Source: a virus. From it: DNA of 36,810 nucleotides. The notes under the pieces are model-generated. The model searched no databases. It had not been told where the DNA came from and was given only the letters and a program-made list of their open reading frames with translations. Shown here piece after piece: positions 1 to 36,810 of this stretch. Every line of letters begins with the position of its first letter. Position 1 is the first letter of the stretch. Made by a program: the position numbers and the translations under genes. The stretch lies in the IMG/VR virus record IMGVR_UViG_3300022214_000003; one strand, written 5' to 3'.

Positions 1-127
1 GACGCTGGCATATATGCGCAGGAGAGTGCAGACATTGCGGCCGATGTGCGGGAGTGGGCCATTGCTCATGGGGATGACCCCATGCTACGAATTGTGCTGT
101 GTGGCTACGAGGGGGAACACATTATGC
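1..127. repeat. Terminal direct repeat, copy 1 (identical to 36684-36810)
   Basis: I compared the two copies base by base and they match at 127/127. This length is what a k=127 assembly overlap of a circular molecule would give, or a short terminal redundancy. Confidence 0.97.
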
Positions 128-279
128 CAGAGACGTGGCGCTGCGTGGCATGGAAGGCTGGCGGGGGCTATGGGAGCCAAGGCAACGGGCGCGGGCGAGA
201 GAATGCCGACAAGGAGCGCTTGTGGCTGAGCCCGCATTGCCTGCAGCCAGCGCAGCAGCAGGCTTTTGCCTTTGCATGA
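1..279 (+). CDS. DNA N6-adenine methyltransferase, C-terminal segment (continues 35940-36810 across the circle junction)
   Basis: The frame of ORF 46-279 maps onto the frame of the ATG at 35940 (36729 = 46 + 36683, both in the same phase). The stop is TGA at 277-279. Confidence 0.8.
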   Translation, partial: DAGIYAQESADIAADVREWAIAHGDDPMLRIVLCGYEGEHIMPETWRCVAWKAGGGYGSQGNGRGRENADKERLWLSPHCLQPAQQQAFAFA

Positions 280-289
280 AAGAGAGGTG

Positions 290-1087
290 ATGATGAGCAA
301 ATACCATGCCCTCCTGCTATCCCTCACCTTAGGGATTGCCTGGGGATTGCTTAGGGATGCACGCGCCGTAGACTTTACCCTAGTCTGGGACACGGAGGGC
401 CCGACCTGCGATCCGGCCCAGCAGCGTTGTGCTGATACCTTCCGCGTTAAGTGGGGACAGGCCAGCCGCAGCTACACTAACCAGGCCGACACCAGGGAAA
501 AAACCTACACTGTGCGCAACTGGCCAGAGGGCGAGCCGTTCTACGCTGTGGTGATAGCGGTCGACGCTCAGGGGGAGTTCCACCCAACCAATGAGATCGC
601 CCTAGCTGTGCCTAACCTGGTCACGTCGATTACTCCGCAGCTTCCCATTGTGAGCGCTGCGCCGGGGGTGCTGCTCTTCAGCGACCGGACCTACACGCTA
701 CAGGCGCCGATCCCTGCTGTCCTGGGGGAGGGTGCCATGATGTTCCAGCCTGCCAATGCCAACAAGCTGGACGCCTCAGCAACGGCCTACACCATCACCT
801 TTGGACGTGATGCCCTCCTGTGGCTGGGCTACGATAGCCGCCAGCCTGCGACGGGGCGCCCCGGGTGGCTCCGTACAACACCATGGCAGGATGCCCAGGC
901 CACGGTGCAAACCACAGACGTGCCGTTTGCGCTCTACCGGCGGGCAGTGCGAGGCGGGGAGGTGGTTGCCCTGGCTGGCAACCGGAGCGATGGCGGGCTG
1001 GGCAACACACACTACCTGATCTTTGTCACCCCGCCGACGGTAGGCAAGCCCTACGCGGTCGAGGGCATCATCATCACGATACGATAG
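290..1087 (+). CDS. Secreted protein: signal peptide, FN3-like domain, then a C-terminal beta-sandwich (carbohydrate-binding-like) domain
   Basis: ATG at 290/293 follows AGAGAGG; the ORF-track start at 266 is a TTG. The N-terminus is hydrophobic (SKYHALLLSLTLGIAWGLL..ARA). An FN3-like pattern is present (TLVW..YAVVIAVD). The C-terminal domain assignment is only by general resemblance. Confidence 0.6.
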   Translation: MMSKYHALLLSLTLGIAWGLLRDARAVDFTLVWDTEGPTCDPAQQRCADTFRVKWGQASRSYTNQADTREKTYTVRNWPEGEPFYAVVIAVDAQGEFHPTNEIALAVPNLVTSITPQLPIVSAAPGVLLFSDRTYTLQAPIPAVLGEGAMMFQPANANKLDASATAYTITFGRDALLWLGYDSRQPATGRPGWLRTTPWQDAQATVQTTDVPFALYRRAVRGGEVVALAGNRSDGGLGNTHYLIFVTPPTVGKPYAVEGIIITIR

Positions 1088-1093
1088 AAGGGA

Positions 1094-1441
1094 ATGGATA
1101 TGCGCACGCTTTTTGCCTGGCTCATCCTGCTGAGTCTCACGACAGTAGCCTGGGGGGCTACCGCAACGGTAAGCTGGACTGATACGCGCAACCCTGCAGC
1201 GGCAATCACGGGGTATACCATCGCGCAGAGCACTACGACGCCGCCACAGTGGAGCACGCCGGTGCAACTCCCTAAGGATGCCCGATCGTGGTCCGGGGCT
1301 GTGGGGGCGGGCACGACCTGTTACCGTATCGTCGCCTACGCGGGCACGGTGCCGAGCGATCCGGCAGAAGGATGCGCCACCGTGCCGTTTGCGGTCGAGG
1401 GCATTACGGTCACGGTGACGCTTTCAGGCACGGTGAAGTAG
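1094..1441 (+). CDS. Small secreted FN3-like protein
   Basis: Signal peptide MDMRTLFAWLILLSLTTVAWG. FN3-like pattern TVSW..GYTI..YRIVAY. It shares the C-terminal AVEGI motif and a 14-nt DNA identity with the upstream gene. Confidence 0.6.
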   Translation: MDMRTLFAWLILLSLTTVAWGATATVSWTDTRNPAAAITGYTIAQSTTTPPQWSTPVQLPKDARSWSGAVGAGTTCYRIVAYAGTVPSDPAEGCATVPFAVEGITVTVTLSGTVK

Positions 1442-1687
1442 CATCGCCTCGGCATCCTCGGTTACAACGTCCACGGCCCCCGCATCGTTGACGCTGCGGA
1501 TGTCCGCCAGGGTGATTTGAGGATGTGCCGCGATCACTGCCATGATGGCATCCTGGGCGTCTGCAGCCACGACGCCTAGCGTCCGGTGGTCGCGGTAGCT
1601 GGGCGTCGTGCCCCATGCGGCATAGACTTTTATGAGCCAGTGTCTGGGCTTTTGCTTATAAACGGGCGGGGTTGCGGGTTCTGTCAT
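1424..1687 (-). CDS. Hypothetical protein (last gene of the leftward operon)
   Basis: An AAGGAGG SD lies upstream of the ATG at 1687. The 3' end overlaps convergent gene 1094-1441 by 18 nt. Confidence 0.55.
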   Translation of the reverse strand: MTEPATPPVYKQKPRHWLIKVYAAWGTTPSYRDHRTLGVVAADAQDAIMAVIAAHPQITLADIRSVNDAGAVDVVTEDAEAMLLHRA

Positions 1688-1735
1688 GTTCTATCATCCT
1701 CCTTTCTTGCCACGCTACGCGCAGCCGCCATCTTG

Positions 1736-1828
1736 TCACGAGTCGATGTAGCCGCAGGCCACGCAGCGGCGCTTGGTGGCGTTGTAGGGCACCAGCAGGC
1801 CACCGCAGGGGCAGTAGGCTTGCTTCAT
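1736..1828 (-). CDS. 30-aa CxC..CxxC zinc-ribbon mini-protein (below the ORF-track size cutoff)
   Basis: My own translation gives MKQAYCPCGGLLVPYNATKRRCVACGYIDS*. Its start overlaps the stop of the upstream gene as ATGA (1825-1828). Confidence 0.45.
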   Translation of the reverse strand: MKQAYCPCGGLLVPYNATKRRCVACGYIDS

Positions 1829-2061
1829 GCTGCTTCCCTTTCCACGTGCAAGAGCTTCCCGCAATAGCAGCACCACACCATGCGTTGACTCTCCGGGTCA
1901 TCATCTATTGAGAACCAGAACTCTTCTCCACATTGCGTTGTCCAGGGGCCAGCAACAACGCCGCTATCTCGCCAGATGCACCATACCTCTTCCACTGGCA
2001 CCATAGTGCCGCATACGTTACAAAGCGTCTGGGCTAGCTCAGGGCTAGTCCCCATGGTCAT
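1825..2061 (-). CDS. Cys-rich zinc-ribbon protein, paralogous to the C-terminal module of 2073-2432
   Basis: An AAGGAGG SD lies 5 nt upstream of the ATG at 2061. The motif C.W(R)..G.WTT.CG...C..CG is shared with the next gene. Confidence 0.6.
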   Translation of the reverse strand: MTMGTSPELAQTLCNVCGTMVPVEEVWCIWRDSGVVAGPWTTQCGEEFWFSIDDDPESQRMVWCCYCGKLLHVEREAA

Positions 2062-2072
2062 GGCGGCCTCCT

Positions 2073-2432
2073 TTAGCATCCCTCATCAACGCCTATCTCC
2101 TCCACACGATGTCCGCAGCGTGGACAAAATGTCACCCCATCTCCTGCGGGCGAGCCAATGAGGTTGTGTATTTGCCCACATGCGGTGGTCCATTCGCCGG
2201 ACGCGATGTCAGTCACCCGCCATTCACATGGCATCTCTGAGACTCTTCTGGAGTCGTGCAACAGGGCCGTTTTGCAAGCTAGCTTGGCTCCGTGGGTTTC
2301 TGCCAGGGTCACATCTAGCAGGCGCCGCAGGTGGGCGTAGTGCGCAAAAATCTTCCCTTCATCGCTCCCGACATTGGCCCAGGACGCTGTGAGCCGCCGG
2401 TGTAGTTCTTGCCCTGCGTTGCTATCTGTCAT
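2073..2432 (-). CDS. Hypothetical two-module protein (N-terminal MTDSNAG module plus C-terminal zinc-ribbon module)
   Basis: I chose the start at 2432 because the RBS and first 8 codons duplicate those of gene 2422-2673. The 148-aa track ORF extends further upstream. Confidence 0.55.
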   Translation of the reverse strand: MTDSNAGQELHRRLTASWANVGSDEGKIFAHYAHLRRLLDVTLAETHGAKLACKTALLHDSRRVSEMPCEWRVTDIASGEWTTACGQIHNLIGSPAGDGVTFCPRCGHRVEEIGVDEGC

Positions 2433-2673
2433 GCCCTTCTCCCTGTAACGCCTGATGCCCCTTATCAGTAAGGCGGTACGTGGACGTCCGGTGCTGTTGG
2501 CTGCGCTCCAATAGCCCATGATTAACTAGCGACTTTGCCGTAACGGTCTCGACATGAGGGCGCCAGTCACGATATTGTGCCCAATCCCCAATAGCTGCAA
2601 ACCACTGTAGTGCCCTCTTCTGGGTGGCTGTGAGCCGCTGATGTCGTTCGTGCCCTGCGTTGCTATCTGTCAT
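2422..2673 (-). CDS. Small winged-helix-like DNA-binding protein (N-terminal MTDSNAG module)
   Basis: LVNHGLLERS..TYRLTDKG resembles a wHTH recognition helix plus wing. An ATGA overlap links it to the upstream tmk-like gene. Confidence 0.5.
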   Translation of the reverse strand: MTDSNAGHERHQRLTATQKRALQWFAAIGDWAQYRDWRPHVETVTAKSLVNHGLLERSQQHRTSTYRLTDKGHQALQGEGHDR

Positions 2674-3323
2674 GTCTTTCTCCCTTGCTCCAAGCGACTC
2701 ACGATCTGAGAGTGGATGGCATCGGCTGGCTGGTCGCCATCCAGTACGTGATAGTTGCGCTGGCTCTGGATGCGCAGGTACGCAGTCCTTACAGCTTGCT
2801 GGCGGGCCAGATCATAGTCTATGGCGTCATTGCCTTGGCGTCCGGCGAGGCGCTTCGCGGCCACCTCGGGGCTAATGTCCAGCAGGAAGATGCGGTCTGG
2901 GGCTCTCCCGATTACGGCCCACCCCCACCACAGGGGGAACGCTTCACGGTCGGCGCGGTCCATCTGGGATACCTGGTAGGCCAGGGTGCTCAGCCAGCCG
3001 CGTACCCAAATGACATGCACGCTGGGGCGACGTGTCCAGCGTGCCTGCATCTCGACCATGATTTGCCTCATCAATGCCAGATGCAAGAGGGCTTCGGTTG
3101 CGTTGTCGTGGGGCTGGTCCATATACGGGTCAGGCTGCCGCGTTGCCCGCAATGCCTCACGGATTTTGTTGATAATAAATGGCGTATCTTCTGCATACCT
3201 TTGCAGCCATGGGAAGTCCAACACGCGCACCGCCTCCCCTCGCTCCTGCCAGTAGGCTGCGAGCATGTCCGCCTGCGTGTCCTTCCCTGCGCCGTCAGGG
3301 CCTTCAAGAAGTACAAAGGTCAT
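2670..3323 (-). CDS. tmk: Thymidylate kinase-like nucleoside monophosphate kinase
   Basis: P-loop LLEGPDGAGKDTQ. The core LSTLAYQ and the lid-like RLAGRQGNDAIDYD are present. The DR(Y/H) motif is replaced by VRGW. Confidence 0.7.
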   Translation of the reverse strand: MTFVLLEGPDGAGKDTQADMLAAYWQERGEAVRVLDFPWLQRYAEDTPFIINKIREALRATRQPDPYMDQPHDNATEALLHLALMRQIMVEMQARWTRRPSVHVIWVRGWLSTLAYQVSQMDRADREAFPLWWGWAVIGRAPDRIFLLDISPEVAAKRLAGRQGNDAIDYDLARQQAVRTAYLRIQSQRNYHVLDGDQPADAIHSQIVSRLEQGRKT

Positions 3324-3577
3324 GCGCCTACCTCCTCTTGCCTATAATCGTCAATGACCTTGGCTGCGGTCATCTCTCCCGCTATGCCCACTAGCGCCAG
3401 GCGGACCGTCTCTTGTATCTCCCGATGAAAGGCCACCACGGCGGCATGATCGTTGCGGGCCGCCTCGATGAGTTCCCCAGGCATCAGCGGCTTGCCTGGC
3501 TCCGGGGGCGGGCGGTGATTGCGCTGCAACCAGGCGGTGAGGATATGCCCGATCAAGGCTTGCTGCGTAGGGGTCAT
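3320..3577 (-). CDS. Hypothetical protein
   Basis: The ATG at 3577 forms an ATGA overlap with the stop of 3574-3807. The track ORF extends to 3619. Confidence 0.5.
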   Translation of the reverse strand: MTPTQQALIGHILTAWLQRNHRPPPEPGKPLMPGELIEAARNDHAAVVAFHREIQETVRLALVGIAGEMTAAKVIDDYRQEEVGA

Positions 3578-3807
3578 GGCTTCCCCTCCTCCCTGCAATG
3601 CAGGGAACAGCCTGTCCACACTGCCGCTACGCGTTGATCAATACGGGGACAATATCCCCAGGTCTGGGCCTGGCTACGATAGGAGGCGCATGTGCTGCAT
3701 GGCTGGCGCAGGGGATTAGCCGAGCCGTAGCAGGTAATGCACGGCTCCGGGGTGTAGCGCACCATCTGGCATTTAGAGCATTGATAGGTCACGGGGGTGA
3801 ACGTCAT
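3574..3807 (-). CDS. Cys-rich (multi CxxC) zinc-binding protein
   Basis: CSKC..CITC..CSTC..C..C motifs are present. ATGA coupling occurs at both ends. Confidence 0.55.
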   Translation of the reverse strand: MTFTPVTYQCSKCQMVRYTPEPCITCYGSANPLRQPCSTCASYRSQAQTWGYCPRIDQRVAAVWTGCSLHCREEGKP

Positions 3808-4313
3808 AGCTCAAACATCTCCTTGCTGTCTCGATATTCGCGCTCTAGCGCGTCTTCCATCTGGTATCGTGCCTCGATAGGCTCCCACTCTGCGAGGTAT
3901 TGCGCCAATACCTCTTTGTCGCGCTGCAACTGTGTGCAGAGTTCGCAATCCCATTGCCGCTGTATGCCGTCCGTAGCACGGGCAAACGCTAGGCGGTCAT
4001 CCCCACATAGCGCAATGGTAGCGTGGGGCGTCCCATAGTGGCGGTACTCGTCCCACTCTCCACCCTGCCCCCGTGTGGAATAACTAGCGGCCAGGATCTC
4101 TGCAATGAATGTGGGCAGTAGTTCTGCCGGAAGGAAAAACCGTAGGTTGCCTTTACTTCGTCCCGACACATCGTCACGGATGAAGAACAGCTTGCGGTAG
4201 CGCTGGCGGCGGAATGAGTTATAGAACTTCTTCTCCGCCTGCTCACGTGGCCATCCAGTTGCCTGGCTTAACGCATCAATGATTTGCCCGCGTGCTAGTA
4301 GCGTCTCATCCAT
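3804..4313 (-). CDS. Hypothetical protein
   Basis: I chose the start MDETLL at 4313, just downstream of the stop of 4319-4813. No domain was recognised. Confidence 0.5.
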   Translation of the reverse strand: MDETLLARGQIIDALSQATGWPREQAEKKFYNSFRRQRYRKLFFIRDDVSGRSKGNLRFFLPAELLPTFIAEILAASYSTRGQGGEWDEYRHYGTPHATIALCGDDRLAFARATDGIQRQWDCELCTQLQRDKEVLAQYLAEWEPIEARYQMEDALEREYRDSKEMFEL

Positions 4314-4318
4314 ATGGC

Positions 4319-4813
4319 TTACCCCACATGATAGCGGCGCAGACCGCCATGGTACCAATGGATCAACTCGTCAATATGGTAGGCATAGCGGGCGGCTGCC
4401 TTGGCCTCTAGTTCTGCCCTGGCTTCCGTCAACGCGGTCTCTAGGCGTCGGGGGACTTTAGCACCATACTTGCCCTCGGCCATGGTCTCTGCGATAACTT
4501 CTGCGGCCTGCTCGGCAGGATAATAATAATGGCGCCCGATGCGGCGCCAGGCTTCTTGGACTGGCCAAGAATAAAGGGACTTATACAACATATCGCGGAT
4601 GCGCTTCGAGGCGTCAAAGCGCAAGGCGCCGGGGTACTCTACTACGATGCGATCTGCTAGCTCTGCCACGCTCACCAGCCCCTCCTGGAGGGGAATGCGG
4701 GATACTCTATTGTTGGAACAGTCCTGGCAGAACTTGCGCCGCTTCACTTGGACGGGGCGCTTGCAGGCTTGGCACGGGGGCATCTGTTCTAATAGGCTGT
4801 AGGTCTGCGGCAT
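4319..4813 (-). CDS. Hypothetical protein with N-terminal CxxC..CxxC zinc ribbon
   Basis: The N-terminus contains PPCQACKRPVQVKRRKFCQDC. It is preceded by a 152-nt structured intergenic region. Confidence 0.55.
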   Translation of the reverse strand: MPQTYSLLEQMPPCQACKRPVQVKRRKFCQDCSNNRVSRIPLQEGLVSVAELADRIVVEYPGALRFDASKRIRDMLYKSLYSWPVQEAWRRIGRHYYYPAEQAAEVIAETMAEGKYGAKVPRRLETALTEARAELEAKAAARYAYHIDELIHWYHGGLRRYHVG

Positions 4814-4950
4814 ATCCTGGGCCTTCTCTCCCCTTTGTTGTTGTTACCCCTGGGGAGGGGCCTGTCTGACCTCTCGGCCACCAATCAAGACGCTATGGGC
4901 GATAGGCTTGTGGATGCCGGAGAACCCTCCCCAGGAGCCCTACGGCACAC

Positions 4951-4972
4951 GCCGTAGAGATGGTGCTAGGCG
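4951..4972. repeat. 22-bp direct repeat, copy 1 (GCCGTAGAGATGGTGCTAGGCG)
   Basis: Exact match to 5544-5565. It contains the stop codon of gene 4966-5532. Confidence 0.95.
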
Positions 4973-5532
4973 CATTTCCTGGCCAAATCAATGAGCCACG
5001 AACAAAACGCCGGAGGCGTTAGTTCACGCTCCTGTTTTGAGGGGTGCTTTTGCCCTGTCAGGAGTCGCGCCGACTTAGAAGCAATCACTTTCTCTGGCTC
5101 TCCCATGCAATAAGGGACGGGGGGAATGTTTGATGGCGCGCATCCTACAACGTAGAGCCAAGTCGCTTTGCGGGCGACATGCCCCCACCATTGTTGAGGC
5201 ACGCTCATGGTCCACCCGCCCCATTTATCCCTAGCCCTTGTTCCGGGCCGTGGTAAGCTCAGCGCCTCCCACAACCTGGAATAAGCCGGATGCTCTACGA
5301 CGCCACCCCAACGCCTTGCCTGCTCAATTGCCCATACTGCATAGGCTTTTTCGATGCGCGGTGCGGTGGAAAAATACCGCAGGCGTGACCACAGTCTGCA
5401 AGGCGGATGTGCTATGATTGGCGTACCTCCTGGCCATTGGAGGGCATTCCGTTCCGCGTCCCATACATCTACGCCAGGCACCCCCTTATAATGGCTCTCA
5501 TTATGGGCAAAAAGTACTGCTACCAACTGCAT
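4966..5532 (-). CDS. C5-cytosine-methyltransferase-like protein lacking a recognisable AdoMet motif I
   Basis: IIAHPPCRLWS resembles motif IV (PPCQxFS). GGVVEHPAYS resembles motif VI (ENV). GHVARKATWLYVVG resembles motif VIII (QxRxR). LTPPAFCSWLIDL resembles motif X. The N-terminus reads VAVLFAHNES where FxGxG would be expected. Confidence 0.5.
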   Translation of the reverse strand: MQLVAVLFAHNESHYKGVPGVDVWDAERNALQWPGGTPIIAHPPCRLWSRLRYFSTAPRIEKAYAVWAIEQARRWGGVVEHPAYSRLWEALSLPRPGTRARDKWGGWTMSVPQQWWGHVARKATWLYVVGCAPSNIPPVPYCMGEPEKVIASKSARLLTGQKHPSKQERELTPPAFCSWLIDLARKCA

Positions 5533-5543
5533 GAGACTTCCCT

Positions 5544-5565
5544 GCCGTAGAGATGGTGCTAGGCG
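5544..5565. repeat. 22-bp direct repeat, copy 2
   Basis: Exact match to 4951-4972. It contains the stop codon of gene 5559-5858. Confidence 0.95.
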
Positions 5566-5858
5566 GCTATCAGGCCAGCCGCTTTCAGTTCTGCACGAGA
5601 CAGCAGCCTATGCCGATACTCCACAGGCACATCTCCAGCCTGATACGTCATGACTTCGCCGCCTGGGTTGATGCCAAGAGCCCAGGTAGAACACTGCGCA
5701 TGCACGGGGCCTGGGGCCTCCACGATGGCAACGCCTAAAAATTGCTGACCTCGCGGCTTGTCGGGATCACAGAACGACAGCCACCACAACCGCCCTGGCT
5801 TGCCTCTCTCGGCCAGCAGCAACTCTGCCAATCGTTCCTGGGCCTTTTGTGTGTCCAT
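5559..5858 (-). CDS. Hypothetical protein
   Basis: The start MDTQKAQ at 5858 is preceded by a GGGAGGG SD. It overlaps the stop of the nuclease gene by 1 nt (TGATG). Confidence 0.5.
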   Translation of the reverse strand: MDTQKAQERLAELLLAERGKPGRLWWLSFCDPDKPRGQQFLGVAIVEAPGPVHAQCSTWALGINPGGEVMTYQAGDVPVEYRHRLLSRAELKAAGLIAA

Positions 5859-6439
5859 CACAATCCCTCCCATATTAACCACTGTTCCCCCCAGGGCAAC
5901 CGCGAGCGCAACGGTGCCGGGTGCATCACCTGGAACCTATACAGGGCGCCATACGCTTGAGCGGCCAGGCGCACCTTGGCCTGATCCCCTCGGCGGAAGT
6001 AGGGCATGGGCTTGCCGTCGCTCAATGTGGTGCCCTTAATCTCAATGGCCACAGGCGCCGCGCCTCGTAGCTGTGCAATAAAGTCTGGCGTATAACTTAC
6101 CTTGGGGCCTAGCCGCAAGACGAAGGGCTCGTACGCCCACCACCCGACCATGCCGAGCTTTACGCCATCTTGCAGCCACTCGCCGAAGTGTTTCTCTGTC
6201 TCCGATCGGCAGCGGCTCAGGTCTTGCAGCCATGGCCCCACATGCGCATACGCTGTGGGCTCTAGCCCCTCCCCTGCTGCAGCACTCCGCTGCGCGATCT
6301 CTTTGCGTAGCGTCTGGGCATTGCGCTGTAGGCACACCTCGCAGTCCACAAGCTCGATGACTGGCGTGGCACGGTCAAAATGCTGGGCGCCACAGCGCAC
6401 GTCAGGGCTTGCAAGGCTGAGCAGGTGATGGGTCAGCAT
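5858..6439 (-). CDS. PD-(D/E)xK nuclease (DUF1064/VRR-NUC-like; candidate resolvase or recombination nuclease)
   Basis: SYTPDF..(11 aa)..IEIKG is a D..ExK signature. The N-terminal part is Cys-containing. Confidence 0.6.
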   Translation of the reverse strand: MLTHHLLSLASPDVRCGAQHFDRATPVIELVDCEVCLQRNAQTLRKEIAQRSAAAGEGLEPTAYAHVGPWLQDLSRCRSETEKHFGEWLQDGVKLGMVGWWAYEPFVLRLGPKVSYTPDFIAQLRGAAPVAIEIKGTTLSDGKPMPYFRRGDQAKVRLAAQAYGALYRFQVMHPAPLRSRLPWGEQWLIWEGL

Positions 6440-6640
6440 GTACCCCCCCGTATCGCGTTGTACCGTATTGCATCGTACCGTAACCCCTCCCCACGACAGC
6501 GCTGCGCCAGGCTGGCCTACTACGAGCGCATGGCGTGCCTGCCTGGCATCCCTCGCCTTATCCTTGCCATACTACGAGAGGTGCTGCGCTGTTTCTTGCC
6601 CTGCTGCTTTCATGCCGGGGCGCAGGGGAGGGGCGTATAT

Positions 6641-7036
6641 TTAGATCATGACGGTCTTTCTGGGGCTCACCTCTCCCACAATCCAGCGCTCCCATGCCTC
6701 TACCCAGTCCGCCACCTGACCCCGCACCTCCTCTAGCGGCGTTTCGTCGCCATAGCTCATGTGCTTGGCGCTTGAGGGCATGGCGTAGCGGCATTGCTGC
6801 AGCGATAGCCCATGCTCATGCAGCCGTCGCATGATATGCCTGCTGGCGGCCAGGGCCAACAGGTAGCGCAGATGTTGCCGGATGAGCCCTTGCGCAACCT
6901 CGCCCTGGATCTTGTCGCGGGGCGTGATGTGCACGGCACGATGGTCGCTACTGAGCGTCAGGGCTACCTCATGGCGGTCAAGCCATCCGGCGAATATTGG
7001 CGCGGGCATGGTGGCGTATAGTGGCTCATGCTCCAT
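6641..7036 (-). CDS. Hypothetical protein
   Basis: A GGGGGAG SD is present. No domain was recognised. Confidence 0.5.
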   Translation of the reverse strand: MEHEPLYATMPAPIFAGWLDRHEVALTLSSDHRAVHITPRDKIQGEVAQGLIRQHLRYLLALAASRHIMRRLHEHGLSLQQCRYAMPSSAKHMSYGDETPLEEVRGQVADWVEAWERWIVGEVSPRKTVMI

Positions 7037-7056
7037 GGCTCCCCCTTAGCCCTAAT

Positions 7057-7362
7057 CTATCCGGCAAGATTTAGGTTGTCGGCGATCTCTGCAGCTTTTG
7101 CAACTGCGGCGTCCGAGGCATAGCTAAGTTCCTCGAACCCTGAGACGCTGTAGCCGATGAGTTGGGCGAATTGCTCCCGATCCGCGTCTGAAAACGGAAT
7201 TCTTGCCAATCTGTTCATGTCGTTTGGCCCGTCATCAAGGAGAAAGCGGACAATGGCATTTACACGGAACCGCGCTACGCCTTTATCGTCAAGGTAAATT
7301 TCTTGCATCGGATGAGGCATGTCATTGTCGGCGCCTCTTTTTGCGTTCCCTGGGAGTTCCAT
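7057..7362 (-). CDS. Hypothetical protein immediately downstream of recT
   Basis: The ATG at 7362 lies 1 nt after the recT stop. The track ORF extends to 7386. Confidence 0.5.
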   Translation of the reverse strand: MELPGNAKRGADNDMPHPMQEIYLDDKGVARFRVNAIVRFLLDDGPNDMNRLARIPFSDADREQFAQLIGYSVSGFEELSYASDAAVAKAAEIADNLNLAG

Positions 7363-7363
7363 C

Positions 7364-8182
7364 CTAGTATGCCTCCCCATCCCCATCTACAGGCACGACA
7401 ACGGGCGCAGCGGTGACGGGCGGCGGGTCATCCCCGAACAAATCACTGGCCGCTTGGCGGGCTCGCTCGGCTCCAGGTTCCCAGGCTTCCTCTTCTGAGG
7501 CATCATCCTGCGCAAGGCTGTCTAGTTCCTCCCTGGAGAGGGGGCTATACTTGGCAGTATTCTTCAGGACCGTCTTACGCCACATCTCATACTCATGTAG
7601 CACCCAGGTGTCTTGCTCTCGGCCTGGGGCACGCTTGCGCACCCTGTCAATGTCCTCCCTGTCCATGTAGTGCACTTGCCAGGTGCCGTTCTTCAGCACG
7701 ATGGCCCCATAGGCACCGATCCCTCTACCTCGATTGCGCAGGGCTGGCACATGGCGAACAGGCTTGCGCTCATCTCCATAATCAATCTCACAGGTATCGT
7801 TCTCATAGACGACCTCAGCAAAGGCTTTGCGGACCTGGCGAGAACGCTGCAGGATCTTAATGATCCCTCGATAGTCTTTGATATACACAGCGTCCTTGCC
7901 ATGCGCGACAAGGTAGCAATCCGTCCCAAGCTCTAACCCATCCCTGGCAGCGCTATAAATCCCTTGGATAATCGACCGCTCGCTACAATTGCGCAGCTTG
8001 CCTTGCTGCTCGGCCAAAAAGTACAGGGCCAGATTGAGGAAGCGTTCGGCAGGCAGGCTACTAAGTACAGCCTGCGGGAGGATGCTCCCAATCCTCTCGG
8101 CCTGAGACATCAGAGTGGACTTTGCGCGATCATAGAACGTCAGGGCATTCTGAGGCTGTGGAGATTGTGTTGTCATGCTCAT
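7364..8182 (-). CDS. recT: RecT-family single-strand annealing recombinase
   Basis: The pattern CYLVAHGKDAVYIKDYRGIIKILQRS..VVYENDTCEIDYG..H..RGRGIGAYGAIV..MDREDIDRVRKRA..W..MWRKTVLKN matches the RecT core. The start forms an ATGA overlap with the RHH gene stop. Confidence 0.8.
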   Translation of the reverse strand: MSMTTQSPQPQNALTFYDRAKSTLMSQAERIGSILPQAVLSSLPAERFLNLALYFLAEQQGKLRNCSERSIIQGIYSAARDGLELGTDCYLVAHGKDAVYIKDYRGIIKILQRSRQVRKAFAEVVYENDTCEIDYGDERKPVRHVPALRNRGRGIGAYGAIVLKNGTWQVHYMDREDIDRVRKRAPGREQDTWVLHEYEMWRKTVLKNTAKYSPLSREELDSLAQDDASEEEAWEPGAERARQAASDLFGDDPPPVTAAPVVVPVDGDGEAY

Positions 8183-8373
8183 TTCCCTTTCATGATGGCC
8201 TGGCATTTCCTTTGCCGCTGGGCTTCATCCCTCTCCCACTTGGCAAACAAAGCGTCGAGCGCTTGCCGGATGATTTCCGACTTGCTTATGTTGCGTTCCT
8301 GTGCATATCGCTCAAGCAGCGCAGAATGCTCTAGCGCTAGCGACACGCCATGGGTCTGCTTATTTATGGCCAT
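8179..8373 (-). CDS. Ribbon-helix-helix (CopG/Arc-like) DNA-binding protein
   Basis: HGVSLALEHSALLERYAQERNISKSEIIRQALDALF fits the RHH beta-alpha-alpha pattern. An AAGGAGG SD is present. Confidence 0.65.
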   Translation of the reverse strand: MAINKQTHGVSLALEHSALLERYAQERNISKSEIIRQALDALFAKWERDEAQRQRKCQAIMKGK

Positions 8374-8396
8374 GCTGCCTCCTTTCTAGTAGGCAG

Positions 8397-8425
8397 ATTA
8401 TAGCCTATCTGTCCGTCTATTAAAA
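8397..8425 (-). promoter_or_regulatory. Candidate leftward promoter for the RHH-recT operon
   Basis: A perfect TATAAT lies on the minus strand (8402-8397). The -35 is weak (TTTTAA at 17 nt). CTGTC repeats lie nearby. Confidence 0.3.
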
Positions 8426-8428
8426 TGA

Positions 8429-8602
8429 CTAAATACTGTCTAAAAATCTCTGTAGCCAGCGGCGTTGTCCATCGTTCAATTCGCCACCGCGCTCGACGAT
8501 ACCCTGGCAGTGTTGCCAGGTGCGCAGGGTGATCCAATCCATACGGCTCTGGTGGGGTTGTAGGGCGTCAAGGAGTTGTTGGTCTGGCATAGAGGGCTCC
8601 AT
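8429..8602 (-). CDS. Small hypothetical protein, first gene leftward of the divergent switch region
   Basis: Start at ATG 8602, or at ATG 8590 which has GGAG 7 nt upstream. I reject the 141-aa track ORF because it runs through the intergenic repeats and the RHH gene on the other strand. Confidence 0.4.
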   Translation of the reverse strand: MEPSMPDQQLLDALQPHQSRMDWITLRTWQHCQGIVERGGELNDGQRRWLQRFLDSI

Positions 8603-8603
8603 C

Positions 8604-8632
8604 TTGCACTGGCTATTATTGTATGGCATTAT
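8604..8632 (+). promoter_or_regulatory. Candidate rightward promoter (TTGCAC-N17-CATTAT) for the RHH-primase operon
   Basis: Hexamers read directly from the sequence. It overlaps the 11-bp tandem repeats. Confidence 0.35.
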
Positions 8633-8650
8633 TATGGCATTATTATGGCG
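8610..8650. repeat. Tandem 11-bp repeats, TGGCATTATTA x2 plus degenerate flanking copies (candidate operator)
   Basis: TGGCTATTATTGTA / TGGCATTATTA / TGGCATTATTA / TGGCG. The period is about one helical turn. They lie between divergent genes. Confidence 0.7.
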
Positions 8651-8659
8651 CAACTGCAA
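8631..8659 (-). promoter_or_regulatory. Candidate leftward promoter (TTGCAG-N17-CATAAT) overlapping the rightward -10
   Basis: Hexamers read on the minus strand. The two -10 elements overlap at 8631-8632. Confidence 0.35.
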
Positions 8660-8671
8660 GAAGGAGTTGAT

Positions 8672-8860
8672 ATGAAAACAAAAAAGCCTCAGACAAAAAT
8701 CACCTGGCGAGTCCCGGTTGATCTCCTGGCCACCCTGCGTATCCTTGCGGAAGAAGAGGAACGCTCTGTCAATGCCCAGGCCATTGTGGCCCTGACTCAG
8801 TGGCTCAAGGCAACAAACTCTGAGAACGCCCAACAATGGAAGGACCCCTCGCATGTCTGA
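8672..8860 (+). CDS. Ribbon-helix-helix DNA-binding protein
   Basis: An AAGGAG SD lies 5 nt upstream of the ATG. KITWRVPVDLLATLRILAEEEERSVNAQAIVALTQWL fits the RHH pattern. Confidence 0.65.
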   Translation: MKTKKPQTKITWRVPVDLLATLRILAEEEERSVNAQAIVALTQWLKATNSENAQQWKDPSHV

Positions 8861-10628
8861 TCTTGACTTAAGTAGGATTGCTCAACAGTGCGAGGGATGC
8901 CACCAGGACAAGGCCGGATGGCGGGCAAAATGCCCACTACACCAGGGCCAAAGCGATACATCCCTGCATCTCTGGGAAGAAAATGGGGAAATACGGCTGC
9001 ATTGCTTTGCCGGGTGCCAGGCAAGAGATATCCTTGCTTGGCTCAATGTAGAAACCCCTAAGCGCTCTCAAGACCCCACTTATGATGCCATTTATAGCTA
9101 CCACGACGAACGCGGGGTGTTGCAGTATCAAGTAGTGCGGCTTCCTGGGAAAAAGTTCCGCCAGCGTCGCCCCGATCCTAAGCAGCCAGGGAGATGGGTT
9201 TGGAATATGGAGGGCGCCCCGCCTCTCCTCTATCGCCTGCCGGAAGTCGCCCAGGCTATCGTATTACGCCAGCCCATCTATCTGGTAGAGGGAGAAAAGG
9301 ATGTCGAGACATTACGGGCGTTGGGGTTTGTGGCTACGTGCAACCGGGGCGGGGCGCTTAAGTGGGATGATGCCTATACCGCACAGCTTACTGGCGCCGA
9401 TGTCGTGTTACTACCTGATAACGATGAGCCAGGACGCAAACACGCAACCATGGTGCTCTCTCGGCTGCGTGGGGCTGTTCGCAATCTGGTGCGGATTGAC
9501 CTCCCAGGGTTGCCGGACCATGGCGATGTTTCCGACTGGCTAGCCCAGGGCCACACAAGGGAGGAGGTTGAAGCCCTCTACAAAGCCACGCCGCCTGCGC
9601 TCTCTTCCCCCCATCTAGTTGTTTCGCGCTTCGCCGACATCCCACCCGAAGATATCGAATGGCTATGGCGGCCCTATCTAGCCAAAGGGAAAATCACGAT
9701 CCTGGAGGGCGATCCGGGGCAAGGAAAAACCTACTTCATGCTGGCCCTTGCCGCTTCCCTGACGCAAGGCTTTACCCTCCCTGACCAACGCGGGCGACCT
9801 GGCCCCCCTGGTGAATCCCCACCGCAAAACATCCTCTATGTTTCCGCCGAAGACGGCCTTGCCGATACCCTTGTTCCCCGTGCGATCAAAGCCGGTGCCG
9901 ATTTGACCAGGCTCTATGGCGTGCGAGGGGTGGAAGTGGATGGCGATTTGCAGCCATTCACGCTGGCTCAAATCTCTATGCTCTCTGAGGCCGTCCATGA
10001 TCTGCAGGCACAACTCGTTATCATCGACCCTATCCAGGCATTTTTAGGCGCTGACGTTGACATGCACCGGGCGAACGAGGTTCGCCCACTTATGGCGGCG
10101 CTCGCTCGCCTGGCCGAAGTCCACAAATGCTCTGTGCTCATTATCCGCCACATCAATAAGTCGCTAGGCGGCAAAGCCCTCTATCGCGGCATGGGGTCGA
10201 TTGACTTCACGGCAGCGGCACGAAGCGTCCTGGTTGTGGCTGAATCTCTGGAAGACCCCTCCAAGAAAATCATTGCGCAGGCCAAGAACAGCTACGCCCC
10301 GTTGGGCGCCTCGCTCATTTTCTCCATTACAGAGGATGGCTTTGCATGGTGTGGTGTGGCGAAAATATCAGCCGATGAACTGGTTGGGCAACAACCGGCA
10401 AAGCATCAGCATCAAAGAGTAGCTGCGGCAGAGTGGCTGGTAGAATGCCTCAAGGACGGGGAATTGCCCGCAAATACCATCCGCCAAGAGGCGGAAGCGA
10501 ACGGCATCGCGTGGAGGACAATCGAGAGGGCTAAGCAAGAGATGCGGGTTATCTCCTTCAAAAAACTAGACTTATGGTATTGGAAACTCCCCCCTCTCCA
10601 AGAAGAAGAAGAAAACACCCCCTTTTAA
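8853..10628 (+). CDS. Bifunctional zinc-finger/TOPRIM primase fused to a RepA/DnaB-like (AAA_25-type) ATPase
   Basis: Zinc motif CPLHQG..LHCFAGC. TOPRIM motifs YLVEGEKD and LLPDNDEPGRKHA. Walker A GDPGQGKT and Walker B LVIIDP. Confidence 0.8.
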   Translation: MSDLDLSRIAQQCEGCHQDKAGWRAKCPLHQGQSDTSLHLWEENGEIRLHCFAGCQARDILAWLNVETPKRSQDPTYDAIYSYHDERGVLQYQVVRLPGKKFRQRRPDPKQPGRWVWNMEGAPPLLYRLPEVAQAIVLRQPIYLVEGEKDVETLRALGFVATCNRGGALKWDDAYTAQLTGADVVLLPDNDEPGRKHATMVLSRLRGAVRNLVRIDLPGLPDHGDVSDWLAQGHTREEVEALYKATPPALSSPHLVVSRFADIPPEDIEWLWRPYLAKGKITILEGDPGQGKTYFMLALAASLTQGFTLPDQRGRPGPPGESPPQNILYVSAEDGLADTLVPRAIKAGADLTRLYGVRGVEVDGDLQPFTLAQISMLSEAVHDLQAQLVIIDPIQAFLGADVDMHRANEVRPLMAALARLAEVHKCSVLIIRHINKSLGGKALYRGMGSIDFTAAARSVLVVAESLEDPSKKIIAQAKNSYAPLGASLIFSITEDGFAWCGVAKISADELVGQQPAKHQHQRVAAAEWLVECLKDGELPANTIRQEAEANGIAWRTIERAKQEMRVISFKKLDLWYWKLPPLQEEEENTPF

Positions 10629-10631
10629 TTT

Positions 10632-10824
10632 TTGGCGGTCTTGGCGGTCTTGGCGGTGTGTGGCGATGTTGGCGGACTTGGCGGTGTTGTGAAAATACTT
10701 GCAAGTCCGCCACCTTGGCGATGTTGGCAAGACCGCCAAAAATTAGAAAAAGTGGCGGTCTTAATAATCCTCTATTATTCAACAGGTTATAGCCAAAAAT
10801 GGCCAAGTCCGCCAAGTCCGCCAG
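10632..10824. repeat. Iteron cluster with AT-rich core: candidate origin of replication
   Basis: Six tandem 9-10-bp units TTGGCGG(T/A)(C/G) occupy 10632-10686. Further direct and inverted copies lie at 10705-10713, 10715-10723, 10724-10739, 10752-10760 and 10803-10824. An AT-rich stretch spans about 10737-10800. Confidence 0.65.
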
Positions 10825-10856
10825 TGTCCACACGCGTGCGCGAAGGAACCCGGCTT

Positions 10857-11102
10857 TTACGCCTCCCTCTCAGGCCGGGAGCGCCTCGTAGCATAGTGGT
10901 GCTTCCAGCCTTCCGGTTCGCCTACGCCTTCCCAGATGTACCAGGCTTGCATCGCGCTTGTCGCATCGGGGTAGAACCACTCATCCAGGGGGAACTTGTT
11001 GCCGTGTGCGCCCTCGTACACCTGCAGCACCCAGGCGCCCCCGCCTAGCTGCGTCACGACGAGGTTGCGGCCATCAGGTAAGGTGCGGATACGTCGGGTC
11101 AT
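10857..11102 (-). CDS. Hypothetical protein
   Basis: A GGAGAGGAG SD is present. No domain was recognised. Confidence 0.5.
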   Translation of the reverse strand: MTRRIRTLPDGRNLVVTQLGGGAWVLQVYEGAHGNKFPLDEWFYPDATSAMQAWYIWEGVGEPEGWKHHYATRRSRPEREA

Positions 11103-11199
11103 AGCGTGCTCTCCTCTCCCTATAGCCGAAAATCGCGCCAGGATGGCCTAAATTTAAGCGTTCACCTGGCGCTGTGATAAATGGCCTTGGTGACTCCCC

Positions 11200-11364
11200 T
11201 CACACGAATACGCTATACGCCAGCGTGAGGCAGGCCGCGCCGATACAATGCAGGATGCCAGCGCCTACGGCATCGCGCTTGAACGCCTGATGCGCGCCAG
11301 CGAGAGCGCTGGCCATCACGAGTAAATAGGCTAGTGTGCTTACGGTCCATTGCAGGTCAACCAT
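11200..11364 (-). CDS. Small membrane protein (2 predicted TM segments)
   Basis: An AAGGAG SD precedes the ATG at 11364. Two hydrophobic stretches: TLAYLLVMASALAGA and AGILHCIGAACLTLAYSVFV. Confidence 0.5.
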   Translation of the reverse strand: MVDLQWTVSTLAYLLVMASALAGAHQAFKRDAVGAGILHCIGAACLTLAYSVFV

Positions 11365-11393
11365 GATGCGATCTCCTTGTGTGGTAGAGTGTG

Positions 11394-11717
11394 TTATTTG
11401 CGTAGTATCCACGCACGTAAGGCCGCGTGCGCCTCTTGGTCTGTGGAGTCATTGAACGCTAAAAACGCCTCGTAATCCTCCATACTGATCCCGTGCACCG
11501 CAAGAACCTCCTGTGCTACGCCACCTAGACTGGTGCAGTTCAACGCTAGAATCCTATAGAGCCGCGCCACAGGGCAGGCTGTCGGGGAGATGTTCCCGAT
11601 TGCTTCAGCTACCTCCTGCCGGATGACTAGGGTGCAGTGTGTCAGCCCTGGCCCTAAGACGCGCTCGGCGAGGGCAATGGTCTGTGCATGGTCATGGTCC
11701 ATGATGCGGCTCCTCAT
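11394..11717 (-). CDS. Hypothetical protein
   Basis: An ATGA overlap links it to the upstream gene's stop. Confidence 0.5.
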   Translation of the reverse strand: MRSRIMDHDHAQTIALAERVLGPGLTHCTLVIRQEVAEAIGNISPTACPVARLYRILALNCTSLGGVAQEVLAVHGISMEDYEAFLAFNDSTDQEAHAALRAWILRK

Positions 11718-11923
11718 GTTTGCAGAATACAGTCAGAATCAATCCACCCGATGATAGACTCAAAGTCAACGTGAATGTCGGTTGTGCTGCCGTCACACCA
11801 CCCGGCTTCGCCCACGAAGAAATGGCCCTCATGCTTTGTTCTTGCGCTCTCAAACCAGATCCAATGCTCTTCCATTCCCTTGACTTGTATTGCTAAATAC
11901 TCTTTGCGTTCGCCTCTTAGCAT
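11714..11923 (-). CDS. Hypothetical protein (69 aa)
   Basis: A GAGGAG SD precedes the ATG at 11923. The longer 165-aa track ORF would overlap the SWIM gene and is Pro/Arg/Gly-rich. Confidence 0.45.
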   Translation of the reverse strand: MLRGERKEYLAIQVKGMEEHWIWFESARTKHEGHFFVGEAGWCDGSTTDIHVDFESIIGWIDSDCILQT

Positions 11924-11976
11924 AGATGCTCTCCTCGTGGTGTTGCGGGGAGCGCTACCGCCCCCCCCCAGGGTGA

Positions 11977-12504
11977 CTACTCGGTGGCGCCCTCGACCCA
12001 GCCGCAGGTATAGGTGGTGCCTGCCAGGGTGATCTCTGCCTGGCAGAGGCGGGTGTGGCAGGTGTGAGGATTGTCCCAGACCACGGCCAGCGCCTTCAGG
12101 CCGCACCGTGGGCACTCCGCCCGGTCCGCATCTGGGGGCCAGGTGATGAGCGCTTGGGTTATGGCGGCGTCCAGTAAGGCGTAGGCTTTGCGGGCTAATG
12201 CGGCCGCCCACTGGTGCTTGCAGTAGGCTTTGCCTATCCGGCGCTTGTCAGGGCAAGAGCAGGCGCCATTGACCGTGTAGGTCTGCGTGCCAAACTGGCT
12301 GGCAACTTCGCAGATGCCATGATCCAGAAGACGCACCTTGCCTGCGCAGGCGATGATCCAGCCACGATTGATACGGTCCAATGTGGGGAGGTCGCATCCC
12401 GTATAGCGTTCGGCACAGGCACGCAGGGCGAGGTTCAACGCCTCCTGCCAGAGGATATGCCAGGCGGCGGGCTTGTTGCTGTGGATGGGAGATTGTGTTA
12501 GCAT
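11977..12504 (-). CDS. SWIM-type zinc-finger protein
   Basis: CSCPDKRRIGKAYCKHQWAA matches the CxCxnCxH SWIM signature. An additional CPRC motif lies in the C-terminal part. Confidence 0.65.
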   Translation of the reverse strand: MLTQSPIHSNKPAAWHILWQEALNLALRACAERYTGCDLPTLDRINRGWIIACAGKVRLLDHGICEVASQFGTQTYTVNGACSCPDKRRIGKAYCKHQWAAALARKAYALLDAAITQALITWPPDADRAECPRCGLKALAVVWDNPHTCHTRLCQAEITLAGTTYTCGWVEGATE

Positions 12505-12549
12505 AATGGCTCTCCTTGACTTCCTTTCTGTGTTGTTTTTGCGGTCTTG

Positions 12550-12579
12550 GCGCTGGGAGGGGAAGAATCCTCCCAGCGC
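12550..12579. other. Perfect 11-bp-stem hairpin (GCGCTGGGAGG / 8-nt loop / CCTCCCAGCGC)
   Basis: Read directly from the sequence. No U-tract follows on either strand, so I do not call it an intrinsic terminator. Confidence 0.7.
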
Positions 12580-12587
12580 TCCCCTGT

Positions 12588-12749
12588 CTAGCGTAATCTT
12601 GCGATGTTTGCCTTAGTCGCCTTGCAAATTGTTGCGGCGCACTGGCCGTTAATCACCTCTACGATGAACTTTCCAACGATGTATAGATTCCCAGATATAT
12701 GCGTTGCGTCGTAGACGTATCCGTTCCGGCCTATTACTTCGGTGAACAT
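12588..12749 (-). CDS. 53-aa hypothetical protein (below the ORF-track cutoff)
   Basis: My own translation gives MFTEVIGRNGYVYDATHISGNLYIVGKFIVEVINGQCAATICKATKANIARLR*. An AAGGAG SD lies 6 nt upstream. Confidence 0.5.
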   Translation of the reverse strand: MFTEVIGRNGYVYDATHISGNLYIVGKFIVEVINGQCAATICKATKANIARLR

Positions 12750-12794
12750 TGGTAACTCCTTGGTGTGTGGTGTGTTGCTCTTGCTTACTATCTA

Positions 12795-12823
12795 ATCGTA
12801 CGTCTCCAATGGAGATATGTCAA
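12795..12823 (-). promoter_or_regulatory. Leftward sigma70-like promoter, TTGACA-N17-TACGAT, with palindrome TCTCC-N3-GGAGA in the spacer
   Basis: Hexamers read on the minus strand. It is a near-duplicate of the element at 14428-14456. The -35 overlaps the XRE stop codon. Confidence 0.55.
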
Positions 12824-13047
12824 GAGGGTAGGAGCCTTTTTTTTGCCTGCCGCAATCTTTTTATGAGTGTGGCGGTGCGGGCATTGATGGCGCGCTCTCC
12901 GGTCTCCAGCCGGTGGTAGTTGCGATAGCTGCCATACCCTAGTTGCTCCGCCATCTCCGTCTGGGTTAAGCCAATCTCCTGCCTGATCTTGGTCAGTTCC
13001 GCAGGCGCCATAGCTGAAGGTCTGCGCTTGGGTGGTCGTACTCTCAT
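12820..13047 (-). CDS. XRE/Cro-CI family helix-turn-helix transcriptional regulator
   Basis: LTKIRQEIGLTQTEMAEQLGYGSYRNYHRLETGERAI is a typical HTH_3 pattern. Confidence 0.8.
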   Translation of the reverse strand: MRVRPPKRRPSAMAPAELTKIRQEIGLTQTEMAEQLGYGSYRNYHRLETGERAINARTATLIKRLRQAKKRLLPS

Positions 13048-13349
13048 GCGTTCACAATCTCCTTACTCTCGATAATGCCGTAGTATTGCACCTCCAAGCC
13101 GCCATCCTGGCCACAGTAGCACAGGGCGTAGAGCCTGAGCGGGTCGCCGCCCAGGATGGCCCCATGGATGTCCGCTACGCCACCCGGCAACGGGTCTATA
13201 TCGCAGTCATACAGGATCGCAGCCCCATCCCTGCTGGCAGCGTAGAGGCTCTCTATCACCTCGCCTGCCGTTTCCCAGCCGGTGCTGGGCTCGCTGGGCT
13301 CGTACAGGGTTACGCCGTCAACCTGGTGGTACAATACTGTGTGGAACAT
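13044..13349 (-). CDS. Strongly acidic 101-aa hypothetical protein, translationally coupled to the XRE gene
   Basis: By my count it has 16 Asp/Glu against 3 Arg/Lys. An ATGA overlap links it to the XRE start. Confidence 0.55.
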   Translation of the reverse strand: MFHTVLYHQVDGVTLYEPSEPSTGWETAGEVIESLYAASRDGAAILYDCDIDPLPGGVADIHGAILGGDPLRLYALCYCGQDGGLEVQYYGIIESKEIVNA

Positions 13350-13396
13350 TGTCGGTACTCCTTACCTATACAGACTATCCTGCCGTATGGTTGTGG

Positions 13397-13798
13397 TTAC
13401 TGGCACGCAGGCACCATGGCCTGCAGGTCATGCAACTTGCGGGTGTACAGTGCGGTCATGACCTCATCTGTGCTCATGGGCGCATAACAATCAGGCTGCC
13501 CGGTGCGGGACACCTCGGCGACAATCATGGTGATGTGGGCCGGTGCATCAGGGTACACTGTGGGCAGCCCTGCCAGCGTCAGCGTATACTCACTGCCTAC
13601 CTGCGCTCGAATGATCCAGAATAGGCCATCTTCCTCATCCTCGGTCATATCCGCGTTACTCAAGCCAGGCTGCTGCAGCACAGATGCCAGGGTGGGGCCG
13701 TTGTAGCCCACAGCTTGCAGGGTATCAGGCACCGGTTCAGCGTGCAGTGCGGTGGCTAGGAGCATGGAAGCGATGGTGGTTGTGATGGCGCGAAGCAT
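13397..13798 (-). CDS. Secreted hypothetical protein (signal peptide)
   Basis: N-terminus MLRAITTTIASMLLATALHA|EP. An AAGGAG SD is present. Confidence 0.55.
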   Translation of the reverse strand: MLRAITTTIASMLLATALHAEPVPDTLQAVGYNGPTLASVLQQPGLSNADMTEDEEDGLFWIIRAQVGSEYTLTLAGLPTVYPDAPAHITMIVAEVSRTGQPDCYAPMSTDEVMTALYTRKLHDLQAMVPACQ

Positions 13799-13825
13799 GT
13801 GTGATCTCCTTATTGTGCGTTGTTG

Positions 13826-13847
13826 GGGAGAGGGCCATCCCTCTCCC
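13826..13847. other. Hairpin GGGAGAGGG-CCAT-CCCTCTCCC between early genes
   Basis: The 9-bp stem is perfect. No U-tract follows. Confidence 0.65.
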
Positions 13848-13862
13848 AGATTGTGGTTGCTC

Positions 13863-14378
13863 TTAGTAGCCCATTACCTTGCGCATCATGGCGCGGTGGG
13901 CATCAGCTTCGCGCCAGGCTTGCTCGGCTTTCTTGTCAGCGACTAGGTGCGCTTGCCATTCCGGGGTGGCTTCAACCATGGCGATGGCTGATTGTACTTG
14001 CAGCAGATTCTCAGCTCGCAAGGCCAGCTTGCCGATGGTAGCCACGGCGCCGCTAGGATGGTTCACGAGTTTTTGTGGGCGGCCAGAACCGACCAGCCCC
14101 AAGCCCTCGACTGTCGCAGTGATGTGCAGGTCACAAGTCGGGACCGTGATAAGGTCGCCATCGGCATTGATGGTCTTGGACGTTTGCAGGTGAACCACTA
14201 CTGTGGCCATGCCCTTGCTTGTCTGCCAGCTAATGGTCTGTCGCATGTTCTGCTCCTTCCAGGCGATCCGCAACGACTCGGCCAGATACTCGACAGGGCT
14301 GCCACCAAAGCGGGCGGCACCGGCTTTAGCTAACGTCCAGGCTTGCGTCATGATCTTTTTGAGTGCGTTGCGGTCCAT
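13863..14378 (-). CDS. Hypothetical protein, first gene of the leftward early operon
   Basis: It is the first ORF downstream of the promoter at 14428-14456. No domain was recognised. Confidence 0.55.
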   Translation of the reverse strand: MDRNALKKIMTQAWTLAKAGAARFGGSPVEYLAESLRIAWKEQNMRQTISWQTSKGMATVVVHLQTSKTINADGDLITVPTCDLHITATVEGLGLVGSGRPQKLVNHPSGAVATIGKLALRAENLLQVQSAIAMVEATPEWQAHLVADKKAEQAWREADAHRAMMRKVMGY

Positions 14379-14427
14379 TATATGATAACCTTATGTATGT
14401 TAATGTCTTGTTCGTGCTTACGTCTAT

Positions 14428-14456
14428 AATATACGTCTCCATAGGAGATATGTCAA
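14428..14456 (-). promoter_or_regulatory. Leftward early promoter, TTGACA-N17-TATATT, with palindrome TCTCC-N3-GGAGA in the spacer
   Basis: The -35 is consensus and the -10 near-consensus, read on the minus strand. The spacer is exactly 17 nt. Confidence 0.6.
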
Positions 14457-14474
14457 GGGGTGTATTATGTGATC

Positions 14475-14503
14475 TTGCTCACATCTGCATGCTCTGGTAT
14501 AAT
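14475..14503 (+). promoter_or_regulatory. Rightward promoter for the structural operon, TTGCTC-N17-TATAAT, overlapped by TGTGA-N6-TCACA (14468-14483)
   Basis: The -10 is perfect and the spacer is 17 nt. A perfect 5+5 inverted repeat overlaps the -35. Confidence 0.55.
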
Positions 14504-14642
14504 TAGCTGGGGAAGTGACGGGAATGAGCCTTTCTGCCCAACTTCCTCCCGCACACAAAAAACCTGCGGGATGTCAATGCAATGTCGCTCGCTGTGCTTG
14601 ATCTTGGCGGATGAACACAGCGAGTGAAGCCTAAAGGTACTT

Positions 14643-15053
14643 ATGCAACAACATTTAATACAGGCTGGCCTTTTTAGCGATCCGGCATATTCTCCTGTAG
14701 CGCCACCACGTAAACGCGGCGGGCGTGCGGGCATACCTAACCGCAACTACACCCAGCTACGCCTGGCGCTAGAGGAGGCGGGGTGCAATATCCCGCAGGA
14801 GATTGCCACACTGCTGCATGGGGACCAACTCAGCGCAATGGAGAAGGTTGACCTGATCTGCGCGCTCATGCCGCGCCTGTATCCTGAATATAGAGCAATT
14901 GATCCTGATGGTTATATCACTGTAGAACAAGTTATGGAGCTGCAGCAGCGCTTTCTAACCCTAGTGGTTGAGCGTTTGCAGGCTGAGCTTGTGGGAGTTG
15001 ACGTTGCCCGCGTTCTCGCTGGACTCGCACCCACTGGTGCCACAGTCCCGTAA
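14643..15053 (+). CDS. Candidate small terminase subunit
   Basis: The call rests on position immediately upstream of terL, on size (136 aa) and on a basic N-terminal segment (PPRKRGGRAGIPNRNY). No family motif was recognised. Confidence 0.4.
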   Translation: MQQHLIQAGLFSDPAYSPVAPPRKRGGRAGIPNRNYTQLRLALEEAGCNIPQEIATLLHGDQLSAMEKVDLICALMPRLYPEYRAIDPDGYITVEQVMELQQRFLTLVVERLQAELVGVDVARVLAGLAPTGATVP

Positions 15054-15057
15054 TCCT

Positions 15058-16590
15058 ATGGATCGTGTTTGGCAGGCCACCCTGGCCAATATATCCCGCC
15101 TTTCCCATAAGCATACTACACAAAGTTCTGGTTTATGGCGCCCCCTCCCTTCCACCTATCAGCAATGGTTGCAAACACACTGGCCTGATGATGCACCGCT
15201 TGCATCCTACCACCATGAGTTCTGGGTGCAGGTTTGGCGGTGGCGCCCTGGCGTTGCGGCGCCACCGTTTGTGGCGGTCTGGGCACGGGGGTTTGCTAAG
15301 TCAACCATGGTTGAGCGTGCCCTAATGGCCTGCGCGCAGTTTGGCCTGAGGCGCTATGGGCTCTACGTGTGCGAGACGCAAGGTCAGTCCGATGACCATG
15401 TGGGCAACGTTGCCATGCTGCTGGAGCGTCCAGGATTAGGCATCCAGCGTGCCCTAAGCGCTTACGGGCACAGCAAGGGATGGCGCGGCAACCGGTTGCG
15501 CACTAGCGATGGCTGGACGCTGGATGCGGTAGGGCTTGATACCGCAGCACGTGGGGCCAAGTCGGACGAACAACGGCCTGACCTGATTATCCTCGACGAT
15601 ATTGACGGGGAGAGCGATAGCCCTCTTGTGATCCAGCGCAAACTCGCCACCCTGACCAAGAAAATCCTGCCTGCTGGTAGCGCTGATGTGATCGTGTTGG
15701 CCGTGCAAAATCTGCCCAACAAAGACGGCATCTTTGCGCAACTTGTGGATGGCCGTGCCGACTACCTTGCCGAGCGGGTAGTATCTGGCCCCCATCCAGC
15801 CATCCGGGGCATGGAAGTCGAGCAGGTGCCTGCAGCCGATGGGAAATACCGTTGGCAGATTACGGGCGGCGAGCCCACCTGGCCCTACATGAGCCTGCAG
15901 CGCTGTGCGGATATGCTCAATGTAGAGGGCCTGCGGGCCTTCCGGGTTGAACGCCAGCATGAATACGAGGCACGCGAGGGGGCCTTGTGGCAGCGGGCCT
16001 GGATCGAGCGTAGCCGCGTGACGCAGGCGCCAAAGCTGAGCGCCATCTATCTCGGCGTTGACCCGCCTGGGGGTACGGTGACAGAGTGTGGGCTGATCGT
16101 GGCAGGGCTGGGCATAGATGGGCATATCTATATTATTGCAGATGGCTCGCTAGCAGGCAGTCCTGAGACGTGGGGGAGCCAGGCCGTAGCGTTGGCTGAG
16201 CAGTGGGGCGTGCATGCGGTTCTAGGCGAGGATAACCACGGCGGCGACATGGTGCTCTCTACGGTCCGCGCCGCACTCCAAGGGCGGCCGCGCCGGTGGC
16301 GCTTAGAGAAAGTCCACGCTAGCCGAGGGAAAGCGGTGCGAGCGCAGCCCCTCTCAGCGCTTGCCGAGCAAGGCCGGGTGCATCATGTGGGCCATTTCCC
16401 AGCGCTGGAGGCAGAGTTGTGTGAGTGGATACCTGATGCGGGTATGCCCAGCCCTAACCGGCTGGATGCTGCGGTGTGGGCTACGGCTACTCTGATAGAC
16501 CAGATGCAGCAAGCCAAGCCATCAGAGATCCGTAGCACAGGCCGTAGAGCAAGCGCGTCTGGCCTGGCACGCTTCGCAGGGGGGAGGTAA
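15058..16590 (+). CDS. terL: Terminase large subunit
   Basis: Deviant Walker A ARGFAKST. Walker B DLIILDDIDGE. The C-terminal nuclease-like region contains GVDPPGG..IIADG. I chose the start at ATG 15058, just after the upstream stop. Confidence 0.8.
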   Translation: MDRVWQATLANISRLSHKHTTQSSGLWRPLPSTYQQWLQTHWPDDAPLASYHHEFWVQVWRWRPGVAAPPFVAVWARGFAKSTMVERALMACAQFGLRRYGLYVCETQGQSDDHVGNVAMLLERPGLGIQRALSAYGHSKGWRGNRLRTSDGWTLDAVGLDTAARGAKSDEQRPDLIILDDIDGESDSPLVIQRKLATLTKKILPAGSADVIVLAVQNLPNKDGIFAQLVDGRADYLAERVVSGPHPAIRGMEVEQVPAADGKYRWQITGGEPTWPYMSLQRCADMLNVEGLRAFRVERQHEYEAREGALWQRAWIERSRVTQAPKLSAIYLGVDPPGGTVTECGLIVAGLGIDGHIYIIADGSLAGSPETWGSQAVALAEQWGVHAVLGEDNHGGDMVLSTVRAALQGRPRRWRLEKVHASRGKAVRAQPLSALAEQGRVHHVGHFPALEAELCEWIPDAGMPSPNRLDAAVWATATLIDQMQQAKPSEIRSTGRRASASGLARFAGGR

Positions 16591-18743
16591 TGGCAGAGCT
16601 AGATCGTGGCCAGGTCCAAGGGCCGCAGATCGTTACTATCCAGGACGACCCACGCTATCAATATTATATTGGCCAGATAGCGCTGAACCCGGACCGCGTA
16701 CTCAGGCAAGAGGGGCGGGGTCTGGGCGTTGAACTCTACATGCGGGCGGAAGAGGACGCGCATCTTGCGTCTGTGCTGCAGCAACGCTATCTGGCGACAA
16801 TCGAGCGTGAATGGCAAATCCTGCCAGCGAGCGATGCACCACGCGACCAGGAGATTGCTGATTTTGTTCGGCGTGTACTACTGGCCAGCAACTTTGATGT
16901 GGGGCGCGGGCATCTCCTGCGGGCCATCCATCGAGGCTATAGCGTGTGCGAGCTTGACTGGGGTCTGGACGTAACCGGGGCCATAGCGCTGCGGCAATGG
17001 TGGCCGCGTGCGCCGTATCGCTTTGTCTTTGGCATTGAGGGCGAGTTGCGGGTGCTCACGCGCATACAACGGCTACACGGCGAGGAGGTGCCGCCAGCTA
17101 AGTTTGTGGTCCATACTGTAGGCGATGAGGTCGGAACGCGCTACGGCAAAGGCTTAGGACAAGTTACCTACTGGCTGACCTGGTTCAAGAGAGAACTACT
17201 TAAATTCTGGCTGATCTATGCAGACAAGCACGGCATGCCCACCCCAGTCATTAAATATGATCCACTTATGCCTAACGTTGATGAGTATGTGTCCAAGTTG
17301 CAAGATGCTATTAGCGAGCTACACAGCGAGACAGGGCTACTGATCCCAGGGCTGGATATTGACGTGTCCATCCTGGAGAGCAACCGGCAAGGCGCTAGCG
17401 GCCTCTACGAGGGTTTTGCAGCCTATCTGGACTCCTCGATAAGCAAGGCAGTCCTAACCCAGACGCTTACCACGCAGGAGCAAGGCACGGGATCACTGGC
17501 ACTGGGCGACGTGCATGCCTCAGGGCTCAAGCGCGTGACTAAATCCGATAGCGATGCGCTGGCCGAGACGCTCAATGGTCCTACGGGGCCTATCCATACA
17601 CTGGTAGACTTGAACTATCCAAGCGTGCAGGAATATCCGCAGTATGCTGTGAACTGGGACGAGGACGACAACCTTAATGCTAGAGCTGAGCGCGATCAAC
17701 GTCTAGGCTCGCTGGGGGTGGTATTTACCCAACGCTACATCACAGAGCACTATGGCATCCCAGCGCCAGAAGCCGGGGATGTCGTGCTAACGCCGCAAGG
17801 GCGCACTGCGGGCAATGAGCCGCCTATGTCGTTTGCCGAGGCAGATCGTGCTTTGGCGCGGCGCGTGGCACGAGAGCAGGCGCAACGGCAAATGCTGGAG
17901 GACTTAGCGAGCCCTTTCGTCGGGAGGGCGGGCGCTGACTTTGCCCGTCAGGTGCGGATGTGGGTTAGCCAGCGCAGCACGCTTGATAATGTAGGCGCCC
18001 AGCTTGGCTACTTGGAGACGGCACTAGACCTGGACTTGCTTGGCAATACGTTGTATGCAACTATGCTGCCAGGGCGCTTGTTGGGCTTGGCGCAAGTCGC
18101 TCTCGACAATGGGCCAGCGGCCTTCGCAGCCGTAGAGCCCTTGCCGAGCATTGTGGTGGAGCCGGAGGAAGCACTAGAGTGGTTCCGCGATAAGGTGCCG
18201 CTAAGTGCAGATGCGTACCGCGCCCTTGCAGATGAGGTCAAGTCGTTGGCCTTCGGCATTGCGGGCGTGCAAAACGTGCAAATTGTGGCACTCATCCAGG
18301 CCGCGCTAGAGCAAGCCCTGGCCGAGGGCAGTACGTTCTCGGTTTTCCTGGATCGTATTGATGCGCTGTTTGACGCACAAGCCCCAGGGACAACCCCAGG
18401 GCGGGCGCACCTAGAGAACGTGTTCCGGACGAACCTGCAGAGCGCTTACCAGGCGGGGCGGCTTGAGGGACAACGCCAAGCGGCGGGGCGTAGGCCATAC
18501 TGGCAGTACAACGCCATCGACGATGATCGGGTGAGAGAGTCGCATCTAGCCCAGGATGGCAAGGTCTATCGCTACGACCATCCCTTCTGGGATCGGTGGT
18601 ATCCACCCAACGGTTATCAATGCCGCTGCACAGTGACGACATTGAGCGAGGATGAACTAGGCGAGTTTGGCTTGCAGGTGAGCCAGGCCGATGCGCCCGA
18701 GGCGCCAGACCAGGGCTTTGCAGGGTATCCCAGGGAGGTATAA
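16590..18743 (+). CDS. Portal protein (Mu gp29/DUF935-like) fused to a C-terminal MuF/SPP1 gp7-like minor head domain
   Basis: Size and position match a portal. The C-terminus YWQYNAIDDDRVRESHLAQDGKVYRYDHPFWDRWYPPNGYQCRC matches the Phage_Mu_F signature. Confidence 0.7.
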   Translation: MAELDRGQVQGPQIVTIQDDPRYQYYIGQIALNPDRVLRQEGRGLGVELYMRAEEDAHLASVLQQRYLATIEREWQILPASDAPRDQEIADFVRRVLLASNFDVGRGHLLRAIHRGYSVCELDWGLDVTGAIALRQWWPRAPYRFVFGIEGELRVLTRIQRLHGEEVPPAKFVVHTVGDEVGTRYGKGLGQVTYWLTWFKRELLKFWLIYADKHGMPTPVIKYDPLMPNVDEYVSKLQDAISELHSETGLLIPGLDIDVSILESNRQGASGLYEGFAAYLDSSISKAVLTQTLTTQEQGTGSLALGDVHASGLKRVTKSDSDALAETLNGPTGPIHTLVDLNYPSVQEYPQYAVNWDEDDNLNARAERDQRLGSLGVVFTQRYITEHYGIPAPEAGDVVLTPQGRTAGNEPPMSFAEADRALARRVAREQAQRQMLEDLASPFVGRAGADFARQVRMWVSQRSTLDNVGAQLGYLETALDLDLLGNTLYATMLPGRLLGLAQVALDNGPAAFAAVEPLPSIVVEPEEALEWFRDKVPLSADAYRALADEVKSLAFGIAGVQNVQIVALIQAALEQALAEGSTFSVFLDRIDALFDAQAPGTTPGRAHLENVFRTNLQSAYQAGRLEGQRQAAGRRPYWQYNAIDDDRVRESHLAQDGKVYRYDHPFWDRWYPPNGYQCRCTVTTLSEDELGEFGLQVSQADAPEAPDQGFAGYPREV

Positions 18744-19871
18744 ATGAGACTTATTGACGGCGGATGGATCGAAGTGTTTCGGGCTGGGAGGCACGTTGAT
18801 AGCGGCGGGCATGAGCGTGTGTGGACAAGGGATGACCTGGACCGCATTGTGGCTAACCATGCTAATGATGGCCACGAGCCGCCGCTCGTGATCGGGCACC
18901 CTAAGACCGACGATCCTGCTTATGGATGGGTGCCAGCCGTGCGGCGCAATGGCGATGTGCTTGAGGCGCAGGTGCGTAATGTCGAGCCAGGCTTTGCGGC
19001 CCTGGTTGAGCAAGGGCGCTACCGGACCCGTAGCGTATCCCTCGCCCCGCTTGGCGACCAGGGCTACCGTGTGCGGCATGTGGGGTTGCTCGGAGCAAAA
19101 GCGCCCAGCGTCAAGGGGCTATCGGATAAAGTGGCAGCGTACCATGCTGTGGACACCGATGCGGTTGTGCTAGAGGTGCCAATCGAGCATGCCGCAGACG
19201 ATGACGCTACCTTGCTGCAGGGGCTGCGGGCCTTGTTGGCCCGTATGTTGCCCGGCGGGGAGGGACACAAGGACCCTGAGCCTGTGTCAGTACAACATGA
19301 TGGAGGGACAGAGATGGCAGAACAGCAACAGCAGAGCATTACAATTGAAGCTGCGGTGCGTGCCGCAGAGGAAAGGGTGCGGGCAGAGTTTGCGGCCTCG
19401 CAGGCAGAAGCGCAGGCGCAAATTGCACAGCTTCAGGCTGCTAACCGGCGGGCGCAAATCCAGAGCCGCCTGGCAGCGCTCAAGCGCCAGGGCCGGGTGA
19501 CGCCTGCCATGGAGCGGGCCGGGCTGCTAGAGTTCTGCGAAGGCTTGGCAGCGCTTGGCGACACACCCACCTTGACCTATAGCGATAGCGAGGGCAGAGC
19601 GGCCACGTCGGGCCTAGGGCAATGGTTTGATGGGTTCATGGCTTCCCTACCGGTGCAGATTGAGCTTGATAAGCGTATCGTTGACCCTGACGATCACACC
19701 GGGCGGCAAGCGAGTGCTTTTGCTACGCTTGATGCGCGGGCGAAGGAATTGGTACAGAGTAGCAATGGGACAGTGACCTACTCTGCGGCGCTTGCCCAGG
19801 TAGGGCAGGAAGAGCCTACACTCTACGCTGAATATCAGCGTGAGCAGCGGGCACGGACGCAAGCACGCTAA
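18744..19871 (+). CDS. Mu gpI-like head maturation protease/scaffold
   Basis: The N-terminal pattern PLVIGHPKTDDPAYGWV..NGDVLEAQV..VEQGRYRTRSVSL resembles the Mu I family. The C-terminal part is a Gln/Ala-rich coiled coil. Confidence 0.6.
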   Translation: MRLIDGGWIEVFRAGRHVDSGGHERVWTRDDLDRIVANHANDGHEPPLVIGHPKTDDPAYGWVPAVRRNGDVLEAQVRNVEPGFAALVEQGRYRTRSVSLAPLGDQGYRVRHVGLLGAKAPSVKGLSDKVAAYHAVDTDAVVLEVPIEHAADDDATLLQGLRALLARMLPGGEGHKDPEPVSVQHDGGTEMAEQQQQSITIEAAVRAAEERVRAEFAASQAEAQAQIAQLQAANRRAQIQSRLAALKRQGRVTPAMERAGLLEFCEGLAALGDTPTLTYSDSEGRAATSGLGQWFDGFMASLPVQIELDKRIVDPDDHTGRQASAFATLDARAKELVQSSNGTVTYSAALAQVGQEEPTLYAEYQREQRARTQAR

Positions 19872-19883
19872 GGAGGTGCGGCA

Positions 19884-20291
19884 ATGGCGACTTATACGGG
19901 GCTGGATGTTGGCTTTGATGTGGCGTCAGGCGTAGACCTGTCAGCACGCGAATTGCGTTTCATCTCGCTCGACAGCGTGGGCGACCTGACGAACATGGCG
20001 TCTGCTGCGAGCTTGACGGTCGGTGTGATCCAGCGGGCACCACGGGCAGATGGCGGCGAGGGCGCTACGGTTCGCGTTGACGGCATCACGAAAGTTGAAG
20101 CAGCCGGGGCGCTGCCGGTTAATACTGCGGTTATTGCTGAGTATGTGTCAGCTACCGACCAGGGCAAGGCGCTGGCGCTGCCGGGCTCTGCTGGGACGTA
20201 TCGTGTGCGGGGTATTGTGATTGGAGCAGCGAGCGCTGAGGGTGAAATTGCAACAATCCGGCTTGTGGAATATCTGGTAATCGTGACCTAG
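19884..20291 (+). CDS. DUF2190-like head decoration/cement protein
   Basis: It is 135 aa, Gly/Ala/Val-rich, and lies directly upstream of the major capsid gene. Confidence 0.45.
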   Translation: MATYTGLDVGFDVASGVDLSARELRFISLDSVGDLTNMASAASLTVGVIQRAPRADGGEGATVRVDGITKVEAAGALPVNTAVIAEYVSATDQGKALALPGSAGTYRVRGIVIGAASAEGEIATIRLVEYLVIVT

Positions 20292-20316
20292 CGGCACGGG
20301 TTAGGAGGACAGCAGC

Positions 20317-21273
20317 ATGGTAGCTATCAATCGAGGATATACAACTGACCCGGTTTTGACCGCGCACGTGCAGGCGTTTCGCAATCCCAGGTATATCTTT
20401 GAACAGGTTTTCCCGGTGGTGACGGTAGAGGCGCAGGCCGCAACGTTCCATGCCTGGCTCAAGGGTGCATGGTTCCGCGATGAGGCACAACCGCGCCCAC
20501 CTGGCGCCATGGCAGCACGGGGCGATGTGCGGAAGGAAGCACGCACATACAACTGTACCAATAAGGCGTTTGGTCATGCTGTCCCTGATGAGATCCGGCG
20601 GCGGGATGGGGATGCCATGTCGGAGCTTATCGCTTCGCAGCATGTGGCCAACGCGGTCATGCTCAACAAGGAGCGCCAGGTAGCAGCCGAGGTACTCACG
20701 GCGGCAAACTGGACCAGTAGCGAGGATGTTGCCGGGGGCTGGGCATCAGACGCAAGCCCATCTACATTCTTTATTGATGTTGAGACGGCGATGGATACCA
20801 TCGAATTGCGGTGTGGCTATCGCCCAAACGTGCTTATGGTTGATTCACAGACGTTGTTCCACCTGCGTCAGACGCCAGCGATCTATGATCGTATCCAGTT
20901 TGCCACAGTGACGAATCAGCCACGGCTGGTTACGCCTATGCTCCTTGCTGCTAGCCTGGGCCTTGATGAGGTTGTCGTTGGCGGCAGCATTCACAGCACG
21001 GCAGCAGAGAAAGCTGACGGGACCGACTTCACGGCGGCGCGTATCTGGCAGCTTAATGCGGGCAAGGGATCGGCGTTCTTGTTCTATCGTTCGCCCTCGC
21101 CGAACTTAGAGATGCCTTCGGCGGGCTACCTCCTGCAGTACGAGCAGGTGGACGCTTATCAGTACCGTGAGGATTCGAGGCATCAGGACGTTGTAGAGGC
21201 CAGTGCAAACTACAACGCTTATCCGCTGGCCGCAGACATGGGCCATCTGTTCACGGATACCATTTTGACCTAA
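20317..21273 (+). CDS. Major capsid protein
   Basis: Position, size (318 aa) and a strong AGGAGG SD support the call. The sequence has a general gpE-like character. Confidence 0.7.
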   Translation: MVAINRGYTTDPVLTAHVQAFRNPRYIFEQVFPVVTVEAQAATFHAWLKGAWFRDEAQPRPPGAMAARGDVRKEARTYNCTNKAFGHAVPDEIRRRDGDAMSELIASQHVANAVMLNKERQVAAEVLTAANWTSSEDVAGGWASDASPSTFFIDVETAMDTIELRCGYRPNVLMVDSQTLFHLRQTPAIYDRIQFATVTNQPRLVTPMLLAASLGLDEVVVGGSIHSTAAEKADGTDFTAARIWQLNAGKGSAFLFYRSPSPNLEMPSAGYLLQYEQVDAYQYREDSRHQDVVEASANYNAYPLAADMGHLFTDTILT

Positions 21274-21281
21274 GGTGGCCT

Positions 21282-21719
21282 ATGGCTTATGCAACCATAG
21301 CAGACCTGATTGAGGAGGCCAGCACAGAGCTATTGCTGGAGCTGGCTGATGACCTGGATAGCGGCGACATCAATGACGCCGCTGTGCAGGCACTCTTGCA
21401 GGATAATTTAGACGATGCGGCAGCCATGCTCGATAGCTATGTAGGTGTTGTGTATGCACTGCCCTTGGCAAGTACGCCAGATGTGCTCAACAAGTACAAC
21501 TCGCTTTATGCTTTGTATCTGCTGTACCTGCGCCGGGGGCAGGTGCCAGACGCTTTGCAACTTGCGATTGATAACCTACTACGCTGGCTGCGTGACCTGG
21601 CAGCGGGGAAGGTTCAACTAGGCTTGCCTGCTGCAGATGTGCCTGTGCCATTAAGCCTGCCGCGTGCGGTGGTGGCTGGGCCGCAGATATTCACCCGTAC
21701 CAGCTTGAGGAATCTCTGA
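21282..21719 (+). CDS. Mu gp36-like (DUF1320) head-tail connector protein
   Basis: MAYATIADLIEE..LDSYVGVVYALPL matches the DUF1320 N-terminal pattern. Confidence 0.55.
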   Translation: MAYATIADLIEEASTELLLELADDLDSGDINDAAVQALLQDNLDDAAAMLDSYVGVVYALPLASTPDVLNKYNSLYALYLLYLRRGQVPDALQLAIDNLLRWLRDLAAGKVQLGLPAADVPVPLSLPRAVVAGPQIFTRTSLRNL

Positions 21720-22144
21720 TGCCTGTGCGTGCGGACACCTCAGTATTCCGGGTGCGGATGGGTCAGATAGCAGGGCGGTTGCGCGACAAGCAGCCGTTAT
21801 ACCAGGATGTCAAGGGTAGGCTAGAGCTAAGCGTGCAGCAAAACTTTCGGGCCGAGGGCCGCCCTACCAAGTGGGCACCACTGCAGCCTGCGACGATAGC
21901 AGCTAGGCGGCGCGGGAGGCGCAAGGGTGGCCGGGCTCGCATTCTACGTGATACCGGGCGGCTAGCCGGAAGCATCATAGGCCGCATTGCTGGGGATAGC
22001 GTTATCGTTGGGACCAATGTGATCTACGCCCCGACGCATCAGTTTGGCCGGGGGCGCATACCTGCCAGGCCATTCCTCCTGCTACAGGTAGCGGACCTAC
22101 GCTATATTCGCAACCGTATGCAGCAGCATATCAGGGGGCGCTGA
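21719..22144 (+). CDS. Phage virion morphogenesis protein (Mu gpG-like)
   Basis: The pattern W.PL.P.T...R..ILRDTGRLAGSI..VGTNVIYAPTHQFG is present. Confidence 0.55.
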   Translation: MPVRADTSVFRVRMGQIAGRLRDKQPLYQDVKGRLELSVQQNFRAEGRPTKWAPLQPATIAARRRGRRKGGRARILRDTGRLAGSIIGRIAGDSVIVGTNVIYAPTHQFGRGRIPARPFLLLQVADLRYIRNRMQQHIRGR

Positions 22145-22605
22145 TGGCACTGGACCCGATACAGGTACAAGATGCACTCCTGGCCTTGGTACAAGGAAGC
22201 CTGACTCTAGGGGCTTATTGCAAAACGGTGGCGGTCTATCAGGGGGGCTTTAGCCCTGAGGCGTTAGCTACTGTGGGGCAGGTGTATCGCTATCCTGCAG
22301 CACTCCTGGTCTACGATAGCTCTACCGGCGAGTTAAACCCCTCCAGAGTAACCAGGATCACAGAGCGCCACAACCTTCTACTCGCTGACCAGAACTATCG
22401 GGGCATCGCAGGCGTGCTGCGAGGTGATGCGCAAAACATCGGGGTACACCAGATGCTCATTGATGCACGGGGGCTGCTCCTGGGTAAGCAACTTTTCTCT
22501 GATGCTAGCTCTTTGCGCTTTGAGGGCGAGACGTTACTATATTCCGATTCATCCCTTGTGATCTATCAGTCTAGCTATTCGATCTATTATTTCCATACTG
22601 TGTAG
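22144..22605 (+). CDS. Candidate tail completion/neck protein
   Basis: The call is by position only. Its start overlaps the upstream stop (TGATG). Confidence 0.35.
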   Translation: MALDPIQVQDALLALVQGSLTLGAYCKTVAVYQGGFSPEALATVGQVYRYPAALLVYDSSTGELNPSRVTRITERHNLLLADQNYRGIAGVLRGDAQNIGVHQMLIDARGLLLGKQLFSDASSLRFEGETLLYSDSSLVIYQSSYSIYYFHTV

Positions 22606-22616
22606 GAGGTGAGGCC

Positions 22617-23603
22617 ATGCCGTTTGATGTTGGCTTCGACAACATTCTTGGGATAAAGAAGCAGGCGGCGTTAGGCACGCCGATTGCCGTGGATAAGATG
22701 ATCGGCTTCCTCAGCGAGAGCTTGCGCCGCAACCCGAACGTCGGCATCTCCGGGGCCATTATTGGCCGAGGCTACAATCATCGGACAGTCACACGCCCGA
22801 TTGCTTTCGATGGGGAGATTGTTTGCTTTGACGATCTAAGTGTACGGCATCCGATCCTGGAGCAGTTCGCGGGCTCATACACTGTGGCTGATCCTGGGCC
22901 GCCAGCAGTCGAGGCATACTACCAGCCGGTCGAGCTTGATGGTTCAATCTGGTTGACCGCTGCGCTAAAGAGCGCCCTGGAGGTGTTGGAATTCTCTGAC
23001 CTTGAGGCCGGGAGTTTGACCCTGACAGGGAGTCCTGAGGATGATTGCCGCATCTCCACATCCAACTTCTTCCGGGCGCGGATCAACAACTCGGTCATCA
23101 ACACATCTGGCTCCTTGGAAGCGCTAGCCTTTCCCGAGCCGCAACTGACCTTCGACAAGGCAGAGCTATGGCTAGGCGACCTAGTTGATGAGCTTGACTC
23201 ATCTGATGCCTTGACCATCCTCAGCTACCAGTTTGCTCACAACCGCAACAAAGAGCAGCGGGTAGCGGGGCTGACCCCACCACGGGCACGGGAGAATAAC
23301 ATTGCCACAGTGACGCTGACTATTACCTTGCCCTACCTGGAGACGACCACATGGCGAACGATCCTGGACAGCCAGGCGCCTAGACAAGCGCAACTACGCT
23401 GGGATGATGGCGTCAACCATCGCTATCTGTTTATGCCGTTGCTTAAGCTCATGGAGTTAAACGATACGAACACCACAGGGCCAGAAGCCAAGTCGCCCAC
23501 TTTGGTATTTGACGTCCAAGCCGACTATTACGGCGTCAATACTAACCCGACTATGGACTTTGGAACAACCGACGAGGTTCCATGGCGCATGTATGAGGGC
23601 TAA
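22617..23603 (+). CDS. Candidate major tail (tube) protein
   Basis: It lies upstream of the chaperone and tape-measure genes. A strong AGGAGG SD is present. No sheath-sized gene exists in the genome. Confidence 0.5.
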   Translation: MPFDVGFDNILGIKKQAALGTPIAVDKMIGFLSESLRRNPNVGISGAIIGRGYNHRTVTRPIAFDGEIVCFDDLSVRHPILEQFAGSYTVADPGPPAVEAYYQPVELDGSIWLTAALKSALEVLEFSDLEAGSLTLTGSPEDDCRISTSNFFRARINNSVINTSGSLEALAFPEPQLTFDKAELWLGDLVDELDSSDALTILSYQFAHNRNKEQRVAGLTPPRARENNIATVTLTITLPYLETTTWRTILDSQAPRQAQLRWDDGVNHRYLFMPLLKLMELNDTNTTGPEAKSPTLVFDVQADYYGVNTNPTMDFGTTDEVPWRMYEG

Positions 23604-23606
23604 TCT

Positions 23607-24329
23607 ATGCGGATGATTGGCGCCACAGAGCGGGCGCGGCTTGAACTCTTTACCCCTGTCCTTTTGGTGGCAAATGATGAGGCATTGCCACATGAGTATG
23701 ATGGGGCTACTTTCACCTATACCAGGCTGGCTATGCCGGAGATTATCGCCCTCAACAAGGCGGCTTCCCCGCAGCGCAATGGCGCTTCACGTAGCGAGCG
23801 CCTGCGCGATCTGCAGATTCAGGCGGCGATCCGCTCCTATGATGGCCTGGAGGATGAACACGGCGTCAAGGTGCCACCGGCTGCCAAGCTGGGGCTCGAT
23901 TGGATTGAGCGCTTTCCGCCTCTCTTCAAGTCGGGCCTAGTGACCAAGTTGCGCCCGTGCTGGCCGCTGTCTGTAGGACGCGATGACTTGCGCCCTGCCG
24001 TGTTCACGTATAGGCGTGCGCTTTCCAGTACCTTGGAGCGGCTACGCTCAATGGCGATGTCTAAGGGCCTGATCGACGATGACGCTTACGTGCTGGCTGT
24101 AATCCGTGAGCATGTCTATGGCTGGGAGCAAGGAGTGTATGCGCCGCAGGACGCCGGGCTTGTTGAGGCGCCTTACGGTGAGGGCTTGCTAGAGCGCTTG
24201 CCGATTGACGCTATGCAAGAGCTTTTCGCCAGGATTATTGGCCCTAGCATCGATCTTGAGTCCGACCTAAAAAACTCGACAGCGCCTTTCGATGCCTTGC
24301 CAAGTACGGCGGCTCACGAGCTTGTGTAG
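23607..24329 (+). CDS. Tail assembly chaperone (lambda G-like, zero-frame product)
   Basis: It lies directly upstream of the tape measure and contains a slippery heptamer near its 3' end. Confidence 0.6.
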   Translation: MRMIGATERARLELFTPVLLVANDEALPHEYDGATFTYTRLAMPEIIALNKAASPQRNGASRSERLRDLQIQAAIRSYDGLEDEHGVKVPPAAKLGLDWIERFPPLFKSGLVTKLRPCWPLSVGRDDLRPAVFTYRRALSSTLERLRSMAMSKGLIDDDAYVLAVIREHVYGWEQGVYAPQDAGLVEAPYGEGLLERLPIDAMQELFARIIGPSIDLESDLKNSTAPFDALPSTAAHELV

Positions 24330-24625
24330 GCTGTCGGGAGGCGCACAGCAAGCGGGCGCAAGTCGTCCCATGTGAGACTGACAAGGGCTGTCCTTATAGT
24401 CCCTCGCCAGGGGGCGAAGGACAAGTGGATGAGCGCAACGTGTATGCCTGGTGGGTATGGCAACGGGTGGAGCGACTAGGGAGTAGCGTTTTGTCCCATA
24501 TTGATATGCCAGACGATCCCATCGAGCGTGAGCATCTACTGACCAAGCTGGCCGTGCTGACGGCAAAGGCTGAGACGCACAGAGCCGAGGCACAAGCCGA
24601 AGCACTAAAGGGGCGCCATGGCTGA
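23607..24625 (+). CDS. Tail assembly chaperone, -1 frameshift fusion product (lambda G-T-like, about 339 aa)
   Basis: Codons 1-223 are in frame 0 up to 24275, followed by 116 codons in the -1 frame. These end 8 nt inside the tape-measure gene start. Confidence 0.5.
24269..24275 (+). promoter_or_regulatory. -1 programmed ribosomal frameshift slippery site A_AAA_AAC
   Basis: The zero frame reads CTA AAA AAC (L K N). The -1 frame is open from 24260 to 24625. Confidence 0.6.
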
Positions 24626-27600
24626 GACCGTATCTTTTGCCGTAGACTTTGAGACGAAAACAGCCACCAGTGATGTGCAGGAGTTTGCCCGCGCCACAGA
24701 CGTGGCTTTTGCTACGGTGGAATCGTCGTCCACTGAAGATTTAGGCGCCGTGCAGACGCGGATGAACGTGTTGTCTCTGGCATTCGAGGGGGCCAGCCAG
24801 CGCATCGAGAGCGCCCTGCGCGATGTCATCCGCCAGCAAGGGCAACTTGACGACAGCACACGCCGCAACCAGGGCAGCACGGAGGGCTGGGGCATCAAGG
24901 TGCTGGCCCTTAAAGAGATCTTCTCCACCGCCGCAGAAGCCGTGGGACTCCTGGTGCGGGCTGGCGACCAACTCATCAGGGGTACAACTGAGCAGGTTGT
25001 GCAGACCGACAACTATGCGCGTGCTCTGGGCATCTCGACGCAGAGCCTACAGGGCTATCAGTTCGCTATCCAGCGGGCAGGCGGTGACACGGATGCGCTA
25101 CGCGAAGCCATGCGGACAGCGCAGGAGGCCACAGCCGAGTTTGTCAACGCTGGCTCCGGGCCTGCGGTCGAAGCGTTTCAGATTCTTGGCGTACAGCTTA
25201 CTGATGCCAGCGGGCGTGTGCGGGAGATTGACCAACTCTTCCCTGATCTAGTGCGGTCCCTTGGCAGTGTGAGTGATGAGGCAGAGCGGACCCGCCTGGC
25301 TATCCAACTTTTTGGCGAAGAGGACAGCGTTGTTATTGCCTCGTTGGCGAAAAACCCGGAAGCATTCGACCAGGCACGGGCCGCCGCAGAGCGCTACGGT
25401 GTGACTGTCAGCCAAGACCTAGTTGAGCAATCGCGGCAGTTTCAATCGGGTTTAACCGATGCGCTGGGGGCTCTCCAGGGCCTTGGCAATGAGATCGTTG
25501 AGGCGTTGCTGCCCTCGATCAACGCCCTCCTGCCACAGTTTGCCGAGTGGGTTGCCTCGCTGCGTGAGAGCGATACCGTACAGCAACAGATTATCCCTAC
25601 CCTTGAGACGATCATTGGCTACCTGGGTAACATTGGCACCGCCGTGGAGACGCTGCAGCAACTCTGGCGCGGCCTCAACATTGCGTTTAACCTGGTGGTA
25701 TCGGGCATCCTGGAGGGTGTCGGGTTTATCCTGCAAGGGCTTGGCACGGTGCTTGACGCTGCAGCCAGGGCGGCAGACTTCCTTGGCTTTGAGGGGGTCG
25801 CGGCCAAGGTGCGCAGCGCTGCGCAGGCTGTGAACGAGGTGGGGCAGGAAGCCGACATGCTGGGAGATGCGGCAGCCGAGACAGCCGCAGAGTGGAGCCT
25901 GGCCTTTGAGCGTGCAAACAATAGCACGCAGCAATCCAAGGCCGCCGTGCAGCAGACCACGACCGCCCAGCAAGAGTTGCAACGACAGGCTGCCACGACA
26001 GGCCAGGCCGTGGTAGCGAGCACCCAGCAAGTCACGACCGCACAGCAGCAAGCTCAGGCTGCCACCATCGAACTAAATCGGGCCTACCAGGCGCTGGGCA
26101 TCCAGGGCTCAGACCAACTCAAACTCCTGGCCGACCGCGCCATACAGAACTTTAACCGCATCGAGCAAAGTGGCAAAGAGACGCCAGAGCGCATCCAGCA
26201 AATCTGGGAGCAACAGGTTGTTCCCAAGATCATTGCGGCGTATGGCAAGATCCCGCCAGAGATGGAGCGTATTAACACCGGGGCAGTCAGCGGTCTTGAT
26301 AAGCTGCTTGCCGATCTCGGCATCAAAACGCGGCAGGAGCTAGAGAGCAGCACCGCGACGGCGCGCCAGCAATTGCAACAGATCGTCAGCATCTATGGCA
26401 CGAGCAGCGTTGAAGCGCAGCAGGCGGTAGAGGCCCTGGGCGATAAGGTGGTAGGCGTGCATGGAGAGTTGCCACCAAACATCCAGCGGATCATGGATCA
26501 GGTGAGGCAGGCACACGAAGGGAGTGCCGAGGGTTCTGCATCTGCGCATGAGGATGCCGCAAACCGGATCGGGGATGCGTACCAGCAGGCTGCTATCTCA
26601 GCACGCAATAGCGCAGGGATTATGGCTGCAGGCTGGGGGGAGGTGGAGGGCTCGCTACGCTCCCTGCCAACTACGCTTGAGGGACTGATCGATCTGCAGC
26701 GGACGCTCCAGCGAGAGGCGTTAGAAGCCAACCGAGACCGCAGCGTTTTCGCGGTGGGGCTCGATGAGTTTTACCGCAAGCAAATCGAACAGGTAAACGA
26801 TTTAATCCACGCCAAGCGGGACGAAATGAACGCTAATGGCGAGGTCAGTGAATCGCTACAATCGCTCAATGACCGCATCAATCAGTGGCGCATTGCCTCA
26901 TTGCAGGGTGAGGAGCAGACCCTCCAGACAACGGCAGCCGTACAGGGGCTCAACACGGCCATCACTACCGGGGCAGATGGCATTGCCATGCTGGCTGATG
27001 CCACCATGGCGGCGACGGAGCCAGTCAGAGTGCTGGCGCGCGGGATAGGGGGGCTCGCTCCTGCGATCCATCAGACTGAGACAGCAGCAGAGCATTTAGA
27101 AGGACGTTTATCTGAGGCATTCGCCGTGCTTGGTGTTCAGTCCACAGAAACTTTGAGAACTATGGCAGTAGAGGCCATCCGCGCATTCCAGATAGTGGCA
27201 TCCAGCGGCGTGGAGTCCGGGGAGACGCTTGCTATCATTTGGGCCGAACAAGTTGTCCCTGCCATCATTGAGGGCTACGGCGAACTTCCTCCAGCGTTCG
27301 AGCAGATCAACGACATCGTTTTAAGAGGGGCTAACAATACTTTCACTCTTGTCAAAGATGTGTTAGCCAGGAATCTGAGCGATATGCAGGACGCCTTAGG
27401 GATAGGGGGAGAGGCCGCGATATATTTTGCGGACACCTTGGAAGGGGCAGCCACAGCGACCCGTGTGCTTACCAATGAACTTGACCTGCTGAACAGTGAA
27501 GGCGAAGTCGTCGAGGCCGTAAGCACCAGGGTGGCCCGCAGCGTTGGGGGGATTGGCCAAAGCGCTCGTGATGCGCTTGATGATGTTGCGGCCCTACGGC

Positions 27601-27869
27601 GGGAGCTTATAGACCTTAGCAATGGCCGTATTGGGGGGAATGTGGGCAATGAGTTGCCCAGCCTGGCCCCAGGGCCAACGCCGGGAGGCATCCCGACCAG
27701 TGGACGCCCAGGTCGAGCGCTTACCCCAGGGCCAACAAGTTCAACGTTCCTCTCAGTCGGGCAACTGACTATCCAGTCGCGCGCGGACGAACGATCCGTG
27801 ACTAGCCGCACGGTGGTCGAGGCGTTAAACGAGGCTGCCCGGCGCGGCATCGTGTTGCCTAACAGGTAG
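24618..27869 (+). CDS. Tape measure protein
   Basis: It is 1083 aa and Ala/Gln/Glu-rich helical. Three internal repeats contain YG(K/E)(I/L)PP...(R/Q)I. Position supports the call. Confidence 0.8.
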   Translation: MAETVSFAVDFETKTATSDVQEFARATDVAFATVESSSTEDLGAVQTRMNVLSLAFEGASQRIESALRDVIRQQGQLDDSTRRNQGSTEGWGIKVLALKEIFSTAAEAVGLLVRAGDQLIRGTTEQVVQTDNYARALGISTQSLQGYQFAIQRAGGDTDALREAMRTAQEATAEFVNAGSGPAVEAFQILGVQLTDASGRVREIDQLFPDLVRSLGSVSDEAERTRLAIQLFGEEDSVVIASLAKNPEAFDQARAAAERYGVTVSQDLVEQSRQFQSGLTDALGALQGLGNEIVEALLPSINALLPQFAEWVASLRESDTVQQQIIPTLETIIGYLGNIGTAVETLQQLWRGLNIAFNLVVSGILEGVGFILQGLGTVLDAAARAADFLGFEGVAAKVRSAAQAVNEVGQEADMLGDAAAETAAEWSLAFERANNSTQQSKAAVQQTTTAQQELQRQAATTGQAVVASTQQVTTAQQQAQAATIELNRAYQALGIQGSDQLKLLADRAIQNFNRIEQSGKETPERIQQIWEQQVVPKIIAAYGKIPPEMERINTGAVSGLDKLLADLGIKTRQELESSTATARQQLQQIVSIYGTSSVEAQQAVEALGDKVVGVHGELPPNIQRIMDQVRQAHEGSAEGSASAHEDAANRIGDAYQQAAISARNSAGIMAAGWGEVEGSLRSLPTTLEGLIDLQRTLQREALEANRDRSVFAVGLDEFYRKQIEQVNDLIHAKRDEMNANGEVSESLQSLNDRINQWRIASLQGEEQTLQTTAAVQGLNTAITTGADGIAMLADATMAATEPVRVLARGIGGLAPAIHQTETAAEHLEGRLSEAFAVLGVQSTETLRTMAVEAIRAFQIVASSGVESGETLAIIWAEQVVPAIIEGYGELPPAFEQINDIVLRGANNTFTLVKDVLARNLSDMQDALGIGGEAAIYFADTLEGAATATRVLTNELDLLNSEGEVVEAVSTRVARSVGGIGQSARDALDDVAALRRELIDLSNGRIGGNVGNELPSLAPGPTPGGIPTSGRPGRALTPGPTSSTFLSVGQLTIQSRADERSVTSRTVVEALNEAARRGIVLPNR

Positions 27870-27875
27870 GGGGCC

Positions 27876-29021
27876 ATGAGCGGATTTATTACACACCACG
27901 GGTTGCGGCTGGAGGGGCCATTACAAGCTGCTGTCTGGCCAGGGACGCCAAAGGCCATCACCCAGCGCTTGCCGTGGATTAGTGCTGAAGTCACGCTAGG
28001 GCGTGAGTTCCGTGCCCGTGAGGTGTTCGGGATAGGGGAGAGCCTGACGCGGCATACCCCTACGCTTCGGCAGGCGGCCATGCGGATCACGTACCCCGTG
28101 CTCTATGATGGCCTCGAAGCCGTGTGGGCCATGTGTCTGGGCGCCCAGGCCAAGCGGCTCGATGATGTCCTGCAACCAGAAGAAGTTGACCCGGGTGTGT
28201 ACTCGCATGCTTGGGAATGGCAGGAGGAAACTACCCGCACCCCAGCGAGGTACGACGATGGCTGGCACTACGGCGACGCGGGGCTGCTCTACAGCCAGCA
28301 ATACCTACGCCGCGCTACGGTGGTCCTAGCCACTATCGAGGGGGTGTTTGAGCTGGTATCGGCTTACGTTGTAGCATGGAGTGCGCAGGGCGGGCGCGGG
28401 GAAGCTCTACTTGAGGTGGAGTATCGCGGCGCTATCTTGGAGACTGACGCGACGACCAATACCCTTGCAGGGCTCCAGGCATTGGCTATGCCGCTCACGG
28501 ATGCCGTTGAGTCGCATCTGGTCGAGACGCGGATGGGGCTTTACAACAGCGGGGTTGCACTCGATACAGACGATGCGGTGACGGCTCTATCCTGGCAGAT
28601 CACTTGCAGCAGACAAGGCAGCGAACGGCAAAGCCTCAGCACTGGCCTGCTGCTTGAGCCGCCTCATGCGGCCACGGCGGCTGAAATTACCGCCACCATA
28701 ACCCTCGATCATGACACCACGCTGCATGCTCTGCTTAGTAGCCAACAGGCTGGGGCCTCTCCTTACGCCTTGCAATGGATAGCCGTGGGCGAGACGCTTG
28801 CGCCAGGGTACAGCCAGCGCTGGGAATGTATCATCCCTTACGCGATCCTGGAGCGTCCAGCGCCATCCCTCTCGCAAGGGATACCACAAGTCACCCTATC
28901 CTGGATAGCAGAGCTATCGCCAGAGATCCCGGCCTGGCTGGGGAGCACCAGCCGCCATGGCCGCATCCGCATCAATGGCACCAACAGCACGCCCACTCAT
29001 GGGCTATATGGAGGGCTCTAG
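27876..29021 (+). CDS. Candidate distal tail protein
   Basis: The call rests on position immediately after the tape measure. Confidence 0.4.
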   Translation: MSGFITHHGLRLEGPLQAAVWPGTPKAITQRLPWISAEVTLGREFRAREVFGIGESLTRHTPTLRQAAMRITYPVLYDGLEAVWAMCLGAQAKRLDDVLQPEEVDPGVYSHAWEWQEETTRTPARYDDGWHYGDAGLLYSQQYLRRATVVLATIEGVFELVSAYVVAWSAQGGRGEALLEVEYRGAILETDATTNTLAGLQALAMPLTDAVESHLVETRMGLYNSGVALDTDDAVTALSWQITCSRQGSERQSLSTGLLLEPPHAATAAEITATITLDHDTTLHALLSSQQAGASPYALQWIAVGETLAPGYSQRWECIIPYAILERPAPSLSQGIPQVTLSWIAELSPEIPAWLGSTSRHGRIRINGTNSTPTHGLYGGL

Positions 29022-29022
29022 C

Positions 29023-29421
29023 ATGGCCACCCCGTCTCCTTTTGCGCCATTTACCAATGTCCCCGTAGCGCTGGCGTCCGTCCGCAGGCTCACGCATGCA
29101 GGGCTCAAGAGCGATGTCAAACGCATCTGGGGGACGGTGGCCTACACCGGGGCCGTCTGGGCGTGGGATACCTCCCTGAGCTACAACGAACTCGATGCGG
29201 CGGGCGTCGTGTTTACCACGGATCACATTGACGTGACGGTGAGTGGCTACACAGAGATACCCTCTGTGCAGGCGACCCCTGCCAGCGCCTCAGCCTATAT
29301 TGCCAAGGCCAAGGGCATCAGCAACACGGTTGTGCGCGTGTGGTTTGTCGATGCGGCGGGAGCACTGGTCACGACGCCTGACACGAACATGGTGGTGACG
29401 CTTGCGGTAGAGGGGGCCTGA
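29023..29421 (+). CDS. Minor tail protein (hypothetical)
   Basis: The ATG at 29023 follows GGAGGG. The track ORF starts earlier, at 28957. Confidence 0.4.
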   Translation: MATPSPFAPFTNVPVALASVRRLTHAGLKSDVKRIWGTVAYTGAVWAWDTSLSYNELDAAGVVFTTDHIDVTVSGYTEIPSVQATPASASAYIAKAKGISNTVVRVWFVDAAGALVTTPDTNMVVTLAVEGA

Positions 29422-29422
29422 G

Positions 29423-29803
29423 ATGGCCTATCCCACATTCTCGCATCCTGGGGTGCCGTTTACGGTCGAGTTTGATACGGGCGTGCTCTCGCCGATGACC
29501 ATCGAGCTTGAAACCAACCAGTCATTTCAACTCTCAGACGACCAGGCCGGGGTGTATGTCTACACCTATGCTGTACCGATGGAGGTGTGGACGCTCCCCT
29601 TTGCCGATGTGCCGACCGCAGATCGTGACCTGATGGTGGCCTTTTTTGGGCACGCCGCCGTCCACTGGCAAGAGAACACGTTTACATTCACGGATGAGTT
29701 ATCACAGGACCACACCATGCAACTGCTCGATAGCCGTATCCAGTTCCAGCATGCGGCTGCTGGGCTGTGGTCCTGGGCTTTGCGACTCTGGAGGCGCGGA
29801 TAG
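29423..29803 (+). CDS. Minor tail protein (lambda gpM-like pattern, tentative)
   Basis: Position supports the call, and the loose pattern ..FF(G)H....F.F.D is present. Confidence 0.35.
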   Translation: MAYPTFSHPGVPFTVEFDTGVLSPMTIELETNQSFQLSDDQAGVYVYTYAVPMEVWTLPFADVPTADRDLMVAFFGHAAVHWQENTFTFTDELSQDHTMQLLDSRIQFQHAAAGLWSWALRLWRRG

Positions 29804-32763
29804 TGTACGCAATCCCGCAGGCATGGTATGACGCGCACGATGGTCCTGGCAAGCAACTGCTTTGCGTGGTGGAGTTCCTGGGGCGTAACATCCATGTCAG
29901 CAACGTGGCCTGGGGGCAGGGCCAGCCGTGGGTGTACGATGCAGGGGCCTACTACGACTCTGACCTGCTCTATGGCGAGGGGCATGCACCCACAGAATCT
30001 ATCCTGCTGTCGCTACGAGGTGGCAGCGTCGAGGGCCTGGAGGTGACGCTGGACTCCTACTCAGGGCTGGCCCAGGTAGCCCAGGTAACGCTGACCATGA
30101 GCAACACGACAGGCGTTGCCGCGCGGCTGGGGAGCGGGGCGGTCAAAAGCTCGGTCCGTATTCTCTTCGGCGTCGGCGGAGTGCTGGGGCATCTGGAACT
30201 TTTGCCGTTGTTCTTTGGGCACATCGAGAGCATCCGGGCCGACTCCCGCACTTGCGTTGTTGATGTCGTGCCGGGGGCATTCGCCTGGCACCATGATCTC
30301 TCGCTCCGTGTGGATCGTGAGACCTTCCCCAACGCGCCGGATGACTCACAAGGGCAAGTCATTCCCATCACCATTGGCAATGCTAGCAACGTGCAAGCCA
30401 TAGCCATCACCAGCACCGTCGCAGGGACGCTGGCCATAGCTGCGGCGGCAGGCGGCACGGTGGTGCATCTGGCCGAGATCGACGCGGGCTTCCCGGCCTC
30501 CGGTGAGATCGTTATTGCTGCGACAACCTACACCTATACGCGCAAGGTCATTACCTACTACAACGACCGTGACGTGCTGTCTCTCTCTGGCTTGAGTCCG
30601 GTCCTGGCTGCGTCCTACATTGTGGGAACGGTGGTAACGCATACCCCTGCTACCTGGCGCTACGCACTGGGGACAGCGGCCATTGTGCGGGCCGTAAAGC
30701 GGGATGGAGCATTGCTGGACCCTGTAGACTACACCGTTGACACGCTGACCGTGAACCAGATCCCTGTGACGCGGGTGAGCATGGCGACTCCTGGCATTAT
30801 CACGGCGGACCTTGCAGGGGCTTACCTACCACAAGAGTCGATTAACCTGGTCAACCCAGGGTTTGAAACCGGCGATACTACCGGCTGGACGATTGTTTCT
30901 GGGACGCTGGACGTTACGACAGGGGAAACGCCTAGCCCTGGGAGTGTGTACAAAGGCGAACTAACAGGCGGCGTTATCCGTCAGACGCTTAACGTGCCAG
31001 GGGGACGGCAAATATGGCTATCGGTTGCGGCCAGAGAGCAGTTTGCTGTGGCAGGAAACGTCCTGAGCCCTACAGGCTGGACTCTCACCTATCAAGCGGA
31101 GAGCACGCCCGCCTTAGATGTAGACTATGGAGCATCAAATGAGCTAGGGCCATGGACTGTTCAAAACCCTGAAGAGTTTATTGGGGCTGGAGAAACAGTA
31201 TGGTATCGGACTATTCATGAACAAGCGTTTACAGTGACGCCTAGCGCAACGTATGTCTTGCGGGCGGGGTTTTTTGAATGGGGGTTAGCAGCTGGGCGTT
31301 TCGTACCAGGGGCAGGGTATACGCCTGTATCACGGGTAACAGAACGCCTAACTATTATCCGGGCCAGTGACGGGGAAATTATACTGAGCGTTCTCGATCC
31401 AATAGTCTTTTTCGTCAATCAAACATTTATTCCGACCGAGACAGACTATATACTAAGGGCTGAAGTCTATAGCTATGGCATAGACTTTCCGCCTTTGAAC
31501 GTTGATGTCATACATCTCACCATAATGTTGCTTGACGCAACTGGCTTTACTACTTTTGCCATCCGCGTGCGCCGCCCAGACCTCAGTGCGTACACGCTCA
31601 CGACGCTCCCTGGGCTTACTGTCCCTGGCACCCCATGGGGCATCCATGTCTATTCTACGATGACGGACGCCGAGGAATCTCAAGCCATCCTGGAAATAGA
31701 GGCAACGCACGACAACCCTGCGATCCCTCTCCCTGTATGGTTTGACGATATTGTTGTGGGTGTTGAGCGCATGCGGCTCCCTGACGCTCCCCTGGGGCCG
31801 GTCGACGCCATCCGGCAAATCATCGAGGCATACGTGCCAGGGTTGCGGATCAATGATGCGCGATTCTCCGCAATGATTCCGCAGCGCTCGCAGTGGTTCT
31901 GCGGTGGGCAATGGCGCAACCCTGGCGACTCCCGCGCCCTCCTGACACATCTGGCCGACCAATTTGCCATGCGCCTGTTCGAGGATGGCGCAGGGCGGGC
32001 CACCCTGGCCCCCATCGTAGGTCAGGCATTGCCTGGGGATGCGGTGGCGGCCTTGGACAGGAGCAACGCCCGTGACTGGCAAATCAGCGACATCGACCGC
32101 TCTCTGCTCTCTACCGACATCTACCTGTACTATGGCCTGCGCCAAGGTGCAGACGAGGACGAGCCGCGCAACTATGGGGGCTTCCTGTTCGCCACCCCGG
32201 AGGCCAGCAACGCGGGGGGGATTTTCCGCTACCTGTGCGATCAGGCTGCCAGGACTTACGGCATGCGCCAGGTGAGGACATACTTTGCCCAGGCGATTTA
32301 CGACCAGGCCACAGCAGCGTTGAAGCTGGCTGACTTGGTAATCCGCCACACGACGCCTACGCGACGGGTCCAGTGCGCTGTCTTAAACCTGCGCCAGGCA
32401 CCCCTGGAGATTGGCGACATTATCACGGTCGAGCACCCGGAACTCCCAGACGGGCCATTTTATGCTGAGGTGTTGCGGGTGGCTCCCGATCTCTCCCTGC
32501 CAGCGATCGAGGTGGCATGCGAGTTGAAAAACTCGACAGCCGACACCAACGAATGGGAGCCGGTGGTATTCCTCGATCTATTCCTGCCTGATGATAACGA
32601 ATGGGATAGCGGGATTGACAGTATCGGCCTGACTGCCAGTGACAACGAATGGGAGCCGCGTGAGTTCGCGGTGGTGGGGACCGATGACCACGAATGGAAC
32701 CCCAGGACATTTACCGATGGCACACCCGATGACCATGACTGGGAAACCGGGCCAGCATTCTAA
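29803..32763 (+). CDS. Large tail-tip/fibre protein with internal CBM4/9-like domain and C-terminal Trp-acidic repeats
   Basis: The GTG at 29803 overlaps the upstream TAG and has GGAGG 8 nt upstream; an alternative GTG lies at 29767. NPGFETGDTTGWT resembles the N-terminus of a CBM4_9 domain. Confidence 0.6.
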   Translation: MYAIPQAWYDAHDGPGKQLLCVVEFLGRNIHVSNVAWGQGQPWVYDAGAYYDSDLLYGEGHAPTESILLSLRGGSVEGLEVTLDSYSGLAQVAQVTLTMSNTTGVAARLGSGAVKSSVRILFGVGGVLGHLELLPLFFGHIESIRADSRTCVVDVVPGAFAWHHDLSLRVDRETFPNAPDDSQGQVIPITIGNASNVQAIAITSTVAGTLAIAAAAGGTVVHLAEIDAGFPASGEIVIAATTYTYTRKVITYYNDRDVLSLSGLSPVLAASYIVGTVVTHTPATWRYALGTAAIVRAVKRDGALLDPVDYTVDTLTVNQIPVTRVSMATPGIITADLAGAYLPQESINLVNPGFETGDTTGWTIVSGTLDVTTGETPSPGSVYKGELTGGVIRQTLNVPGGRQIWLSVAAREQFAVAGNVLSPTGWTLTYQAESTPALDVDYGASNELGPWTVQNPEEFIGAGETVWYRTIHEQAFTVTPSATYVLRAGFFEWGLAAGRFVPGAGYTPVSRVTERLTIIRASDGEIILSVLDPIVFFVNQTFIPTETDYILRAEVYSYGIDFPPLNVDVIHLTIMLLDATGFTTFAIRVRRPDLSAYTLTTLPGLTVPGTPWGIHVYSTMTDAEESQAILEIEATHDNPAIPLPVWFDDIVVGVERMRLPDAPLGPVDAIRQIIEAYVPGLRINDARFSAMIPQRSQWFCGGQWRNPGDSRALLTHLADQFAMRLFEDGAGRATLAPIVGQALPGDAVAALDRSNARDWQISDIDRSLLSTDIYLYYGLRQGADEDEPRNYGGFLFATPEASNAGGIFRYLCDQAARTYGMRQVRTYFAQAIYDQATAALKLADLVIRHTTPTRRVQCAVLNLRQAPLEIGDIITVEHPELPDGPFYAEVLRVAPDLSLPAIEVACELKNSTADTNEWEPVVFLDLFLPDDNEWDSGIDSIGLTASDNEWEPREFAVVGTDDHEWNPRTFTDGTPDDHDWETGPAF

Positions 32764-32774
32764 GGGAGGGCACT

Positions 32775-33458
32775 ATGGCCTTACGCTTCACGCACAACGG
32801 GTATAGTGTCTATACCCACAACACCAGCTTCAACATTGGCGTGACGACAGACGTCTCGCTGGTTATCAACGGCTCCGGCAGTCTGCGCTGCGGCAACCCT
32901 ACGTTTTCGACCAGTTACGCCAATGTGGTAAAGGACGCCACCCCTAACCACCAAATGCAAAGTGGCTTTCTGCGGGCACGGTGGCGCTATACAGACGCCG
33001 CTTACACCAGCATGGACGCTTATCTATTCCTCATATTTCATCAGTCTATAGCGGACATTACAGGCGCATCTGGGAGCTTCAAAGCTGTGGCGTTGCGGTT
33101 GACTGGCACGCAATTGCAATTGATGATTTGCAGCGGCGCAGCAGGGCTCCAGGGCACGATTACCTCACATCAAACGACCGCCCTAGAGGCTATCTCCGGG
33201 GGCTCAATTTACACTACTGCAGCAGAGTTTTTGTATGATGCCTCGTTCGGCGGTACGCAGGTGCGGGCCTGGAAGAATAACAGCAGCACGTTGCCGGATC
33301 GCACTGTGGACCCGCATCAATTGGTGCATGTGTTCACCGGAGGGGCGCCGGGGGCTCTTTCCTGCGGGGAGGCATTCCGCAACACCAAAGTCACGGGGGC
33401 GGATAATATTAAAATGATCGCTGATACGATCCGCAGGCAGGAGCTTACCGCAGCATAG
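32775..33458 (+). CDS. Tail-associated beta-sandwich (ConA/LamG-like?) protein
   Basis: Position follows the fibre gene. The fold guess is from composition only. Confidence 0.3.
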   Translation: MALRFTHNGYSVYTHNTSFNIGVTTDVSLVINGSGSLRCGNPTFSTSYANVVKDATPNHQMQSGFLRARWRYTDAAYTSMDAYLFLIFHQSIADITGASGSFKAVALRLTGTQLQLMICSGAAGLQGTITSHQTTALEAISGGSIYTTAAEFLYDASFGGTQVRAWKNNSSTLPDRTVDPHQLVHVFTGGAPGALSCGEAFRNTKVTGADNIKMIADTIRRQELTAA

Positions 33459-33478
33459 CGCAGCATGGGGGGAGCGTT

Positions 33479-33964
33479 ATGGATGCAATGATTGCAGGCG
33501 ACTTTCGTGTTCCTGGCTGTCCAGTCATTCTGATTATTGAAGACGATCGGGCCGTAGCGGAAGCCCTCCGCGCAATTGTGGTATCACGCCTTGTACCTCC
33601 TCCCGCCATCATTCGCGACTATCCCGATGTCGTGCTCGCTCATGCTGCATTGGATACAGGAGAGATGCCTTATCCTGACCTAGTGCTGCTTGACCCTGGG
33701 CTACCGGAGACGCAAGGAATTGAATCGCTACGAGCGTTGTTGCAACATCCTGCCTTGTCTGATGGTGTCCCTATTATCGTGGTGTCGGGGACCATTGCCC
33801 CCGACACGGCGGATGTAATGCTCTCCATGGGGGCTGACGCATATATCCCTAAAGGAACCGAAAACTTTGCAGCCACCCTTATTACAGAGATTTACCGACA
33901 ATGCGCGGAGGCGAGAGAGATCCGGGCGATAGTCCGCCCAGTAGGCAAGGACGGCGACGGTTAG
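33479..33964 (+). CDS. Stand-alone CheY-like response-regulator receiver domain protein
   Basis: ILIIEDD supplies the acidic pair. DLVLLDPGLPETQG supplies the phospho-acceptor Asp. IIVVSG supplies the conserved Ser/Thr. DAYIPKG supplies the conserved Lys. No output domain is present. Confidence 0.75.
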   Translation: MDAMIAGDFRVPGCPVILIIEDDRAVAEALRAIVVSRLVPPPAIIRDYPDVVLAHAALDTGEMPYPDLVLLDPGLPETQGIESLRALLQHPALSDGVPIIVVSGTIAPDTADVMLSMGADAYIPKGTENFAATLITEIYRQCAEAREIRAIVRPVGKDGDG

Positions 33965-33969
33965 GGCTC

Positions 33970-34311
33970 ATGGAGGAGGCCTTAAAGCATGAGCGTGTCC
34001 AACTGTGGCACGCCGAGCGTAACAATGGGGTGATGCTGGCTGCCATAGAGGCGCGGCTTAACATCATGGATCGTGACCTAGAGGAGTCACGCCAGCGGCT
34101 CTCCAGGCTAATAGATGGGGGAGAGGGGGCCCCTTTGGCGGTGCGCCTCAACAATCTAGAACGTGACATCCGTGATGCCAATGGCGCACTACAAGGGATG
34201 CGGGATAGGCACGCTGAGCGCATCAAGGGCGGGTGGATTCTTGGCACGGCTCTGGTGTCTGGCCTGCTGGGGCTTATCGGAACAGTCCTAACCCTGATCT
34301 TCAAGAAGTAG
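33970..34311 (+). CDS. Coiled-coil protein with a single C-terminal transmembrane anchor (XhlA-like architecture)
   Basis: An N-terminal helical, charged region is followed by GGWILGTALVSGLLGLIGTVLTLIFKK at the C-terminus. Confidence 0.5.
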   Translation: MEEALKHERVQLWHAERNNGVMLAAIEARLNIMDRDLEESRQRLSRLIDGGEGAPLAVRLNNLERDIRDANGALQGMRDRHAERIKGGWILGTALVSGLLGLIGTVLTLIFKK

Positions 34312-34319
34312 GAGAACTC

Positions 34320-34835
34320 ATGCGCTACATCTCCCTGGCCTTGCTTCTTATCGCAGCTATCGCCATGGCTCAGCCTGCACGGGGGCGCCTCGCTATGGCA
34401 ACGCTAGGTGGCAACGGTGTGCTCAGCGTGCGATTTCTTGACGGGCCGCCCGTCGACGCTGCGGCGCAGTACGAGTTAAGCGCCAAGGCTACGACTACTT
34501 GGCTCTGCCTGCGGGCGACAGATAATGCCTGCCCGGCAGCCCCAGGGCTGCGTAGCGTTAGCAGCACAGAGTTGCTGACTAGCAGCACTCTGAAGCCGTT
34601 GCCGGATAGTGCCGCAAATGTTGCCGCAGGCACCGCAGGGCTTATCAGTAGTACGCTGTCGCTAGGGCCTCCTGAACTAGATGAAGACGACTTTGATGCG
34701 TGCCCGGATGGGCAGCAGTGGGCGCTAGGCGAGGTGGTCTATGAGCGCATCACGCTGCGCAAAACCGCCGACAAGGAAGGCACCGTGTTGCAGCCGCAGC
34801 GGCTCGGAGTAAGGTATCATTATTGCGTGGAGTAG
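34320..34835 (+). CDS. Secreted or signal-anchored Cys-containing protein
   Basis: N-terminus MRYISLALLLIAAIAMAQP. It has 4 Cys and no lipobox. Confidence 0.5.
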   Translation: MRYISLALLLIAAIAMAQPARGRLAMATLGGNGVLSVRFLDGPPVDAAAQYELSAKATTTWLCLRATDNACPAAPGLRSVSSTELLTSSTLKPLPDSAANVAAGTAGLISSTLSLGPPELDEDDFDACPDGQQWALGEVVYERITLRKTADKEGTVLQPQRLGVRYHYCVE

Positions 34836-34838
34836 AAC

Positions 34839-34997
34839 ATGGGCGATGATGTTGCGAAGCAAGCAAGCGCGTATGGCAAGTGCCCTATTTGCGGTGGGGC
34901 TGTGGCGACAAGGGAGAGGCGCCCGGACGGGAATGATTGTTGCGAGAATGGGCATATCTACCCGTCCGCAGATGCTGTTATGGTAGACGAAAAATAG
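34839..34997 (+). CDS. 52-aa zinc-ribbon protein (below the ORF-track cutoff)
   Basis: My own translation gives MGDDVAKQASAYGKCPICGGAVATRERRPDGNDCCENGHIYPSADAVMVDEK*. Confidence 0.45.
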   Translation: MGDDVAKQASAYGKCPICGGAVATRERRPDGNDCCENGHIYPSADAVMVDEK

Positions 34998-35152
34998 AGT
35001 CTATGAGGAGCTAATTGCTATGCTGGAGCGGCAGGACTGAATCTGCTATACTCTCCCACGGGTGGCAACCGGATTGCAACCGGGGCCGGGTCACGACGGC
35101 CACGCCGCCCTACCTCTTACGTGACGCTCACCCGTGACATGAGGAGCTAGCC

Positions 35153-35935
35153 ATGTCGCAACTGATCCCTTTCCAGTTTGAAGCTCACGCTATTACAATT
35201 CATCTTGATGAAGCGGGGCAGCCCTGGTGGGAAGCGCAAGATGTCTGCGTTGTCCTTGGCATCCGTGATGTCTCCAAAGCAGTAGCAAGGCTGAAGCTCG
35301 GAGAGAAACGCACGAGTGAAAGTCGGAACGTATTGATTATTAACGAGAAAGGGCTGTATCGTCTTATCATGCGGAGCAACAAGCCGGAAGCTGAGCGCTT
35401 TCAGGATTGGGTCTTTGGCGAAGTCCTCCCGCAGATCCGCAAGACCGGACAGTATATTCCGAAGCCTTCCGCCTTGGATGCCTTCCCAGAGATGCGTGCC
35501 ATGGTTGCGCTGATGGAGAATGTGGCAGAACAGCGTCTTATGATTGAGGAGATGCGCGAAGCCCAGCGCCAACAAGATGCCAAGCTCATAGCCACACAGC
35601 AACAAACCATCGAAGCCCTGCAGCAATCCCAGCGTGCTGACGCCAAAGCCGACATGGCGCTGGATGAGGCGCGGCGCATGACGCTGGAGGATTTTGTCTA
35701 CAGCAACGGGCTTGCCAGGCAACTCCCGCTCACGCCGCAGGCCATAGCAGGCTACGTCACGTTCTTGGCAGAGTTCTGTCAACACTTTGGCTTGCCCTAC
35801 GATAAGGAGCCAGTCTACGGCAAGCAATGGCGCAAAGAGAATACCTATCCAGTCCCAGCCTTGACAGCGCTCTTGCGCCATGAGACGCACCGTCCCCGCC
35901 AGATCCGGCTGTACCGGCAGCAGGAGGAAGGGTAG
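35153..35935 (+). CDS. BRO-N domain protein (antirepressor-like)
   Basis: FQFEAHAITIHLDEAGQPWWEAQDVCVVLGI..INEKGLYRLIMRSNKPEAERFQDWVFGEVLPQIRKTGQY is a clear Bro-N pattern. A GAGGAG SD is present. Confidence 0.8.
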   Translation: MSQLIPFQFEAHAITIHLDEAGQPWWEAQDVCVVLGIRDVSKAVARLKLGEKRTSESRNVLIINEKGLYRLIMRSNKPEAERFQDWVFGEVLPQIRKTGQYIPKPSALDAFPEMRAMVALMENVAEQRLMIEEMREAQRQQDAKLIATQQQTIEALQQSQRADAKADMALDEARRMTLEDFVYSNGLARQLPLTPQAIAGYVTFLAEFCQHFGLPYDKEPVYGKQWRKENTYPVPALTALLRHETHRPRQIRLYRQQEEG

Positions 35936-35939
35936 GGAC

Positions 35940-36810
35940 ATGCAGCCGCTGCGCGCTCCATTCCCCTGGTTTGGCGGGAAATCCCGCGCCGCCGATCTTA
36001 TCTGGCAAGCCCTCGGCGATGTGCCGCACTATATTGAGCCATTCGCAGGCTCACTAGGCGCACTCCTGGCACGACCGCATGCGCCGCATGTCGAAACGAT
36101 CAATGACAAAGATGCGTATATTTGCAACGTGTGGCGAGCGCTAGAGGCTGATCCTGATGCGGTTGCACGGTGGGCAGACTGGCCGGTCAATGAGAGCGAC
36201 CTGCATGCCAGGCACGCTTGGCTGCGCCGTAGAGAGGGCATCCTGCGCGAACGTGTAGAGGGTGATCCTTTCTACTACGACGCGCAGATTGCCGGGTGGT
36301 GGCTGTGGGGTATCTCGGCATGGATAGGCAGCGGGTGGTGCGATGCCAATACCGTAGGGCCATGGGTGGTGAGCATGGACAATGATGGCTACCCCGTGCT
36401 GCGGCGAGAGAATGCAGGCATGGGCGTCAGGCGCAAACTCCCGCACCTTTGGGGTCCAGGCAAGGGCGTCAATCGCAAGCGGCCGCACCTTAGCAGGCCG
36501 GGCATGGGAGTTTCATCGATTGACAGGCCAGGCCTCCCAGTCTATTTCCGCGACCTACAGGCGCGCTTGCGTGGCATCCGGGTATGCTGTGGGGATTGGC
36601 AACGCATCCTGGGGCCGACAGTCCTGCAAGCCAGCGGCATGGCCGGGGTGCTGCTTGACCCGCCCTATAGCCATGAGTTGCGAGACGCTGGCATATATGC
36701 GCAGGAGAGTGCAGACATTGCGGCCGATGTGCGGGAGTGGGCCATTGCTCATGGGGATGACCCCATGCTACGAATTGTGCTGTGTGGCTACGAGGGGGAA
36801 CACATTATGC
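35940..36810 (+). CDS. DNA N6-adenine methyltransferase (Dam-like, alpha group), N-terminal part; open at the window end and continues at 128-279
   Basis: My own translation from ATG 35940 gives FPWFGGK, EPFAGSLG (motif I) and LLDPPYS (motif IV). The full gene is 340 aa on the circle. It is missing from the ORF track because it has no stop inside the window. Confidence 0.8.
   Translation, partial: MQPLRAPFPWFGGKSRAADLIWQALGDVPHYIEPFAGSLGALLARPHAPHVETINDKDAYICNVWRALEADPDAVARWADWPVNESDLHARHAWLRRREGILRERVEGDPFYYDAQIAGWWLWGISAWIGSGWCDANTVGPWVVSMDNDGYPVLRRENAGMGVRRKLPHLWGPGKGVNRKRPHLSRPGMGVSSIDRPGLPVYFRDLQARLRGIRVCCGDWQRILGPTVLQASGMAGVLLDPPYSHELRDAGIYAQESADIAADVREWAIAHGDDPMLRIVLCGYEGEHIM
36684..36810. 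repeat. Terminal direct repeat, copy 2 (identical to 1-127)
   Basis: Same comparison as for copy 1. Confidence 0.97.

Follow-up and report, generated by a model that had tools for sequence, protein, structure and literature searches.

A short phage protein with a predicted DNA C5-methyltransferase fold, encoded between exact 22-bp direct repeats

The locus and its 22-bp direct repeat

We analysed a window of 36,810 nucleotides, virus record IMGVR_UViG_3300022214_000003, numbered on the strand presented. In its early operon a gene for a 188-aa methylase-like protein lies directly after a gene for a 99-aa protein, and two exact copies of a 22-bp sequence mark its boundaries. The features of the locus, with the basis of each, are:

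4814–4965, minus strand: intergenic region of 152 nt from the methylase-like gene to the next gene (4319–4813) (ORF coordinates)
4938–4959, minus strand: hairpin CUCUACGGC-GUGU-GCCGUAGGG (sequence; 8-bp stem in both the MFE and centroid folds)
4951–4972, no strand: repeat copy 1, the duplicate, at the methylase-like gene's 3' end (exact match)
4966–5532, minus strand: 188-aa methylase-like gene of the phrog_12600 family, pI 9.7 (ORF; phrog_12600, E 7.8e-64; AF2; Foldseek)
4969–5019, minus strand: T172-P173-P...C187-A188, C-terminal helix, motif X-like TPPxxAxWL (conservation, model)
5029–5142, minus strand: residues 131–168, variable segment of 38 aa at the position of the target-recognition domain (TRD) (column entropy, length range)
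5152–5196, minus strand: Q113...G117-H118...K122-x-T124...Y127, motif VIII-like (PQ, then basic residues and a strand) (conservation, model)
5287–5307, minus strand: G76-G77-V-V-E80-H81-P82, motif VI-like (ENV equivalent), strand beta5 (conservation, model)
5398–5409, minus strand: H42-P43-P44-C45, motif IV-like catalytic loop with putative nucleophile Cys45 (conservation, hhalign)
5494–5514, minus strand: LFAHNES, codons 7–13, at the position of motif I FxGxG (translation, DSSP of the model)
5533–5543, minus strand: AGGGAAGTCTC, Shine-Dalgarno-like sequence (putative role) with spacer, linking repeat copy 2 to the ATG (sequence)
5544–5565, no strand: repeat copy 2, the native one, in the 99-aa gene's 3' flank (exact match, relatives' flanks)
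5559–5858, minus strand: upstream 99-aa gene, phrog_13485, unknown function, with its 3' flank duplicated (ORF, phrog match); 99 aa from the ATG, or 107 aa from an upstream GTG (5882)

The 22-mer GCCGTAGAGATGGTGCTAGGCG occurs exactly twice on the plus strand of the window, 593 bp from start to start, and the two copies bracket exactly one gene. Each contains CTA, the minus-strand TAG, which serves as the stop codon of the methylase-like gene in copy 1 and of the 99-aa gene in copy 2, confirming the arrangement described in an earlier note on this DNA. Copy 1 also holds the last codon (Ala188) of the methylase-like gene, and the 593-bp insert begins, at its 5' end, with the AGGGAAGTCTC segment. 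We found no third copy in the 36.7 kb of the window, even with 3 mismatches allowed, and no match to the 22-mer in 100 dinucleotide-preserving shuffles; it was also absent from IMG/VR and from the JGI metagenome collection. Six contigs, taken from separate sample accessions, show the identical repeat-gene arrangement and differ by one SNP overall, so an assembly artefact is excluded.

We identified five distinct relatives of the 99-aa gene, and the methylase-like gene is absent downstream of all five. Four of these have CGCCTAACA, or a close variant of it, after the stop codon; this sequence is homologous to the minus-strand start of copy 2, CGCCTAGCAC, and corresponds to the first 9–10 nt of the repeat. 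Because the repeat's first 10 nt stand directly after the stop in relatives without the insert, we take copy 1 to be the duplicate. The gap behind the 99-aa homologue is 125–280 nt at three of the five loci and 51 and 67 nt at the other two, comparable to the 152 nt behind the methylase-like gene. We read the repeat as the likely scar of an insertion, since its sequence belongs natively to the target and the relatives lack the insert; this comparison was made at 54–65% protein identity rather than at a DNA-level empty site.

The search for an empty site advised in the earlier note thus returned the five relatives and, in the collections searched, no closely related sibling phage whose site is empty. 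Querying 50,697 phage records by blastn with positions 3500–7500 gave no match, and the 164-aa and 193-aa neighbour proteins had no relatives in IMG/VR. Exact look-ups of neighbour proteins led only to the same clonal phage, always with the methylase-like gene. The empty junction is predicted to read CCCTACGGCACAC-GCCGTAGAGATGGTGCTAGGCG-GCTATCAGGCC.

We propose that the gene arrived as a 593-bp single-gene insertion directly after the 99-aa gene, and that this event would have duplicated 22 bp of the 3' flank of that gene. The inserted gene now takes its final codon and its stop codon from the duplicate. Short-homology recombination between the two copies could in turn remove the gene precisely; the phage encodes RecT, 2 kb from the methylase-like gene. 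At phage mosaic joints, recombinases of the Rad52/RecT type act on short, diverged homologies. The locus resembles such joints in having a single accessory gene, short direct repeats at gene boundaries, RecT 2 kb away, and a second junction repeat, which brackets another single gene in the same operon. It departs from mosaic and cassette systems in that no recombinase adjoins it and other copies of the gene lack the repeat, and a duplication of 22 bp exceeds the usual length of a target-site duplication. No integrase or transposase gene lies beside the 188-aa gene in this phage, and no flanking repeat was found at nine other family loci, where the longest shared boundary word is 6–10 nt; an integron- or transposon-like mobile cassette was rejected on these two grounds. 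The earlier suggestion of a cassette or recombination footprint therefore holds as a single-gene insertion, based on the relatives without insert and the native start of the 22-mer, but not as a cassette signature shared by the family. At 0.57–0.59, the GC content of the inserted gene equals that of its flanks, with no foreign-DNA signature. Such a scar would cleanly illustrate how one accessory gene can enter a phage early operon and take its stop codon from the duplicated target.

We consider it improbable that the repeat is instead a functional cis element of which selection has preserved two copies, such as a gene-end site for RNA processing or binding. Both copies do lie where a gene ends and are oriented alike relative to the transcript, and the first 9–10 nt are conserved directly after the stop of the 99-aa family even at ~60% protein identity. 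Against this, the 36.7 kb hold two copies only, even with 3 mismatches allowed, the nine other family loci lack a flanking repeat, and identity at 22 of 22 positions beside unrelated flanks points to recent duplication. Nor is the 9-mer core of the repeat enriched (23 observed against 16 +/- 3.7 expected), which led us to reject a general gene-end motif as well. The copies share no RNA structure (fold z-scores of -1.2 and +0.2, both insignificant), and copy 1 alone completes a hairpin: its last 9 nt form the 5' arm, whereas copy 2 ends exactly at the arm/loop boundary without a partner arm. The hairpin at 4938–4959 has no T run and was for that reason rejected as a canonical intrinsic terminator. 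Terminator-like sites number five against 1.7 expected, none of them overlapping either copy, and no promoter-like site was found at the repeat.

Motifs and predicted fold of the 188-aa protein

All five peptides that the earlier note had likened to C5-methyltransferase (MTase) motifs are present in the 188-aa translation: LFAHNES (7–13), HPPCRLWS (42–49), VVEHP (78–82), GHVARKATWLY (117–127) and TPPAFCSWL (172–180). We measured conservation across 88 family representatives, one per 50%-identity cluster, and found P43, P44, C45, G77, E80 and P82 conserved in 100% of them, H42 in 98% and H81 in 94%. The Pro-Cys nucleophile of motif IV is present as HPPC (42–45), and hhalign places this segment on SPPCQ of PF00145 proteins. 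In the motif VI-like segment, E80-H81-P82 stands at a strand end and His replaces the canonical Asn in 94% of members; judged by collinearity and fold rather than by residue-level superposition, E80 would be the catalytic Glu.

The motif VIII-like region has PQ113, then H118 and K122, then a strand, and lacks the canonical Arg pair; we infer its register against QxRxR. Conservation here is 99% for Q113, 98% for G117, 91% for H118, 99% for K122 and 98% for Y127. Among the 88 representatives, near-invariant His thus replaces the canonical G/F of motif IV, N of motif VI and R of motif VIII. The motif X-like segment is conserved at T172 (93%), P173 (92%) and L180 (94%), the motif X Asn (GN) is missing in the 188-aa protein, and the tail beyond Cys187 is 1 aa long versus a family median of 4. 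Residues 131–168 have the highest column entropy of the family (2.5–3.5 bits) and the segment ranges from 23 to 49 aa among members, in line with the very short target-recognition region called earlier. To our knowledge, this 38-aa equivalent is far smaller than the TRD of any characterised C5 MTase.

At the N terminus, L7 (97%), F/Y8 (88%), S13 (90%), Y15 (97%), an acidic residue at D25 (89%) and Arg28 (97%) are conserved in the family. No GxG occurs at the motif I position in any of the 88 representatives, and the N-terminal extensions of 34 longer members likewise have none, so that the earlier observation of a catalytic-type Cys without FxGxG extends to the family, with Cys and Glu invariant.

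An AF2 model of the protein has a pLDDT of 96.4 and a pTM of 0.92. The 50 Foldseek matches listed against the PDB are all C5 DNA MTases (M.HaeIII, DNMT1, DNMT3A/B, M.HhaI), M.HaeIII matching at E 9.5e-4 and probability 0.99, and these 50 include no other Rossmann methylase, no Dnmt2 and no unrelated fold. TMq values against the PDB are modest (0.43–0.47); the best viral matches are proteins of 210–255 aa with TMq of 0.53–0.61, one named 'putative cytosine methyltransferase' and the three best unnamed. On the strength of this model, the protein is predicted to have the three-dimensional fold of C5 MTases, as the earlier note had supposed from its motifs.

DSSP assigns strands to residues 4–7, 21–24, 77–82, 107–112 and 123–129 of the model and the C-terminal helix to 174–187. 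No helix lies between strands 4–7 and 21–24, where a canonical reference model has helix A, and the cofactor half also has one strand (of beta2/beta3) fewer than that reference. An ordered loop of residues 8–20 replaces the Gly loop and helix A, with LFAHNES spanning the end of beta1 and the start of the loop. The claim that the protein cannot bind AdoMet in the usual way is not supported: F8 aligns with the motif I Phe, D25 follows a beta strand as in motifs II/III, and the expected cofactor site has conserved residues in S13, Y15 and R28.

The family and its known relatives

Neither the 188-aa protein nor its 88 homologues matched any Pfam or NCBIfam model, and PF00145 missed all 88 even at E values up to 10. 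The protein matches phrog_12600, a family of unknown function, over nearly its full length (residues 1–186 on profile positions 1–193 of 203; E 7.8e-64), as do all 88 aligned homologues, and 19 of the 88 weakly match phrog_757 'DNA methyltransferase' (best E 2e-6). Phmmer and two profile searches against PDB sequences returned nothing relevant. In hhalign comparisons of family profiles with M.HhaI, a 50-sequence PF00145 subfamily and P087 gp15, the PPC segment alone was aligned, at a probability below 10%. PADLOC defence-system models gave no match. The family is an annotation gap, without a Pfam model and, where annotated, called 'DNA methylase' from remote homology alone.

The family comprises ~2,300 clusters at 50% identity and occurs in tailed phages, microviruses, inoviruses and prophages, with at least 580 loci in IMG/VR; the prophages are from Proteobacteria, Verrucomicrobiota, Acidobacteriota and Bacteroidota. 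Its gene is present in microviruses of 4.8–6.6 kb and in an 11 kb inovirus. Across 78 IMG/VR loci we found no recurrent neighbour, the largest neighbour cluster reaching 8 of 78, and the microvirus genomes inspected (Ebor and Tortoise microvirus 37) have no annotated candidate partner gene. Some members are fusion proteins, with a complete Dam-type MTase in P0250 and P0263 and with ParB_N in P0261, and one homologue adjoins an N6_N4 MTase gene. In the present phage, the Tmk-like kinase and Dam-like MTase genes noted before are both real: the former (2670–3323, PF02223) is in the same operon as the methylase-like gene, and the latter, a weak match to PF02086, runs across the window ends.

Canonical C5 MTases (PF00145; M.HhaI, M.HaeIII) share with the 188-aa protein the fold found by Foldseek and, in collinear order, the Pro-Cys loop, the motif VI Glu, a putative PQ-plus-basic motif VIII and a variable segment before the C-terminal helix. 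They are 320 aa or more in length, whereas the 188-aa protein is without FxGxG, helix A, one strand of the AdoMet half and the motif X GN. It also has EHP for ENV, HPPC for GFPC and a TRD equivalent of 23–49 aa across the family, and falls below every Pfam threshold. Structural neighbours are found among the short phage 'DNA methyltransferases' of phrog_757/phrog_2882, such as Lactococcus phage P087 gp15 (212 aa). The latter carries NPPC, ENP and, as a degenerate motif I, LFDDGNQS, but has ~25 more residues before PPC, the segment to which the hhalign match is confined.

Our literature search found no characterised member and no SAM-less C5-MTase-like phage protein; its yield was limited to the Ebor annotation, general remarks on the methyltransferases of microviruses, and CmoX. 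Gp8 of the Rhodobacter microvirus Ebor was annotated as a 'putative DNA methylase' by HHpred, and 5mC made up 1.58% of cytosine calls in Ebor DNA, with no methylation attributed to Gp8 by the authors (PMC11980548). Gp8 belongs to the same family (tblastn E 1e-17 to the 188-aa protein; phrog_12600 E 2.4e-39) and shares the LF..S.Y, AHPPC, GGVLEHP and ERE.TP motifs, although it has 33% identity, 163 aa, an ssDNA phage as its source and a putative function. CmoX, a phage DNA cytosine C5-carboxymethyltransferase, uses carboxy-SAM and selects this cofactor through an Arg (PMC12783734). It resembles our protein as a phage C5-MTase homologue and indicates that the fold can transfer groups other than methyl; unlike our protein it is full-size, makes canonical adenine/ribose contacts (Phe25, Glu47, Asp69) and needs a co-encoded CmoA (PMC12783734). 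There is no CmoA here.

Candidate function

We give about an even chance to the full reading that the 188-aa protein is a stand-alone minimal modifier of cytosine with the DNA C5-MTase fold, carried in a 593-bp single-gene insertion. A stand-alone DNA cytosine-C5 modifying enzyme with a putative methyl donor is the most likely function; its substrate, chemistry and cofactor are read from fold and motifs. The base-activating half appears to be kept: Cys45 in the PPC loop would act as nucleophile on C6 and Glu80 would protonate N3, and the Gln/His/Lys cluster at the motif VIII position and the short hypervariable segment at the TRD position also seem to be retained. The cofactor half is remodelled in the model, with an ordered loop bearing Ser13, Tyr15, Asp25 and Arg28 in place of the Gly-rich loop and helix A. 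Together these would allow modification of cytosine C5 in phage DNA by covalent catalysis, in the simplest case methylation with AdoMet held in a non-canonical pocket, and the purpose may be escape from host restriction. We count the basic pI of 9.7, the Dam and ParB_N fusions and the Dam-like MTase of the phage as support for DNA modification. On the other side stand the lack of any PF00145 match, the empty profile searches of PDB sequences, the hhalign matches confined to PPC, the modest TM-scores, the loss or replacement of most canonical AdoMet-contacting elements, the low 5mC in Ebor DNA and the small TRD equivalent.

A broader proposal, which we regard as unlikely, is that phrog_12600 as a whole is a minimal, cofactor-remodelled cytosine-C5 enzyme of ~180 residues that works without a partner in ssDNA and dsDNA phages, and that either makes a modification other than AdoMet-derived 5mC or binds AdoMet in a mode new among methyltransferases. 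If true, the family would be the smallest self-sufficient DNA base-modifying enzyme of the C5-MTase fold. A methylating enzyme would define a minimal architecture for flipping and methylating cytosine, useful for enzyme engineering; a non-methylating one would point to a novel DNA modification in phages or to a novel role for the fold.

Covalent chemistry at cytosine C5/C6 without AdoMet, or with another donor, is a comparably unlikely alternative; it could take the form of carboxy-SAM use, aldehyde addition, removal of a C5 substituent, or deamination via a 5,6-dihydro intermediate. In that case the role of His42, His81 and His118 would be to alter the pocket or to coordinate a metal. The loss of the Gly loop, helix A and one cofactor-half strand throughout the family is consistent with this, as are the near-invariant His at the canonical G/F, N and R positions and the low 5mC in Ebor DNA (PMC11980548). 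Arg28 is 97% conserved within the remodelled region, and in CmoX an Arg selects the cofactor (PMC12783734). However, we found no gene for CmoA or other donor synthesis near the 188-aa gene or recurrent in the 78 loci, and the tiny microviruses that carry the gene have no room for a pathway. The Dam fusion and MTase adjacency fit ordinary methylation modules, and F8 and D25 match AdoMet-contacting positions.

The preferred enzyme would act on duplex DNA; that it acts instead on RNA (tRNA, as Dnmt2 does), on ssDNA, or on free deoxycytidylate subsequently phosphorylated by the Tmk-like kinase is very unlikely in our estimate. The very small TRD equivalent, the occurrence of the family in ssDNA phages and the presence of the kinase gene in the same operon would suit such a substrate, but the Tmk-like gene is not recurrent beside family members in the 78 loci, the structural neighbours are DNA MTases with no Dnmt2 among the 50 PDB matches listed, and the fusions join the family to the DNA-acting domains Dam and ParB_N.

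Least credible are a DNA binder without catalytic activity and one half of a split methyltransferase, both raised in the earlier note and both in keeping with the lack of the canonical cofactor motif and of most of the TRD. A pseudoenzyme or anti-restriction decoy is unlikely because conservation is 100% at Cys45, at Glu80 and at the prolines around them in a family of ~2,300 clusters, which also led us to reject a dead MTase of the DNMT3L type. A split enzyme was rejected in view of the 78 loci, which have no co-occurring partner gene, of the 4.8–6.6 kb microviruses, in which the gene occurs alone and of which Ebor and Tortoise microvirus 37 have no annotated candidate partner, and of the upstream 99-aa gene, which occurs without the methylase-like gene in all its relatives.

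The enclosed gene and its 22-bp repeat

The 22-mer GCCGTAGAGATGGTGCTAGGCG occurs exactly twice in the window, and, as the earlier note had observed, the two copies enclose exactly one gene:

4951-4972, direct repeat, copy 1
4966-5532, minus strand, gene for the 188-aa protein
5544-5565, direct repeat, copy 2
5559-5858, minus strand, upstream gene, 99 aa by the calls of public assemblies (phrog_13485)

No third copy was found in the window, even with up to three mismatches, and the 22-mer occurred in none of 100 shuffles. Read on the minus strand it is CGCC-TAG-CACCATCTCTACGGC, and its TAG terminates the 188-aa gene in copy 1 and the 99-aa gene in copy 2. Six contigs from separate sample accessions each carry both copies and are identical except for one SNP.

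We compared this arrangement with the closest relatives of the 99-aa gene, which are 54-65% identical. In all five distinct contexts the methylase-like gene is absent downstream, and the intergenic DNA 3' of the relative is 125-280 nt long in three of them, the remaining two having gaps of 51 and 67 nt. Four of these contexts have a TGA stop followed directly by CGCCTAACA, CGCCCAACG or TGTCTAACG. In an alignment of the repeat with the relatives' 3' flanks (A4), this sequence is the homologue of the repeat's opening 10 nt, CGCCTAGCAC. A 9-nt stretch, CGCCTAACA or a variant close to it, lies right after the stop of the 99-aa family in four records:

L186, 2002-2010
L188, 2426-2434
L190, 3363-3371
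L191, 1947-1955

It is kept in phages that share only ~60% protein identity. In the window, a 1-nt deletion removed the TGA, and the 99-aa ORF therefore reads on for two codons to the TAG that lies within the motif. Copy 2 stands where it is native, and copy 1 is the duplicate; the methylase-like ORF now takes its Ala188 and stop codon from copy 1, and its tail beyond Cys187 is one residue compared to a family median of four.

This pattern is probably what remains after a 593-bp segment with a single gene was inserted and 22 bp of the target were duplicated. The earlier note had already put forward a single-gene insertion as one reading, and it is well supported by relatives that lack the insert and have the native start of the repeat after their stop. 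Copy 1 runs into a hairpin, CUCUACGGC-GUGU-GCCGUAGGG, whereas copy 2 does not; copy 2 ends at the exact arm/loop boundary of the hairpin completed by copy 1. The insertion could have arisen by single crossover of a circular intermediate, by template switching at the hairpin, or by annealing via the phage RecT (encoded at 7364-8206). We consider it improbable that the repeat is a functional motif rather than an insertion scar: no RNA structure common to both copies was found, and the 9-mer core of the repeat is not enriched across the genome. At nine other family loci examined there were no flanking repeats (longest shared word 6-10 nt), and the 188-aa gene shows no GC anomaly.

The early operon also contains a second junction repeat, 59 nt long:

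2386-2444 and 2627-2685, repeat copies, 90% identity, 241 bp apart
2422-2673, minus strand, 83-aa gene
2073-2432, minus strand, 119-aa gene

Each copy comprises a Shine-Dalgarno sequence, ATG and the first 17 codons (MTDSNAG(H/Q)E..RLTA) of these adjacent, otherwise unrelated genes, and the pair encloses exactly one gene, that of 83 aa. The phage lineage therefore seems to recombine repeatedly at gene junctions.

Predicted fold and active site of the 188-aa protein

Sequence profiles alone did not reach a C5-methyltransferase-like assignment. The protein has no Pfam or NCBIfam match. It matches phrog_12600, whose function is unknown, over its full length (E 7.8e-64), and has a borderline match to phrog_757, 'DNA methyltransferase', which 19 of the 88 homologues reach (best E 2e-6). 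An AlphaFold2 model built with 88 homologues was very confident (pLDDT 96.4, pTM 0.92), and the 50 listed Foldseek hits in the PDB were C5 DNA methyltransferases only, including M.HaeIII, DNMT1, DNMT3A/B, M.HhaI, ZMET2, DIM2 and MET1 (probability up to 0.99, TMq 0.43-0.47). Among viral models the best matches were proteins of 210-255 aa (TMq 0.53-0.61), of which one was named 'putative cytosine methyltransferase' and the three best had no name. These matches to the predicted model support a C5-methyltransferase-like fold, an assignment already proposed for one family member, Ebor Gp8, on the basis of HHpred (PMC11980548).

The peptide strings quoted in the earlier note are all present in the translation. 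Among 88 representatives of 50%-identity clusters, P43, P44, C45, G77, E80 and P82 are invariant, H42, G76, S85, L87, Q113, G117, K122 and Y127 show 98% conservation or more, and L7, Y15 and R28 reach 97%, followed by S13 (90%) and D25 (89%). The Pro-Cys loop, motif VI Glu and a PQ-plus-basic segment like motif VIII are thus conserved and collinear, suggesting that the base-activating half of a C5-methyltransferase site is intact. Residues 131-168, at the place expected for a target-recognition domain, vary most, both in sequence and in length (23-49 aa). With a pI of 9.7, the protein is basic.

The cofactor half differs. Before the PPC the model has a strand (4-7), an ordered, helix-free loop (8-20) and strands at 21-24 and 39-41. 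A short, canonical PF00145 protein run through the same modelling pipeline has, ahead of SPPC, a strand, helix A, two strands, a short helix and a further strand; from the first strand to PPC it spans 64 residues, compared with 39 in the window protein. FxGxG is absent in 151 representatives, 34 of which are longer and lack it in their N-terminal extensions as well, and the five GxG strings among them are there by chance. The lack of motif I therefore holds for the whole family. That the protein cannot bind AdoMet, as had been supposed, does not follow: F8 lines up with the adenine-stacking Phe of motif I, a strand is followed by an acidic residue as in motifs II/III, and polar S13, Y15 and R28 are conserved at the exact site expected for the cofactor. 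For comparison, CmoX uses Phe25, Glu47 and Asp69 (PMC12783734). Lactococcus phage P087 gp15 (record L019, 11474-12112; 212 aa, annotated 'DNA methyltransferase') retains NPPC and ENP and reads LFDDGNQS in place of a canonical FxGxG. Short phage C5-methyltransferase-like proteins may thus commonly have a degenerate motif I.

From the model, we predict that the 188-aa protein is structurally derived from C5 DNA methyltransferases and works like them, although by their defining tests it lacks motif I and stays below the Pfam threshold. We give about an even chance to a putative stand-alone DNA cytosine-C5 modifying enzyme, in its simplest form a methylase that would bind AdoMet in a non-canonical pocket. 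Nanopore calls for Ebor, the only related data, gave 1.58% 5mC, and the authors could assign no methylation to Gp8 (PMC11980548). Another chemistry or a different cofactor, for which CmoX is a precedent, is unlikely, and nothing in the present evidence requires new chemistry. A substrate of a different class is less likely again, and a pseudoenzyme or split enzyme is the least probable reading.

Family distribution and genomic context

The phrog_12600 family is large, without annotation and structurally unusual. It comprises 1,337 clusters at 90% identity and 2,302 at 50% identity (E up to 1e-3), with at least 580 loci in IMG/VR. One strict pattern found it in 162 species genomes, chiefly Beta- and Gammaproteobacteria and including Verrucomicrobiota, Acidobacteriota, Bacteroidota, Omnitrophota and Planctomycetota. 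Isolated carriers include the Mu-like Pseudomonas phages Doze, Frizzy, Meadow and Meltemi, Pseudomonas phage Persinger, Caulobacter phages Jess A and RapA, and Xanthomonas inovirus fSU1; microvirus carriers include Ebor, Tortoise microvirus 37 and a Ciona-associated microvirus.

Neighbour clustering over 78 IMG/VR loci yielded no recurrent partner gene (largest cluster, 8 loci), and in microviruses of 4.8-6.6 kb only capsid, pilot and replication genes accompany the family gene. We reject a split enzyme on these two grounds, and the protein must act by itself or together with host factors. Often the gene sits immediately upstream of a replication initiator, as in Ebor, Tortoise microvirus 37 and fSU1, or of a primase, as in Jess A; in Persinger it follows ParB-like genes. 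That of one representative, P0021, adjoins an N6_N4 methyltransferase just before the terminase gene. Three representatives outside the window are fusions: P0250 and P0263 carry a complete N-terminal Dam-type N6-adenine methyltransferase (EPFAG..., DPPY) followed by the family domain, and in P0261 the family domain precedes ParB_N and a long C-terminal region. Such fusions and neighbours are typical of phage DNA-modification modules.

In L010, from a distant relative of the phage, a canonical short C5 methyltransferase (3739-4656; PF00145; DLFCGLGG, SPPCQ, ENV) lies 2.5 kb downstream of a relative of the 99-aa gene; its subfamily has >8,000 members.

Other features of the phage genome

The first 127 bp of the window (1-127) recur exactly at its end (36684-36810). 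The assembly is therefore either closed into a circle or overlaps at its termini, and one genome unit measures 36,683 bp. Direct TTGGCGGTC-type repeats cluster at 10624-10694 and have inverted partners at 10728-10748 and 10802-10823; this region (10624-10823) sits at, and immediately beyond, the 3' end of an AAA_25 (RepA/DnaB-like) gene (8853-10628) and looks like an iteron-type replication origin. The Tmk-like protein (2670-3323, PF02223) weakly matches the PADLOC candidate-defence models PDC-M51B (E 2.5e-6) and VakA (E 2e-4). The Dam-like methylase (340 aa, spanning 35940 to 279) adjoins, as seen via contig L004, a Bro-N protein (260 aa) and a stand-alone response-regulator receiver protein (Response_reg, 161 aa).

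Follow-up and report, generated by a model that had tools for sequence, protein, structure and literature searches.

Stand-alone receiver (REC) proteins have been described for several marine phages of Alteromonas. In V22, A5 and R8W, a "CheY-like/PhoB AMG" is encoded directly after the tail fibres, and these proteins were published as class II AMGs with small hypothetical proteins alongside (PMC7289586, PMC10579305, PMC8228385). For R8W/H4 the protein, gp48, was presented as a 'PhoB' AMG (PMC8228385), a label that is wrong for the RECs of both R8W/H4 and R9Y1-3 because they carry no DNA-binding domain. Phages PB15, XX1924, R9Y1 and V19 were found to encode a stand-alone REC too. In six Alteromonas phage lineages, comprising the V22-like myovirus, the A5 schitovirus, the V19 schitovirus, the PB15/XX1924 siphoviruses, the R8W/H4 autographiviruses and the R9Y1-3 siphoviruses, the gene directly 5' of the stand-alone REC encodes a single-pass membrane protein. 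No experiments on any phage REC were found in the literature searched.

The membrane protein gene and the REC gene are either separated by 0-2 nt or overlap by 4 nt, with a spacing of up to 17 nt in PB15 where the REC start is uncertain, and the partners carry a long helical domain which is predicted to be cytoplasmic. A recognisable holin, endolysin or spanin is encoded within two genes of the REC in five of the six lineages, the exception being V19. PB15 carries an endolysin (Peptidase_M15_3, phrog_894, 1.6e-31), a holin (GTA_holin_3TM, phrog_3427, 2.6e-40) and the tail-anchored gp79 (phrog_937 'hemolysin', 1.8e-16), while R9Y1 encodes an endolysin (Glyco_hydro_108, 5e-24), R8W a holin (phrog_1356, 7e-14), and V22 and A5 an Rz-like spanin (phrog_4297); gp14 of A5 is annotated as an endolysin. 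The six lineages do not amount to six independent observations because the Alteromonas modules have spread horizontally in blocks (PMC10579305).

Here we report on a viral DNA of 36,810 nucleotides (IMG/VR record IMGVR_UViG_3300022214_000003), referred to in full as the window, which represents a circular and complete genome of 36,683 bp. An earlier note, made from the sequence alone, had drawn attention to four closely spaced late ORFs in the window that are headed by a receiver protein. The relevant features are listed below.

24618-27869: tape-measure protein.
29803..32763, + strand: distal tail / host-recognition protein of 986 aa, following the tape-measure protein.
32775..33458, + strand: p227, a 227-aa ORF defined by its position between the large tail protein and REC161.
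33479..33964, + strand: REC161, a stand-alone receiver of 161 aa, by Pfam PF00072 and PDB phmmer alignments.
33970..34311, + strand: CC113, a tail-anchored membrane protein of 113 aa, by hydropathy and AlphaFold.
34320..34835, + strand: SP171, an exported protein of 171 aa, by its predicted signal peptide and 4 Cys.
34839..34997, + strand: Zn52, a putative zinc ribbon of 52 aa, by the motif CPIC...CCENGH.
34998..35152, + strand: intergenic gap of 155 nt that closes the tightly packed run.
35153-35935: Bro-N/Ant-like gene, after the 155-nt gap.

All four genes are present on the + strand and their tight spacing was borne out, with gaps of 5, 8 and 3 nt in the order REC161, CC113, SP171 and Zn52; the ATG starts of CC113 and SP171 were derived from the sequence itself. 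Shine-Dalgarno-like GGAG/AGGAG motifs precede the ATG by 4-6 nt in three of the four. The annotated frame has the top codon log-likelihood for each of the four ORFs, and codon usage is phage-like in three of them, Zn52 being short and weak in this respect. The GC content of the cluster resembles that of the flanking DNA and, given this lack of a GC anomaly, a recent foreign insertion of the cluster was rejected.

On the 5' side, the p227 stop lies 20 nt from the REC161 start. p227 yielded no family match in Pfam, PHROGs or NCBIfam and could be a tail fibre or an accessory protein of the fibre. The 986-aa tail protein closes the recognisable structural module, and its sole homologue, which is 29% identical and shows a faint CBM_4_9 match, is encoded on a 5.5-kb contig. 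From their position after the tape-measure gene, and from this one distant CBM_4_9-type homologue, we infer that the genes 5' of REC161 are tail-fibre genes. The stand-alone REC of the window thus lies on the late strand behind putative tail-fibre genes, at the far end of the strand that carries the structural genes, in agreement with the late placement noted earlier. CC113, with a single predicted TM segment and a helical structure, starts 5 nt past the REC161 stop, such that the gene order is the reverse of that in the Alteromonas phages.

On the 3' side, the 155-nt gap showed no significant RNA structure (z = -1.1), scanning it for consensus terminators and promoters gave nothing above background, and Rfam and tRNA scans were empty. 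Of the four proteins on the late strand that hydropathy analysis marks as membrane-bound or exported, two belong to the cluster. Two further signal-peptide proteins, encoded at 293-1087 and 1100-1441, close the same strand.

REC161 matches Pfam Response_reg (PF00072) over residues 17-127 with 47.9 bits (E=1.7e-12), relative to a cut-off of 30.2 bits, and 27 receiver domains in the PDB were matched at E<1e-3. In PDB phmmer alignments to CtrA, KdpE and MtrA, the acidic pair E21/D22/D23, the acceptor D72, and S103, Y122 and K125 all fall on canonical positions, with Y122 constituting the switch residue, and a comparison of seven phage RECs showed no variation at D22, D72, S103, Y122 and K125. The earlier description of a receiver with all five phosphotransfer residues is therefore upheld, both by the profile match above the cut-off and by the aligned acceptor Asp72. 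The same applies to the proposed lack of an output domain; none was detected in Pfam, NCBIfam or PHROG, NCBIfam response-regulator families match only the REC portion, and the reading frame closes at a TAG codon (33962-33964). The domain is preceded by an N-terminal extension of 16 aa, roughly 20 aa follow alpha5, and the residue at K+1 is Gly, where Pro is usual, while that at D+1 is Pro. Judged by its sequence, REC161 is a bona fide stand-alone receiver in which all phosphotransfer and switch residues are kept. A cognate kinase gene is absent from the window genome, and phosphotransfer would occur from a host kinase.

At 50% identity REC161 is a singleton among 1.84 billion representatives, and an exhaustive HMMER search of these yielded only generic RECs with at most 37% identity. 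Among cellular proteins, receiver domains of multi-REC hybrid kinases come closest, a likeness that fits mimicry of a phosphorelay receiver. It is consistent with REC161 being an independent AMG or moron for host takeover, acting alone on host two-component signalling, either by draining phosphate from a kinase or phosphorelay as a sink or by binding a host target as a decoy; its neighbours would then be unrelated late genes and their co-location would reflect only co-expression where the late operon ends. The GC3 of REC161, 0.51 versus about 0.65 in neighbouring genes, hints at a separate origin, Stenotrophomonas phage Bhz63 carries a whole two-component system as post-tail cargo, and the Alteromonas homologues were published as 'class II AMG' (PMC7289586, PMC10579305, PMC8228385). 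This explanation accounts less well for the consistently tight packing of the REC gene, often with overlapping codons, against that of a helical membrane protein in phage families that differ widely. Moreover, the acceptor Asp, the Ser and the Lys are all missing from the V19 REC, which is nonetheless retained together with its membrane partner. With the acceptor Asp and Lys gone it can be no phosphate sink, and its persistent pairing argues that partner binding, rather than phosphate draining, is the core function. We regard an independent host-takeover role as possible and, on balance, somewhat unlikely.

CC113 had been described as a coiled-coil protein with a single C-terminal TM anchor. 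A hydropathy scan reveals a single hydrophobic segment at the extreme C-terminus, with only KK beyond it, and the predicted TM segment covers approximately residues 89-111, leaving about 87 residues that are predicted to be cytoplasmic. AlphaFold predicts two long helices, 2-49 and 53-111 (pLDDT 78.6). The extended helical structure and the C-terminal anchor can therefore be retained from the earlier description, while a true coiled coil is plausible. The protein conforms to a plan of about 100 aa with an N-terminal helical/coiled-coil domain and a single C-terminal TM segment. No family matches were found in Pfam, PHROGs (nothing better than E 0.34), NCBIfam or PADLOC, and there was no Pfam match to XhlA at E<=1, no Foldseek match of the model in BFVD and no relative in metagenome scans. 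An alignment with PB15 gp79 is colinear from end to end with 26% identity, which is not significant, and comparison with an Alteromonas-phage partner gave a BLASTP E of 0.46 and an hhalign probability of 1.4%. Neither phrog_937 nor any of the Alteromonas partners proved significantly similar to CC113. CC113 was also considered as an i-spanin and rejected, since its TM segment is C-terminal with two residues beyond it and not N-terminal.

The two long predicted helices of CC113 share the general long-helix shape of CheZ, Spo0E and Hpt/DHp proteins. This raises the question of whether CC113 could itself be a phosphotransfer or phosphatase component, either CheZ/Spo0E-like or an Hpt/DHp-like hairpin, forming a membrane-tethered phosphorelay node with REC161. 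His residues do occur in a helical context (KHER, WHAER and RHAERIKGG), and a conserved His occurs in a C-terminal motif, L..MHL.NQR, that is common to the partners in R8W and R9Y1. These motifs are, however, short and lie in low-information helical sequence, their reading is one of pure pattern, the His is not aligned in V19, and no profile matches to HisKA, Hpt, CheZ or Spo0E were obtained. CheZ/CheC-type motifs (DxxxQ and ExxN) were also sought by reading the CC113 sequence and no convincing match was seen. We consider such a node very improbable.

For SP171, the N-terminal signal segment and the 4 Cys reported earlier were both corroborated, by hydropathy (peak of 1.86) and by the sequence, with a Cys count of exactly four. 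The N-terminal hydrophobic segment ends in a cleavage-type site A-M-A/Q, and the predicted Sec-type signal peptide is MRYISLALLLIAAIAMA/QP, or MRY-ISLALLLIAAIAMA/QP, where the oblique marks cleavage. No homologue was found among 5.8 billion proteins and no match in family libraries or the PDB, an enzyme signature is absent, and the AlphaFold model is unusable (pLDDT 42). There is no lipobox, and SP171 was for this reason rejected as an o-spanin; genome-wide, no lipobox ORF occurs in a real gene frame. In Zn52, the Cys/His motif of the zinc ribbon proposed earlier is present (CPIC...CCENGH), while the matches to Pfam DUF5679 and Zn_ribbon_RlmA, with E values of 0.05-0.1, are below thresholds; no relatives were found and it is a singleton. 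No counterpart or homologue of either SP171 or Zn52 was found anywhere. The idea that all four genes form one functional unit is not supported; only the pair of a REC and a single-pass helical membrane protein recurs elsewhere.

The combination of a membrane protein with an exported, Cys-containing protein lacking an enzymatic signature would also suit a role in envelope remodelling or superinfection exclusion. An inner-membrane anchored CC113 and a periplasmic or secreted, disulfide-bonded SP171 would change the cell surface or keep the DNA of incoming phages out, and REC161 would provide a switch responsive to host state. The location 3' of the tail fibres is in keeping with this, such sites being common for moron and exclusion genes in lambdoid phages, as are the two additional signal-peptide proteins that close the strand (293-1087 and 1100-1441). 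In opposition, PADLOC gave no match to defence or exclusion families, and neither an integrase nor a lysogeny module was detected in the genome, which renders exclusion expressed from a prophage less likely. Furthermore, the RECs of the Alteromonas phages sit among lysis genes, and one of those phages, A5, has been described as strictly lytic (PMC10579305). We judge this role to be decidedly unlikely.

All four cluster proteins are sequence orphans and the phage lineage is a singleton. Homologue searches with REC161, SP171 and the 986-aa tail protein retrieved only the proteins themselves and the one distant tail homologue. Scans of IMG/VR with REC161, the tail protein, the XX1924 REC, the PB15/XX1924 REC and their XhlA-like partner yielded nothing, and a V22/A5 REC alignment recovered V22-like contigs only; a metagenome scan with a 381-aa tail protein was also negative. 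No related phage was found in INPHARED by blastn or tblastn. REC matches in INPHARED fell mostly in unannotated contigs or in very large records filed as phage, including those of Listeria, Staphylococcus and Acinetobacter MD-2021a, which we take to be bacterial DNA, and one Pseudomonas record that was examined proved to be host flank. The major capsid protein has relatives that are 35-41% identical, both in IMG/VR and in prophages of Desulfobacterota, Brocadia, Nitrospiraceae, Bacteriovoracaceae and Anaerolineales, none of which carries the tail or cluster genes of the window.

The cluster lies where lysis genes are canonically found, after the tail fibres. No endolysin, holin or spanin is recognisable anywhere in the 36,683-bp genome, and CC113, SP171, Zn52 and p227 have no lysis-family match in Pfam, PHROGs or NCBIfam. 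A small minus-strand ORF (11200-11364) encodes two predicted TM segments and could be the real holin; since holins are too diverse to be assigned from their sequence, both it and CC113, with its one TM segment, are holin candidates by size and topology only. The reading that we prefer, with a probability of about 0.4, is that REC161 and CC113 constitute a regulatory pair at the cytoplasmic face of the membrane within an otherwise unrecognised late membrane/lysis module. According to this proposal, REC161 would be produced late in infection and phosphorylated at D72 by a host donor, whether acetyl phosphate, a histidine kinase or a phosphorelay Hpt protein. The phosphorylation state of REC161 would govern its binding to the cytoplasmic helical domain of CC113, and this binding would alter the timing, or the occurrence, of the membrane lesion that starts lysis; SP171 would act as a downstream envelope effector and Zn52 as an accessory protein. 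While the contact of REC161 with CC113, its phosphodonor and the effect on lysis are steps that we infer, the identity of the receiver domain, its intact phosphorylation site, the topology, the close gene spacing and the recurrent pairing of a REC with a membrane-helical protein in the lysis cassettes of other phages are observed directly.

CC113 is putatively linked to lysis proteins by architecture and position only, and adjacency of a REC and a membrane protein provides weak evidence of interaction since lysis cassettes are rich in single-pass membrane proteins. The reversed order in the window, with REC161 ahead of its putative partner, and the lack of an enzyme signature in SP171 also run counter to the lysis pair. 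Host-signal-gated lysis timing, one of the functions suggested in the earlier note, is the best-supported guess, based on the REC/lysis-cassette layouts of the Alteromonas phages. A broader proposal would be that phages possess an unrecognised type of lysis regulator, which consists of a REC and a membrane-anchored helical protein and acts as an antiholin or holin activator under the control of phosphorylation; it would have been captured or have arisen at least twice, in the Alteromonas phages and, separately, in the high-GC orphan phage described here. We consider this joint claim rather unlikely. REC161 shows 27-38% identity to the Alteromonas phage RECs over 38-93 residues and is as distant from them as from cellular RECs, and the same arrangement therefore probably arose independently.

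Lysis timing is known to be controlled by holin-intrinsic clocks, antiholins and T4-type lysis inhibition; an input based on phosphorylation was not encountered in the literature searched. Were the receiver to link host signalling to the lysis decision, it would represent a new form of viral sensing of host physiology, in which a phage reads the two-component, phosphorelay or acetyl-phosphate state of its host and sets the lysis time, and it would join arbitrium and the phage-encoded quorum-sensing receptors. Lysis regulation of this kind can be put to a direct test, as cultures exist of several Alteromonas phages that share the layout. The window shows that the layout extends beyond the Alteromonas phages, and it also draws attention to a complete phage genome in which current family libraries recognise none of the lysis machinery.

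Among cellular proteins, CheY, Spo0F, DivK, CpdR and Rcp1 are single-domain regulators which bind a partner protein in a phosphorylation-dependent manner. REC161 shares with them the domain, the conserved residues and the lack of an output domain, and differs in being phage-encoded, in having no kinase gene and in its low identity (at most about 37%). The T4 RI antiholin with holin T, and XhlA/XhlB/XlyA of PBSX, are systems that regulate lysis timing; RI acts in the periplasm and senses superinfection, and XhlA is a small tail-anchored helical protein of a lysis cassette. They offer a possible functional parallel in that lysis is advanced or delayed, in response to a signal, by an accessory protein bound to a membrane protein of the holin type; unlike the proposal made here, they are not known to involve a receiver domain or phosphorylation, and the likeness of CC113 to XhlA is one of architecture with no profile match. 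A receiver-fold domain is also found in the cREC proteins of jumbo phages, which are divergent, NAD+/ADP-ribose-associated and have never been tied to two-component signalling (PMC7824862), whereas REC161 is a classical PF00072 domain without NAD+/ADP-ribose neighbours.

Closer parallels are provided by the Alteromonas phages. The modules of R8W/H4 (gp48) and R9Y1-3 (gp12) run from tail fibre, in some cases through a holin, to a single-pass helical membrane protein, the REC and an endolysin or holin-like protein, with 4-nt gene overlaps. R8W/H4 are T7-like and R9Y1-3 belong to another sipho lineage, unlike the window, and their RECs are mutually 47% identical whereas REC161 is 34% identical to them over 73 residues. 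In the host-recognition module that V22 (gp29-gp32) and A5 (gp10-gp13) have in common, the REC of 147-149 aa follows the tail fibres, is packed tightly with small hypothetical membrane proteins and keeps all the phosphotransfer residues, as does REC161, to which it shows generic REC similarity only (E about 1e-5). Their partner has an N-terminal TM segment and lies 5' of the REC, while CC113 has a C-terminal TM segment and lies 3'; their neighbours include a recognisable Rz-like spanin, an endolysin and a holin-like protein with two TM segments, which the window lacks, and host GC is about 38-45% as opposed to about 57% in the window. These published layouts, with a REC after the tail fibres in V22, A5 and R8W (PMC7289586, PMC10579305, PMC8228385), do not bear out the remark in the earlier note that it knew of no described phage system with this composition. 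The arrangement has precedents.

In architecture, the REC161 and CC113 pair is matched most closely in PB15/XX1924, with genomes of about 37-40 kb, where the genes for a tail-anchored helical protein and a stand-alone REC are neighbours in the terminal part of the late operon, as in the window. Their order is partner, REC, endolysin and holin, whereas in the window the REC precedes the partner and an endolysin and holin are not recognisable. The partner falls in phrog_937 ('hemolysin') and CC113 lies outside it; gp79/58 of PB15/XX1924, with a helical N-domain and a TM segment at the extreme C-terminus, exhibit exactly the architecture of CC113.

Four ORFs with intergenic gaps of 5, 8 and 3 nt follow the tail genes of this phage on the plus strand, all of them present as the earlier note had described:

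33479-33964, +, REC161, 161-aa stand-alone CheY-like receiver
33970-34311, +, CC113, 113-aa tail-anchored helical protein
34320-34835, +, SP171, 171-aa exported protein
34839-34997, +, Zn52, 52-aa CxxC-type protein

A 227-aa ORF lies between the gene for a 986-aa distal tail protein and REC161, which starts 20 nt past its end. Three of the four starts have a GGAG-type ribosome-binding site in front of them and, with the structural genes of the same phage as reference, the annotated frame gave the highest codon-usage score for each ORF, Zn52 being short and its signal weak. The GC content of the cluster is the same as that of its flanks; GC3 is 0.51 for REC161 and about 0.63-0.67 for the adjacent genes. 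A probable shadow ORF of 264 aa (35147-35941, -) runs antisense to the Bro-N/Ant gene over a near-exact span; its codon score is mildly positive (+0.125).

REC161 matches Pfam Response_reg with 47.9 bits (threshold 30.2, E 1.7e-12), and the Pfam scan yielded no second domain, so the identification as a stand-alone receiver holds. Among solved structures, 27 receiver domains align with it, Brucella CtrA best (E 1.4e-6), and these alignments bear out the proposed phosphotransfer residues: E21-D22-D23 is the canonical acidic pair, D72 the acceptor Asp, S103 the Ser/Thr, Y122 the aromatic switch and K125 the Lys. Two positions are odd for a receiver, with Pro following the acceptor Asp and Gly, where Pro is usual, following the Lys. 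Searching a 5.8-billion-protein index returned only REC161 itself, and HMMER, run exhaustively over 1.84 billion representatives, added only generic receivers of at most 37% identity; the four top matches whose domains were checked comprised two multi-REC hybrid histidine kinases and two multi-REC proteins. By sequence, REC161 is an orphan, and in an exact look-up in a 15-billion-protein collection REC161, CC113 and Zn52 were each singleton clusters.

CC113 carries a single hydrophobic helix at its far C-terminus, followed only by KK, and in the AlphaFold prediction (pLDDT 78.6) two long helices span residues 2-49 and 53-111. Such tail anchoring necessarily places the helical domain on the cytoplasmic side. 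In SP171 a Sec-type signal peptide, with the site AMA|Q, goes together with four Cys and no lipobox; homologue searches found only SP171 itself, the family libraries and PDB gave no match, and a single-sequence structure model was not usable. Zn52 shows the motif CPIC...CCENGH, and its zinc-ribbon matches are all below threshold.

The first 127 bp of the window recur unchanged at its other end (1-127 = 36684-36810), and three independent assemblies, about 36.7-36.8 kb long, match it at 100% identity (Logan SRR7133727, ENA ERZ27296438 and JGI 3300021961). The window is thus the whole genome of the phage, circularly assembled and 36,683 bp in length. Upstream of the cluster, the same strand encodes the large terminase, a portal-minor head fusion, a protease, the major capsid protein and the tape-measure protein. 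In the fusion, the 717-aa portal protein (16590-18743, +), a C-terminal minor-head/DNA-pilot (Mu F/SPP1 gp7-like) domain is joined to the portal (phrog_113 + phrog_220). A 188-aa protein (4966-5532, -) matches phrog_12600, whose function is not assigned and which is conserved widely among phages (E 7.8e-64), and shows a weak DNA-methyltransferase-like match as well as a PPC motif. No integrase was seen in the genome.

No endolysin, holin or spanin was recognisable genome-wide when essentially all ORFs were scanned against Pfam and PHROG, and no real gene frame carries a lipoprotein (lipobox) candidate. The only membrane or exported proteins of the late strand are CC113, SP171 and two signal-peptide proteins at the end of that strand, past the genes for Bro-N and a Dam-like methyltransferase; no family match was obtained for either protein:

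293-1087, +, 264-aa protein with N-terminal signal peptide
1100-1441, +, 113-aa protein with N-terminal signal peptide

An alternative holin candidate, by size and topology, is an ORF at 11200-11364 (-), about 55 aa from an internal Met and with two hydrophobic helices, within the opposite-strand early/middle gene block. With a membrane-anchored and an exported protein side by side, the cluster might also constitute an exclusion or envelope-remodelling module, which we consider unlikely.

Homologue, IMG/VR and metagenome searches produced no relative close enough for asking whether the four genes occur together elsewhere; REC161 and a tail protein had no matches in IMG/VR, nor had CC113 and a 381-aa tail protein in metagenomes. 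The 986-aa tail protein has one homologue (29% identity) on a 5.5-kb contig (JGI 3300041966), where a reverse transcriptase gene (RVT_1 + GIIM) lies ahead of it that could belong to a group II intron or to a diversity-generating element beside a receptor-binding protein. Relatives of the capsid protein, 35-41% identical, were detected on IMG/VR contigs and also among prophage genes in MAGs of Desulfobacterota, Brocadia, Nitrospiraceae, Bacteriovoracaceae and Anaerolineales, none of which share tail or cluster genes.

The earlier claim that such a system was undescribed proved overstated, since the composition is already published for Alteromonas phages V22, A5 and R8W (PMC7289586, PMC10579305, PMC8228385). 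The myovirus V22 and the schitovirus A5 have a host-recognition module in common which, past tail fibre and chaperone, encodes a hypothetical protein of 122-125 aa, a 'CheY-like' protein of 147-149 aa that the authors label a class II AMG, and proteins of 136-158 and 87-92 aa (PMC7289586, PMC10579305); the autographivirus R8W carries a 'PhoB' AMG (PMC8228385). None of these papers mentions a link between the receiver and lysis genes, the words 'holin' and 'endolysin' being absent from the V22 paper, and our literature search found no published work on receiver-controlled phage lysis. Neighbouring genes were inspected in the published records and in further phages detected by tblastn:

A5: tail fibre, chaperone, gp10 (N-terminal TM and helical domain), REC, gp12 (Rz-like spanin, phrog_4297, 3e-8), gp13 (2 TM), gp14 (annotated endolysin)
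V22: papain-like amidase, ORF29 (TM and helical), REC, ORF31 (Rz-like spanin, 7e-6), ORF32 (2 TM)
PB15 and XX1924: 4-TM protein, 101-aa tail-anchored helical protein (phrog_937 'hemolysin', 1.8e-16), REC, one gene (PB15, Peptidase_M15_3 endolysin, phrog_894, 1.6e-31; XX1924, DUF5675 protein), GTA_holin_3TM holin (phrog_3427, 2.6e-40)
R8W: tail fibre, holin (phrog_1356, 7e-14), gp47 (TM and helical), REC, gp49, small terminase
R9Y1: tail fibre, gp13 (TM and helical), REC, Glyco_hydro_108/PG_binding_3 endolysin (5e-24), gp10
V19: gp11 (TM and helical), REC-like protein, with tail-related genes alongside

The V22 block is kept in two IMG/VR relatives, with REC identity as low as 46%. In every case the receiver stands alone, on the tail-gene strand or adjoining tail genes, and directly 5' of it there is always a gene for a single-pass membrane protein, separated by 0-2 nt or overlapping by 4 nt (at most 17 nt in PB15, where the REC start is uncertain). 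The long helical domain of this partner is predicted to be cytoplasmic, on the positive-inside rule where the TM is N-terminal and otherwise from tail anchoring; that the helical partner, CC113 in the window, has a minimal phosphotransfer or phosphatase role seems very improbable. The partners of R8W (10143-10439), R9Y1 (3139-3504) and V19 (3227-3508) form one small N-terminal-TM family, with no Pfam match for any of the three and no PHROG match for the R8W member scanned. Those of R8W and R9Y1 have in common a C-terminal L..MHL.NQR motif with a conserved His. Stenotrophomonas phage Bhz63 (OR797046, 3501-5047) carries two-component cargo of another type, a full-length PhoP-like response regulator and then a kinase-like protein, encoded past tail and methyltransferase genes.

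D22, D72, S103, Y122 and K125 are kept in REC161 and in six of the seven Alteromonas-phage receivers examined. The exception, V19 (OP751378, 3498-3950), lacks the acceptor Asp, which a 3-residue deletion has removed, and its Ser/Thr and Lys are replaced, yet the upstream partner gene persists, its codons overlapping those of the receiver gene. This bears on the main rival, the published AMG view, that the receiver is an autonomous hijacker or phosphate sink of host two-component signalling riding at the end of a late operon; a pseudo-receiver cannot be a phosphate sink. We regard this view as somewhat less likely than the regulatory pair proposed below. The retained partner favours partner binding as the core activity of the receiver, with phosphorylation as a modulating input.

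By analogy of position and architecture, we tentatively propose, with a probability of roughly 0.4, that REC161 together with CC113 makes up a regulatory pair within a so far unrecognisable lysis or late-membrane module. A host donor would phosphorylate REC161, which would thereupon bind CC113 at its cytoplasmic helical domain and shift the timing of membrane permeabilisation, with SP171 as a possible envelope effector. Adjacency of receiver and membrane protein genes is weak evidence because small membrane proteins abound in lysis cassettes, the Alteromonas cases are not independent since their modules move horizontally as blocks, and, within the cluster, known-family matches are confined to the receiver. 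Of the earlier interpretation, the receiver stands and lysis timing appears the most plausible of its suggestions, while a functional unit of all four genes is unproven. The cluster is moderately interesting alone and would be considerably more so if the receiver-lysis link proves general, which is testable in culturable Alteromonas phages.

The window and the Alteromonas phages are alike in encoding, past the tail fibres, a receiver together with a membrane-tethered cytoplasmic helical protein. The resemblance is closest to PB15 and XX1924, where the partner is likewise tail-anchored, but the gene order is reversed, the partner preceding the receiver in those phages. REC161 is no closer to the Alteromonas-phage receivers (best 34% over 73 residues) than to cellular ones, and for CC113 no homology to any of the partners could be detected (BLASTP E 0.46; hhalign probability 1.4%; Foldseek 0 matches), so that the architecture is common to both without detectable shared ancestry. 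The window presents a new, sequence-unrelated version of a phage gene arrangement that is already known, though functionally uncharacterised.
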